Both the position numbers and the translations under genes were made by a program. DNA of 63,913 nt, the filler included, from Collodictyon triciliatum (Eukaryota): NCBI GenBank assembly GCA_043381765.1. It is 10 parts of 10 records of this genome, joined end to end, with 100 filler letters (N's around TTAATTAATTAA, not from the genome) between each part and the next. Parts side by side here need not be neighbours in the genome. Positions count along the whole stretch, not along the records: positions 13,886 to 20,701 come from JBHJMP010004207.1; 9 more parts are not named here. One strand, 5' to 3'. The notes under the pieces were generated by a model. The model was not told the DNA's origin. It worked only from the letters and a program-made list of their open reading frames with translations, and did not search any database. This document shows positions 1 to 63,913 of the stretch, piece by piece (within the stretch, counting starts at the first letter, position 1; the number at the start of each line of letters is the position of its first letter).

Positions 1-461
1 CCGTGTGGTGAGTGTTGTTGGCAAAGCTCTCACAAAAGACTGTTGTTGGTAAAAAAAAAAAAATAGTAAAAGAAAAGAAAGAGAAAAATATGAGCATGGC
101 AGGTTCCCTGCGATTACGAAAGCCTTAAAGAGAAATCAACGATGTAGGTAGATGTCTTTGTGGTAGTTTGTCGGTTTATTGGTGCCTTGATTCCTCGCTT
201 TCCAGGGCATGTGAAAGTAGATTTGTCTGAAAGGCTCCCTTATCATATTTGAAGTGATCGTATTCCATTTAAAATTTTAAGTGATAGTCATTTATTTTTG
301 TCAATTTTTCTCTTCTCATTTCTTTTTCATTTCTTTTTCATTTCATTTCATTTCATTTCTTTTCTTTTCTTTTCTAGTTGCTTAAAGCTGGAGATACGTC
401 AGCTAATCATTGTCACCACCCAGGGTGTTCGCCCTGCTTCTTGGTTTCAAACTTGGAAGAA

Positions 462-3400
462 TTAATTTTCCTTCTCTAACCAATCCCCAAAGAAGTTTCC
501 AGCGACAGATTCAGTGCTATCAAAGGAGCGGAGCAGTCTTTCGTTGAATTTGGTCAGATTCCTTGCATTTTTTGTAATTATTGCAACACCTTCTCTTGTT
601 CTTGGGTTGTAAAGACGTATTTTTCTATTATCAGGCCTGCTTGTACGAATGAAATCTGTCACATCTATCTTGATTTTAGTTTCATCGGAACCCGAAGTAG
701 TTAGTGGGGCAAAATCCCTACCGATAAAATGTTTTCTTTTGGACGTGTTTTCTTCTGGAGTTTGTAGGCTGCACCAGGCATTCTCTTCAACTAAATCCCA
801 AACTCGTATTGTTCTATCATCGGCCCCTGACACAAGCCATTTTTCTCCATTCGGCCCGCGCGTGCTACAAATACTTCTGACCCAATTCGTATGGCCTTCT
901 AGCACCATGAGTTGATCTCCAGTGACTAAATCCCATATCCTTATTACACCGTCTTTACTTCCAGATGCCAACCATTTCTCCCCATTTGGCCCATCGATGT
1001 TGCACACACTAAGGATAAATTCATTTAGATTGTTCTCCAACAGTTTGATTTGATTGCCACTGGCCATGTCCCAGACGCGTATGGTTTCATCTTCTCCCCC
1101 TGATACTAGCCATTTTTCGTCATCAGGTCCATCGATACCACAAATACACATAACGGGTTTAGTGTGTCCCTCTAAAATTTTAATTTGGCCACGACAGGCG
1201 AAGTCCCAAATGCGAATTGTTTTATCTCCACTTGCTGACGCTAACCATGTTTGCCCTTCTGGTCCTTGAGTAATGCAAAGGCTAGTAATTATGTTTGTAT
1301 GGCCTTCAAACTTATACAGTTCTTTGGCAGAGAACATGTCGCAAATATAAATTGAATTATCATCACTTCCATATGCAAGCCATTTTTGTTCTTTCGGTCT
1401 TGGAATAATGCATATGCTTGTGATGTAGCTCCCGCGATTTTCAAACTGAAGGATTTGGGTTCCAGAAATGATGTCCCAGATACGTGCTGTGCCATCGTCA
1501 CTCCCTGATACCAGACAATATTCTCCATTCGGTCCTCGAGTGCTACAAATGCATGTTATGTCGTTGGTGTGACCCACTAATACCTTGACTTGCTCTCCAC
1601 TAGCTGAATCCCATATTCGAATTGTTCTGTCTATACTCGCAGAGGCTAACAAAATGTCTTCCTTTAGTCCCTGGATGCTACAGACACCAGTGACTGAACT
1701 TATATGACCCTCGAAGATTTTAAATTGGATTCCTATTTTGACATTTTCCATATCAGCCTCGTTGAAATTACAGTCGTAAAGAATTGAATTCGAGAAATCA
1801 ACATCTTTTAGCTGTGCATGAGAGAAATTGGTTCCATCAGCGACTGATTTACGAAGATTTGCCCCAGGGATCTTTATGTAAGACAGGTCCATATCACTAA
1901 ATGATACCCCCATAAAATTCAGAAGACTGATTGCCTCATATGCAGCGCTTGGTTTTTCATCTGCAGTCCTGGATAAGTAAACAATCTCAAACAGATATTC
2001 AATTATTTGTGGACGATTCCAGGTTTGGTCGAATTTCGCATGAGTAAGATTATCACTAATAAACTCTTGAACTTTTAAAAACTTAACAGGTTCATTATCT
2101 TCATCTCTTGAGTAATTTGATAAGTATTCACATGCATTCAGAGATAGATTGTGAATACGCCCGAGCGTGTCAACGAATTTGTCCTTCATTTCTTCCCAGA
2201 ATTCATTGGCTTCATGAAAGAGTCCGAGTCTTCGATATATCACGTCTAATCTCTCACAAGCTATCCAAACATCCCAGTTCTTGTAGTTTGAATTCTCAGC
2301 CCTTCTTGATATTAATGTCTTATAAAGTTGTATGACTATATTATACTCATTTTCTTCTAGCATAATTTTAATAATCGAAATAATTTGGTGCATGTTTGTC
2401 AATGACATGGAAGTTTTTGTTTCTTTTCGAATAGTAGCGGCCTCTTTGAAGCATTCCTTCAGTTGTGCATAACTAATTGAAGAATACAATTAGTCAGTTT
2501 TTATTAGAAACAAATGCAAACAGGGTTACCAATATAAATAAATATAAACAAAAATTAAAATAAGTAAAATTAATGAAAGATAGAGTTAACCTTCTGAGCT
2601 CAAAATTTGTCCTCCCGATATTTTCGAGAGAAGTTGCGTAATCAACATGTTTTTTCCCTAAGGTTCTCTCACGAATTTCTAGTACTTTTAAGTAAGCATT
2701 CAAGGCTGATCTATAACTATATAATAATATTTTAATAGATGGTCAGTTACAAGTTCTGAAATATAAGATACATATTAAGATTGTAAACCCATGTCAATTT
2801 GATAAAATGAAGGATAAAAAAATGGAAGGAAAGAAAGAAAGAAAGAAAGAAAGAAAAGAAAAGAAAAGAAAAAAAGAAAGAGGAAAAAAGGAAAAAAGGA
2901 AAAAGGGAAAAAAGGAAAAAAGGAAAAAAGGAAAAAAGGAAAAAAGGATAGAGGAAAGAGGAAAAGAAAAAGAAAAGTACTCATTAACATCGTGATGGAT
3001 ATTTCCAGCTATTTCATAGCTATCCATGACATTCTGATGATTTTCACCAACGCTTGTGATGTGAATATCCAATGACTGAGTAATTAATGATAAAGCCTCC
3101 ATCTTCCTAGAATGATTGAAAGAACGAAATTAGAAACTAATAAATTTATACTTCTATTCATAAGGTGGTATTTTGATATCTATTGTGTATTACTTCTTGT
3201 TAGCGAGGTGAACTTCAGCCATCAATTGCATAGTCCCCGCTACAGAAGGGTGCTGGCTTCCTAAAAATTTAGTGAGAATCCTCTTCGCTTCCTCGTAATT
3301 ATGCATCGCTTCCTCAAATCTGCTCGGGTTTATTTAAATATTTTAAAAAAAAAAGTCACAGTAACTCCATGTATACCCCAATTCTATTTATCTGTCAGGT

Positions 3401-6400
3401 ATTTAGAAAGAATAAAAATCATAAGAACCGTTTCATGGCTAGATATGCGCGTCCAAAGTTTTGGTATGATGTCGCGATAATAGGGTGTTCATTTCCTACT
3501 ACCTTCAAGCGTGAATCATATGCTTTTCTATAATATTCCATGGCTTCGGCGCTAATTGCACAATGTAAAAGTTTTTTTTTTTTAGTAACATCAGGATATA
3601 ATTATCAACTTGGTAGAATTGCCTACGCAGATTCCATCAGCGAGATGTCTCCAAATCGGTCATATGATTGAGCCACTTGAATATTATTAGCATCCACGTT
3701 CTTTATGAACCGTTCAAGTGATTTTTCATATTCTCTGGTAGCATCATCATGCCTGGAATAAATTGATAAGATCAGATAAAATAATAAATACAAGCATTGA
3801 TTTTGTTGGGCGGATTGCAAGGAATATAAAAGCTCATTAGCATAATTACTTCTTTGTTTGTTGATAAATGAATCCTATTTCATCGTGTATGATTGCAATT
3901 TTAACACCATCGGCTTCTGTTTTTTCAGTCACCTCCAGGCACTTCTGAAAATACGCCATGGATTCATTCCAACTAATTAATTGTTAATTAAATGGTTAAT
4001 ACATAAATAGTTGCATATTTCCTTCTATTGCGTATATACTTATTTTTTCATACTTTTTTAAGTTTTTGTAGACTCGACCAAGAGCCAAGTAATCTGAAGC
4101 TTTGGATTCTGTCATACTACATTTTAGAATCGAGTGTATTGCTCAATAATTGTTCAAGAGCCTTACCCTCAGTTTGTCTATTTTGAATTCTTTTGATCAG
4201 GGCAGACGTCAGAAAAGAATTCTCATACGATTCCAAAAAGAAGTCAACAAGTAAATCTCCTACTTGGTCGGTAGACTGAAGAAAAATCGATGAATAAGGA
4301 AATGCATCTTTATTATTATTATTAGTATTATTATTATTAGACTTTACATTTATGAGTGATGCATATATGTTCTTGTAATTTGCTATTTTCCTCTGATTAA
4401 TAGCCCTCCAAGACGAAAAGAATTCATAACGATAACGCCCACCAAGCATTTTTAAAATAACCTATTTTTAAGATAAAATTTGAAAATAATTGATGTCATG
4501 AGTTTATTTCCCATTTTAAACATCTCGCCCGAAACTACCCTAATCCAGATTCTAATGTTACAATTTTTTGGTTTTATTTAATATATCTAATTAAAAATAT
4601 GTGGGATGAAAAAAAATTGCGAATATTACATGCTTTTGCTTGATAAATTCAACCAGCAAATCAAATGATTGTCCTTCAAGGAGTTGATAAGATATTTCAG
4701 CTGCCAGCTCTTCATCTATACTCTCCTTATCAGAATACTTTCCAAATAACCATTTTCCGAACTGTTGATGTACTTTTATTTTGTCTGCATCCTTCAAGAA
4801 TTCTTCTTTTACTGTATCCGAAAGCAATTGGTGCAGATACATATACCTGCGTTATATATAATTTGGTACCATGTTCAATCATTTGCATCAACAAAAGATA
4901 AAGGAATGATAAAAGTGGACTAACCTTCCATTTCTGACAAAGAGGTAATCAACCAGTGTGAAGAAAAAGGACTTCCTGGATTGATCGATGCACAATTGAA
5001 GCATTTAGGCATGACTCTCTTTTGACTACAACTCATATATAAAATCCTAGTTAAAGCAGAGGTATGTATCTATATTAATTCAAACCATTCTGCGAGGTCG
5101 AATTCTTGTCCAATCGAATCTTTCACATAAGAGTCCAAATCGCTTTCACTTAGACCGATACGAGAAATTAAAAGAATTTTCATAGACACTGCAACAAACG
5201 AGGCACCTGGTAGTCCATACAGATACATAATTTGAAATATATCGAGGTAAGTATATGTTTTGATTAGCAATAATGGACCATAAAATTACAGCTATTTTAT
5301 GAGGAGATGACGCGATACCTTCTTTATCATATTTTTTAATCCAACGTCGTATCACAGTGGTATATAATTCTACTACCCCATTTGTCGATAATAATCCCTT
5401 TAATTCTTCATTTAAGCTATCATAAACACCAAACACTCTGATCTCGTCCAAGATGATACGTAAATATAGAGGATGACCTGGTACAGAGTAATTTTGAAGT
5501 TAAATATATGCACACAAATATAGGGAGAGGACAATATTATTAATTAGTTGCCTGTATCTGCGTAGTCTTCAAGTATCATATTAATTTGAGCTTCATCCAG
5601 GGCTTTGTCATATATTTTCAAAAAATTTTCAACTCCTAATCTAACTTCTTCACGTTTTAATTGTGAGACAGATAATATATCTAATCCATTTTGAGTAGCA
5701 ACCTATTGTTTTAAATAAAATGGAATTGCCAATATATTTATTACTGTATTAATAATCATCCATCTGTTCATTTCCACACAATTTTATTGATATTTCGATG
5801 TTCATTTACATCTCATCCATAGACGATTAGAACGCACCTGGCATGATTCATGGTTTTCGATAGTTGAAATGACTACTGCAACATTTTTTGGTGTTTTATC
5901 AGGTAACCAGGTAAGCAAATGTGGTGCGGAGGTCCCTTGCGATGGGGATATTTGGTTTATTGCGTCGATGAGGAAAACAAATTTTTCAGGTCTGTAAATT
6001 AAGGTGTGCTAAGTGGATATTGATACAATGTTTCAAGATATTTATAAAGAAAATTGTGTATAAAATTGTAGTGACTTATTGCTTCGTTGTAACATTGTAA
6101 ACAATCCACGCAGGCCCTCTTTTTCATATTCTATTTGTAACAAAAAAAAATTAAGGCTGTCTTAGCCACCATCAGCGTATTTAAAAACAGCAGTATAAAA
6201 GTGATATTGTAATATTTTATTTTATTTTATTTTTACCAATTTCATATTTTTTCTCCCCCATAAAGTGACTCAGTTTTGTGACTGAACTCCAAAATCGAAT
6301 TGAAATACTAGATTTCATTCCATTTTGAAAAAATGTTTAATCATACTGCGATATGTGGAATACAATTCAAGACATTTTTGTTACCTCTCAACATATGTGC

Positions 6401-6563
6401 TAAGATTTGTACAGCCGACAAAGTGAAATAGTATGTTTAACTCAGGGTCATTCAATTTTTCTAAATTATTAGATGTCGCAGCCATCAAGGATGATTTCCC
6501 TATGCCAGATTGCGCAGCAAGAACAGTAATTTTGCAGGATCCACTGCTTAACTGGTTCTTTAT
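462..6563 (-). CDS. Multi-exon STAND/NACHT NTPase (TEP1/NPHP3/NWD-like) with a TPR array, pentapeptide repeats and C-terminal WD40 repeats; 5' end missing (scaffold end)
   Basis: Hand-spliced exons give Walker A 'VLAAQSGIGKSSLMA' followed by 'ILFHFVG' (~6390-6563), Walker B 'FVFLIDAINQI...LTWLPDKTPKNVAVVIST' (~5860-5990) and 'GHPLYLRIILDEIRVFGVY'. Six TPR exons lie at 2591-3972. The 2011-nt last exon (2472-462) has 'IPGANL...TNFSHAQLKDVDFSNSIL' and about 7 'EGHT...WL.SG..D.TIRIWD' WD40 repeats. Confidence 0.85.
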
Positions 6564-6748
6564 CTGAAATAATTATTCCTTTTGTTATTATATTATATGA
6601 CAGTGAATGCTCAAGTTAACCAAGACCTAAACTCCTATCTTGGAAAAAAATCGAAAAGAAAAGAAAAAGAGAGAGAGAATATTGAGAGTTGGCGAGTCGT
6701 GGTACTGTCATCAACATCTCTGATTTTTACAAACGGATAGGGAAAGAA

Positions 6749-6843
6749 AGACAAAGACAAAGACAAAGACAAAGACAAAGACAAAGACAAAGACAAAGAC
6801 AAAGACAAAGACAAAGACAAAGACAAAGACAAAGACAAAGACA
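6749..6843 (+). repeat. (GACAAA)n microsatellite at scaffold end
   Basis: Seen directly in the sequence. Confidence 0.95.
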
Positions 6844-6943
6844 NNNNNNNNNNNNNNNNNNNNNNNNNNNNNNNNNNNNNNNNNNNNTTAATTAATTAAN
6901 NNNNNNNNNNNNNNNNNNNNNNNNNNNNNNNNNNNNNNNNNNN
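6844..6943. other. Artificial scaffold spacer N44-TTAATTAATTAA-N44 (first of nine; others start at 13786, 20702, 27644, 34580, 41514, 48449, 55383 and 62317)
   Basis: An identical 100-nt unit with stop codons in all six frames recurs every ~6.93 kb. Confidence 0.97.
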
Positions 6944-7029
<86 letters not shown>

Positions 7030-7783
7030 AAAAAAGGAAAAAAGGAAAAAAGGAAAAAAAAAAGGAAAGAAAGGAAAAACAAGCAGAGGTTCATAAAGGA
7101 CAAAACAAATAAGAAAGAACCGATGAAAGTCTTAAAGACTCGAAATATTTTCCTTTGGTGGGCCTCTTCTAAATATGTAGGTTTTGCTAGCCCGAAGAAG
7201 GTATGCGGAGGACTGTTTTCATGCATTTTTGCACAGTTGGAGGTGTTTCTTATCCTATTTGAATATCTTCTTGTCCTTGTATTCATCAATTTACTGTGGG
7301 AGACATCGGGGGTCGATTCATCATGGACTAGTAGTAGCACAGAAACACAGGCAAGGGTGGATCACATACATTATACACAAACCCACATGAACCTTGCTCA
7401 ATGATTATAAATCATATCAATAGTGCGATGAAGGTTCGGTATGGTTTTCAATTTTATGCGTCGTGAAGCGTGATATCTCCCAAATAATTTTCTCTGCAGC
7501 AAAGGTCTCGAGTAAAATATGAACATATCGTAAACTCATACTTTGAATCGAATAAAGGAAGAAAAAAAAAAACATATCGTAAACTCTTACACATGAGTTC
7601 GCTTAGAACTTGAAACCATATTTTTATGAACATATTAAATTTAATCTAAATTAGGTTTTTATCAGTCTTGCTTTGCCCTGCAGCTATATAGTGTATCGTG
7701 TGGTCAACTTTCTCAGTATTCCGTTAGACGCGGTAATCTATAAAGGGTGTGTTTTTGCTTTTGCTTTTGTTTTTGTTTTTGTT

Positions 7784-7900
<117 letters not shown>

Positions 7901-9266
7901 CTCATAACCGTCATCATTATCTGAGGCTTCTTTATCATGATTTTATATACACAATTTTGTGTCAACATTTTTACGCTATTTTCTTGATAGTTTAAGAATT
8001 CACTCTGCTTTTACATGGGGACAGAGCCAGACCATAGGATTCATTTCTTGCATATTAGAATTATTGGTTTTTCATTTTTGTGCGTCTGGGATTACCTGTG
8101 AATCTGTTTCCATAGAAAACTTCAAGGTGTATATATCTCGCATCATAAACGCGTTAGATGATTACACACTTTTTTTTCTGTATATGAAAACTTCACAAAT
8201 TTTTGATGTTAGGTTAATGGGCGACTTGACTACTCCTTGGCGATGGAGCTTTTATTCTCGATTCCAATCAAGGAGGAAATCCTATTCCGCGGGGCTGTAT
8301 CTCTTATTATATACAATAGGCAAACTTATATAATATCTACTTTCATTTCTGTTTTTTTTTTTTTTTTTTTGATTTCTGCAGAATACTATCAAATTTAATT
8401 TAACTGTCTGATAATCAGTTAATATTTATGTTTCAAATACCATACTCAAATTTCCACTAAATGCATCCACCTCTAAACTCCACAGATTTCGTGATTACCA
8501 CACCACAGTTTGGAATGGCGCGGCCTGGTTCTCCATATTTCATCTTTTAAATCTTTTTCAGAAAAGATTTTCAGTGTCCTATGTTTACCTACAGGTTAAT
8601 TATGCTTACTAAAATTTAATATGCACCTTATATTTTACCCCTGGAACACAATCGAATAGTCAACGCGCTGTGTGTAATCTTATTAATCATAGGTCTTTGT
8701 ATCATTTTACATGGGCCTTTATTACAATTACATTTTCATGAACTTTTCGGTGTGGAACACGATGCTGCTTCATGTATGGAACAACGCGCTAACCTCCCTT
8801 ACGGCAGCCAATACCGACTACGTGAACAACTGCACCTTTTTGCAAAGTAATCCATCACCACAAAACAGATTTTCCGCTGATGTTATTGAAAGGCTTGCTT
8901 TCCTGGTTGGGAATTATATAATCGTTTTCTTTTTTCTTTTTCTTTTATTAATAATTTTACTATTATTTGATGATAACCGTACAAACTGCGCGCCCGTCGC
9001 CTCTTGTGATGCTCGCATCCCAGTATCCATCCAACTCATTTTGCACGCAGCAGTTATCGCCTACTTCGCCCGAAAATAGAAAAGAGAGGAGAAAAAGGAG
9101 AAAACTACCGAAATAAAAGTATCATACAATAGTGGTCATAGCCTATATGTGGAAGCGTGGATGTTTCGTGTTGTGTCATAATCAATCAGCAAGCAGGCAA
9201 AGGCAGGCAAAGTAATCCTGAAAACACACGCCATCGAGAAAAGCAAACAAGGACAAGAGACTGAGC

Positions 9267-12256
<2,990 letters not shown>

Positions 12257-13133
12257 GGGACCACGTTTTGTATCAAAGGCCCAGAGGCATTCAGGTCATA
12301 TCCCAGCCCAAACACCCAGTCGCAATAAACAACCAAAGAAAGCAAGACTTGGAACAGAGCAAACAAACAAGCAAACAAGCAAACAAGCAAACAAGCAAAC
12401 AAACAAACAAACAAACAAACAAACAAACAAACAAACAAACAAACAAACGCCCAAAAACAATTGGGTCTACGAATGCACAATTATGGAATTTATACTAGAG
12501 ATAATTCAATGTGCAAATTTGCGTTTNNNNNNNNNNNNNNNNNNNNNNNNNNNNNNNNNNNNNNNNNNNNNNNNNNNNNNNNNNNNNNNNNNNNNNNNNN
12601 NNNNNNNNNNNNNNNNNNNNNNNNNNNNNNNNNNNNNNNNNNNNNNNNNNNNNNNNNNNNNNNNNNNNNNNNNNNNNNNNNNNNNNNNNNNNNNNNNNNN
12701 NNNNNNNNNNNNNNNNNNNNNNNNNNNNNNNNNNNNNNNNNNNNNNNNNNNNNNNNNNNNNNNNNNNNNNNNNNNNNNNNNNNNNNNNNNNNNNNNNNNN
12801 NNNNNNNNNNNNNNNNNNNNNNNNNNNNNNNNNNNNNNNNNNNNNNNNNNNNNNNNNNNNNNNNNNNNNNNNNNNNNNNNNNNNNNNNNNNNNNNNNNNN
12901 NNNNNNNNNNNNNNNNNNNNNNNNNNNNNNNNNNNNNNNNNNNNNNNNNNNNNNNNNNNNNNNNNNNNNNNNNNNNNNNNNNNNNNNNNNNNNNNNNNNN
13001 NNNNNNNNNNNNNNNNNNNNNNNNNNNNNNNNNNNNNNNNNNNNNNCTTGCAGAGCGCGAGTGGATCAAAGAAAAGAACTTGAATGGCCATAAAAGGAGA
13101 GAGATGGGGAGCGGCTCATAAACCAAAATGAAT

Positions 13134-13206
13134 CGCCCGGTGTGGGGGTCGAACCCACGACATTCAGGTTAAAAGCCTGACGCTCTACCGACTGAGCTAA
13201 CCGGGC
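13134..13206 (-). tRNA. tRNA-Lys (anticodon UUU)
   Basis: Reverse complement GCCCGGTTAGCTCAGTCGGTAGAGCGTCAGGCTTTTAACCTGAATGTCGTGGGTTCGACCCCCACACCGGGCG forms a full cloverleaf with loop CTTTTAA. A TTTT run lies downstream. Confidence 0.96.
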
Positions 13207-13885
13207 TTGACATATCGTTATATGGAAACTAATATAATAGAATACATAAAATGATAATTTGGGTTTCCTGTCTTGTTCGTTTAACTTTTGATTCGCATAG
13301 ATAAATGTAAGTTAAGTGCTTCCTTGCACTTCTATACGGTTGTAAGCATCATTATAAATTTGAATATCGTGTATTTGTGCGTACAGTCTGATCTAATTAG
13401 ACTTTAAGAGACTAAAACTATAAATTCCGCAAATATCAAAGACCACACAGGCCTGTTCTTTTCTTTCTTTTTCTCTTTCCTTACGCATTCGATTTGCGTT
13501 GCTTGGAGAAATGGTTGTTGTGAAGAGCCAAAGTCTGTGTGTATGGGATGCGGAAAAGATCGACCACCAAGTGAATGGAAAAGATAAAGACACACGGGAC
13601 GTGTTGCGTGGGTCGATCGGCGATTATCCTGCCGAGAGTGTTTGATCAACACAGCAAACAAGAGCAAAGCAAAGCCACTGGTATGTCCTTTCTCAAAGTC
13701 TGTGCAGTAGGTTCTCTTGCCAACTCGGAGACTTTCTACTCTGAAAGGGTTCGGCGCAGCAGAGACGATGGGAAAAGCTGCTCGGNNNNNNNNNNNNNNN
13801 NNNNNNNNNNNNNNNNNNNNNNNNNNNNNTTAATTAATTAANNNNNNNNNNNNNNNNNNNNNNNNNNNNNNNNNNNNNNNNNNNN

Positions 13886-14167
13886 AATGACGTTTTCACC
13901 ATGTATTACGCTGATGGCGACAAGAAGGATGACCGAGAGCCAGTCTTTTGCCCTGAACTGGGTCTTGTGAGTCGATCTATTCTTACATTAATATTCATGT
14001 ATGTTATCTTTGAATTTTTCATCGTCTGCCATGTCCCTGTCATCCTCGTGCAATCATTGAGCATCTGAAAAACATTTCCTTTAATTGTGAAATGCTGTTG
14101 CCATCCGCAGGCTATAGAAAAACTTAAGGACGGCGTAAGCGTGGAACAACTGTGGCAAGTGCTGTGA
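13886..14167 (+). CDS. BBS5: BBSome subunit BBS5, last two exons only (rest off-scaffold)
   Basis: Spliced translation 'DVFTMYYADGDKKDDREPVFCPELGL|AIEKLKDGVSVEQLWQVL*' matches the characteristic BBS5 C-terminus (AYFADG..DREPVFS.ELGLAIEKL.DG....LW.V). The intron is GTGAGT...CAG. Confidence 0.88.
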
Positions 14168-15323
14168 AGTCGAATGTTAGGCTCCATGTGTTTGCTTCTT
14201 TTCTCATGAGTTTTTTTCTTTTACTTCAAGAAAAAAAAGCATCTCGTCTCATAGCTTGAGAACTTCACAATTCCTTAAAATATATTGGACAGATAACATA
14301 ATTATTGCTTTCTTTTGATTTGTTTTTGTTTTTTCTCTTTTTTTCTCTTTTTTCTCTTTTTTCTCTTTTTTCTCTTTTTTCTCTTTTTTCTCTTTTTTCT
14401 CTTTTTTCTCTTTTCACTTCTCTTACGATCTCCAACAAAATATGACGTTAAATCTGTTGAAAACTATCACACGGGACAAGCGAAGCAAATAATTTCTATG
14501 TTTCTTCTTTTCGAAAATGATGTATCTCTTATTGAGTCACCTTTTCATCTCCTCTTCTTTTTCTTTTTCTGTGAGATTGTGCAGCGAAAACAATACCATT
14601 CAACGGTCTTTGCCTTCATTTGAATAATGTCCATTGAAAACGTTATTATGTGTAAGGTTGTGTGCTATGAAAGGATATGACTGTATGATAGCTTCTCATG
14701 CTCAAATTTCATTTGGCATATGATAAGATTAGCCTGGATGCAATCTTGCGACACGCCCAAACATGTTCTGCATGTCTTTCTACACTTTGAGATGTTTGGA
14801 TGCAGCCCAAACCATGTCTTACAGTCGCCCATCCTCGTTGAGCCTACTTTCTCGGCAAACTGAGAATACCTTTAACAGCATGGGGTCCAGGACTTTACTG
14901 GTCTCTTGTATTTGGCTCCGTGGCCCTCTTCCCCTAGCATATGGGAGATAAAAAGAGTAGATGAAAAGGAGCTCTTAAACAACCTTTTCTGTGTATACGC
15001 CTCATTTGTTTCTCTTTCTTTATATATATATAGAGAAGAAAAGAGTGAATCCATCTGGCTTTGTGAAGACTATCAAGGAAAATGGGGACAAGATTGAACG
15101 TCTTGAGCGACTCTCCCACAAAACTTTGCAATAGACTTCGACTTTAAATTGACACTATTGGTTAGTCGCCTGTGTGTTGATTAAGAGTTCCCTCTTGCTG
15201 ATTCCTATCACTTGAAGCCACTGAAGTTATTTTTTCTTTTCCTTTTTTCATTATTTTGATTACGGGTTCTCTTTTATTCTTTCTTTTTCTTTTTTTTTTT
15301 CAATTTGAAATATGGACTAGTGT

Positions 15324-16042
15324 TTATTTTGACAACAAGGTTTTTGCTTCGTTGATTTTGGATGCAATGTAGCTGCTGCCTCCTCTATCCGGGTGGTTCT
15401 TAGCAATAGCCTTCTGGTATGCTTCTCTAATCTTGTTCTTGTCAGCGTTTGCCCTGTGTTGTACCATTATGTTGACATTTCGTTAATGCAAATGAATGAA
15501 TAAAAAAAATTAAAAAAATTATGGATCAAGAAAACAAATCACAAATGAAAATAAAAAAGAGTGAATATTGAAATTCCTGTATCGGTTAATATTTTTTTTT
15601 CATTTTTTGAGGAAGGATTTTTGGACAAATTACCAATTAAAAAAATATAATGAGGTTTAGCCTTGGCAACAATCCACCAATATTCATGTGGGAAAGGAAA
15701 AAAAAAACTCACAGAGAATTAAAAAAAAATGCACTCACGAGACGTTTAGTATGCGGCAAGCCTCACGCTTAGACATCTGTTTTTCAAATCCACCATGCAA
15801 GAACATGGGAATGGCTTTGCCACTGGCAATATCTGCAGCCTTCTTTCTCTGCATGATGAGGACTTGCCGCGCAGCCAAAAGGGAGCCCGAAAGCCCGAGT
15901 GTCACAAGAAATATTGTTGCCTGAAAGAAGGATTTTTAGTCAAGTTCGACATAAGTTAGAAGAAAAGGAAAAGAAGAGAGGGCGTCAAGCATAAATATGG
16001 AGGCTGCGTGACATAGACTTTGCCCAATCGCAGGTGGTTCAT
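15324..16042 (-). CDS. PAM18: Mitochondrial import motor J-protein PAM18/TIM14 (DNAJC19-like); first exon and start codon tentative
   Basis: Exons give '[21 protein letters not shown]...[61 protein letters not shown]': TM segment, GGF motif and an HPD-RGGS J-domain. Confidence 0.88.
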
Positions 16043-17041
16043 CGAGCAGACTGAGCTGTGTTTTTGTGTCAACTCTTGAAATGCTCCATTACGTTTTTAC
16101 GTTATTTCCATAGTCTACTTTTACGTATAAACCACTTTTCATCGCTGTACTTGTCCAGAGACTCACCATGTTGCACGATCGCCTCCGGCCAGGTGCGGTT
16201 GTCTGTCGTCTTACGCTGTTGGTGCTATTTTTATTTTACTTGTTTTGTTTTGTTTTGTTTTGTTTTGTTTTGTTTTGTTTTGTTTTGTTTTGTTTTGTTT
16301 TGTTTTGTTTTGTTTTGTTTTGTTTTGTTTTAGAATGTGTGGTGGCGGTTTCGCAGAATATTGCAGAGATATCACGATCGCAGTTTTTCGGGTACAATTG
16401 CAGCACAAGCTGAAAGGCACAGCAATTAGAAAAAAAATAATTAATCTCATGCAGATGTTATTTCTATTGCCGTAAATTGAAGCATACAGTCACTCCGTGC
16501 GTAAGTTATCTGATTAACATATAATTTTTATATATTCCACAAAAAATAAATTTCTTCCAATCTTGTGTTTATGTATTATTTGCACGCACCCACATTGTGA
16601 TTTTTAAGTTGTCAATACACCATTTCAGTAAGTTGGCCTTAGCCAAACAACACCAAAATTTTGACTTTGTCATTTCGAAAAACAGAACGATCAACAAAGA
16701 GACAAGCATCTCATCACCAAAGTCTGTCAAACCGCCCAGCCCACCCGTATAAATAACTTGGGCGTGACCAATCCATCGCAATAGCTACAAATCTATCAAA
16801 AAAATAAAAGAATTAACAAACAAACAAATAAATAAAAAGCCTATCTATAATTATAAGGCGACAAGGCGTCACCGATCACTGGCAAAGCGTTGACACTATT
16901 ACCACACGAACAAACAAACAAACAAACAAACAAACAAACAAACAAACAAACAAACAAACAAACAAACAAACAAACAAACAAACAAACAAACAAACAAACA
17001 AACAAACGTTCCAATAGACAGACACATACGGAGAGTCAAAC

Positions 17042-20000
17042 ATGTCGGACATCGCACCCATTTGCGAGCTGGCAAACATCGGCGAGTGGCGCATGCGACG
17101 CAAGACAGAGCTCATTCTCACTGGGAAAAAGATATCGGAGATCCCAGATGCCCTCGGCAATGTCACCAACCTGCAAGTCATCAAGTTTGCAGAAAACGAG
17201 GTTTTTTTTCAAAACACACAAGTATTTTTTTATGGCCACAACTACATCTTGATCATTTGAGTTTTACGTACAAAGTAGTTTTAGGTTCCAGCCTCGATGT
17301 GAAGTGATCGAGTATAGAACACGGCAAATGCATTTAACCCCATTTATTTTACTGCATTGAGACTTCTATCTTTACTTTTAGCTTAGTCAAATTCCTGCGA
17401 CGATAGGCAGTCTGACAAACCTTTCCGTCCTTGTATTTCAAGGAAACAAGGTGTGTATTTGGTCCCATCCTATTCATCATCATTTGCATTCTATGAACGT
17501 TTTTTTTTTTCAATCGCAAAGCAGGGGTAAAGCTTTGTGATTTCTTCGTCATATATTCTCCAAAACTACGGGTTGCTATGTGCTAAAAGAACGATTCTTT
17601 ATGAATGTCTATTATACTATTAAAATGAATTTATTTTCTTTGATTTACCGATCAGCTCATCGACTTGCCCGAGACCATTAGCCTTCTCACACGGCTTATT
17701 CATGTGGACTTGTCAAAAAACCAAGTATGTTGACATAGCGTACCTCAGCATTATATATCCAAACGGTTTAGCGGTCAAGCTGCTGCTTACAAAACCCAAC
17801 AATGAATACATATAATTGTGTTGTGAATGTTTTTTTTGAATAAATAGTTCTCTGTCATCCCCTTCTGTCTGCTATCGCTCGGTGGAATTCAAGTGGTTAG
17901 ATTATCGGCAAACAAAGTAATTATATTTCCCTACAGTATTAATTTCACTTTATCATAAAAATATTTTGATATTTAACATAATCGAAATGAGTTTTTTTTT
18001 ATTCATGTAGAGGAATATTTTGTGTCATTCATCCTATTCTATCCACGAACAAAAAAAAAAAAAGATTTCTGAGATTCCACGGACCTTGGATCGTTGGAGT
18101 AAATTAGTTTCATTGACTCTCGACCAGAATGAGGTTAAATTATGTCGATTAATTTTCTTAAATTGATTTGGTATTTCTTTCTTTTCGTTCTTTCTTTATA
18201 ACTAAAACCACTTTTTCCTGGTAGACAATATAAGATAACTAAACCCTTTTGATGATTTTTTTCTGAAATCAGATTAATGATATACCTGATGAGCTGTTCT
18301 ACAACACCACTATTGAGGAACTCAGTCTAGCTCAAAATAAGGTAGCTATAATGCGCGTAATTTCATTTTTCTCTATCCTAGTGTTGCTGAGTTCACAAAT
18401 GGAAAATAGATCTTCTATACAACAAAGCAACTGCAAAGACTTCACAAGTTACAAAAGCTTAATCTTAGCTTTAACCAAGTAATTTCCTCTCTGACGTACT
18501 ATATATTTGAAATATCAACTTTTTCAACAAAAATTATTTATGGTCATTCATTTTAAAAAAAAAAACCACGATAGCTCGTTGCATTTCCTGATGCCATCCA
18601 ACACCTATCAAATATCACGGAACTCAATTTGTCGAATAATCAGGTAAAAAAAAAGCGGACAAACGCATGCTAATTAGCCTGTCATCCTCGATAATTCGCC
18701 TCTAAATATACACGCACAATTTCCTCTAAAATTAGATTATCGATATTCCCTTCTTTATGAGCAATCACGTCAGTCTCAGGAATGTCAATCTATCAAAAAA
18801 TGAGGTAATCACCACACGATTCATACTTTTCATGCACAGTTCTCTCAAGAGTGTAAATCTAAAAAAGAAGGAGTCACACCATCCCAGTTTTAATTACCTC
18901 CTCCTTTCTATAACTCACAATTTAAGGTAGAAGGAAACAAAAAGACAAACAAAAATCAATCAACAAAACATTATATAATAAATTACCATTAGATATCGTT
19001 CGTCCCAGAGTTCTTGGGATTTGCCACCAAATTGGTTGTTCTAGAACTTTCCGAAAACAAGACCAATAGCATCCCAGACTCTATGCTTAGCCTAACGTGC
19101 TACAAAAAGAATCGAGCCTTGAGGCGTATGACTGTTCGTGGGGCAACTATAGATGATATCATCATTTACGGACGAGAAGATCGATGGGAGGATGTTCGAC
19201 GTTTAAGTCTTGTAGCTAACATCGGAGAGGGCTCAGCCGGTCTTCGCAAGCTACTCAGCATTGTTCATTTGGAGGAGCGACTGAAAGTCTGTAAAGGAAT
19301 CAGCGACACGTTCATGCTGGAGACGGGAGAGAGCCAACGTTTGATAAGCGAGGCGCAACTGATGCTCCGAGCAGCCAGTCAGGAGGTTGAAAAGAGCGGG
19401 CCGATTCTGACCGACCTTCGTCGCCAGCTTAAGGAAAACGAAGTTGCCACAGATACTGCAGTTGCCCGCAAACGCCAAACAGAAATCGCCACACGCACTG
19501 CACAAACAGACCGAGCGCGTTTTGCAGGTTTAACTCAAAGCGCACAGACCTTAGTGTCCTCTGTGCAATCACGAGACCTGAGAATCCAGGGTCGTCTTGC
19601 TGGACGCAACGTGGGTGCAGAAGTCTTTACACCAGACGCCGTGACCGAAACTCTCCAAGCTATCTGCCTGCCTGAACCTATTCCATCCGCAACTCTGCTA
19701 ACACACCGCATAGATGGGCCTGCTTGTGTGCGTCTCGACGACCCGCTTGTATTGGAGCTGCTCATGACACCTGTTGGACTTGCAGGACAGTCTCAATCAC
19801 AACAACAGCCGCAATCGCAATCAGCGCAAACCAAGGCATCAACCCTGCCTTTCGGGTCCTGCATTCGCCTTGCTTATCTAGCGCAATGTTTCCGCGAACC
19901 AGAGACGCTCAACAGGCTCATTCCTCTCACCCGACTGGGCATGGCGACAATCCAAGCAGGGTCTCTTCAACCGTCTTCTTCTGCACAGTCTACGCCTGCA

Positions 20001-20258
20001 TCGTGGAATCTCCAGGCGGTTGTTGATTGGCTTGTTATCTGCGACCTGACGCATTGGGTGCCCTTCTTTGTAGCCAACCGCCTGTCTGGCCCTCTTCTCC
20101 CCTTCTTCCACAGCCTCCTGACGAATGAAGAGCGCCCTTTCTCGTGGGACCAATGCCCGCTTCCCTCCATCACCGAAGACGACAAAGCTCGTCTGCTTCA
20201 GTCACTTGCAGCCCTAGACTTGTCTGCTGCGTCTGCCTCTGCATCATCGTATGCTTAG
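17042..20258 (+). CDS. Leucine-rich-repeat protein (about 10 LRRs) with coiled coil and two degenerate SAM-like domains; 10 exons
   Basis: Exon 1 is 17042-17200. Eight 69-nt phase-0 exons each encode one 'I..IP..L..L..L..L.LS.N.' unit. The last exon (18993-20258) has a heptad-rich segment and SAM-like 'FTPDAVTETLQAI...HRIDGPACVRL' and 'SWNLQAVVDWL..CDLTHWVPFFVANRLSGPLL'. Confidence 0.85.
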
Positions 20259-20617
20259 GCATTCTCAGACACGGAGGAGACCTGCGGCACAGACCACCCA
20301 AACCCTGCTCGTGCTCCCTCCCGTACTCTCCCCTTTGTTTATGTCTTTGTTGCTGTCATTTTCTTTGTCTTTTTCAGCTTCTTTTTGTGGACAGGCGAGG
20401 CACATAATAAAGCAGGGCAGAACATTCCAATAATGCAATATGTTTGTGTGCGTATGGAGTCCCTGCCGAGTAACTTGCTCCTGCCCGCATGCAGCGTGCA
20501 GTTTTCCCCCTTTTTTTCCCTTTTTTTGCTTTTTTTGTTTTTTGTTTTTTTTGTTTTTTTCCCGTTTTTTTCTTTTCCTTTCTTTTTTTTTGTTTGTACG
20601 TTTTTTTGCTTTTTTTG

Positions 20618-20701
<84 letters not shown>

Positions 20702-20970
20702 NNNNNNNNNNNNNNNNNNNNNNNNNNNNNNNNNNNNNNNNNNNNTTAATTAATTAANNNNNNNNNNNNNNNNNNNNNNNNNNNNNNNNNNNNNNNNNNN
20801 NCTTCTTTTTCTTCTTCTTTTTCTTCTTCTTTTTCTTCTTTTTCTTCTTCTTTTTCTTCTTCTTTTTCTTCTTTTTCTTCTTCTTTTTCTTCTTTTTCTT
20901 CTCTGCCCCATAACCAGTATGTATGATTCCTTTCTTCTGAATTGTTGAAGATGTATTAATGTTCTCTCAG

Positions 20971-23900
20971 ACAATCCCAGGTGTTTCTCCAGTTAACCCA
21001 TGGATCAGTATGATGCCGCTTATCTTTGTGTTGGGTGTTTCAGCGATCAAAGAGGCACGCGAGGATTATGTAAGTTCAATGGGTGGTTTTTTTCGCATCA
21101 AATTTAATCGAGAATATATCCATCGTTCTAGCAAGCACGACTTTTTATATCCTTCTCTTATTTTCATATATTCTTCATTTTATGTGATATTTCATTTTTT
21201 ATGAATATGTTGATAATTCAACTCAATTATATCTTTTCACTTTGGAACTTAGATGAGCAATATTTATTCTAAAATAGTATTTTAATTGTCATTTATTTTC
21301 ATAACCGGGTTCCTCCTTTTTTATCATAAATGTTACATCAATTATGTTGATTAATAGGTTCTCCAGTCACCCATAATATATAAACTTATTTATGACTATA
21401 TGCATATATTTTTAGTTTCTTGCAGTGTACGCCATTTTACATTACATTTGTTTATCATTTTCTTTTATTGCAGTTCCGACATCAACAGGACGATGAAGTG
21501 AACAACCGACTTGTTTACGTATTCGACCACGAAACAAAGTCCTTCAAAAACTCCATATGGCAAGATTTGAGGGTGGGCGATATTGTGAAAATCCATGATA
21601 GAGAGTACTTTCCTGCCGATCTCCTATTGGTCAAATCAAGCTCTGATGAGAGTATTTGCTATATAGAGACTGCTAATTTGGACGGGTATTGCTATATTTA
21701 TTTATATTTATTTTTAAGACGAAAAATAATTGATGTTTTTATGAGCATTTTTTTTCATCATAATTTCTCTTTTTTTTTTTTCAATCATCCCATCAACTCT
21801 TCCTTTATTAGAGAGACAAATCTGAAAGTCCGTCAAGCTCACTCTGAAATCCACAAAACCATCCACACGCTCTACGATTTGGTTCTGTTAAAAGATGGTC
21901 TTCTGAAGTGCGAACACCCCAACAACCATTTGTATAAGTTTGAAGGAAATATCAAGTTCGGCAGCCTTGATACTTTATCTGTCGACAACAACCAAATACT
22001 ATTGAGGGTAAAAAGAAAAAAAGAAAAAGAAAAAGCATAAACACTCATTAGATTTACCGAGCTAAAAAAAAGCCATAGTAATAAATGCAAATGGCCTATC
22101 TGCTTCTATGTATACAGACATATCAAAAAAAAAAATTTGAAAGCCTCACACCTTATCTCAACAGGGCTGTCAACTGCGAAATACTGAGTGGGTTTCGGGT
22201 GTTGTTATTTTTGCAGGACACGATACGAAGCTGATGAAAAACTCTGCGTAAACTTAATCCAAGCATTTTTTTTTTTTTTTTTTGCTTAGCTCTATGTCGT
22301 AATTCTTATTTATTTGGTTATTACATTATGATATTTTAATATCAAATAATACACTCTCTCAAGCTGTCCATTTTAATTAAAAAAAAAACGCTAAATCTTT
22401 TCTTAATTTTTTCTGATTTCAAACAGAGATTCGAAAGTGAAAACAAGCTCGATTGAATTAAATCTAAATGGCTACATTTTTTCTGTCTTTGGTATTCTAA
22501 TCGTACTTTCCGTCATAAGCGGAATCCTTGGTGGTTTATTTGTGGTAAGAATGAACCTATCTCTAAAACTGATACCATGAAAAATAAACAATTTATCTAA
22601 TTCTGATCAATATCATTCTTATTTTTTATTCCTTTATTCGGTTATAAATCGCTCCCTTTTTTTTCCATTTTCATCTTGTTCATCATCTATCTCTTTGAGC
22701 ATAAATAAGCAAAATTGAACATAATTAGAACGACATGAAAACGGACGCTTGGTATCTCGATTTTTCTGGAGAAAGTGCCACTGTCTTTGGAGGGATGGGA
22801 ATTCTCACATATATGATATTGTACAATACGCTGATTCCAATTTCTCTTTATGTCTCTATTGAAATGGTTAAAGTGGTTCAAGCCATTCTTATCAACATGG
22901 ATTTGGAGATGTATCATGCAGAGTCAGATACACCTGCTAAAGCTCGTACTTCGAACCTGAGCGATGAGCTTGGAGAAGTATAATTTTCTTTTTTATTTAT
23001 TATTTTATTCAGATGAAATATTTCTCAGTTATCTTTTTGTTTTTCCTCTTTTCTTCACTCATTTGTTCTCTGTAATACTTTCATATACATTACCAAATTC
23101 AATTTACTCATTTGAATATATTCTTGACAAAACATGTAATTCTCTTTCTTATTCCAACTACAATAGATTGAGTACATATTTTCTGATAAAACGGGTACAC
23201 TTACTCGAAATATAATGGAGTTTAAGAAATGCAGCATTGGAGGAATCATCTATGGCTCTTTGGATAATCCACCTTTAGCAGAATCATCAGTATGTACCGC
23301 TTTCCTACAGACAATACTAAACATTTAACCCAACGGACATACTCATATATGCAGACAATAAAGTACAAACCTATCTGTGCATTATTGACATACATTTGCT
23401 TATTGATATACATCTGATTAGAACTATACTTTCTTCGACCAACGTATATGGAATGATATGAAGGAAAAAGGAGAACAGTCAAATAAAATATATAATTTCA
23501 TGCTTCTTATGGGGCTTTGCCACTCCGTGATACCGGAAAATCCAAAGGATGTGTCCGTTACCGACGACGGTGAGGGATTGTCCACATAAATTACAGAACG
23601 AAAAAAAAAAAGGATGAAAATACCCAAGATAAATTTGAAGAAAACATGAATTCTTGTATACCTATCAAAGAAAACTTTAAAATATATGGAATGCGAAATA
23701 ATTTCCACTAAACAACTAACAAGAGTTCTTCAAATTTAGCAATTATTTACCAAGCAGCCTCTCCAGATGAAGGTGCACTTGTGAATGCAGCAAGATATTT
23801 TAAATTTAAGTTCAAGGTAGCGTAATTTTTTCTTTGCCTTGTGACACTTTCGTCTTATTCTTTTAATTCGGTATGTTAAGGGAATGAGACCATTTGTTGA

Positions 23901-26100
23901 AGGGATATTTATTTAAACAAAAGGCGTTTCTTATCCTCGTCATCATTATTTCGCAATACCACACTTTATTTTAAATGGAATGAGTTTCATTTCATCTCCT
24001 AGGGTCGCACACCGACTACAGTAACAATAAACATTCATGGAAAAGATGAAGAATGGGCTCTTTTAAATACAATTGAATTTGACAGCAACCGGAAGAGAAT
24101 GTCTGTAATAGTTAAATCGCCAGAAGGTTGTTTTTTTAGTTCTATATATATCTTTTTCTGAACAGTAAATAACCACATTTACTAAGCTGTATATACATAT
24201 ATGCGCGTATTTCTATGTCTATGTCTATGTCTATGTCTATGTCTATGTCTATGTCTATGTCTATGTCTATGTCTATGTCTATGTCTATGTCTATGTCTAT
24301 GTCTATGTCTATGTCTGTGAGTGTAGCATGGCTCGAGAAGTCACTACTTCATGATTTTTGACTCATATTTATTGAAATTCTCATTTTTTAATGGACGTTA
24401 GGGAAAGTTGTTTTGTTTTGCAAGGGAGCTGACTCGATAATGTTTCCGCGATTTCTACCTGGACAAGAGGCTGAAATTGCACTAATGAAAAAACATTTAG
24501 ACGTAATAATTATTCATTTTCAGATATTCGTGATTCTTTCGTAAAATTACTAATACTAAAATTTAATACCGCATGCGTGCATTGAAACATAAAAAACCAC
24601 AGGATTTTGGGGCTGATGGACTGAGGACGTTGTGTTTGGGCATGAAAGAAATCCCACCCGAAGAATACCAGTCGTGGAACAAAACATACACAGAAGCTTC
24701 AATATCGTTGGTTAACCGTGAACAAATGGTAGATTTTTTCCATGACTAATTCACACCATTGAAAAAATTGCCTATAATAATGCACGATGTATTATTTTAT
24801 TTTTATTTTTTTTTTACATTTTTTACAGTTTATGGTCATCATCCAAGGAATAAGCTTTATGGGTTTTGGAAAAAAAGTATATATATATATTTAGTTTATC
24901 ATCGACATTTTCCGTGATATACATAGATGGAAGATGCGGCAGATTTTATTGAGCGGGGATTGACCATTGTCGGTGCATCTGCGATTGAAGATAAACTCCA
25001 GGAAGGCGTCCCAGAATGCATTCAAACTCTTCGTGACGTGAGTATTTCATTATAAAAGATTATGTAATTCTTAGACTTGCAAAGTCCTTTTTTTTATCCA
25101 TGCATCTTGCATTAAAACTGTTATGAATCGCAATCATGTATCCCCCTTCCCCCTTCGGGTTTCTGGTTTCTTGCTTGAATTTGAATATTATCGATTTTAG
25201 GCTGGGCTACGAATTTGGGTTTTAACTGGTGACAAGCAAGAAACTGCGATAAATATCGGCTTCTCTTGTCGATTGATTGACAGGGAAATGTCTCTAGTAA
25301 TAGTTAATGCCCGCAACGCAGATGAAACGCGAAGCCTCCTCCAAGAAAGATACCAATTCGAAACACAAGACCAGGTATCTGACAAGAAAAAAAGACCTTT
25401 GTTCAGTCAAAAGTTTTATTTGTTTCACTTAAGCATGTATATTTCTGTTCCATCATGATTCACTTTTTATTGGTTTCTTTATTTGATTTTCCGCTAGCTT
25501 AATACACCTACTTCAAACAAGAAAAAGGCGGATATTGGCCTTGTCATCGATGGAGCCACGTTGAACTTTAGTCTTAATGAATGCAAAGAAGACTTTTTAC
25601 GCTTGGCAAAAATTAGCAAATCTGTTATATGTTGTCGTGTCTCTCCCCTTCAAAAGGTTTCTCTTCGGAGCAAATCCTATGAGATTTACAAGTTTTCTTT
25701 TCATCGCACTCAAACTACAATTACAATATTCTCGGTAAAGATGTTTCCATTTCAAATTAGGCACGAGTTGTTAAGTTAATGAAAGATTCTGTGGGAGCGA
25801 TGAGCCTTTCGATCGGTGATGGAGCAAATGATGTCAGTATGATAAAGGAGGCCCACATAGGTTACACCCTTTTCACACATTTCAATTTCATAAGACAATT
25901 AACCAAACTGCGATTACTCGATTACTTTGCTTTGTATTCATTTTATGAAGCTAACTCTTTCTTCATTCTTTTCCATTTTTATTTGTTTTCAATTCCTGTA
26001 TGCACACAATCAAAATCAAACTCAGGTATTGGAATAAGTGGGCAAGAAGGAATGCAAGCAGTCATGTCTAGCGACTATGCGATTGCACAATTCAGATATC

Positions 26101-26199
<99 letters not shown>

Positions 26200-27458
26200 A
26201 AAGACGCATAAGGAAACTAGCATCTATTTATACAATTATTGAATAGATTACCATGTGAGATAAAAAAAACATGTTTTGAATCATTTACCCCGATAGAAGA
26301 GAGGCTTTTATTACATCACCCTTAACACACCTTCACATATCTCCTTCCACTTTTGCTAATCCACGGACGGTGGTCGTACATCCGTGTCAGCCAAATCATT
26401 CGATACAGCTTCTACAAAAATATGATATTCACACTATCTTCGCTGTGGTTCTCCATTTATACGGGATTTTCAGGACAGGTTGCACTCGGATAAACAATCG
26501 AATGATGTTTTTTTTTTATCTCTACGGTAATTTACAAAAATATGGGACGAAAAAAAAAATGGGACGAAAACTCAAGAAAATTAATTTTAATTTATTTATT
26601 TACAACTTTTTTTTTGTTTAATTGAGTACTCACTCTGTTTTTCTTATTTCATGGCGACAAAAAAGACTAAAATGGAACCACTAATATATTACTCAATAAT
26701 CATGATTTGTGGTACAGACTTTATTGGACAGTTTCTACATCGCAGTCTTCAACGTGTTTTTCACATCATTACCGATAATGGGTATTGCTGTATTCGACCG
26801 CGATATTTCAAAGAGAGACACATACGCGAATCCTCAGATTTTCTCATATAGACAAAAAACGGATAGGGTATGTGGACATATGCTAATAAGCTGAATGTTA
26901 ATTTGTTGAAAATTGTATGATTATTTTTTCCTTGATAGCAAAAATGTTTTGCTCTTGTATGAAAAAGATAACAATAGAATCAACATTAAGACGTATCGTG
27001 AAATACCTTCCTTTCTCCTCTGAATTATCAGTTCAACGCAAAGAGTTTCTGTATCTGGATTTTAGATGGAGTTGTACACTCTTTGGTAATATAAACAACT
27101 ATGGATTAAATGAATTTTTTATTACAAATTCTGTTAGTTATTCATTGAGGATATTATTTCGACAAATTATTTTAAAGAGTTTTTCTCGGATATTTCCTTC
27201 TCTTGTTTGTTTGGCAAGTTTAAAAAAGCTTTCTCCTCTGCATGGACTTTTGCACCATCTAGATTGAGCATGTTAATACTGTTTCTCAATTCATACGCTC
27301 ATGCAGATATGCTTTTATTTCCCATACTTTGTGTTTGCGGATACCACATCAAACCTCTCTGATGGAAGCAGTGGGGCTGACAGTCTGTGGGCCTTGGGAA
27401 CAACATCGTACACATGTATCGTCCTCATGGCAAACCTCAAGATTGCATTCATGACATG
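20971..27458 (+). CDS. P4-type ATPase (phospholipid flippase, ATP8A/DRS2-like); multi-exon, both ends truncated by scaffold ends
   Basis: Motifs seen: '[14 protein letters not shown]', '[13 protein letters not shown]', '[10 protein letters not shown]', '[12 protein letters not shown]', '[10 protein letters not shown]', '[10 protein letters not shown]', '[15 protein letters not shown]', 'CCRVSPLQK', '[11 protein letters not shown]', '[21 protein letters not shown]...HGRWSY'. Confidence 0.96.
24213..24316 (+). repeat. Intronic (TATGTC)n microsatellite in the P4-ATPase
   Basis: Seen directly in the sequence. Confidence 0.95.
26096..26336 (+). other. U12-type (minor spliceosome) AT-AC intron in the P4-ATPase
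   Basis: Boundaries are CAATTCAG|ATATCC...CCCTTAACACACCTTCAC|ATATCTC. Removal restores the conserved '[20 protein letters not shown]'. Sliding the junction yields no GT-AG alternative. A U12 branch motif CCTTAAC ends 10 nt before the 3' end. Confidence 0.85.
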
Positions 27459-27825
27459 GTTTGTTCTTATCCATGGGCGCTCTCTCTCTCTCTTTCTATT
27501 TCTATTTCTATTTCTATTTCTATTTCTATTTCTATTTCTATTTCTATTTCTATTTCTATTTCTATTTCTATTTCTATTTCTATTTCTATTTCTATTTCTA
27601 TTTCTATTTCTATTTCTATTTCTATTTCTATTTCTATTTCTATNNNNNNNNNNNNNNNNNNNNNNNNNNNNNNNNNNNNNNNNNNNNTTAATTAATTAAN
27701 NNNNNNNNNNNNNNNNNNNNNNNNNNNNNNNNNNNNNNNNNNNAGTAGCGTCCATGCAAACGATGGCTAGCGAACCAAAGCCAACACCCCCCCCCCCCCC
27801 CCCCCCCCCCCCAAAGATAAAAAAA

Positions 27826-27867
<42 letters not shown>

Positions 27868-28556
27868 AATACAGGCAGTTAACAGCAGAAAGGAAATCGT
27901 ATATTTTGTGAGAGACCTGATTCCAGCATTCAGCATTCATATTTCCCAGTACGCCCTAAAATATATATATAACTTCGTTTCAAAACCCATCATCAAATTT
28001 ATACAGGCACATAGAGCCAAAAAAAATTAAAAAAATAAAAAGTTGAGTGGTGAGTATGTCTTATCTGGCCTTTCTTTTCTATTCGGAAAATCACGATGAA
28101 TCTTGATATATTTTTTTAACAAGTATTATTGGATATATTTTAAAATGAATATCAATATTTCGAACTTGGTGCTGCAGCTAGGATTACTCTAGTCTCGTCA
28201 TTTCACAAAAAAATAAAAAAAAAATGATACTCACTTTGATAATTTCTTTTACAACTCGACCACCACGATGTTTCAATTCAAAATAGAGACACTCGGGCTT
28301 GCACGATTCAGAAGAAATAAAAGCTGATGGTGCATTGCGATAAAACGCGTATGGTTTAGGCCAGATTATATAACGAATCTCACTCAGCATGATTTCGGAA
28401 ATGTAAATCAAGCACAATAGAATCTCTAAAGAGGATATCATTCCTTTATCGTAAATATTTGTGTTGATTGAAATTGATATTTACAAACATTGCTCTGCTT
28501 GACTTCTAAAAAATTTTGATTTTTTTTTTCTCCAAGTGCATTTTGAAACACAACAT

Positions 28557-31062
28557 ATGCCAACGAACGCCAGTTCATCACGCAGGGAGAGGTTTGGTTT
28601 TGGTATTGCATTTTGTAATACAACACCATTCAATTGTGTCGTGATAATCCCACTTTTTGTGATGATGATGACGATGACGACGACAACGATGGTGACACTC
28701 ACAACAAAATGTTCTCTAAAGCACTATACTGGTACCAGTGAACGGTACTTTGGCATCGCATAGGGCATATTGCGCTGCTTTACAATTTTGTCAGAAAAAT
28801 ACAGTCCACTCCAAAATACATTTACTTGGAGTAGTTGAGCCCCAGAAGCGTCATATTATAAGAACTTCTGTAGTAATCGTATCCCCATCGATATAATATA
28901 TATATATAATAATTTTATTTTTTTGATTCACAATTTATGTACATATATTTCCATTTAAGAAGGGAGATATGGATGACGATTTTTGGAGAGAATCAGTGAA
29001 GTCAGTCCATTTGCTCCTACATTTTACTCGAAATTCCATCGTAAGCAATATCATATTTTTTTTTTGTATAAATTTACTTTAGACGCACGCTTCTTTTTTA
29101 AATAAAACTATTACGAAATAATCGGAGAAATATATAAAGAATATTACAAATTAGGAGGCATATGGCGTCTACGCACAGTTTACACAAGTAGATATTAAGA
29201 CAGGTAGTTTATTGTGAATGACTATTAACTATGCATGAAATTGTTACTACCTTTTATTCCACAGGACACATTAGGAGACTTTTGTTAGATGACTCTGGAC
29301 CTCCAGAAAGAACTTTCGCACCAAGTAATTGCCCCGAAAAGCAAGAAAAAGATTCTTCGCCCTATCAATATGCGATGAGAAAGAGAAGCCATACATTATC
29401 AGAGAGGACATCTTTTATCGAAGAGAGCGGGATAGGTGGCCATTTGGAGAGTTTATACAACGGTTACAACGTAAAAAAAACATTTGAAAAATAGAAAGAA
29501 TGGTTTCTTTTTTGAAAAAATAATTGAATAGCTGCAACAAAATCTAATCAATAGCAAATTAGTCCGTAGAGTACCGCTCAAAACATGGAGAAGTATTTCG
29601 ATTCAGGATTGTGGAGACAAAACTCAGCCACACTAAAAAATTGACCAAGCTGTCATTTTCAAATACTCAAGATTCAATACGCTGTTTATCATCATTGATG
29701 AAGGCATAGTTTCAATATCCATACCATAATTCTAGCAAACCTATCGTACATTCAATTTTCTTTCAAGTACCATTTAGTTCCTTCCATCAGCTGTAAAATA
29801 TTTTGAATTGGTGTGCTCTCTTACATTTCTTGAATTGAAACAAAAAGCCAGAGGCCCTATTTCTTGGGTGGAATTCTGAGGAAAGTCGAGGGCTATGGAG
29901 TATAGGGTCGATAGCTACATCTCTCATGAGGCAGGAGTACATATAAAATTGAAGATAAATCAAAGAACTTGAATTTTACACCTTTTTTTTTTTAAAAAAA
30001 AAAAAACGAAACAACTTCTGTGTTATTACAGGGATTCGGCTTACCCAGTTGTGATAGTTCCTTTTGACTCTTCTGTTCCGGTGCAAATTCAGTACAATAC
30101 ATTTCTTTTACCTATTGATGGAAGGTAATGGACTTAGTGGAATCAAGAAGCCATCTTGAAATGACTGCTTTTAGTGCATAAAGACCAGGATTTCTAAAAG
30201 TTACCCCAAAATTTTGTAAAGCTCATGTAGTGAATACTCCACAAAACAGGCCATTGATATGGCCGCTAATTTTCATGCAAAGCTGATTATGATATCAGTC
30301 ATAAAAGGTGAAGTGGACGATTATCAAATTCCCTATTTGGAATACTTATGTCTTATATTTGATGAAGTGAGTTACCATAACCCAAACCAAAACAATAATC
30401 GTAACACAACATATTCTTCATCGAATCGCTGGTTCTTCATATTATCATTCAGCGATAAATTCTGAGGAGAATGAGGCTGAAACGGGCGATTCACATGTGG
30501 ATTTTCTTACGGAAGATATTGAGCAAAAGCTGTGCGCTGATATAACGGTGAGATAAATCGGTCATATTTAAGATTTAATACAGATTCCCTGGTCGCACTG
30601 TGAGTTCATGTGAAAAAAAAAATATGAAATTCTAAGGCTGCGGAGGTCCTTCATAACCGAGCGAAAGAAATCTGCTTCCTTCGAGGAATACATCTGGTTT
30701 CCACGATAGTACATGCCCCCACGAATGCGGGTGGGTTGAAAATAATGGCTTTGAAAAATAGTTTTTTTTTTTAATATTCATATGTTTTGGTTAAAAAAAA
30801 TCGACACAATTTAGAAACGAAAAAAAGGCATATCTTTATTTTTCTTTTAACTAATTAAAAAAAACCCATAAAAGTTGATGTCATCATCGATATGACAGAG
30901 AGAGCTCAAATAGACTTGATAATTATGGGGAGCCATGGAAGACGTAGGATTAGTCGATTGATACATGGTTCTATTACAGAGGATGTATTGCGCAAGACAA
31001 AGGTCCCTTTGTACACTTTGAATCCATATTCGTCCAACCCAAACGAAACCCACGAATATTGA
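28557..31062 (+). CDS. Universal stress protein (USP) family, two tandem USP domains; multi-exon, some junctions tentative
   Basis: Domain 1: 'TILVPVNGTLASHRAYCAAL...IHLLGVVEP' to 'GSIATSLMRDSAYPVVIVP'. Domain 2: 'FLLPIDG...AIDMAANFHAKLIMISV' to 'IDLIIMGSHGRRRISRLIHGSITEDVLRKTKVPLYTL'. Stop TGA at 31060-31062. Confidence 0.8.
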
Positions 31063-31328
31063 TGAATAAAATTAAAATAATAATAATAATGCGCTGCTAA
31101 TTATACCATCTTTCCAAGATTAAAAAAGGACAATTAAAAAAGAGCCACCGCACCTGTCAATAATTAAAAGATGCACAAAATTGATAAGAAAATGCAAAAA
31201 GCTATTTTTTTATTCATCACTCATGACAAGTTATTCACAAGAGATTCAAAAGCAAATGAGATAATAGTGTTTTAAAAAAATGGACATATGCACCTTCCTT
31301 TCACTTAAGAAAAAATTATCTTCCCCTT

Positions 31329-31878
31329 CATGTATGTATGTATGTATGTATGTATGTATGTATGTATGTATGTATGTATGTATGTATGTATGTATGTATG
31401 TATGTATGTATGTATGTATGTATGTATGTATGTATGTATGTATNNNNNNNNNNNNNNNNNNNNNNNNNNNNNNNNNNNNNNNNNNNNNNNNNNNNNNNNN
31501 NNNNNNNNNNNNNNNNNNNNNNNNNNNNNNNNNNNNNNNNNNNNNNNNNNNNNNNNNNNNNNNNNNNNNNNNNNNNNNNNNNNNNNNNNNNNNNNNNNNN
31601 NNNNNNNNNNNNNNNNNNNNNNNNNNNNNNNNNNNNNNNNNNNNNNNNNNNNNNNNNNNNNNNNNNNNNNNNNGTATGTATGTATGTATGTATGTATGTA
31701 TGTATGTATGTATGTATGTATGTATGTATGTATGTATGTATGTATGTATGTATGTATGTATGTATGTGTATGTATAAGTAGTGAATGAATGAATGAATGA
31801 ATGAATGAATGAATGAATGAATGAATGGATGGGTGGATGGGTGGATGGGTGGATGGGTGGATGGGTGGATGGATGGAT
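31329..31878 (+). repeat. Compound microsatellite (TATG)n - gap - (TATG)n (GAAT)n (GGAT/GGGT)n
   Basis: Seen directly in the sequence. Confidence 0.95.
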
Positions 31879-32569
31879 GATTTTTTTCCCTTTATTCGAT
31901 TCAAAGTGTAGCGAGGTTGTGCCATACAAAGGGGCGGGATGGGAGCGCATGCGAGAGAGCAAACGCGAGTAGGAGAAGACACTACCGTGGAGAGGGTAGC
32001 ACTGGAAAGAAGTCAGTGATAGCGAGTTGGTCAATGGGTGGATGGATAATAAATACCAAATTCACCTTAAAATTAGAATAATATCAACAATCAAAAGGTT
32101 TGCGCGCAGTGGTCCTTGTATATTTTCATTGATTAATCAACCCCTGATTACCGAACTTACTGAATGACAAACCGGCAAACTCTAGGTGATGCTTTTTTTA
32201 TTTATAGTATATTAAAAAAAAAAAAAAAAAAAAGCATCACTAAGATGTTCCGCATACGGCGATACAGCTGACCGGACAACGCAATTTAAAAAACCGCCAA
32301 TATGCTCCAGATTTGGATTATAAATGCGGAAAGTATAATAATTATTGATTTTTAATAATTTATATTGCGTTTTTGTTCTATTAATTGTTCACAATCGATA
32401 TATTATATAATAATATAATATATACGGTTTAACATGGACACCACAAACATGAACATATTTGGGAGGTTGGTGGGACTGAATTCGAAATTATTTCTGCTTT
32501 CCAAAGAATCAGAAAAAAGGCAGAAATGGTGAAATTACAAAGAACTAGAGAATTCTAGAAATCAACAGT

Positions 32570-34579
32570 AAAATCATGGGTATATGTATACCCGCACCAA
32601 CACCTCCTTCTTTGTCTCGAAGAAAAGGGCACAATTATCTACATCTACTACGCCCAACCCGAGGATTCCAGCGCCAAGCAAAGCCAAGAACAAAACCCAA
32701 CCAAGGACACAGGAAATCCAAAAAAAAAAATGTCCGCCAAAAACTCCGCCAGATCTCAAACCCCGAGACTCCAAACACGTACAGTCGACAACCCGGCAGC
32801 TTCCAGACCCGGAAGCCGACAAACCAGCATCGACTCCCTTCCAGCCATCCGAACCCCGAACGCCCCGCTTCTCCGCTCACGCGGCGCTCCGAGGACGCTA
32901 TCAGACGAGTCACTTCCACCACTTGTCGCTACAGGGGCTACCCGCAAGCAGCTACCGAGGGCGATTTTCCAGACCCCTGTCTCCCTATTTGGCAGCCAGG
33001 ACTCATTCTCAGGGAGTGATTCCGACTCAGAGAACGACATCGCATATAGTTTACCAGTCCGTATGCGGACGCGCAACGGCAGCCTGGCCCCGACCGCCTG
33101 AGTGCAATGCGCTCGACCCCACACAAGGGAGAATTCCCTAGAACCTGTATCTCTACTCCCATCAACCAACCCAAACCTCCGTAGTAACATCTTCCAACAA
33201 CGTACTTCGTGCCTACCCAGTATATCTACGGGCTTTCTTTCTCATCTGCCCGACTACTTCTGGCTTTAATTACCCTAATAAAAACTGTAACCTACAAGAA
33301 GACTCCGTGAAACGAAGGGCATGTAAAACCACCGCCCTCCTACGCGCCCAATTGCCGAATACCGAGTGCTAAAACTAAACCGTTGTGGTGACTCAGGATA
33401 ACACGAGAACTGCTGTACGTTTTGGAATGCCATAGAGCCATGACCCTTATTGCGGCAAAAGCTCACCAAATACAGAATGAGTGCAAACGTCCGCTGGAAA
33501 GCCTGAGCGGTGGTTCCAGGGCATCGCCTCTCACACATGACAACTTTGCCCGGCATCTGGGGGATGTCGAAGCAGACGAGAGAGAAAGGGAAGAAAAGGA
33601 GGAAGTAGTATCGAAAGAGAAAAAAAAAAAAGGGGGGGAGGGGGGCGGTCTTCCCAAATCAAAACACGGGAACTAGCACGAGTCGTTTCTCAGCAGAGTC
33701 AGCGAACGCTAGATGTAGAAAAAAAAAGGTGCATCGAAAGGTGTGCACTTACTATGTCATCAGGCTTCCTCCTCGGTTTTATTCCACCATAAACGAAACT
33801 CCAATGAAGGCAGGGACGATGACGGGCGTCAGCCTTTGCAAACACATGCCTACTTTAGTAGACCGAGCCTTCTTGACCATAAATACCCTCATATACCAGC
33901 CAGGACTATCCCCAAAGTTGCACAATTACCCAATACCACGCTGGGGGCAAAGTGGAATGGCATTTCTGAAGCCTGCTGGAAGTCGTTCACTCCAGGCCCA
34001 AGCCAACCGGACAAAGTCCAGGGAGGGATAAAGAATATCGAAGCAGACACTATATCAAAGGAATGTGGCTATGGGCGTCAGCTACCAAGGGTATTAACAT
34101 CCTCACGCTAAGTAGTGGAAGCATATTGGCGCCTAATAAGCCCCCTTAAGGTGCAAAGGCTCCTCAGGACATTCTTCCTTCGATGAACGCTGTTCGGAGG
34201 ATCACGGGTAGTGCTTTACACTCTGTCTATGGGAAGCTCAGCTTGGGAAAACACTTCAGCGATTAGTTACGGACTGAAACACACAAATACTTTGGTTAGG
34301 TCTGGCGTGTAGTGTTTGCTGTGGCGAGTTTTATTATGTTGGGATAGGCTAGCTGGTCGAGCATTGAGCGGCGGGTGAGAGGGAGGCTCGGCATATCGGT
34401 TGACCTGTGATTGAGAAGGATCTTCGTTAGTAGGGTGCTCTGTTTGAATTTGTCATGATGAAAAGGCTTGGGAGTGGCTCGCTCTTTGCTCAGATCAAGA
34501 AGAATCAACACAGTTGTGGATATTAAATTGATGTCGTTCAGACGGCTCTTCCAAAAATTCATCGTTGCTATTGAGAGCG
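32570..34579. other. Unassigned, relatively GC-rich, intron-free stretch with short broken ORFs; possibly a decayed mobile element
   Basis: Composition differs from the surrounding introns. A Ser/Pro/Arg-rich 123-aa ORF (32730-33101) follows an A-rich leader and is followed by stop-interrupted frames. No RT, integrase or transposase motif was recognised. Confidence 0.25.
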
Positions 34580-34679
34580 NNNNNNNNNNNNNNNNNNNNN
34601 NNNNNNNNNNNNNNNNNNNNNNNTTAATTAATTAANNNNNNNNNNNNNNNNNNNNNNNNNNNNNNNNNNNNNNNNNNNN

Positions 34680-34808
34680 AATAAAAAACAATAAAAAACA
34701 ATAAAAAACAATAAAAAACAATAAAAAACAATAAAAAACAATAAAAAACAATAAAAAACAATAAAAAACAATAAAAAACAATAAAAACAATAAAACAATA
34801 AAACAATA
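34680..34808 (+). repeat. (AATAAAAAAC)n 10-nt tandem repeat upstream of CHFR
   Basis: Seen directly in the sequence. Confidence 0.9.
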
Positions 34809-34932
34809 AAAATTCTGCAGTTAGAAAATAGTTGGAACTTAAATTGAACATCAAGCTTTCATACATATATAAATCCAACCTTTGTGGTTGGTGCTGAGAC
34901 TACTTTCCGTCTTCCCTAGCCGAAAACTCAAA

Positions 34933-37900
34933 ATGCAGACATCAGACACAAACACCAAAGCATGGGGATTATTGGAGGCCAAAATCGACTCCCTGAAGTC
35001 TCTTGAGCTAACAGGAGAGGTTTGTCAAAGCCATTGATTACATATTTTTATGTTCAACTCCGCTTACAATTCATTACTTTTTGGCAGTCTGTCTTGACGA
35101 TGGGGCGGAGCACTGAATGCCACCCAGATTTCACGTTTCCATCGGTAAAGAAGATCAGTCAAGTGCACTGCACGGTTTTCAGAAAGCAAAGCGAAGACGG
35201 AAAAACATATACATTTCTAGAGGATAAAAGGTTCACGCTTGGGTCTTTCCAAACGACCTTATTTGCTTTCCTATTCTCGTGCAACAAAACAAAAGTTCAT
35301 CATACGTTCCTGAGGCCAGCTCCCAGACATATTGTTTGTAAATACGCTTTGAGGACTGATTTCTATTGAAATAGCTCGAATGGAACATTCGTAAATGGGA
35401 AGCGTGTTGGGAAAGGAATACTGTATTCGCTAAAGGACGGTGATTACATCTCCCTCACTTTGACAAAGAATGCAGATTACTCAGATGGTTTGTCACATCT
35501 ATTTTATTCCTGCTTCAAAATTTTCATTCTTGTGGCCATGAGGAAGAATTTAGTGCCAATATTTCTCCATCACAATTCATTTGGGGTTTTATTCTTCATC
35601 CGCAATATGCAACAAGTACAGCTGCGGTACTCTACAAGTTCCAAGACTTGACTCTTCCAAAGAAGCCAATTGAGCGCTACGACTCCAATGCAACCGAACC
35701 TGATGTTTGATTTCTAAATATGAGATTCAAGAGACCTGAATATTTGTGTACCTTATTCTCGATTTCTGTGTAATTTCTTTTAAAATGAATATGATTCCCA
35801 CACTGGGTTGAAAATGTAAACAGATTGTCTTTGACCATTTAAAACACCACTAGAGCGACACAGCAACAGAGCCGCTAGATGAACAGTCGGTAGGCGCAAC
35901 AGAACAAGTGTGCAATTCTTTTTCTTGCTTTTTATATAGTACCACAGAAGAATATTTTACCATAATGCGCTTCAGAGAATCGTTCTATCTTCCATTTTGA
36001 ATTTATGTCTTAATTTCATTGTTTAATGGTCCTTTATCTCTTACCTTTCAACTGCCGTAGGACGGGGCACGAGCTGTGAACCTCCCTGAGGCACAATCGC
36101 CTTGTGTTGAGGAAAATCTATGCGAACCAAAGACAGAGCCAAAAAGTGTTCCAAAGTCAGATTTAGATGAGAGCAACATAACAGAAGCAAAATCAAGTAC
36201 CACAACCGAAGTAAAAGCAGAAACCAAAGCAGAAACCAAAGCAGAAACCAAAGCAGAAACCAAAGCAGAAACCAAAGCAGAAACCAAAGCAGAAACCAAA
36301 GTCGAATCCAAGCCTGTGGCTGAGAGCTCAGTAAGCTAATAAGTTTCATATTTATGATTGCTATTAATGTGGAGCTTTATCATTAATTTTTATTTTCCCC
36401 AGTCCACTGATATCGAAGCTGAAATCACTTGTGGCATCTGTTTCGAAGTCCTGTATGGCTAATCTCATTCCATTTTCTTCTTCCTGTCTCTTTTTCTTTT
36501 TCTCTTCTACCTTTTTTCTTTTTTAAGTATTACCTATATTCTCAATCATTTACCTCCCATTGAGAAAAGTGTAACTGAGGCAGTATTCATCCGAATGGTT
36601 TACTATCGTATTTTCTTTTCATATTTTTGCTGTTTTCTAGCAACCTTGCTATTTTCTCATGAAAAAGAATCGCTACCAATCGTTACGCTTTTTTTTTTAT
36701 TACCAAATACAGATATCGCTGTGTTAGTTGCATTCCATGTTTACACAATTTCTGCTCTCCCTGCTTTTCTGATTGGATGATAAAGGGGAACACGTGTCCA
36801 GAGTGTCGTGTTCGCGTTAAAGAGGTATGCGTTTGTTTTGGCAATTATGTTGAAAGGCGCAAACGATGTCAGTTTTCTGTTTCCTCGGTGGGATGTTTTG
36901 ATACATGCCATCGAATATCAACCACATCAACTCTGCTTTTATGTCCTACCATTTCTCAGGTTCAAAGAAATCATGCAATCGCAAATATTGTCGACCGTTT
37001 CCTTGTGGCCAATCCAAGTCGCGCGCCAACGGAGGAAAATAAGAAGCAAATGGATTCTAGGGACAAAATAACATCGGATCATGTTTGTAGCATTCATTCT
37101 AAATTATTATTTACAAATCTTCGACACCATTTCTTCCACCAATTTTACTCTAACATCCACTATGTCTTTTTATTTTTATTATTATTCCTTGCTCGCTCAA
37201 GCCTTTTCATAAGAGCCACTAAATTATACTATATAAAGTTCAAATTGGAAAAGAAGAGGAAAAGGCGGTATAATTATGATGAAGATGACGAAGATGAGGA
37301 TGAAGACGAGTACGAAGATGAAGACGACGACGATGACGAAGGGGGTCACCAGCCGTTCAGACCACCATTCTTTGGATTTCTTAACCAGGCCACGGTGAAA
37401 TGTAGAGAGTGCACCGTACCAGGTTTGTTGCTTCGCTCAATGCATTTCCTCTTCAATTTCGTTATATGATGTCGTGTAGTTGCTCTGAATGAATAGTTTT
37501 TTGTCATGTTTTTGAGCGTGAGTGTTCCTAACCACTTTCGTCGCAACCACCTGACAGGAAAAGATGGGTTTCAATGTCCTCCTGTGAATCCTCTGCACTT
37601 AAATTGTGCAGTAAGCCATATTTAATTTAGTGCTCCCCATTCTTTCACATTTTCTGATAACCACAAAAAGTATTCTGCAAGTCAAACCTCTTCCACTAGA
37701 TCATAGTTACTTTTTTGTTGCATGATTTAACATGTACTTCATCTCACCCACTTGCTCCTCTCATTTCTGCTGGAATAATTTTGAAATTAGAACGCTTGTA
37801 CAACTCCTTATCATATACTGTCTCTGTAGTTCTGCCAAGGGTTGATGCCAAACCGCCCGGATAATGCAATAGCTCAAAGATGTAGCATTCTTAATTTTTT

Positions 37901-39491
37901 TTCTCGTCTCTTACTTTCTTCCATTTAAAAAAATATGAAAAAGCGAATTATTTTTGTTTCTCTAAATATTCCTAGACAAAATGATTATTTCTCCCTGTCT
38001 CATACTTCCTCACACCGCAGCTCGCTTCTCGAATTCGCCACTGACTGAATTTATCTTCTCTCGCAATCTAGGCGACTTATGCTTCCAAGTCTGTTGCGAC
38101 CTTTACTTTGGTTGTACATCACCACAAGGCCGCAACTTCCTTCGCAAAATCACGGAGCACACGCCAGTCATCCCGCCCAGAGTTTGTGATTCGCATGTTG
38201 CTCTGTTCATTTCTCTCGCTTCTCGTTACATGTTTGCTGAGCGCCTTTCCTGATCAGCTTGGTTCTTGCCCCATATGTCGCTGGATTACTTCTTGCTTTA
38301 TTTTTGTTTTAAAAGAAAAAGATATTTATATATAAAGGAAATATTGAAGGAAAACTCTTGACGCTTAAATATGTAGTCACTGCTGCGTTCTGACCCTGAG
38401 ACAAAGATATTGCTTGATTATGTAAGTCTTAATTTTAAGTATATTATTGTAGTACTTATTCTTTATTCATACTTTTTTCATTTTGTTTGCATTTAGATTG
38501 CATCAAAGTCATTGACAACAAAGGACATTTTGGAGATAGTCTTGAAAAAAGTCGACTCCAAAGAATTCACATACGGTGCGTGTAAACCTTCGACCCCCTT
38601 TTTTATGTAATAATATAATAGATTATAATCACAAAACGGTGTGTTCGTTCATATCGAAAGTTGTTCAAATCCTATTCAAATACCATTCATTTCCTTTTAT
38701 GAATCCTGTGTTTTTCATGATACCCGACCATATTCACCCCTATTTCTCCTCAACGTAAAAAAACAGGACTATTTGTCGGTTTATGCCTTTGGGTGTATCT
38801 TTTTATTATTTTTATTAAACAAAATTCTTGTGATTAACAGAGGAAAAAGCCAACCCGATGGGAATGGTGACAGCTCATGTATTCGGATTGCAGCCAACAA
38901 GGAAGCCTGTGTCATCGGGTGCTTACTTTATCGCTATGATAATCACAAGAACAATCACAAGAACAATGACAATGACTATCACTTAATCCCTTGGACACAA
39001 CAGTCCCATTTTGTTTTATCTAACCTTTCATGCTCCTTTCATGCACCTTTGCTGGCAGATATTGTAACGTGTCTTGTCTGCGCGCAACGTGTTCTGCTGA
39101 ACCTGCTTTACCAGTATCGCGAGTCCATCGACAGCGATCTCCCAGCAAACGTGTGCCTCACAATTTGCTCATTGATTAATTACTGTTATTTTTTTCATTA
39201 TTTCCTTAATGTTTCTCGTGGATTCAAAAACTCCATTACGATTGGTGAACACCGTTCCTCTGTCGCAGAGTCTAACTGAACGATTCCCAAACAAACAAAC
39301 AAACAAACAAACAAACAAACAAACAAACAAACAAACAAACAAACAAACAAACAAACAAACAAACAAACAAACAAACAAACAAACAGGTAAAAAAACCAAA
39401 CTGCTGGTACGGTCAAGAATGTCGCACACAGTACACTAACCCGGAGCATGCAAAGCGACTCAACCACATATGCCCAAACACAAAACCGTAA
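34933..39491 (+). CDS. CHFR: CHFR-type E3 ubiquitin ligase: FHA, RING, cysteine-rich domain and C-terminal PBZ
   Basis: FHA: 'MGRS...ISQVHC...LEDKSSNGTFVNG'. RING: 'ITCGICFEVLYRCVSCIPCLHNFCSPCFSDWM..GNTCPECR'. Also 'RNHAIANIVDRFL' and 'LLYQYRESI'. PBZ: 'PNCWYGQECRTQYTNPEHAKRLNHICPNTKP*'. Confidence 0.9.
36214..36300 (+). repeat. In-frame 12-nt coding tandem repeat (AAAGCAGAAACC) encoding (KAET)n inside the CHFR linker
   Basis: About seven consecutive copies are visible in the exon starting at 36061. Confidence 0.9.
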
Positions 39492-39590
39492 GCACCATCA
39501 CCATCACCATCACCATCACCATCACCATCACCATCACCATCACCATCACCATCACCATCACCATCACCATCACCATCACCATCACCATCA
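39289..39590 (+). repeat. (AAAC)n and (CACCAT)n microsatellites directly flanking the last CHFR coding exon
   Basis: (AAAC)n spans 39289-39385 and (CACCAT)n spans 39493-39590. Confidence 0.93.
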
Positions 39591-39923
39591 CAATCCATCA
39601 TACCAATTACGATTTCCACCAAAATAGGAAATAGCACGACGAAACACTGTTGAGTTATCCACATAAAGACACCGTTAATTCCAGCTTTGTTTGATTGACA
39701 TTCGGTGCGAATGCGGCGATCCGATCGAGCAGATTTTTNNNNNNNNNNNNNNNNNNNNNNNNNNNNNNNNNNNNNNNNNNNNNNNNNNNNNNNNNNNNNN
39801 NNNNNNNNNNNNNNNNNNNNNNNNNNNNNNNNNNNNNNNNNNNNNNNNNNNNNNNNNNNNNNNNNNNNNNNNNNNNNNNNNNNNNNNNNNNNNNNNNNNN
39901 NNNNNNNNNNNNNNNNNNNNNNN

Positions 39924-41273
39924 AAAAAAAAGAAAAAAAAAAGGAAGGAAAAAAGAAAGTGACAAAAGATGAACTTGAAGAGCAAAGAGCACCTCGCAGT
40001 CATGAGAGCCACATTTCTTCAGTATCCTTTGTCCCTCCTTTTGTTTTTTCCCTGCCCCTTCAGTATATTTCCCACGAACCCATAGCGTAGGCACGCGGCT
40101 GACTGCGAGGGAAACTCCAGAAACTAAACAGCCCCAAACTTCTCCTCAACAAGCTTACCTTTAACCAACAGGTCGATCGAATGCCGCCCCCGCAGAAAAC
40201 CTCTCCGTCAAGGTGGGGTCACTTCTCTCCTCTCTACATTCTTCCTTTTCTTCTTCTTTCATTCACGCTTTATTTTCACTTTCTCATGAAAGGATCCAAG
40301 GACTCGCCGCTTCTCCCACAAAATCTCAGCTTGTGTCATTCCAAACTATTCCCTTGCAAAACACTCCAAGGCATGCTTTGCTCATAATGCTCCTTTTTTC
40401 GATCGAAACAGAGCGGACCTCAGCGAAACATCAGAAGGAGCGAAAGAGACAGTTCTTCCATCTCGCGAAAAGAAGGATGATCGAGACAAGACAGTGACTC
40501 TCGTGGTAACCATCCTATCCAGCATAGGTACTAACCTTAACTGTAAAAATCTTGAGAAAAAAAACAAAACTCTCCAAACGAACTAAATACCACCTACATA
40601 AGATGAAATAGAAACTAAAGAAAAAAAGAAAAAAGGTCTATTTATGTTATAATAAAAAAGTAATATTTAAAAATATCATAAGATTCATTATACACATTGA
40701 AGTAATAAATAACCAAGCAAAAACAACGTAAAAATCAACCTACATTTTATCATGCTAATTATTGTCACGTTGTTATCTTAGATGCGGACTATCGAAATGA
40801 TTTACTTGGAGTTCGCCCAGGAACGTCGGACTCGATGGCAGCTACAATGGAATCTGAAGCGGCTGTGACGTTCGCCACTTCCTCGATGAACTTGTCTGTC
40901 GATCCCGACCCGAAAAAAGGCGCGACTAAGCAGAAAACAGGTAATAGTACATCACATTAGAATACCTCCAAGAACAAGACATTGAAAACATTATATTTAC
41001 AAAAAAAAAAGAACGAATAAATGATACTTCTTAGCCTGTGAATAGCAATCGCTTGTGGAAGACTTTCCCTAAACAATTTTTTTTTTTTATCGAATCATAC
41101 ATTTTCATACACACATTTTGACTCATGTCCAGTTTATTCACCGCCTATACATTCATGGCGCAGCATCCACAGGGAAACAGTCACCAGTACCGCCAGCAAC
41201 AAAAAAAGCCGCTCCTGCAGCAAAAAGTGCAAAGTCTGAAGAAAAAGGGAAAAAAGCGCCAGATTTGAAGTAG
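39924..41273 (+). CDS. 3' exons of an unknown low-complexity Lys/Ser/Pro-rich protein (5' part in N gap)
   Basis: Phase-compatible exons run '...RAPRSHESHISS|VDRMPPPQKTSPS|...|DADYRNDLLGVRPG...|ASTGKQSPVPPATKKAAPAAKSAKSEEKGKKAPDLK*'. No family was recognised. Confidence 0.5.
40022..40171 (+). other. Candidate U12-type GT-AG intron
   Basis: The 5' end GTATCCTTT is an exact U12 donor consensus. The 3' end is CTTACCTTTAACCAACAG. Removal keeps frame (ISS|VDR). Confidence 0.6.
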
Positions 41274-41739
41274 CTTATCTCGCACTCAATAGAAAATATT
41301 TTACCAACGTCTTTTTTTTTTTTAATTATCGTTCGATTTTTAATATTTCTTTGAAAAAAGGGCGACGAAGCAACCAGCACCTGAAACAAAACCTCTCCCA
41401 TCGTTCTTCTTCATCTATAACCCAGCCATTAATGTGGAAGCTGACACCACGGTAACCAACTCTTTCTTTTTTTAAAAAAAACAAAAAAACAAAAAAACAA
41501 AAAAACAAAAAAANNNNNNNNNNNNNNNNNNNNNNNNNNNNNNNNNNNNNNNNNNNNTTAATTAATTAANNNNNNNNNNNNNNNNNNNNNNNNNNNNNNN
41601 NNNNNNNNNNNNNCTTTGCTTTGCTTTACTTTACTTTACTTTACTTTACTTTACTTTACTTTACTTTACTTTACTTTACTTTACTTTACTTTACTTTACT
41701 TTACTTTACTTCCGACACAGACCACTCCCCAGCCAAGGA

Positions 41740-44700
41740 ATGGATCCGCGGAGACAGTCTGGCCCAGCTTTTTCGCCTGCCAACTCGCGTCTGAGTGTCA
41801 ACTCCGACCGCTCGCAAAACTGGACACCGCATGACCGCCCAACAAACACATACGAACTTGCCCTAACCATCATGGTCACAACCGACCAGATTGCACTCAA
41901 CTCATGGATGCTTCGTGCAGAGGAGCTCATCACTATGTTTGAGAACCAGCACGAACCCCACCTTGCCATCGAAATCCTCTTCCTCCTGACTGCTCGCAAG
42001 AACGTGGCCACTCGTGTGGCCATTGCGCTGGAAAAGTACATTCGTAAAAACCTTGTCCGTGACTTGGACTTTCTCCTGAGCATGAGCCTTGTCCTTGAGT
42101 CGATTCCTCTGATTGAACTCCAACCAGCATCGCACCAGTATCTATTCCAGTGCTTTCTGGCTCTCACTTCCAACATTGTCCACGACACATACACGTGTGA
42201 TGAGCATCGCCTCATGGTTGTTGCCTGCATGATGGAATCTCTCATCGATGCAAAAATCACTTGCACTTTCGACCCGAATTATGCTGAAAGTCTCTCCATC
42301 CTGCAGAGCATGGGCAATAATGAGAAGGACATATCCTTGTCCAGCGCAGCCTCTTTCATTGAGGAACTCATCAAGCGTATCCATCAGCCCATCACAGCCG
42401 GTGGTAATCCGCGCCTTAGCACAAGCTCGAGCATTCATCCTGCCACAACAAGAACTTCTATATCAAGGACTTCTATCTCAAGAAACTCCATCTCTGGCTT
42501 GTCTGCTTTTCCTTTCGGAGAACAGACCGTTGCCCGCAGAATGAGCTCCATGTTCTCTGGTCGCTCAAGAGACATGACCCAGACCGCAGAGTGGTTCACC
42601 CTCTATTCTGAAATTCGTGAAGCCTATCATACCCGCCCGGATGGATTCCTTGAAATTCTGATTGCCAAAGAAACTAGCAAGGACTGGGAGAAGAAGGCGA
42701 AGAGCTTTCGTGAAGGAATTATGTTCTTTTATGCAAACATGTTGCGGTTCTTCATCCGTGTATTCAATCGGACAAGATGTGAAAACGCCCGTAGCTTGAT
42801 TCAGCAAATCACTCTGAAAAAATACTATCGAGATAGCGAACCAATGAAAAGATTCTTTTTTGTTCATCTGGAGCCACTAGTCCGCGACCCAGATGATACC
42901 ACGAGGCGCATCTTTTCTCAAGCCCTTGCCCCTTGTGCAGATTCTCGTAATAGTGTGAAATCTCACCGTCCAGACATATTTACCCAATCAAAGTACCAAT
43001 CTATCAACAACCTAAAAGACCAGTTCAACTTTGCCATGTTTCAAGGTTCTAAAGACCAAGGACAAGTGGTTATTGATTTTGTGTATGGACTGCGCGACCA
43101 TATTGTCAAATTACATAATTACTCTTACTTCCGCGCTACGTGTGCTGACCGGTACAAAGAGATCCCTGTTTCTGGCTCCCCTCATTCCCCCATCCCATCA
43201 CGCTTACTGGATTGGAAGGACCGTATCAGCAGGTTCATGTCCTCCAAGTCTCTGAAGTACCTGATTATTGGGGGTTCTTCAGGGATAGGCAAAACAACCC
43301 TTGCTACGAGCTTGTTCTTACAAGAGCTGATAAACTGGAACGAGTCTAATCACTTCCCATTATATTTCAACTCATTTGCAAAAACCTTCCTGAGAGGAGA
43401 AGAATTTCCCCTGTTTGACGAGGCCTGGTACCATCCATTCAAATACCACCTCTATCTTACGGACGAATACATCCTTCCAAAAGCTTTAATATACTGGTGT
43501 CAATCAAATTTCAAAACACTGTTTATTGTTGATGGTATGACATCGAAGGACATCATGGCTGATAACTTCTTTACAAAATATTCCACCTCTCAGTGGGCCC
43601 AATCCAAGTTTATATTCCTTGTGCGTTCAGAGTCTGAAGAGCAATTTGTATCCATGTCTGACCATTTCATCTTTAATTCGGGCACTCAGCCTACTGAGCC
43701 TATCGAAACGGTCGACCATGTCTATATTCCGCCCTTCAATCACACCGAGATTATAAAATATGCCGAAGCACAAATCGCAGTTCGGCAAGGTGTTGAGTTT
43801 GGCTCATCCGAATTTCAACTTGTTTGCGATGCTGTTTCAAAATCCCCATTCTATTCGATATTTATGAATTCTCCATTTTGGTTGAGCGCTCTGCTGTCCA
43901 TTCCAAGCAATATACTCTCTGCAACGTATTCTCAAGATGATGATTCTTCTGAATCCTTTAGTCTGACCGAAATGTATCTCATCGAGCAGTATGCAAGAGC
44001 CGAATTTGCAAAATACATTCTCCAAGACCTACCTGAAGGGAGCGAACCCAGCAATCTGGAAGCAAGTATCGATGCCTTTTTCCAGTACCACCAAGATGTT
44101 GCATATGTTATGTTCCAAGACAACCGCGCGCCGATATACTCAGACAAATCCGAGAAGGCATCGGTCTCTGAAGCAAATGAAAATTTGAAAAAATATTTTA
44201 CTACCAGTATTTTTGACCAATCTTCAAGAAATATCGACTCTTTCATTTCTAAAGCTGATCACTCTACCTTTGTGTTTCAGAACTCTATCTGGTATTTTTT
44301 CATCGCATCAAAGATATCAAAATTGATTGTTGCGGGTGACCTTGCATGTCTTTTGAATCCCCTTCCTGAGAAGGTACTCGAGTATCTCTCCAAAATGGCC
44401 CATGATGGCTCCCCCTTACGAGGCAAAATCATCGAGTCATTACAAAACCCTACCACTCGCAGAGATAAAATTGGTCCTATTCTTCTATTGATTCTTGCCC
44501 ATTCTAAGATTCCTATATCAAACATAAATCTAACTGGGATGGACGTTGGGAAGCTTGACTTGGACCGATATTCTTTTGAAAATGTGAATCTCTCAGGCTC
44601 CTCTGCTGCATCCCGATTCACCCGCATGCATCTGAGAGGCTGCAATCTAAACTCTTTTCGCTTTACATTGGCTTCGATGGACTGGTTTCCTGCTCTCCCC

Positions 44701-47061
44701 GCCGCACCAAATTCCCGTTGTGTTGTTGTTGATGAAATAGGTGATACTATATATACTGCAGGACTAACCAGCTACACCAAAGCCAAGGTGATGGATGTGG
44801 CCAAAAAGGATACCCAGGTTGACTACTTAATTACTTCCATGGCATATTCAGCTCATTTAAATAATCCAGGGCTGGTTCTTGGATCTGGTGACGGAAAAAT
44901 CCACTTGATCAACCAAAAGGGTAAGGACGTGTTGCTTCTGCCAGAAGAGGACTCGCTTATTGTCACACTAAACATTGTAGAGGTAGACCAAACACGTCCT
45001 ATCATGGTTATTGGGAGGGAGGATGGAACCCTGTCGCTGTGGGACGTCAACAATCACCGCTCGCCTAAAATTATACACGCACACAAAAAGCAGGTCAATT
45101 CATCTTGCTTCTACCGAGACGAAAGTGATGTGGTATATATTGTGACAGGGAGCTCTGATTCCTTCGCCAAGGTCTACCAACTCACTGGAGATTTATGCTT
45201 TGAACTCCCGCATGAGAAAGAGGTGCTCTCTGTCTCTGCATATTCTGATAAACAATCCATGAAATGGATCGCCACTGGATGCTCTGATGGTAACATCTTT
45301 GTTTGGGATGCCCAAACAAGGGTTCGTGTGAAACACTTTAACATCCCCAGTAATAGAGTTCACAGTTTAGTGACTTTTTTGACCCCAAATTCAAAAGCCC
45401 CATTCTTAGCAGCTGGTGGCTCTTCTGGTGCGGTTGTTTTGTGGAATTTGCTGACCAACGAATGTGTAGCCAGCTACTGCAATCACTATGAACCAGTTTT
45501 GCAGCTAATTGTGTTTAAAAGACCCAATAAAACGCAGTATCTGTCTTCGCTCAGTGCTGATGAGACGGTGCATTTAGTTGATCTGTCACAGATTCCATCG
45601 CAATCGAACGAGTCCAACATCCTGGGGTCTGTTTACAACCTCCACTTCCATAATCTTCACGGAAGAACTTATCTGTTGACAAGCTCGTTTGATGCAAAGA
45701 CTCGATTGTGGGATGTTTCCTCGCGAACTTTCCTAAGGTCATTCCCTATCAAGACCTCGTCCGTCATCCACTCCTCTGTAGCAAATATAAAGGGTTCCGA
45801 CTATGTTGTTTCTGTGGGCTCAGACGCTGTGATTACCCTTCATCCTTTGGACAGTCTCAGCCCCGATGAAAGTCGAGATATTCCGCTCGATTCATACGTA
45901 GCATCTGCTTGTCGTTTAGATAGGTCAGACGGAAAGCCATTTATTGTCACCACTCATTTGGACAACACAGTAATCATTCATGACCTCGAGTCTGGTGATC
46001 AAAGCTTTTGTACGGTTGTGGATGGAAAGCTTATCACCAGTGTGACTGCTTATTACGACGAGAGTAATTCAGAGACTATCATATGTGGTTGCTTGGATGG
46101 ATTCGTAAAGATCATCTCCACAAAAGATGTAGAGGAGCCCTTGCAAGCTGACATTGACATATGCAAAACATCAATACTAAGCGTCAAGATTCTGGCATCT
46201 AGTCCTGGTCATATGAGTGTTGTTGCAGTATCTAGCAAGGGCATCATAAAGTCTCTCGACTTGGAAACCCTTGAATCTAATTGGGAGAATGATGCTTCGA
46301 GTCAAGGACTCGGGAATATTGTATGCGCAAACGTATTTCAGAACGGGCTCTCTGCTAGAGAAGATGGGGAGAAACAAAACGGTCTGTATTTTGTATGTGG
46401 ACACGAAGAAGGTTTTATCTCTATCTGGGATGCTGCCGATGGCTCCTTTGTGAAAAAAGCTATGGTGCATCACCACCAGATAAGGACCATTGAACCCTGC
46501 CTGTTCTCAACATCGTCCAACCAAAGTCTCTTGGCCACAGGCGCTGCCGACGGTTCCTTTAGAATTTGGACGATATCCGAAGACCAAGGACAAGGGATTC
46601 AACTTCATCTCTCCTGGAGTGAGCACAACACTACATTTGTAGAATCGACAACCATCGAGAATGCCAATCTCCTCGATTACCAACGCAAGTTCTGGTTGCA
46701 AAAGAAGGACTCTAATCCTGATACGCGTGCAAGTGCTTCGACGCATACCACGCGCCAAGTTGATATTCTGTTGGAGAACTGCCACTTCCAAACGCATCAG
46801 AATAATTGTGCGGGAATTTTTGAAATGGGAATAAGGTACGAGTATGGCATAGGGGTGCAGCAAGATGCCCGGTTAGCACTCTTGTTTCTCCAGAAGGCCA
46901 AAGATATGGGATCTGTGGATGCGCATGTGGCTTTGGCCTCAAAAGACTTGTTTTCTGCTGACATGGCGGTGAGAGATAAAGCACTAAGCGATATCAAGGA
47001 GTTGGCTGAGACAGGACAAAAGGATGCCGCTTCTATCCTCGAAAGAATCAACAAAGAGTAA
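41740..47061 (+). CDS. Intronless 1773-aa NACHT NTPase with helical N-terminus, degenerate pentapeptide region, WD40 beta-propellers and a C-terminal Sel1-like repeat
   Basis: Single ORF. Walker A 'LIIGGSSGIGKTTLA', Walker B 'LFIVDG', 'SPFWL' (NPxxL-like), 'INLTGMDVGKLDLDRYSFENVNLSGS', many WD40 ends (DGTLSLWDV, DGNIFVWDA, DAKTRLWDV, DGSFRIWTI) and Sel1 'FEMGIRYEYGIGVQQDARLALLFLQKA'. Confidence 0.9.
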   Translation: MDPRRQSGPAFSPANSRLSVNSDRSQNWTPHDRPTNTYELALTIMVTTDQIALNSWMLRAEELITMFENQHEPHLAIEILFLLTARKNVATRVAIALEKYIRKNLVRDLDFLLSMSLVLESIPLIELQPASHQYLFQCFLALTSNIVHDTYTCDEHRLMVVACMMESLIDAKITCTFDPNYAESLSILQSMGNNEKDISLSSAASFIEELIKRIHQPITAGGNPRLSTSSSIHPATTRTSISRTSISRNSISGLSAFPFGEQTVARRMSSMFSGRSRDMTQTAEWFTLYSEIREAYHTRPDGFLEILIAKETSKDWEKKAKSFREGIMFFYANMLRFFIRVFNRTRCENARSLIQQITLKKYYRDSEPMKRFFFVHLEPLVRDPDDTTRRIFSQALAPCADSRNSVKSHRPDIFTQSKYQSINNLKDQFNFAMFQGSKDQGQVVIDFVYGLRDHIVKLHNYSYFRATCADRYKEIPVSGSPHSPIPSRLLDWKDRISRFMSSKSLKYLIIGGSSGIGKTTLATSLFLQELINWNESNHFPLYFNSFAKTFLRGEEFPLFDEAWYHPFKYHLYLTDEYILPKALIYWCQSNFKTLFIVDGMTSKDIMADNFFTKYSTSQWAQSKFIFLVRSESEEQFVSMSDHFIFNSGTQPTEPIETVDHVYIPPFNHTEIIKYAEAQIAVRQGVEFGSSEFQLVCDAVSKSPFYSIFMNSPFWLSALLSIPSNILSATYSQDDDSSESFSLTEMYLIEQYARAEFAKYILQDLPEGSEPSNLEASIDAFFQYHQDVAYVMFQDNRAPIYSDKSEKASVSEANENLKKYFTTSIFDQSSRNIDSFISKADHSTFVFQNSIWYFFIASKISKLIVAGDLACLLNPLPEKVLEYLSKMAHDGSPLRGKIIESLQNPTTRRDKIGPILLLILAHSKIPISNINLTGMDVGKLDLDRYSFENVNLSGSSAASRFTRMHLRGCNLNSFRFTLASMDWFPALPAAPNSRCVVVDEIGDTIYTAGLTSYTKAKVMDVAKKDTQVDYLITSMAYSAHLNNPGLVLGSGDGKIHLINQKGKDVLLLPEEDSLIVTLNIVEVDQTRPIMVIGREDGTLSLWDVNNHRSPKIIHAHKKQVNSSCFYRDESDVVYIVTGSSDSFAKVYQLTGDLCFELPHEKEVLSVSAYSDKQSMKWIATGCSDGNIFVWDAQTRVRVKHFNIPSNRVHSLVTFLTPNSKAPFLAAGGSSGAVVLWNLLTNECVASYCNHYEPVLQLIVFKRPNKTQYLSSLSADETVHLVDLSQIPSQSNESNILGSVYNLHFHNLHGRTYLLTSSFDAKTRLWDVSSRTFLRSFPIKTSSVIHSSVANIKGSDYVVSVGSDAVITLHPLDSLSPDESRDIPLDSYVASACRLDRSDGKPFIVTTHLDNTVIIHDLESGDQSFCTVVDGKLITSVTAYYDESNSETIICGCLDGFVKIISTKDVEEPLQADIDICKTSILSVKILASSPGHMSVVAVSSKGIIKSLDLETLESNWENDASSQGLGNIVCANVFQNGLSAREDGEKQNGLYFVCGHEEGFISIWDAADGSFVKKAMVHHHQIRTIEPCLFSTSSNQSLLATGAADGSFRIWTISEDQGQGIQLHLSWSEHNTTFVESTTIENANLLDYQRKFWLQKKDSNPDTRASASTHTTRQVDILLENCHFQTHQNNCAGIFEMGIRYEYGIGVQQDARLALLFLQKAKDMGSVDAHVALASKDLFSADMAVRDKALSDIKELAETGQKDAASILERINKE

Positions 47062-47760
47062 CTCATATAATTGGTCGCAACAGAAAAGCAGAGGATAGGA
47101 CAATAAACCATTCAGAGGAAGAAAACTACAAACATATTCTTTTGACAGGGAGCCCCCTGTTCATTTTTTTTTTTTCATACTTTGCGTCCTTTGTGGTATT
47201 CCCATTTTAAATGAGGAGATACAACTCGTAAACCCTCACCTTTTCACGTAGCCTTTAACAGGTCACCCAAACTCAACGCTCGCTTTTCGCCACTATGCTT
47301 GGTGGCTCCCTGTCTCTTTCATCTTGATTCATTTCGTCCCTTTTTTTTTTCTTTTTCCTCGATTTTCATGGGAGAGAAACTTTCCTCTTCGCCACCATCA
47401 TTACCTTATCCCAATAAGAGAATTTAAAAAATAAAGAAAAAAAGAAAGAGCACGAAGGATACAAGCGATGAGGGGAAAAAGAAAAGAAGCAGGAGTGACA
47501 AGAGGCACATGTGGAGCTAAAATCTTGGCTAGTATGGGGAATGCTTTCTCAAACCAACTGCACTCGAGTGTTCTCCCAAGCTATTCCATGATGTAAAGTT
47601 GAGCCAGTCAAAAGTATATCACGCGAAAGCGTTGATGGCACTGACCACCTGGCTGCAATGCACAAGGCACAGCCTTCCTTCGCACCCAATCCAAAAAAAA
47701 ATAACTGACATACAGATAGGCCGAGTTTCTACTCAAGAGCAGAAAAAAATTTGGAGGAGT

Positions 47761-47834
47761 CGACCACGGCAGGACTCGAACCTGCAATCGCCTGATTCGT
47801 AGTCAGGCGCCTTATCCAATTGGGCCACGCGGCC
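47761..47834 (-). tRNA. tRNA-Arg (anticodon ACG)
   Basis: Reverse complement GGCCGCGTGGCCCAATTGGATAAGGCGCCTGACTACGAATCAGGCGATTGCAGGTTCGAGTCCTGCCGTGGTCG, with anticodon arm CCTGA-CTACGAA-TCAGG. Confidence 0.96.
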
Positions 47835-48357
47835 CCTTCCATGACTTCAATGAAGTGATATATTATTTCATTTCTAGATTTCTTGATTTCTTTGTCCGGA
47901 AATGTTGTGGTTTTTTTTTTGTTTGTTTTTGGTTTTACGTTTAGTTAGTTTGTGATTCAATCCCATATACGTGGCCCGACAAAGAGCAGTAAGCAAGGAA
48001 CAGTTCCGTGCGGTCTTGGAGTCAGGCTGTGGAGCCTTGTGGCGGGGCAATAGTCATAAGGGAAAGAGTCTTGTCTTCTGTCTCGAATGGTTCTTCATGA
48101 TAAGTCCTGCCCGTTTCTAACCTCTTACCTCAAGGTTTGATGGACATGACAGAAAACTTTGGTTTGAAGTCTCCTCTCTTGGGTAAGAATCGCCCGGAAG
48201 ACTTCCACTCAGGAGAAGCGGTTGGTTCCTTTGTTGGCTGTAAGGATCTGAATTCTCACTGTGTTCTTTCTTTTTTTTTCTTCCTTTTTTCTTTTTCTTT
48301 TTTCTTTTTTCTTTTTTCTTTTTTCTTTTTTCTTTTTTCTTTTTTCTTTTTTCTTTT

Positions 48358-48429
<72 letters not shown>

Positions 48430-49415
48430 TTTCTTCTTTTTTTTCTTCNNNNNNNNNNNNNNNNNNNNNNNNNNNNNNNNNNNNNNNNNNNNTTAATTAA
48501 TTAANNNNNNNNNNNNNNNNNNNNNNNNNNNNNNNNNNNNNNNNNNNNTTTTTTTTTGTTTTTTTTGTTTTTTTTTTTTTTTTTGTTTTTTGTTTTTTGT
48601 TTTCACTACGTAAAGCATCATCTCTGCTTTGTGGAGGCCACAAGTTGTACCCTTTTTCTTCTTTTTTTATTTTTTGTTGCCGGGCTGGAGTTGTGCGCGA
48701 TCGCAGTACGGGATTCGGCATGTGGGTTTTGGTTTTGTCGTGTTTTGTTTTGTTTGTTTGGGTGATTGTGTGTGATCAAAAGGAATGGAAGTGGGAGAAG
48801 GTTATTATCATTTGATGTCATCATTTGTCCTAAAGTGGGGACTAGATACCATAAAAGGATAATGGAAATGTCCAATATCGGTATGAAATCGAAATACACA
48901 TTAGGTTATAGATTTACTGAAGGAGTAATTTTTTCCGTCTGGATTTGAATTTCTAAATCTAGCTTGAGATAGTTGGTTTGAATATATCCATTTTTAGAAA
49001 GGACCGATTGTTCGTGAGTTCCGTCATGTTTTTTTACTTGAAAATATTTTTTTTAATTCCACCGTCGCTGTGTTTCCTTCATCCTCCTATAACCCGGAGA
49101 TGAACAATCGCGGCCGTCACATCATTTTGAGGCTTTTCTCCCTCTCTTTAACTGCCGCGCATTTTACTTTTCAAAACGTCGAGGATGTTTGGAAGTTGCA
49201 TCGCTTTTTGCCACGATTAAGGGGGGAAAAAAAGTGTCCATCTTTTTTTTTATGTAGTGACTTTGCCCAATCGGTTACACGCGGCAGAAATATATAAAAT
49301 CTGACTCACACAACCCAGGGAAAAAAAAAAAGACTTTGCCATGATGAATGGAAGGTAATTGGAACATAGTGTCTGGAGCTCGTTTATTGGAGCTTTGATT
49401 AGTGTTGCGTAGGAA

Positions 49416-52400
49416 TTATTTCTTTGTTTTGAGTCTCGGTTTCGCATTCGTCGATGGGGCTACAACTTTCTTCTTGTTTCTGTTGCGGTTCTTGACATTT
49501 GCCGTGGCGTAGTAGTGGACTCCAACCTTCTTTTTGTTTGTTGTCTTTCGCTAAGGAAAAAAAAAATTAAATAAATTGGATATGTTTTGCGATAAAAAAA
49601 ATACGTATTTTTTTCTGGAAGAGACATTATTGAAGTGTGCAATTGTGGGTGGGGAAAATACCTTCTCTTTTCCATTTGCCTCGACATCCTCCGACGCACT
49701 ATCTTCTCCGCTTTGACTTTCGTCCGCACTCACCTTCGTCTTGGGTTTGGACTTCCACTGTGACTTTGGGCTTTTACTTTCTGGCTCTTCAGCGGCTTCC
49801 TTCTTTGTCTGTGTATGAGTTTGCAAGTTTGTGAGCGTTTGGTTAATGTCACACAGAGCTGCGTCATAGTGCCGCGTCAAAAGGAATTCATGCTTTGCGC
49901 GATAGAAACATGAATGAATTCAAGCAATAAAAATCAACGAAGAAAGCAAGGGTCATGTCTCCAAAAGGGTAATTATAAAAACGATGGGGGGTAACCTTTT
50001 TCTCGCTTATTTTAGATTTCTTCGATGGGAATAAGGCAGCTCTCTGTGCGTGCGATTCTATTATATGTCAAACAGCACAGTTAAGTCATACATAATGTTG
50101 TAAGCCATATTCTCTTATGATTAGGTAGCAAATAGCCTTACCGTCGGTGAGCTCTCTCTTGGAAGAACTTTTGTGTGTATTACATACGAAATAAATGGTA
50201 GGGGAAAATTGTCAGGGTTAGAGGCACATTATAGCTTCTTTTTTATTTTATTTTAGAAGATATAAAAAAAATCACGAATAAATTTCTGTTTAAAATGTGA
50301 CATGTATTAGAAATAACGTCAGAGTGCCCCAGTCGTTTGAAAATATTTGCTCAAAAAGAAAAGAGAAATAGTTTCGCACCTTTTGTCACCCTTGGTCGGC
50401 GTTTCAGCTTTGCCTTTTTCTGCTGAATTAACTTTTGTCGATTTCGTTGGTAATAATGATTTTCCTTCCTGTTTCTTTGTCGTTGATGAATCATCTCCGT
50501 CATCTGGTGATTCAGACCCATTCACGAGTTCGTCCCAAGATAAACCAATCTCATTTTCATGTGCATCGTCTGCCTCCTCCTCCTCCTCTTCATTTTCCTC
50601 ACCATCATCCTCTCCATCCTCGTCTTCGACTTCCTTTTTTTCTTCACTTGCATTCTCTAGTGCCTTTTTTGGTCGCACTGCTGTCTTTTCTTCTTCGTCA
50701 TTTTCATTTTCGTCATCACCTCCCTCTAGGAAATAAAAAGAAAATTCAGTATTTGAATATAGGTATGAATTGTATTAGATAATTTAGAACAAACCAGTAA
50801 AATATATATGCATGGATAAAAGAAAACAATACCATTTTTTCCCTCTGGACCTTCACTATCATCACTTTCTAAAGTTCAAATATACACAAGTTATATGGTG
50901 TTTTTTTTTTTAAAAAAAAAATAAATTAATTTAAAAGCCGAATCTGGGGCAGAAAACTCTCATTATGAAGTATCAATCCAACTACATGAAAATAATATTA
51001 TATTTCGAAAAAAATAATCCGCACCAGGGTCACTCTTATATACGTCATCCCAGTCAATGGCGTTTTCATCTCCCAAATCAACTTCAGAAAGTCCCTCAGG
51101 AGCTCTTGTGTCATCTTGGTCATATTCAACACGCACATGGATATTTCTAATTTGTTGTGTAATCTGCAATCCTTCGGTCTAAGAGAATTTCACATTAACA
51201 AGGCTTATACTCCATCGCATATCGATTATATGCATAATACGTATACCAAATTACACAGACAAGAGAAGGAGGGTGTTATCGTCTCATATAGGCCATATCC
51301 TTTCAGAAAGTAATGATATTTTCTTACATCAGCAGCTTCACTGGGCTGAATTGAATCACCAGCCATCGGAGGCATTGTAAAGTACGGAATTCGACCCCTC
51401 TGCATATCAGCAAGCACAATTTTCGCACACGATTTTGTATCAGGCTCCCCGCCCTAATCATCATCAATATGTATAATTATATTTACAAACAAATAAACAG
51501 GAACAAAAAAAAATGCACTTTGATCTATTATATGCTTAAGTGAGCCTTTAAATTTTACATATTTTTGAATGCAATACACGGAAGAAAGAAATCTAACTTT
51601 AAGCAATCTGCCAGAAACTTTGCAGATTTGCTCCAGAAAATCAGTCGCGTCCTTCCATTCTTCGATTTTGTATGTGCGCCTTTACATGATGAGGCAAAAG
51701 ATTTTAAAACATGTCATTTAAAACAAAATGTGTGCTTTGAATAGGACCAAAGATAGTATTTTATCTTCCTACTGAAGATAATCCTTTTTGACTCGTTTTA
51801 AAACCTCAGGAATATAGTCTTCGGGTGTTTGTAGATTCTCAATTCTCACCTTTGGAATGAGTGAAAATCAGATGATCAAGTATCATATTTATAATCAATA
51901 TTCGCTACCAATCTGAATATATATGTATACATATATGCAGCCACTTACCACCCCTTTTAGGACAATATCAGCCTCGGAGTCTCCTGAAGGATAAACCACT
52001 CCAGGACAATCGATCAAGTATATTCTCTTAAACAGGGTGATGTATTGCCACACCTGAAAAATAGATAAGAATTATATTGGAGAGGAAATGAGTACATGAT
52101 TTGACTCCTAAATTGAAACGACGGTTGCTGTGCCAAGACACTCTTTAAAAGAAAATAAATGGCTTTCACTACCATGGAGTATATTTGAAATCATTTTAGC
52201 ATACAGAGGTTTGAAATGAAAGCATAAAATAGTTGCCTTTGTCTCTCCGGGTATGGGTGCCACTTTGCAGACTTTCTTCTTTCGAAGAGTATTGATAACT
52301 GAGCTTTTTCCGACTGCAGAGATGTGAGCATGAGATATTTTGATCACTGGTCATAGCTTTAATGCTTTATCATTCTCTCCTCTTTTTTCTCGTAATACCT

Positions 52401-55112
52401 TTATAATTTGCTTTATTTTTTTTTGTTTTGTTTTGTTTTGTTTTGTTTTGTTTTGTTTTGTTTTGTTTTGTTTTGTTTTGTTTTGTTTTGTTTTGTTTTG
52501 TTTTGTTTTTGTTTTTTGTTTTTTGTTTTTTGTTTTTGCAAGGAAGAGTTTGAAAAAAAATCCGTACATACACCGAAAGAAAGATTTATTACCATTCGGA
52601 TAGCCTATGAATCCAACTGAAATTTGTTTCTTATCTCCATGAAGTCTCGAAAACTTTCAAAGCCAAATAAATATATAATTAGAAGTTCGCGTTAGTTTGA
52701 TAGAAAAGAATGATAAAGTTCCAAATATATAAAGAATAAGCTACGGTACCTGTCGCATAAGTTGAATGAGAGAGCCCTATAGAAGATACAGAAACATATA
52801 AGTAATCGAGTTCAAAGGAAAATACCTTTTTTCTTCATTTAGTGTGATGTACCTCATATTAATGGATATGAAGATATACTTGGTTTTCAATGCTTCATAC
52901 CTTTCCGAATGGATTAGTAATGCTTGCATGGAAAGCCAGTGTTGGATACTCTCGCGACAGAACCTTTACCCAACGAGCCTAATATTCATCATGTTACTGT
53001 CAAATACAACGTAATACATACTAAACCCGCAATTATTTAAAATGTAACGAATTTCGAAGCAAATTGAATCAAAGAATATGAATTTGATAGTTATTCTAAA
53101 AAAATTACCGTAACCCATGTAGGAACCAAGTCACATTTGTTCAAAACAAAAACTAGATGTTTGTGTCTGATGATACATAATTTAGTTGAGTGGTTTTATT
53201 CGATTTCAATAGCATTCATCATCGGGTATATCATCAATATGTAAAATGAAAAATATGTCTTAAATTATTCAAATAAAAGTAGATTCATCAAAGAAATTGC
53301 GCTGATTTGACTTGCGTACTTGTTGTGGTTTTTCAAAACTTGTTCTACCTAAGATATTAAAAAAAAATACCACAGAGAGAATCGAAATATTTCGTACATT
53401 AATGCCATCTTACTTTCTTTTTTACTTGATATAGAGAGATTAAGACCAATAGTACAAAGGAAAAAATAGTTTAGAGAACTTAGAACTTCCAACTTTGACA
53501 TTGTCGTGGATTTCAGACAATAGTTGACAATAATATCGTAAAGGGAACAAACATGCTTCGAGCGCGTGCCCATGGGGTCGCGAGCATCCAAGACTTGAAC
53601 AAGAACATCAGATGAGTCGATGACCTAATTATTCATGAAATGGTATGTTGTGCTTTTTCCTCAAAAGGTGCAAATTTGATATGGTTAATTACTGTGGTAA
53701 ATACTTATGACATATTGATGGAATCATTAACCTTATATAATTCTCCCCAAATGCGCTTTGATTGACCTTTATCGAAGATAGAGTCGCGAGCCTCGATTTT
53801 GTAGTCCAGGTCAATTTTGATATTTGAATCTTTTTCTTCTACATATCCATCTAACATCCGGAAGTGAAGAATTTGGAAAAGAATTAGCTGGTATCTGCAT
53901 TAAAATAAAAATGCAAAGCAGATGAAAAAAATTCGTTTCTGATTTTTGCGGATTTTGAAATAACCACTATTGTTACTTTGTTTTGCCTCCACTGCCTCCT
54001 TTAGAGCATCCAAATCAACAAACTGGAGTTTGGGGCGCTTCCTTTTGGCTTTCTTACCAAACGTATCACTAAACGTCTCTACGGCAGTGAGATCCATTTT
54101 TGGTGCCTGAAATGTTTTTGATGTTTCTCATATCAACTCGCAATTATTTTTCTTGAAAATGTACTGTTTAACCGTCTTCCGTTGTGATTATACTTTGAGA
54201 AATGAAAAGAAAGCCATAGAAAGCTAAATGAGCTCCCGTTTATATACACATATAAAATAGAAAAGATAGCATACGTTAGCCGGATCAGTCAGGAGGCCCA
54301 TGGGAAGTTTTTTCTGGTGTAACAGGACAGTGTACGGGTCGTGAACTTTTTCGACGATTTCCTGACGAAACTTCTCCAGTTCCTTCACACCAATCGTCCG
54401 CGTATTTCCTTAATAATTGCTTGAGTCAGGATATTATTTGCGCATTCTTTTCAAAATCACGTCGAATTGTTTGCTCGGGGAATGGATTAGCAGGAGGCTT
54501 TACCGAACCAGCGGCGGTCGGCCATTACACGGGCGTGTTTTGGAGGTGTTTTACTCATAAATTCGCCTCCGATTACTTTTCCATCTCTTTAATGTGGTTT
54601 TAAGAACATCATCGAGATAAATGTTGATGATAGAGTAAGCTTGCTTATATAACTTTACCTTTGGTTGTAAGCAGATATGAATCTATGAAGAATAATTTTC
54701 ACAGCTTAATTGGAAGTGAAATTAAAATATGTATAACCTGTTTCGTATGGTTTTGCTGCGATACATATTGAGTCTGTTGATAGTAGCTTTATCTCTCATG
54801 TGAGTTTTCCCCTTAATTTATTTGTTGAAGTCCATTACATCAGTTGGTAGATGTTTGTGATTTTAATCATTAAACCATTTTAATATACCCGTAATTTATG
54901 TGAAATCTTGAAGGTAACTGAATTTCTCGACGTTTCGTCACAATAGATGTTGAGGTGCAAATGATATTTAGTTTTTTCTGGTCATGAATGATCCAATGCA
55001 TTACCTTTTCGATGGGCCTATTTGGGTTCGACGACGAAGCGCTTTTTTTGTGGAGCCCGAGTTTGGCCGGGCCAGTCGGAGCGCGCCCTTCTTTCTTGTT
55101 TGTCTTTGCCAT
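49416..55112 (-). CDS. NOG2: Nucleolar GTP-binding protein 2 (circularly permuted GTPase, 60S biogenesis); more than 20 exons
   Basis: Motifs: '[13 protein letters not shown]', 'DRRWFGNTRTI', '[34 protein letters not shown]', '[10 protein letters not shown]', '[17 protein letters not shown]', '[20 protein letters not shown]', an acidic tail and '[18 protein letters not shown]'. Confidence 0.96.
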
Positions 55113-55297
55113 GGCCGAAGTCTAGTTGATTCTTTTGCTAAGATATATATCAGAAACTTCGTCCCAATATGTTTCTTGGGACAACAATAAAAGCCATTCA
55201 ATCTAGGAGTTGACGTATGAAAAAGGTTTATCGACCCAGTTTGTTATTCATCTGCGGCGTTTTTCTTTTAATTCTTTTCATCCGTTTTTTGTTTTTT

Positions 55298-55382
<85 letters not shown>

Positions 55383-55482
55383 NNNNNNNNNNNNNNNNNN
55401 NNNNNNNNNNNNNNNNNNNNNNNNNNTTAATTAATTAANNNNNNNNNNNNNNNNNNNNNNNNNNNNNNNNNNNNNNNNNNNN

Positions 55483-55558
<76 letters not shown>

Positions 55559-55700
55559 AACAAAAAAAAGAAACAAAAAAAGAAACAAAAAAACAAACAA
55601 AAAAGCGAGCAAATTACCTCACACCATTCTCCGAGATATGTTCGCCCTCGTGTATAACAGGGAGCCTCTTCTCCTACTCACACGCCTCCCCGTTCATCAG

Positions 55701-56113
55701 ATTACGAGAGCCTGCTTGCCCTCGACGGCGACAATCCCTTTGGAGCCCAGCGCGCTGCCCGAGCCGACCAGGTCGATTCCTTGCCAAAGACTGTTGTTGC
55801 CTGCATGCCCGGCCCCGCAGACACAGAGCAGACCGCAACCGCCTCCCCCGTGCATTCGGAGAACATCACAGAAAACAGGGAACGGGCTTCGGCTTTCTTG
55901 GAGGACGCTGAGTGCAACAGCAGCAGCAACAACAGCAGTAGCTTGGCCTCACTCACCGCCTTATCCTGCTGCATCTGCCTGGACGAGTTTGCCGTCGGGC
56001 ATGTGGTCAAGACTCTGCCCTGCGCGCACCAGTTCCATGCGGACTGTGTCGACCAGTGGCTGCGTCTCCACGCCGTCTGTCCCATCTGCAAGCGTCCACT
56101 CCCTCGTCTCTGA
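55701..56113 (+). CDS. RING-H2 E3 ligase, last exon (5' part off-scaffold)
   Basis: 'YESLLALDGDN...' is followed by C3H2C3 'CCICLDEFAVGHVVKTLPCAHQFHADCVDQWLRLHAVCPICK'. Confidence 0.88.
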
Positions 56114-56347
56114 CAATCACACAATCACACAATCACACAATCACACAATCACACAATCACACAATCACACATAGAACCCCCCCATCATCTGCCTTGTATC
56201 TGCACCATTCGTATGTACCCCACCCAACTCACACACCCATAAAACCGAATCATCCCAACAAAGCGACCGGCCTCATCTTCGTTTCTCTGTTCTCATTTTA
56301 CGGCAGAGCAACGCACACTTCCCAAGCCGGATACGGAAGCCATCAGA

Positions 56348-56410
56348 TGCACTCGACGGGAATCGAACCCGCACATCGGCAACCAAAATGGAGTTCAGGT
56401 CTGATCCACC
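56348..56410 (-). pseudogene. Degenerate tRNA-Gly-like 3' half (pseudo-tRNA or tRNA-derived element)
   Basis: A well-formed T-arm and acceptor 3' strand are present (GCGGG-TTCGATT-CCCGT-CGAGTGC-A). No matching 5' acceptor strand or D-arm is visible. Confidence 0.4.
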
Positions 56411-56884
56411 AGTTCCGGGCGAAGTCAAACCGCCTGCCAACACACACACACATGCTCGGAAGNNNNNNNNNNNNNNNNNNNNNNNNNNNNNNNNNNNNNN
56501 NNNNNNNNNNNNNNNNNNNNNNNNNNNNNNNNNNNNNNNNNNNNNNNNNNNNNNNNNNNNNNNNNNNNNNNNNNNNNNNNNNNNNNNNNNNNNNNNNNNN
56601 NNNNNNNNNNNNNNNNNNNNNNNNNNNNNNNNNNNNNNNNNNNNNNNNNNNNNNNNNNNNNNNNNNNNNNNNNNNNNNNNNNNNNNNNNNNNNNNNNNNN
56701 NNNNNNNNNNNNNNNNNNNNNNNNNNNNNNNNNNNNNNNNNNNNNNNNNNNNNNNNNNNNNNNNNNNNNNNNNNNNNNNNNNNNNNNNNNNNNNNNNNNN
56801 NNNNNNNNNNNNNNNNNNNNNNNNNNNNNNNNNNNNNNNNNTTTTTTGGAAGGAAACGAAATAAAAGGCGCTTGACAATAAGGG

Positions 56885-59800
56885 ATGAAAGGGTCTCTTT
56901 GGTCGGGCACTTTTGCCGTCGCTGTCGCTTTGGCCTGTGTTGCGGCTGCCGTTCCTGCGGCTTCTGTGAAACGCGTTGTGGAACTGACTGATGCCGAGTT
57001 TGAAGGAACTGTTCTGACCCATCGGTTCGCCTTGGTCTCCTTCAATGCCCCTTGTAAGTCTGCTCTTCGTAATGTAAACACATTCCTTTTCCTCTTCTTT
57101 TCTTTTTTCATTTTTTCCTTTACCCCTTTTTATCCCCTTTTTTTTCCTTTTCCTTTTTCCTTTTTTCCTTTTCCCCTTTTTCTTCTTCTTTTCTTTTCTT
57201 TTCCTTTTTTCCTTTTTTCCTTTTTTTTTCCCCTTTTCGCCTATTTACATTGTCTTTTTATTTTCGTTCCCTTGTTCTTGTTCATGTGTTCTTTTCTGCT
57301 CCGTACCCAATAACAGGGTCGAGTGAGTGCAGAAGACTGGACAGGGTCTTGGAGGCTGTAGCAAAGAACGTAACAGATGACGTCCTTGTTGCAAAGATCG
57401 ACGCAATAGCTTATCCAAACCTTGCATCAAAGTACCCTCTTCGAGGATATCCTACCTTCTTTATCTTCAGGTTTGAATCGCCTATTCACGCCCTCCTTAT
57501 TCATTACTTTTCAAGCAAACAAACACATCGTTCTTGAACACGCACTCGACTTTCTGTAAAGTTATATGTTATGTATTGTCCATGCTGCTGATTGTTGGTA
57601 ATGAGATATCTATATTCTTATCTTTGATTAAACACAAAATCAACAGAATGGGACAATACACCGTTTATGACCTTCTGAAAACACCTGAGGCCATCTTGAG
57701 TCAGATAACTTAGTAATATTAGCCAATATGATATAATCCTATGATTCTTCTATACGCACAATCTCGACTGAATGTTAAACCAACTCATCCATCAATATAT
57801 CCAATAGCTTGAATCAACGGGAAATCACTTACATATCGGACATCAAGGAGGTACAAAGACAGACAAAAAACTACAAGTTCAGCGTTATTGGATATTTCCA
57901 AGACATGCAAAGCGATGGTCTCCTTTAATCCCAAAATGATATTTTCCATTATCATTTTTGTCTGGTCCATATGTAACATGTGTTCGAAAACAACAAAGAG
58001 GAAGATAAAGGAAGAAGGAGGAAAGAAACCCCCCGACTGACACATTTTTTTTCTCTCCACCAACATATAGTCTGCCAAGCCTTATTTTTTTTTTCACTCG
58101 AAAAATGTAATAATTTTCAATATTTGGATTCACAAAATAGAGTTTGAGAACTTTGGATACATGTCCGACCACTACCGTTCGAAGATACCACTGGCATATG
58201 TCAACACTTCGGAGGTCGCTTCTGCGTATGTGCCGTCCTTTCAATTTTCAATTCTCCATTTTATTTCGATACGAGATGTCTTCTTTAATACATTCTGGCA
58301 TCAGCAACTGTTCCATGTGGCTTCTTACAACATGAACCGATACTCTTTTACATTGGGTCCTACTAACTAATACCACACTTTAGCCTAGGGTTGCGTACAC
58401 CTCCAGTTTTAATACTAACCAAAAGATACGACGAAGAACGCGTTACATATCACGGCACGTTTAAGTTGGTCGAAATGATTGAATTTATTGAAACACAGTC
58501 ATTTCCTCTTGTTGTAAGTGTTCCATTTCAAGTTACCTTTACTTTATATGTTATTCCTTCGTTGCACAAATTAAGTTACTCTAATTCATTTCCCTGCTTT
58601 ATTTTCATTCTGTTATTTATCTCTCCCTTTGAAGGACGAAATATCGATGGAAAACTACAAGAAATTCATGAGCCAAGATAAGCCATTGGGACTTATGTTC
58701 CTGGACCCATCTGACAAAACTGGAAAGGAAGAAGCTATTCAAATCCTTACGCCAATCGCTGAAGAACTTCGCTCCAAAGTTAACTTTATTTGGCTGGATA
58801 TGTAAGAATATATCAACGAGGGTTTCTCCTTATAATGTCTTATTCCACTTTAATGTCATAAGGACACCGCCATAAATGACTCATTTGCATGTATTCCTAA
58901 AGTATGTTTCCTTTGAATTCTCCATATCCATGAGATAAATATGAATAGGCCGATTAATCCAATTATTCTCATTTCATCTTAACGTGCAGAGTGGAAAACA
59001 AAGAATATGCCAAGGTCATGGGTCTTTCATGCGAATACTATCCTGCGCTCATCCTGCAAGTCAACCAACCTGTATAAAACCATAGCCTTTTGACAAGCAG
59101 ATTCCGATTGCATAACATTATGGTTGTGATATTGATTTATTCAAACATATACTCACTTCAAACAGTTTCAAAGGTTTGTAATGCCAGAAGATGAGGAGTT
59201 TGAAGCAGACTTTATCCGAGGCGTTAGTTTCATTTTATCCATTCTTTTAGTATTTTTGGACTCCTGCGTGACTTTAGTATTAAATTGATACACTTATTTC
59301 TCAAAATGCAGTGGATCAGTGATTTCTTTGATGGGAAACTTCAGCCTTTCCTCCGGTCTGAGGAAATCCCGAAAGAAAATAGTGGATTGGTGAAAAAGGT
59401 CGTGGGGAAGTCTTTCTACGACTTTGTCGGTGATAAAAGCAAGGACGTCATAGTTCAGATATTTGGTGAAGGTATGAAAAATAAATAAACCATGCATGAA
59501 TATACAAATCGATTTTTCATCATGGATTGGTTGGGCATTAATGGAATCAACTAAAACTAAATTATCATGCCTATTCGCCTCAAAGATTGTCCTCGTTGCA
59601 AGAATTTTCATACCACCTTCGAAAAGATTGCCGAAGGCTTTCGAGAAATAGAATCGGTTTCCTTTGTATGTGTTTCTCTTTTATTCTTTTCCAATGACTT
59701 TTTCAATCATTTATCAGAGAATACTTTTTCTTAATTGCAGATAAAATATTTAACTAAAGTGTTGTATGATTAGGGTAAAATGAACTTTTCATGCAACGAT

Positions 59801-60609
59801 GCCTTTGGACTTCAAGTAAAGGCCATGCCGATGGTTTTGATATACCCCGCAAGCAACAAATTGTCACCCATCATATTTGATGGCCCGCCAATCATGGGCA
59901 GAGTTCTAGAGTTTATCAAGGAACACGCAAAGTAAAAGAATTCTGCAAGCCTAGTTATATTCGTATCGTATCTTGACTATCAAAGAATACCCCCCAAAAA
60001 GATATATACACACAACCTCCCAACATAAATGCATGTAGCAGCGTATTGCTTTTTCCCCCTTTTAAGACGATGTTGGGAACACACAATGCTAACAAATGAT
60101 AAACACAACACCGCTTTATTAGTACCACGTTTGAATTCCCCCTCGCAATTACTGACGAATCTATCTTCGACATGGAAATGGACCCGATGGTGCGGAGAAG
60201 AATTGAAATGGAGCGCATTAATCAACAACACAAACTTAAAGAGCAACAAAAGCAGGAGCAAATTACTAAGAGGATGCACCAGAGTACTGAAGAAAAAAGT
60301 GATGACGCTCCGAAGGTCGAAACCAGCGCCACGCAAGAACACACAGAGAACACGCAGGACACAGAAATACATGATGATGATGATAGGGACCTTGAGAACA
60401 ATAATCATGAAGATGAAGATAACTTTTACGAGGGACGCGATGACGATGAGGGCTATGATGAAGATGACGAAGCTGAGTTTGATGTAGACGAGTTTGATGA
60501 AGACGAGTTTGATGAAGACGACGATTATGACCTTGACGCGACAAATGGAGAGTATGACGAAGGCGATGAAGATTTCGAGAGTTACATCCACATTCACGAC
60601 GAGCTTTAG
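56885..60609 (+). CDS. Protein disulfide-isomerase family protein (a-b-b'-a'), with signal peptide, acidic tail and HDEL
   Basis: Hydrophobic N-terminus, 'VVELTDAEFE...LVSFNAPWSSECRRL', 'VAKIDA...YPLRGYPT', 'GKLQPFLRSEEIP...VKKVVGKSF...KDVIVQIFGEDCPRCK', and a C-terminal HDEL*. Confidence 0.92.
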
Positions 60610-60869
60610 GTCAGAAAAGTGAACCATAAAAGCACTTTGCGTCCCCAAAAAGAAAAAAAAAAAAAAAAAAAAAGCCAATAGCGCCCTTCGAGCTTAATTA
60701 GTACACTACAGAATGAATATCCGTCGTCAGTTGTTTCCCCCGTTCTTTACATTCCCTCAGCTATGAGATAGATGATAGCTCAACATCCAATGTGGTCAGG
60801 TGCGTGTCCTTTCGTTCCAAAATGCACTTTTATTAGCTTCTTCAGAATTGAGTCTGCATCCTGTCATAT

Positions 60870-61945
60870 CTACCATCTGTGCGCCATACGTTTTTTGAAC
60901 CGGTCGATGGCGAGGTCGTCTGTAGCGAGCGGCTGACCAGGGCGTTTTGTTCCGTGGTCTGTTAATAGAGTGCAAGAGATTCTCTCATTAATATTTCCGA
61001 ACCACGTCTCTGAATCGATTAAAGGAAAATAAATTATGATTTCCAAACCACATTTTTTTTTTTTTTTTTAAAAAAAAAAGGATGTCACGCTTACACACCA
61101 ATTTATATATAATCTTTCGAGAACAAATTGTGTGAAGCGTGTGTATTTACCTGTCCTTGAGCTGTCAAGAATCGACCTATAGAGAGCATAGTTAGTGTTT
61201 ATTCAACCCTATATTTGTTATTCTCTTTATTCCGGATGGAAGGGGCAGACTAGTCGAAGGAGTCGATAACATTACAAATATGCGTTATCTCTGTCCCTCT
61301 GCAGGAGCATCAGTCTTGCTCTTTCAGTCTCCTCAATGTTCTTCATCTTATACCTAAAGTATGTGAAACAGGACTTTATGTGACCCCACGTCTGAGATTT
61401 GATATAAGTGTAAGACCATCACAAACGTAATAGGCAGCTGAACTTCTGGTATGCCGGTTAATAGAGTGTCCTTGGCTTCTGCAGCTTTCTCCAAGACCTT
61501 CATCTGCGATTATTTTTTTTAATTTTTTTTAAGAATAGAGAATGACCAAAATAATCTAAACCAATATCTATTTAGCGTATAAATACATCACATTCTTGCA
61601 AAATAATGATGAAATACGATAGAAGCTATGAATATACTATTTGAAAACAGTGGGAACTTCATACCTGGCCGTCATCCTCCCCAGAAGTGGGTTGTTGTTG
61701 TTGTTGTTGAAGTTGTTCCTTTTCTTCCTCCTTGTACAAACCCTTTTTCTTTAATATTTCTTTATTGATGTATTCTTCCCTAGTTATCAATGAAGAGCAG
61801 TTATCAGTCGAGTAGAATCGCCGTTAAAAACAAGAATAACAACTGCGAATGTGTACATGATTTTATCCACAGGAGTCTCTTCCTTTTTGGATTGAAACGT
61901 TTCCACCAGGTTCAGATTTCTGGTCTGCACATCATCGTCGTCATC
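60870..61945 (-). CDS. C9orf78/TLS1-like (Hep_59 family) spliceosome-associated protein, 3' exons
   Basis: 'MEEYINKEI', 'LLTGIPEVQLPITYKMKNIEETERAR' and 'ATDDLAIDRFKKRMAHRW*' match the family motifs GIPEV.L...K.KNI..TE and ATDD....RFKK. Confidence 0.82.
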
Positions 61946-62560
61946 CTGATTTTATGAATTCATGATTTATTTGTTTTGAGTGAAGTACTCAATGAAGCCT
62001 GTGTTATTACTTTCATACATGTTTTATTGCCTTTTGAATGCATACACGTGGGTATTGGAAAAAGGAAAAAGGAAAAAGGAAAAAGGTAAAAGAGAAAAGA
62101 GAAAAGAGAAAAAGAGAAAAAAAAGAGAGAAAAAAAAAGAGAGAAAAAAAGAGAAAAAAAAAGAGAGAAAAAAAAGAGAGAAAGAGAGAGAAAAAAAAGA
62201 GAAAAAAAAGAGAGAAAAAAAAGAGAGATAAAAAAAGAGAGATAAAAAAAGAGAGATAAAAAAAGAGAGATAAAAAAAGAGAGATAAAAAAAGAGAGATA
62301 AAAAAAGAGAGAGATANNNNNNNNNNNNNNNNNNNNNNNNNNNNNNNNNNNNNNNNNNNNTTAATTAATTAANNNNNNNNNNNNNNNNNNNNNNNNNNNN
62401 NNNNNNNNNNNNNNNNAAGAGAAAGAGAAAGAGAAAGAGAAAGAGAAAGAGAAAGAGAAAGAGAAAGAGAAAGAGAAAGAGAAAGAGAAAGAGAAAGAGA
62501 AAGAGAAAGAGAAAGAGGGTGATGTAGGAGCCAACTCATAGGAAAATATTTAAAAGATAC

Positions 62561-63613
62561 TCTGCCAGTTCGGTGAAAGTAACATTGACACCTTGTCCGA
62601 TTAAGTGATCAAAGTGATAGTGCGACCATGCACGGTCTACAGGGTTTCTTAGAATGGCAACAATCTTTGCATTCGGAATGTGCTTGCGAATCAAGCGTGC
62701 AGTTATTGGCATGAATATATACCACGGGGTAGCTTCATATGTCATCTATGTACAAATATCGATATAAAAAAATCATGAAGGTACGAGCTTTGGGGACAAA
62801 TCCGTTTGTTCATGGCATAAGATAGTTTTTTGCAAATAGAAAGTATATTGTTTATAAACATTCAAATGAAGAGAAACCTTGTTTTCTCCCCGATAAATTT
62901 TTGGAAACCGCGCTATATATTCCTTGATGCCCCCAAATATTTTTGGGTATCTTATCTGGTAATCAAAAAATCTCATTTCTTTCTCTGTTGGTGCGGCCAT
63001 CTGTTGAGAGTTTAGGGGATTGATTAAAATATATGTCCGAATATTTTCATAGCTAATCAACAAAATATACTATTTGAGGTCAAAACGTGTTACCTTTAGG
63101 GAAAATAAGAGGGGAAAATATAAGATTTACAAAATAATATCTAAATCTTTAATAATAACAGCAATAGTAAATATTTATTAAAAAATAATAAATTCTTAAA
63201 CCTGAGGGTGCATTTTGAGATACCGAAACAATGTTGTTGTGCCGCCCTTTGGCGTTCCTATGATAAAAAGTCTTGGGGCACAGCGACTCGTCTCATCAAC
63301 TATATGACAATCTTTATCAGGATCAAACTTTGGCCACTTCCTTCCGTCACTCCGAGCTTTTTCTTGGTGGTGTAATGCAGTGCCAGGTAATGTAGCTATA
63401 TTTTATCATTCACCTCACTTTATACTTGCAAGAGAGCAGTTGAGAAATGTGGCAAATGATATATATATATATCATCACAATATGGACACCATAAGATATC
63501 TTTTAACCTGTTATAACGTTATCAGGGGACTGGCAGATAAGCATATTGAGAATGTTGAGCTGGATGGTAAAGAGAAGGACCCCAAAGATCGCAAAGCCAG
63601 GAATCTCTTTCAT
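62561..63613 (-). CDS. Golgi-type sulfotransferase (HS3ST/NDST sulfotransferase-domain-like), 5' exons; 3' end off-scaffold
   Basis: Signal anchor 'FAIFGVLLFTIQL', 5'-PSB 'PRLFIIGTPKGGTTTLFRYLKMHPQ', 'KEMRFFD', 'EATPWY' and 3'-PB 'KIVAILRNPVDRAWSHY'. Confidence 0.9.
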
Positions 63614-63913
63614 CACTTACTTGAAAGAGGCCAGATACTCGAATAAGAGCACGATTTCTTTTAAAAAAATTGCGCGTTTTGCAGGGAAAATAAGAACAAA
63701 AAGAACAAAAAGAGAAAAAAAGAGAAAAAAAGAGAAAAAAAGAGAAAAAAGAGAAAAAAGAGAAAAAGAGAAAAAAGAGAAAAAAGAGAAAAAAGAGAAA
63801 AAAGAGAAAGAAGAGAAAGAAGAGAAAGAGAAAAAAGAGAAAAAAGAGAAAGAAGAGAAAGAAGAGAAAGAAGAGAAAGAGAAAAAAGAGAAAAAAGAGA
63901 AAAAAGAGAAAAA

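Follow-up and report, generated by a model that had tools for sequence, protein, structure and literature searches.

A minus-strand gene of Collodictyon triciliatum contains six consecutive TPR exons, which are probably constitutive, anciently duplicated blocks of a fixed six-unit TPR array in a member of a multigene STAND NTPase family. The gene lies in the window, i.e., the whole stretch of 63,913 nucleotides that was analyzed (assembly GCA_043381765.1). We infer the constitutive inclusion of the six cassettes only from the ORFs of homologues, which are Trinity assemblies of another organism or other paralogues. The initial annotation of this DNA had described the exons and read them as the possibly shuffled sensor of an NLR-like immune receptor. 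Its exon anatomy, the precedent it drew from Ectocarpus and, in a broad sense, the term NLR-like all stand, but diversification by shuffling is not supported.

Gene model

Splice borders and homology give an open model of 1422 amino acids, made of 18 exons and 17 introns, which encodes in this order a P-loop NACHT-like NTPase, the TPR array, pentapeptide repeats and a WD40 propeller. The model aligns over its full length with P0002, a transcript-derived ORF of Diphylleia rotans, with 42% identity (560 of 1321 columns are identical, 38 are gap columns), and there are no gaps at the exon junctions. The window consists of contigs of about 6.8 kb linked end to end by spacers, which is why the model lacks its 5′ end. 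The features are listed below in the order of transcription, after the join which truncates the gene.

6844-6943, no strand: artificial contig join (N44-TTAATTAATTAA-N44), truncates the 5′ end of the gene; this spacer is present nine times in the window
6385-6563, minus: exon A, 179 nt, phase 0 to 2; AG acceptor, GT donor; first exon on the contig
6237-6307, minus: exon A2, 71 nt, phase 2 to 1; located through its SISIRFW stretch, homologous to P0002; AG/GT borders
6076-6130, minus: exon A3, 55 nt, phase 1 to 2; located through its KEGL stretch, homologous to P0002; AG/GT borders
5838-5991, minus: exon B, 154 nt, phase 2 to 0; FVFLIDAINQ
5552-5702, minus: exon C, 151 nt, phase 0 to 1; GC donor (GC-AG intron)
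5319-5477, minus: exon D, 159 nt, phase 1 to 1; region of the GHPLYL motif
5086-5206, minus: exon E, 121 nt, phase 1 to 2; NTPase module, section resembling a winged helix
4925-4975, minus: exon F, 51 nt, phase 2 to 2
4630-4846, minus: exon G, 217 nt, phase 2 to 0; helical region
4167-4461, minus: exon H, 295 nt, phase 0 to 1; helical region
4054-4108, minus: exon I, 55 nt, phase 1 to 2; half a TPR ahead of the first full unit (ESKASDYLALGRVYKNLK)
3850-3972, minus: TPR cassette T1, 123 nt, phase 2 to 2, 41 aa
3627-3752, minus: TPR cassette T2, 126 nt, phase 2 to 2, 42 aa
3429-3551, minus: TPR cassette T3, 123 nt, phase 2 to 2, 41 aa
3194-3319, minus: TPR cassette T4, 126 nt, phase 2 to 2, 42 aa
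2981-3106, minus: TPR cassette T5, 126 nt, phase 2 to 2, 42 aa
2591-2716, minus: TPR cassette T6, 126 nt, phase 2 to 2, 42 aa; best-conserved unit
462-2472, minus: exon L, the last one, 2011 nt with the stop codon; encodes a helical linker, pentapeptide repeats, a WD40 propeller and a C-terminal tail

Exon A carries the GIGKS motif, is 58% identical to P0002 residues 639-698 and has weak Pfam matches to AAA_16, NPHP3_N and nSTAND1. The junction of exon C reads ADTGHPLYL, and its counterpart in P0002 is HDTGHPLYL; those of exon F (AEWKSFFFTLVD...VRNGRYMY) are the same or nearly the same in P0002. The identity to P0002 is 56% for exon E (residues 895-939) and 60% for T6 (1331-1373). Exon H contains an Asn-rich insert which is not in P0002 (24-residue gap there). 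Exon L, colinear with P0002 1376-1934, matches Pfam Pentapeptide with 43.5 bits and WD40 with 184.7 bits over six stretches. STAND-WD40 genes are found on two of the ten unrelated contigs of the window.

Contigs of run X1, whose kind of RNA is a guess, fit parts of the gene. One of them fits 6423-6563, diverges from the window right at 6563, the predicted acceptor, and then continues with 226 unlike letters; this departure agrees with the predicted acceptor of exon A and supports it weakly. Others fit 400-1433 and 1551-1797, at exon L. Among the runs listed, none extends over the TPR exons. It is extremely improbable that the exon pattern results from chance or assembly, or that the gene is dead. 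The assembly is indeed in fragments and the gene lacks its 5′ end, but the frame remains open for 1422 amino acids over 17 introns and aligns from end to end with a transcript ORF, the GC content of the exons (36-44%) contrasts with that of the introns (20-29%), and the fit of the X1 contigs to the 3′ exon is at least 99% in two of three pieces.

The TPR exons

The six TPR exons are real: at the positions given above, every one has AG just before it and GT just after it. As the initial annotation had reported, their lengths are 123/126/123/126/126/126 nt, all of them enter and leave in phase 2, and each (6/6) encodes one TPR unit. The units are of the KLC type. Every one of them is open in a single frame out of three, the frame offset by one base. 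Together with the introns between I and T1 and between T6 and L, the array has seven phase-2 introns in a row; the phases of the remaining ten introns of the gene are 2,1,2,0,1,1,2,2,0,1. By plain arithmetic, the chance that six more introns share the phase of the first one is about (1/3)^6 = 0.0014.

Pfam TPR_12 matches all six exon translations at E ≤ 0.12, and two single exons only are above a curated cut-off (T6, TPR_12, 31.2 bits; T3, TPR_10, 28.5 bits). When the window is cut into 2,920 six-frame pieces and these are scored with a profile made solely of 30 units from the homologues in Diphylleia, the six exons take the first six places, with E-values from 8.8e-14 to 0.013, the next piece having E = 5.4. 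This profile is free of circularity, in contrast to the other unit profile (used for the array counts and the first scan for extra TPRs), which contained the scored sequences.

The exons are out of register with the Pfam repeat, the matches beginning at position 18-21 of the TPR_10 and TPR_12 models, and the exon borders occur at the same repeat position in every TPR exon, all in frame. We infer that helix A and helix B of a repeat are separated by the intron, the exon consisting of helix B plus helix A of the next repeat. The proposed mechanism is that an exon-plus-intron unit was duplicated in tandem before the family diversified, which would have given one repeat per exon and put a phase-2 intron at an equivalent site in every repeat. 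Afterwards the units would have evolved separately, and each would have retained its place in the array, its length and the residues specific to that place.

The introns could also have been gained in parallel, if an intron-less TPR array had acquired them independently at the same repeat site, e.g., from a spreading intron element. By eye, the last exon contains more helical, TPR-like sequence devoid of introns, so that intron density is uneven along the repeat region. However, the seven introns have no common sequence and range in length from 75 to 264 nt, and the sevenfold recurrence of the same phase and repeat position is more simply explained by the duplication of an exon-intron unit. 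Parallel gain is therefore very unlikely.

Regulated alternative splicing, in which symmetric cassettes would be left out one at a time or several together to yield sensor isoforms that differ in length, with no genomic shuffling (compare exon 5 of human NLRP3), is unlikely, even if the gene structure would permit it. All cassettes are phase 2 to 2, none of the forward exon-skipping joins makes a stop codon, and some donors look weak by eye (GTTCTT at T3, GTTAAC at T6). In the part of the literature considered here, the splicing of LRRs in human NLRs is also said to presuppose strict exon modularity with a fixed repeat border (PMC6642158). On the other hand, the six units are retained in all six family members that have this array, and a query with P0002 640-1400 against ORFs of 1,440-4,584 amino acids found no ORF of the same gene one unit shorter.

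History of the array

The six units of the gene are 15-34% identical to one another (6-14 of 41-42 residues). No DNA repeat links the cassettes or their introns, the sole repeat family being a microsatellite inside the T5-T6 intron. The whole window has no extra, broken or antisense TPR-like pieces: among the 2,920 six-frame pieces, the six cassettes alone fall below E = 1. No cryptic TPR exons were found in the introns of the gene.

Exactly six back-to-back units are present in six of eight family members, with lengths of 41-44/42-43/41/42/42/42. Among the 36 units of these six members, compared at the protein level with the paralogues represented by ORFs, the best match is the same array position in another gene for 35, and a unit of the same gene for none. 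The family arrays align directly with one another at this level. The identity to P0002 is 38% in the TPR region, 35% in the linker, 37% in the WD40 part and 51% in the NTPase, and the TPR region is thus no more diverged than the linker or the WD40 part. Considering the colinear units, their constant number and lengths and the low identity within the gene, the array therefore looks old, colinear and fixed, not actively shuffled. The arrays of the other two members, P0003 and P0156, are different or match poorly, which suggests some remodeling at deeper divergence.

These results bear on the proposal that exons are shuffled dynamically within and between paralogues, as in Ectocarpus, and thereby diversify ligand binding. 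The size of the exons (126 nt, 42 aa) and the type of repeat do match those seen in NB-ARC-TPR exons from Ectocarpus (PMC3341825), the gene is a member of a multigene family, and two of the ten unrelated contigs bear STAND-WD40 genes. But with 35 of 36 units colinear, number and lengths conserved, and a within-gene identity of 15-34%, shuffling is highly improbable. The hallmarks described in Ectocarpus are absent: the introns contain no inactivated TPR exons, and the repeat domains align directly here, whereas those of Ectocarpus are reported, in the part of the source considered, not to be meaningfully alignable (PMC3341825). Nor does the gene show antisense TPR exons or repeats in its intron DNA. 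For the family members seen, the colinear arrays of constant length largely refute dynamic shuffling. The initial annotation had itself named colinear exon relationships and a single-copy gene as signs against shuffling; the former are observed at the protein level, while the gene has more than one copy, with seven paralogue-like ORFs in Diphylleia rotans.

Family assignment

The name NLR-like is appropriate in the broad sense (a STAND NTPase whose NACHT-like P-loop module precedes the repeats), but the canonical feature of animal NLRs is absent, with no LRR family among the Pfam matches of any gene piece. Walker A (GIGKS, in exon A) and Walker B (FVFLIDAINQ, in exon B) follow each other in the expected order in the model. 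NACHT matches exon B alone with E = 0.01 and 16.1 bits (model positions 76-129), compared to a cut-off of 26.7 bits for PF05729. P0002 reaches 25.4 bits, and the more distant relatives P0167 (36.4 bits) and P0158 (41.7 bits) exceed the cut-off. NB-ARC has no match on the exon pieces of the window, nor on the first 1100 residues of P0002 (E ≤ 0.01).

P0002 matches CH (43 bits) and DUF4062 (42.5 bits), with NACHT, nSTAND1 and NPHP3_N just under their cut-offs. The DUF4062 part of P0002 is a match to 11gz, the TEP1 domain of solved structure (E = 3.7e-14), and an RWG motif is visible in the P0002 sequence. P0156 matches DUF4062 (43.6 bits), NPHP3_N (29.3 bits, above the cut-off of 24.8) and TPR_12, and P0155 has PF13271 (DUF4062) by precomputed annotation. 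DUF4062 is seen in these three homologues only, the N-terminus of the window gene lying beyond the contig. The full architecture, that of P0002, is (CH), DUF4062/TeTIR TIR-like domain, NACHT-like NTPase whose helical part is of the NPHP3 type, six TPR units of the KLC type, helical linker, pentapeptide repeats and WD40 propeller(s).

Because the paralogues carry DUF4062/TeTIR, sequence comparison places the family with the TEP1/NWD/NPHP3 STAND proteins. An orthologue of Nephrocystin-3 was considered and rejected, based on the scores of P0002 for NPHP3_N (23.1 bits, below 24.8) and of P0156 for TPR_NPHP3 (50.6 bits, cut-off 100), and on the extra pentapeptide and WD40 parts; the protein is instead a relative of this clade. 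It is not orthologous to any human member of the TEP1/NWD/NPHP3 family, the identity to distant relatives being 22-25%.

Possible function

If the protein works like TEP1, plant TNLs and bacterial DUF4062 systems, the C-terminal repeats may bind a ligand or a partner and keep the NTPase off; this binding would then allow nucleotide-dependent oligomerization, which would switch on the N-terminal TIR-like NADase. A bolder version is a TIR-like-NADase/NACHT death switch with a three-part TPR, pentapeptide and WD40 sensor, in which regulated skipping of the six symmetric TPR exons tunes or diversifies sensing in a deep-branching protist, probably a CRuMs relative of Diphylleia. We consider it quite doubtful. 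If it were true, such skipping would be a splicing-based counterpart of NLRP3 exon-5 skipping, arisen outside animals, and the near identity of register with brown-algal NB-ARC-TPR exons would suggest that a STAND-sensor module with one KLC-type TPR per exon is very old or has been repeatedly re-invented.

If the preferred reading of an anciently duplicated, fixed array is right, the gene is a clean case of a repeat array which was built by exon duplication and then frozen. It would also document a multigene TeTIR/DUF4062-NACHT family with an unusual TPR, pentapeptide and WD40 tail in a barely studied eukaryotic lineage. There is no evidence here for a diversity-generating immune system in protists. 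On this reading, the family would help trace the origin of TEP1/NWD/NPHP3-type STAND proteins and of TIR-like NADase effectors.

Comparison with known systems

Fungal NLR-like proteins with NACHT or NB-ARC reportedly carry TPR, WD40 or ANK repeats. The protein described here is similar to them in that a STAND NTPase is combined with superstructure-forming repeats in place of LRRs. The repeats of fungal NLRs are often near-identical and intron-less, whereas the units of this gene are old, diverged and split by introns.

In human NLRs, strict exon modularity with the same repeat border is the precondition for LRR splicing, according to the part of Hoss et al. (2019, PMC6642158) considered here. 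The likeness lies in repeat exons of constant size with the same border position in the sensor of a NACHT protein, so that in-frame skipping is possible; however, the repeats are TPRs, and there is one per exon, not two.

In the part of Zambounis et al. (2012, PMC3341825) considered here, Ectocarpus is described as having 13 NB-ARC loci with 124 TPR exons that are 126 nt long. It is also said to have introns which contain inactivated exons, and repeat domains of paralogues which cannot be meaningfully aligned. The initial annotation had thus given the Ectocarpus precedent correctly. Both systems have one 42-aa KLC-type TPR unit per in-frame exon of a STAND NTPase gene, and the motif printed in that paper suggests that there, too, the exon starts near the beginning of helix B. 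Unlike in Ectocarpus, the NTPase is NACHT-like, not NB-ARC, two of the six exons are of 123 nt and four of 126 nt, no inactivated exons are found in the introns, and at the protein level the units are fixed in number and colinear across family members.

The excerpts considered from two preprints (bioRxiv 10.64898/2026.09.21.753143; 10.64898/2026.05.01.722283) describe DUF4062/TeTIR as a TIR-like NADase located directly before NACHT in TEP1, NWD1/2, TTC41 and NPHP3, with WD40 or TPR repeats behind NACHT in TeTIR-NACHT proteins. P0002 has the same layout, with DUF4062 directly before the NACHT-like NTPase and the repeats after it. The difference from the family of these preprints is that TPR, pentapeptide and WD40 repeats follow each other in one protein, the window gene itself having both the six TPR cassettes and the WD40 propeller in its C-terminal part, and that P0002 adds a CH domain.

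Gene model and transcript evidence

The STAND NTPase gene, read on the minus strand of positions 1-9000 and corrected in its final form by comparison with its closest homologue (P0002), consists of 18 exons; of its 17 introns, 16 are GT-AG and one is GC-AG. The model is open over 1422 amino acids and ends with a stop codon at 462-464, while the 5' end of the gene is cut off at the edge of the contig (1-6843). The first ten introns of the model have phases 2,1,2,0,1,1,2,2,0,1, and the seven that span the TPR array are all in phase 2. The NTPase part carries a Walker A motif (GIGKS) and a Walker B motif (LIDAINQ), and its pieces give weak Pfam matches to NACHT, NPHP3_N and AAA_16. The last exon, of about 2 kb, encodes a linker, pentapeptide repeats (43.5 bits in Pfam) and a WD40 propeller (184.7 bits).

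Features of the gene used in the text
5551-5552, minus strand, GC donor of the GC-AG intron after exon C; the junction is backed by the conserved DTGHPLYL in P0002
3972-3850, minus strand, TPR exon T1 (123 nt)
3752-3627, minus strand, TPR exon T2 (126 nt)
3551-3429, minus strand, TPR exon T3 (123 nt)
3319-3194, minus strand, TPR exon T4 (126 nt)
3106-2981, minus strand, TPR exon T5 (126 nt)
2716-2591, minus strand, TPR exon T6 (126 nt)
462-2472, minus strand, last exon L

In one public sequencing run (X1), whose kind was guessed as RNA, contigs fit 400-1433, 1551-1797 and 6423-6563, and no contig piece falls between 1898 and 6391. The agreement of the contig at 6423-6563 with the window ends precisely at 6563, the predicted acceptor. 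The contig then continues with 226 unlike letters, the first 30 of which match nothing in the window even when 3 mismatches are allowed. This break at the acceptor is a weak hint that the transcript is spliced and has upstream exons outside the window. The contig at 400-1433 ends at 1433 with 21 loose letters, which we take to resemble a template-switch (SMART-type) oligonucleotide in reverse complement; if so, X1 would derive from cDNA, and the 3' exon would be transcribed.

Six symmetric TPR exons

The initial annotation described six symmetric phase-2 exons, each encoding one TPR unit, and borders, frames, lengths and profile ranks all bear this out beyond chance. On the minus strand, all six exons are preceded by AG and followed by GT, and each has one open frame, offset by one base. 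Every translation matches TPR_12 in Pfam (E ≤ 0.12), the curated cut-off being passed singly only by T6 (TPR_12, 31.2 bits) and T3 (TPR_10, 28.5 bits). With a window-independent profile made solely from 30 homologue units, T1-T6 take ranks 1 to 6 among 2,920 six-frame pieces of the window, with E-values of 8.8e-14 to 0.013 and 5.4 for the next piece. In the TPR region the GC content is 36-44% in exons and 20-29% in introns, and the introns of the array are 81, 97, 75, 109, 87, 264 and 118 nt long. A T6-like match of 41 amino acids at 49472-49594 (E = 0.16) has no Pfam support and was taken as chance.

Because the Pfam matches of the TPR exons start at model position 18-21, we infer that each intron of the array separates helix A from helix B, and that an exon thus encodes a helix B followed by the helix A of the next repeat. 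By eye, the first 200 or so codons of exon L are also TPR-like and helical; they are free of introns and were not detected by the unit profile. Thus, the pattern of one repeat per exon ends at T6.

The claim that cassettes can be skipped without frameshift also holds: the phases are symmetric and no forward skip yields a stop codon. In-frame skipping is therefore possible by analogy with the LRR exons of human NLRs, whose layout, as outlined in PMC6642158, permits it. Among ORFs of at least 1,440 amino acids, no cassette-skipped isoform of P0002 was found, residues 640-1400 retrieving for that gene only the full-length cluster.

Homologues in Diphylleia rotans

A word-based search with the linker part of exon L found no homologue among proteins of near length, and among longer proteins only a pentapeptide-repeat protein (P0001). 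An exhaustive search with exon L gave 255,686 matches at E ≤ 0.001, mostly through WD40; in Pfam, beta-propeller families dominate the five top matches, which are uninformative on the NTPase parts. The parts of the model outside WD40 (NTPase, TPR and linker) were compared with the best 150 of these matches and P0001. Within this set, the NTPase part matches six proteins and the TPR part four; P0002, P0035 and P0140 match all three parts, and P0003 the TPR and linker parts. These four and three more found with P0002 are all ORFs from Diphylleia rotans transcripts in EukProt, and all close homologues found come from this species. None of the Diphylleia ORFs has a high-identity match to any contig of the window.

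The alignment of the model with P0002 has 560 identities and 38 gap columns over 1321 columns, and no gap falls at any predicted junction, which supports the splice model. The model is 26-42% identical to the seven Diphylleia ORFs, and those ORFs that were compared with each other share 27-46% identity (whole-protein BLAST). The source of the gene is therefore probably related to Diphylleia, or the gene may be a paralogue that has not been sampled there.

Is the TPR sensor shuffled?

The initial annotation also proposed that the sensor is diversified by exon shuffling, which the members seen contradict at the protein level. Indeed, the best match of 35 of 36 units is the unit at the equal array position in another gene, the lone non-colinear unit being T5 of the most distant member, and no unit (0/36) has its best match within its own gene. 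The signs of shuffling are likewise missing. T1-T6 share 15-34% protein identity and 39-52% DNA identity, about background, and no direct DNA repeats linking cassettes or introns of the array were found. Neither the introns nor the rest of the window contain cryptic, broken or antisense TPR pieces.

The sole repeat family in the TPR region is a purine-rich microsatellite that fills the T5-T6 intron (264 nt). Nearly all of this intron consists of AAAGG/AAAAAAGG-type units (at 2790-2985), purine-rich on the plus strand, and similar low-complexity runs lie at the ends of most contigs.

The arrays of the model, P0002, P0035, P0154, P0155 and P0140 align directly, with unit lengths of 41-44/42-43/41/42/42/42 residues. 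The 41-residue length of T3 is common to all six and that of T1 to four of the six, so these lengths predate the divergence of the family. Exactly six back-to-back units are present in six of the eight family members, P0003 and P0156 being different. Compared with P0002, the TPR region shows no unusual divergence: its identity is 38%, and the linker has 35%, the WD40 part 37% and the NTPase part 51%.

The layout of one TPR per exon probably dates from an early tandem duplication of a unit made of one exon and one intron, in an array that would have become fixed before the family radiated.

Other contigs of the window

The window consists of contigs of about 6.8 kb chained by nine N44-TTAATTAATTAA-N44 spacers (six-frame stop linkers), so gene neighbourhood across spacers carries no meaning.

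Spacers, ordinary gaps and genes on other contigs
6844-6943, 13786-13885, 20702-20801, 27644-27743, 34580-34679, spacers 1-5
41514-41613, 48449-48548, 55383-55482, 62317-62416, spacers 6-9
12527-13046, 31444-31673, 39739-39923, 56463-56841, ordinary gaps (four other N runs)
41614-47061, plus strand, intron-less ORF of about 1,800 amino acids on a separate contig, P-loop GSSGIGKT
10667-11053, plus strand, KRR1 second KH domain (Pfam, 59.4 bits)
55658-56113, plus strand, RING-H2 finger (Pfam, 53.2 bits)
36663-37469, plus strand, weaker RING finger (Pfam)
57073-57537, plus strand, thioredoxin domain (Pfam, 34.8 bits)

The KRR1, RING and thioredoxin matches are ordinary eukaryotic gene pieces. The ORF at 41614-47061 gives weak matches to NACHT (18 bits) and nSTAND3 (19.6 bits) and one to a Sel1-like repeat (25.9 bits), all below cut-off. 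It also has WD40 propeller matches at residues ~1020-1400 and further ones near the C-terminus, and WD40 is its only relation to the TPR gene. With STAND-WD40 genes on two of ten random contigs, the whole repertoire may be large.

Family placement and comparison with known systems

In Pfam, CH scores 43 bits and DUF4062 scores 42.5 bits on the first 1100 residues of P0002, whose NTPase module falls just below each cut-off for NACHT (25.4 bits), nSTAND1 (24.5) and NPHP3_N (23.1). With E = 3.7e-14, the DUF4062 of P0002 also matches 11gz, the TEP1 domain of solved structure. P0156 passes the cut-off of NPHP3_N with a score of 29.3 bits and also has TPR_NPHP3, TPR_12 and DUF4062, and more distant relatives pass that of NACHT. 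Within residues 1-640 of P0002, the calponin-homology domain is N-terminal to DUF4062, whose region includes an RWG motif.

According to the available text of one preprint (10.64898/2026.09.21.753143), DUF4062 (TeTIR) is a TIR-like NADase located directly before NACHT in TEP1, NWD1/2, TTC41 and NPHP3; WD40 or TPR repeats follow, members occur in a few protists, and no such protein with a CH domain is mentioned. NADase activity is described for DUF4062 of a bacterial defence system and of TEP1 in 10.64898/2026.05.01.722283. On the basis of these preprints and of the domains of the homologues, in which DUF4062 is seen, the gene would belong with the TEP1/NWD/NPHP3 clade of TeTIR-NACHT proteins. 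The initial label, NLR-like, is thus apt in the tripartite STAND sense; the gene is neither an NB-ARC-TPR nor a NACHT-LRR protein. By analogy, the C-terminal repeats might keep the NTPase off until a ligand causes oligomerisation, which would in turn activate the TIR-like NADase.

The Ectocarpus genes, to which the shuffling proposal referred, have inactivated TPR exons within introns, and the repeat domains of paralogues cannot be meaningfully aligned, as the relevant passages of PMC3341825 describe. In contrast, the introns of the Collodictyon gene hold no inactivated TPR exons and the arrays of its family are directly alignable at the protein level. Both TeTIR-NACHT STAND proteins and sensor domains with one repeat per exon are known kinds, and the gene adds a member to each from a little-studied lineage; its combined TPR, pentapeptide and WD40 tail is somewhat unusual.

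Follow-up and report, generated by a model that had tools for sequence, protein, structure and literature searches.

The window analysed here, a stretch of 63,913 nucleotides of Collodictyon triciliatum DNA, carries on its plus strand a gene that extends from position 17042 to 20258 and encodes a product of 658 amino acids, hereafter the LRR-SAM gene. The product comprises a conserved head of 30 residues, 11 leucine-rich repeats (LRRs), a predicted helix of ~110 residues, a helical stretch and one predicted C-terminal SAM domain (Table 1). The head contains the motif ICxLAxIGEWRMxRKTEL, is identical to each of two homologues from Diphylleia rotans at 22 of 30 positions, and shows no signal-peptide-like or hydrophobic stretch when its translation is inspected by eye. 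An initial annotation of the locus had placed eight exons of 69 nt here, each coding for one LRR, and all eight were confirmed: each is exactly 69 nt long, is flanked by AG upstream and GT downstream, reads open in frame 0 and encodes one 23-residue LRR. The same annotation had all eight cut in one register after the motif LS.N.; the common register holds, with N-x closing all eight exons (x being K, Q or E), but the literal motif occurs in only five of them. Its single downstream exon of 1.27 kb was likewise found (18993-20258, 1266 nt including the TAG), with the tenth full LRR at its start and no intron after it.

Table 1. Features of the LRR-SAM gene, in positions of the window.
Feature	Position	Strand	Remarks and evidence
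Exon 1, coding part	17042..17200	+	53 aa: 30-residue head and LRR 1; ends in the register of the 69-nt exons; joint 17200/17382 in X1 contig
LRR 2 exon, 69 nt, phase 0	17382..17450	+	Frame and borders; X1 contig; repeat-unit HMM
LRR 3 exon, 69 nt, phase 0	17656..17724	+	Frame and borders; X1 and X5 joints; repeat-unit HMM
LRR 4 exon, 69 nt, phase 0	17848..17916	+	Frame and borders; X1 and X5 joints; repeat-unit HMM
LRR 5 exon, 69 nt, phase 0	18065..18133	+	Frame and borders; X1 contig; repeat-unit HMM
LRR 6 exon, 69 nt, phase 0	18273..18341	+	Frame and borders; X1 contig; repeat-unit HMM
LRR 7 exon, 69 nt, phase 0	18410..18478	+	Most degenerate repeat, no Pro at position 5; X1 contig; HMM
LRR 8 exon, 69 nt, phase 0	18575..18643	+	Frame and borders; X1 contig; repeat-unit HMM
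LRR 9 exon, 69 nt, phase 0	18736..18804	+	X1 contig; joint to last exon also in X5; HMM
LRR 10 (18993-19061) and terminal cap-like LRR 11 (19062-19130)	18993..19130	+	Start of last exon, no intron between
Long predicted helix, possible coiled coil	19269..19604	+	Last-exon product residues 93-204, protein residues 330-441 (fold model)
Helical stretch before SAM	19605..19985	+	Q/S-rich insert at ~19776-19847, absent from both Diphylleia homologues
Predicted C-terminal SAM domain	19986..20222	+	Protein residues ~569-647; profile and fold search
TAG stop	20256..20258	+	Inside transcript contigs, whose 3' UTR part reaches at least 20300

Transcripts confirm that the LRR-SAM gene is expressed, with splicing precisely as predicted. 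One spliced contig of 1881 nt from a public run (X1) has all nine introns, which range from 68 to 205 nt, removed at the predicted borders, all of them GT..AG, and a freshwater metatranscriptome (X5) independently contains three of the gene's joints; a loose end at 17916 in X5 continues with 18 letters that are the start of the next exon. Coverage in two further runs (X4 and X6) is limited to the 3' end of the gene. The X1 transcript differs from the window by 2 listed substitutions across exons 1-9 (711 nt) and by 33 across the last exon (1266 nt). Exon skipping, for which the initial annotation had called for a junction check, was not seen: the full form is the sole transcript form among the assembled contigs, which are blind to rare isoforms. 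Open 69-nt stretches flanked by AG and GT are frequent in the window (71 on the plus strand and 55 on the minus strand), in numbers similar to those of neighbouring lengths, and the LRR motif is found only in the nine such candidates that lie in the LRR-SAM gene. Under a uniform model, all nine introns would share one position of the 69-nt period with a probability of ~2e-15.

By sequence, the repeats belong to the ROCO/SHOC2-like class of 23-residue LRRs. As in the Pfam LRR clan, the array has ten full 23-residue units with Asn at position 22 in all ten and with Leu, Ile, Val or Phe at the scaffold positions, and the colinear Diphylleia homologues match Pfam LRR_8 with E-values of 6.7e-28 (P0001) and 5.4e-31 (P0003). 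A family profile whose LRR columns were taken from these two homologues found SHOC2 chains at ~E 4e-67 and LRRD1 at 2.5e-82. Like the protein described here, SHOC2 and further Ras-group LRR scaffolds are cytosolic solenoids made of 23-residue repeats, a likeness of repeat class and not of orthology; SHOC2 itself carries about 20 repeats and lacks a SAM tail.

The 421-aa tail encoded by the last exon was examined by profile, fold and family searches, and these point to one genuine C-terminal SAM domain. A tail profile built from three sequences and compared with PDB sequences matched Liprin-beta-1 (E 3.4e-7), the SAM domain of Neurabin-1 (2.5e-5) and that of CNK2 (0.012); 11 of the 16 listed sequences were SAM proteins, the other five being arylsulfatases at E 1.8. 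When a tail model was compared with 48161 chains by VIA-align, the best match was the tandem SAM of SARM1 (Z 7.7, rmsd 2.7 over 79 residues), and rows 1-25 were all SAM-domain entries or SAM-containing proteins. Foldseek on the tail model gave a best E of 0.19 and none at or below 0.001, with a TM of 0.76 on the Shank2 SAM. A Z below 8 is middling when taken alone, and the SAM assignment is made because sequence and fold searches agree. The models of both helix and SAM were built on the three-sequence alignment; in the best of five models pLDDT block means were 64-85 over residues 131-210 of the SAM region, and the other four models of the SAM-containing tail had mean pLDDT values of 36.6-41.9. 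Pfam SAM_1 and SAM_2 gave no match to the tail of the window's own protein even at E <= 10, and the paralogue P0003 fell just below the cut-offs (21.4 bits vs 23 for SAM_1, 20.3 vs 20.5 for SAM_2), its tail alone giving SAM at E 5e-5. The domain stays below the curated Pfam cut-off and resembles solved SAM domains, which are bundles of five helices and about 70 residues. In the ESM Atlas, tail residues 200-421 led to several SAM clusters at 0.79-0.84, below the lead level of 0.9, and the whole tail to LRR clusters only, at 0.83-0.85.

The initial annotation had proposed SAM-like domains in the plural, and one of these stands; a second could not be recognised, as the stretch before the SAM domain aligned to it with an hhalign probability of only 0.2. 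This stretch had no match to any solved chain in the profile search against PDB, and its model pLDDT was below 50. Upstream, where a coiled coil had been proposed, the fold model predicts one long helix (block means of pLDDT 59-82 across residues 81-170 and ~50 beyond), and a crude heptad count of it gave no clear call for a coiled coil. The fold of the whole tail (mean pLDDT 46.5) was too poor for a fold search. Pfam searches of the tail and its pieces returned sub-threshold matches to Perilipin, DotZ and AATF on the helix only, which we took as helical noise; they found neither a RING or zinc-finger family nor Roc, Ras or COR in the last-exon product, so that the domains that follow the LRRs in ROCO proteins were not seen. 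A complex prediction for two copies of tail residues 90-421 gave no answer (score 0.00, no controls) and is uninformative on self-association in either direction.

In an exhaustive single-sequence search of 1.84 billion representative proteins, 11 matches were obtained at E <= 0.001, and only two of these cover the tail. Both (P0001, 624 aa, E 5e-55; P0003, 617 aa, E 1e-11) are full-length transcripts of the EukProt Diphylleia rotans transcriptome and are 29-41% identical to the window protein. The remaining nine match the LRR start only, and six of them are LRR-Roc-COR proteins. A word-indexed homologue search returned nothing for the tail of the window protein and only P0001 itself for the tail of P0001, and among longer proteins the tail profile found P0001 and P0003 only. 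Among metagenome contigs, none of the 222 pattern matches from a family-alignment scan was confirmed, and a degenerate DNA pattern of the conserved head motif gave no match. The gene represents a new, lineage-restricted family of an already known design, one repeat per exon. The combination of LRR, helix and SAM without a RING seems to be undescribed, as judged by a literature phrase search that found no paper and by the mere two relatives among the 1.84 billion representatives.

The three proteins carry their repeats in the same number and order. The alignment of the window protein, P0001 and P0003 is free of gaps over the LRR region, and the best match of each repeat is its counterpart at the same position. 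Across the 11 repeats, positional counterparts in the window protein and P0001 share 10.8 of 23 residues and other pairs 6.1; for the ten full repeats the diagonal sum is 105 vs 70.6 +- 6.4 under permuted order, and none of 100000 permutations reached 105. Within the gene, two repeats agree on average at 6.2 of 23 residues (~27%), and never at more than 10. Identity to P0001 is 73% in the head, 46% in the LRRs, 38% in the helix, 23% in the stretch before the SAM domain and 41% in the SAM domain, which makes the LRR part the best-conserved large part of the protein. At the x positions of the concave face, positional repeats are identical at 32% and other repeats at 15%, a difference reached by 12 of 20000 permutations. 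No DNA repeat families were found linking exons or introns of the gene, and there were no relic or antisense LRR exons, a repeat-unit HMM run on six-frame fragments of the whole window returning only the ten known units; the best further match (E 0.12) lies far from the LRR-SAM gene.

Taken together, these results favor a gene with constitutive splicing whose product is a cytosolic scaffold or adaptor of LRR-helix-SAM type, from a lineage-restricted family, a reading to which we assign a probability of about 60%. The concave face of the fixed 11-repeat solenoid would bind a conserved partner, and the helix, the SAM domain or both may serve to join copies of the protein to one another or to bring it into a larger complex. 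The exon-per-repeat pattern would be a fossil of the array's origin by ancient duplication of a 69-nt exon together with its intron, a pattern that an intron-rich genome may have kept, rather than a working device for swapping modules. The initial annotation had read the LRR exons as exchangeable modules of a sensor, with oligomerisation through SAM as its proposed output. All eight are of equal length and symmetric (0-0), such that skipping or duplicating any of them would preserve both frame and repeat register; the one-repeat-per-exon design recurs in a neighbouring NTPase-TPR-WD40 gene; there is a second STAND-like gene in the window and a SAM domain in the protein; and ROCO genes of brown algae, with one LRR per 72-nt exon, are described as showing shuffling and alternative splicing (PMC3341825, PMC11378527). 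The signatures described for Ectocarpus are similar exon pairs, DNA repeats and relic or antisense LRR exons (PMC3341825), none of which accompanies the LRR-SAM gene; it has one repeat per equal-length, frame-preserving exon, as in Ectocarpus, without near-identical exons, scrambled paralogy among relatives or other signs of recent exchange. Moreover, the window gene agrees in repeat number and order with two homologues that match it at only 29-41% of residues, its LRR part and the concave face show conservation rather than diversification, and transcript contigs hold the full-length splice form only. In Ectocarpus itself, LRR-kinases are described that have modular LRR exons and show no shuffling (PMC3341825). 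The array thus looks old and fixed, its repeats being dissimilar to one another, and therefore looks like an ordinary binding scaffold rather than a sensor of swappable modules, which we consider improbable. Still less likely is a broader version in which one-repeat-per-exon genes, including this LRR gene and the STAND-type NTPase TPRs, form a genome-wide immune-like repertoire independent of that of brown algae, with 69-nt exons conditionally skipped to retune binding and the protein acting as a SAM-polymerising adaptor with a logic like that of SARM1 or LRSAM1. The STAND-like neighbours are company that an immune-type sensor might keep, and we counted them against a plain scaffold.

An equally doubtful proposal is that the protein is a RING-less counterpart of animal LRSAM1 (LRR, coiled coils, SAM, RING). 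Its LRRs would detect microbial patterns, such as those of prey or of bacteria inside the cell, and a separate ubiquitin ligase or the autophagy machinery would be brought in by the SAM domain or the helix. The apparent relatives of the organism are phagotrophic protists, and we counted this in its favor. The STAND-like genes nearby point in the same direction, and the order of N-terminal LRR, long helix and SAM parallels that described for LRSAM1 (PMC8567218). The tail lacks the RING, however, and its frame ends at a TAG contained in transcripts; without a RING, the protein would therefore have no ligase activity of its own. Compared by description, the two share an N-terminal LRR, a helical or coiled-coil region and a SAM domain, and the window protein has the larger number of repeats, 11 as against about 6 in LRSAM1. 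The single-sequence search of the 1.84 billion representatives found, outside the LRR, the two Diphylleia proteins only, and the conserved residues of the concave face are no less compatible with a fixed partner from within the cell. With respect to the origin of the array, the protein could function as a scaffold and yet owe its exon pattern to intron gain instead of duplication, nine in-register introns having been independently acquired at a proto-splice site formed by the N-[KQE] / [LIF] codons. Such a site does recur at the same repeat position (the upstream exon ends in AG in six of nine cases and in AA in three), the introns have no detectable mutual similarity and vary in length, no intron lies at the boundary of the tenth repeat although its codons are the same, and introns seem plentiful in this genome, in which neighbouring genes have short exons. 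Similarity between introns would have decayed in any case, as expected from repeats that are only ~27% identical; nine independent gains, all in one phase and at one position and without a further one in the 711 nt, are less economical than one duplicated unit; and exon duplication typically shows itself in symmetric exons of equal length (PMC3341825). We therefore regard intron gain as unlikely, though of the alternatives to a duplicated array in a scaffold protein it is the one we would doubt least.

One LRR per exon is a known design, described for human LRR genes and NLRs (PMC6642158), brown-alga ROCOs (PMC3341825) and Tetrahymena (PMC6564038). The LRR-ROCO genes of Ectocarpus and Saccharina come close to the LRR-SAM gene, as they too give each LRR of the 23-24-residue class its own short exon of constant length (PMC3341825, PMC11378527), and the likeness extends to the LRR-only matches of the window protein, which are mostly ROCO. 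In the described brown-alga genes, however, the exons are 72 nt in phase 2 rather than 69 nt in phase 0 (PMC11378527), the cut falls after N-x-L-x rather than after N-x, and the LRRs are followed by Roc-COR rather than by a helix and SAM. Human LRR genes, from another family and organism, likewise have frame-preserving exons of repeat length cut at a constant place of the repeat; as reported in PMC6642158, NOD/NLRC genes have one 28-aa LRR per exon, NLRP genes have exons of 171 bp, and human LRR exons peak at 69-75 bp. The same source gives NLRP3 as having one exon skipped in a major isoform, whereas the contigs hold no skipped form of the window gene. Tetrahymena LRR genes share exactly equal-length exon arrays and one uniform intron phase with the window gene, but their exons are 90 bp in phase 2 and belong to huge, fast-evolving, species-specific and clonally expanded families (PMC6564038), whereas the window gene is a single one whose exons are 69 bp in phase 0 and whose array is old and conserved.

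The LRR-SAM gene provides a very clean, transcript-verified case of congruence between exons and repeats, with nine introns in one register and eight exact 69-nt exons, from a protist lineage that branches deeply and whose genomes have hardly been described. It shows that an exon-per-repeat design can stay the same through long divergence while no exons are exchanged, and modular exons should therefore be taken with caution as a sign of a diversifying sensor. Otherwise an ordinary protein-coding gene, it may mark a lineage-specific scaffold.

Pfam searches of short open frames nearby (13.9-27.3 kb) gave nothing usable. Two STAND-like NTPase genes, each with a repeat sensor, are present in the window. 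The initial annotation was right that a TPR gene has a like modular design: the neighbouring NTPase-TPR-WD40 gene, on the minus strand, has 126-nt exons that encode one 42-aa TPR each, and a brown-alga NB-ARC-TPR family is similarly described as having one TPR per exon. Neighbouring genes of the window also have short exons, and the genome as a whole looks intron-rich.

The LRR gene is an intron-rich gene of eukaryotic type on the plus strand, with a spliced product of 658 aa. Each of the eight internal exons singled out in the initial annotation is 69 nt long, preceded by AG, followed by GT and open in frame 0, and each encodes one 23-residue leucine-rich repeat with an Asn-x end (x = K, Q or E). 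The eight phase-0 exons with one LRR each were confirmed by the sequence together with a spliced contig, and the cut described as falling after 'LS.N.' holds as a register common to all eight, the literal pattern ending only five of them. A phase-0 intron lies at the identical place in 9 of the 10 repeat boundaries, and the LRR 10/LRR 11 boundary within the last exon has no intron. The introns measure 68-205 nt, have a G+C content of 0.22-0.37 versus 0.49 in the exons, and contain an in-frame stop in eight of nine cases. An open AG-69 nt-GT interval alone is uninformative, since such intervals are abundant in the window (71 on the plus strand, 55 on the minus strand), and intervals of neighboring length occur about as often (66 nt, 61/55; 72 nt, 67/75); the LRR motif occurred only in the nine belonging to the LRR gene. 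Just upstream of the gene start, AACA is repeated in 24.8 perfect copies as a microsatellite (16909-17007), and a T-rich run of ~180 nt (20521-20701) lies downstream of its 3' UTR.

Features of the LRR gene and of the remainder of the window
Feature	Position	Strand	Remarks
LRR gene, exon 1 coding part	ATG at 17042, to 17200	+	53 aa; end in register of 69-nt exons
LRR gene, last exon	18993-20258	+	1266 nt including TAG; opens with full LRR 10, then cap-like LRR 11
STAND-type NTPase gene with repeat sensors (putative)	462-6572	-	P-loop, TPR, pentapeptide, WD40
126-nt exons, one 42-aa TPR each	3627-3752, 3194-3319, 2981-3106, 2591-2716	-	TPR_12/TPR_10 matches
Second STAND-like NTPase	41566-47061	+	single 1831-aa open frame
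tRNA genes Lys-TTT and Arg-ACG	13134-13206, 47761-47834	-	two tools (ARAGORN, Rfam) agree
85-nt 'tRNA-Stop', anticodon TTA	61024-61108	-	ARAGORN only
RING-finger open frame, sub-threshold to borderline	36663-37469	+	zf-C3HC4 22.3 bits vs cut-off 21

Contigs from public sequencing runs were aligned to the gene. A 1881-nt contig of run X1, which is RNA by guess only, covers all ten exons and joins all nine introns at the predicted borders, every one GT..AG; the 20-21 loose letters at the start of two X1 contigs presumably stem from a template-switching cDNA primer, of which they would be the end. Run X5, a freshwater metatranscriptome, showed three joints independently, and a loose end at 17916 proved to be the first 18 letters of the following exon. 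No skipped exon was found in any contig, these being assemblies from which rare variants get dropped. The runs containing parts of the gene were mostly labelled freshwater metagenomes or metatranscriptomes, with small shares. Relative to the window, the X1 transcript carries 2 listed substitutions in exons 1-9, which total 711 nt (plus one further 'other letter' in the piece table), and 33 in the 1266-nt last exon. This comparison draws on one contig, and assembly noise may account for its six paired 1-nt gaps at 19346-19379. The changed codons overall comprise 14 synonymous and 18 nonsynonymous ones. Within 19346-19379 (34 nt), three paired one-base deletions and insertions shift the frame locally and then restore it, which could reflect genuine allelic differences in the helix region or else noise in the contig.

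The 421-aa tail encoded by the last exon has no significant Pfam match, and HMMER, run exhaustively against 1.84 billion representatives, returned 11 matches to it at E <= 0.001. Two of these cover the tail, namely P0001 (624 aa, E 5e-55) and P0003 (617 aa, E 1e-11), both Diphylleia rotans Trinity transcripts in EukProt. The other nine are restricted to its first 35-65 residues, which are LRRs, and include six LRR-Roc-COR (ROCO) proteins, one F-box LRR, one pentapeptide-LRR and one LRR-only protein. Word-indexed homologue searches yielded no extra family members. The whole architecture is common to the window protein, P0001 and P0003, with overall identities of 41% (window-P0001), 28.5% (window-P0003) and 29% (P0001-P0003). 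Any two of them agree at 73% of positions in the 30-residue head, and the LRR region aligns gap-free. By region, window-P0001 identity is 46% in the LRRs, 38% in the helix, 23% in the next stretch and 41% in the C-terminal domain. Judging from these homologues, the source organism would be related to Diphylleia, a protist of fresh water.

Repeat number and order are fixed, and the repeats are old. Across the 11 repeats of the window protein and P0001, repeats at the same position have 10.8 of 23 residues in common versus 6.1 for other pairs, and 7 of the 11 match their counterpart better than any other repeat. With the 10 full repeats alone, the diagonal sum was 105, compared with 70.6 +- 6.4 when the order was permuted, a value reached in 0 of 100000 permutations; for window-P0003 and P0001-P0003 the observed sum was reached in 264 and 0 of 100000, respectively. 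This strict positional match in all pairs indicates that the array was in place before the two paralogues diverged. Within the LRR gene, two repeats have on average only 6.2 of their 23 residues in common and never more than 10, and no direct DNA repeats were found between its exons or introns other than three chance-like 14-18-nt pairs. A repeat-unit HMM built from 30 full units of the three proteins and run on all 2978 open fragments from a six-frame translation of the window recovered the 10 known units at E <= 5e-6, as is partly built into its design; the next match had E 0.12 (50459-50515), and the best inside introns E 11. The putative binding face is also conserved, as the five x positions of LxxLxLxxN are 32% identical between window-P0001 counterparts versus 15% for other repeats (reached in 12 of 20000 permutations), and 30% versus 14% for window-P0003. 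Taken together, the fixed number and order, the dissimilarity of the repeats, the absence of relics in the window, the conserved x positions and the few X1 substitutions in exons 1-9 argue against the exchangeable-module sensor originally envisaged.

Under uniform placement, nine introns at one place of the 69-nt period would have a probability of ~2e-15. The exon pattern would best be read as a fossil of ancient exon-intron unit duplication, with parallel intron gain at a recurrent N-[KQE]/[LIF] site a live alternative, in favor of which the upstream exon ends in AG at six of the nine introns. One LRR per frame-preserving exon is known from human LRR genes, with an exon-length peak at 69-75 bp, and from NOD/NLRC genes, where the LRR is of 28 aa, while NLRP genes have 171-bp exons and NLRP3 skips exon 5 (PMC6642158); from gonadotropin receptors, again in frame-preserving exons (cited in PMC11378527); and from Tetrahymena (90 bp, phase 2; PMC6564038) and brown-alga ROCO genes (72 bp, phase 2, with shuffling and alternative splicing; PMC3341825; PMC11378527). 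Ectocarpus ROCO loci are there described with LRR exons, intact or inactivated, in introns and antisense (PMC3341825), whereas such relics were not found around the LRR gene. Ectocarpus LRR-kinases have modular LRR exons without shuffling in the same account (PMC3341825), and the LRR gene fits this modular-but-unshuffled category.

Made from a 3-sequence alignment, the whole-tail AlphaFold2 model was of low quality (mean pLDDT 46.5, pTM 0.23), with one helix at residues 93-204 and, after it, short helices in two groups; block-mean pLDDT was 59-82 over residues 81-170. A coiled coil is plausible for the modeled long helix, a crude heptad count giving no clear coiled-coil signal. A profile of the three tails, compared with all PDB sequences, matched Liprin-beta-1 (E 3.4e-7) and the SAM domains of Neurabin-1 (2.5e-5) and CNK2 (0.012), with weaker matches (E 0.2-1.5) to Sfmbt, SHANK2, STIM1, BAR, SARM1 and Scm. 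SAM proteins made up 11 of the 16 listed sequences, the other five being arylsulfatases (E 1.8), and all matches fell on profile positions 91-143. P0003 lies just below the Pfam cut-offs (SAM_1, 21.4 bits versus 23; SAM_2, 20.3 versus 20.5). When tail residues 205-421 were modeled separately, block-mean pLDDT over model residues 131-210 was 64-85 in the best of five models only, the other four having means of 36.6-41.9. In VIA-align against 48161 chains, the SARM1 tandem SAM was the top match (Z 7.7, rmsd 2.7, 79 residues), and the best 25 rows (Z 7.7-5.0) were all SAM-domain entries or SAM-containing proteins on model residues 118-217. Foldseek gave no match at E <= 0.001 for this model; its top rows again held these SAM domains (lowest E 0.19, probability 0.98-0.99, TM 0.76 on the Shank2 SAM). 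A Z below 8 alone is weak, and it is because the fold search agrees with the sequence profile that we assign the C-terminal domain as a SAM domain on these two independent lines. The stretch between the helix and the SAM (19605-19985) matched neither the SAM part (hhalign probability 0.2) nor a solved chain (profile positions 1-90 versus the PDB), had pLDDT below 50 in both models, and includes a Q/S-rich insert that neither homologue has. Of the SAM-like domains proposed in the plural, therefore, the one at the C-terminus is supported and a second is not.

The product is most likely a cytosolic scaffold or adaptor, as predicted from these features. The conservation pattern suggests that a partner, itself conserved, would bind the conserved concave face of the fixed 11-repeat solenoid. 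Self-association or docking is a common role of SAM domains and long helices, and the helix and SAM may serve it here. The initial annotation thus stands as to LRRs, modular exons and one SAM, and not as to an exchangeable sensor. LRSAM1 has the order LRR, two coiled coils, SAM, RING (PMC8567218), similar to that of our product, which differs in having no RING. The tail search of 1.84 billion representatives found no sequence relation to LRSAM1 outside the LRR, and a narrow phrase search ('LRR-SAM', 'SAM-LRR', 'LRR and SAM') found 0 papers, too little to show that the architecture is unpublished. The family and its domain combination appear new and lineage-restricted; the gene design, one repeat per exon, is already known.

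Elsewhere in the window, the minus-strand gene at 462-6572 resembles a STAND-type NTPase carrying repeat sensors, judging from weak AAA_16 and RsgA matches in its P-loop exon (6381-6572) and pentapeptide repeats and WD40 in its last exon (462-2489). Its 126-nt TPR exons each begin with one base of a split codon, and it has the same one-TPR-per-exon design as Ectocarpus NB-ARC-TPR genes. The 1831-aa frame weakly matches the NACHT/nSTAND3 P-loop near its residue 565 and carries a WD40 propeller at ~1050-1425. The 'tRNA-Stop', lacking Rfam support, is probably a false call. The RING-finger frame lies 16 kb along the window from the LRR gene. Paired 44-base N runs with 12 bases between them recur every ~6.94 kb (6844-6943, 13786-13885, 20702-20801, onward), one pair sitting in poly-T just 3' of the LRR gene, and larger runs occur at 12527-13046, 31444-31673, 39739-39923 and 56463-56841; these N runs look like masks, not biology.
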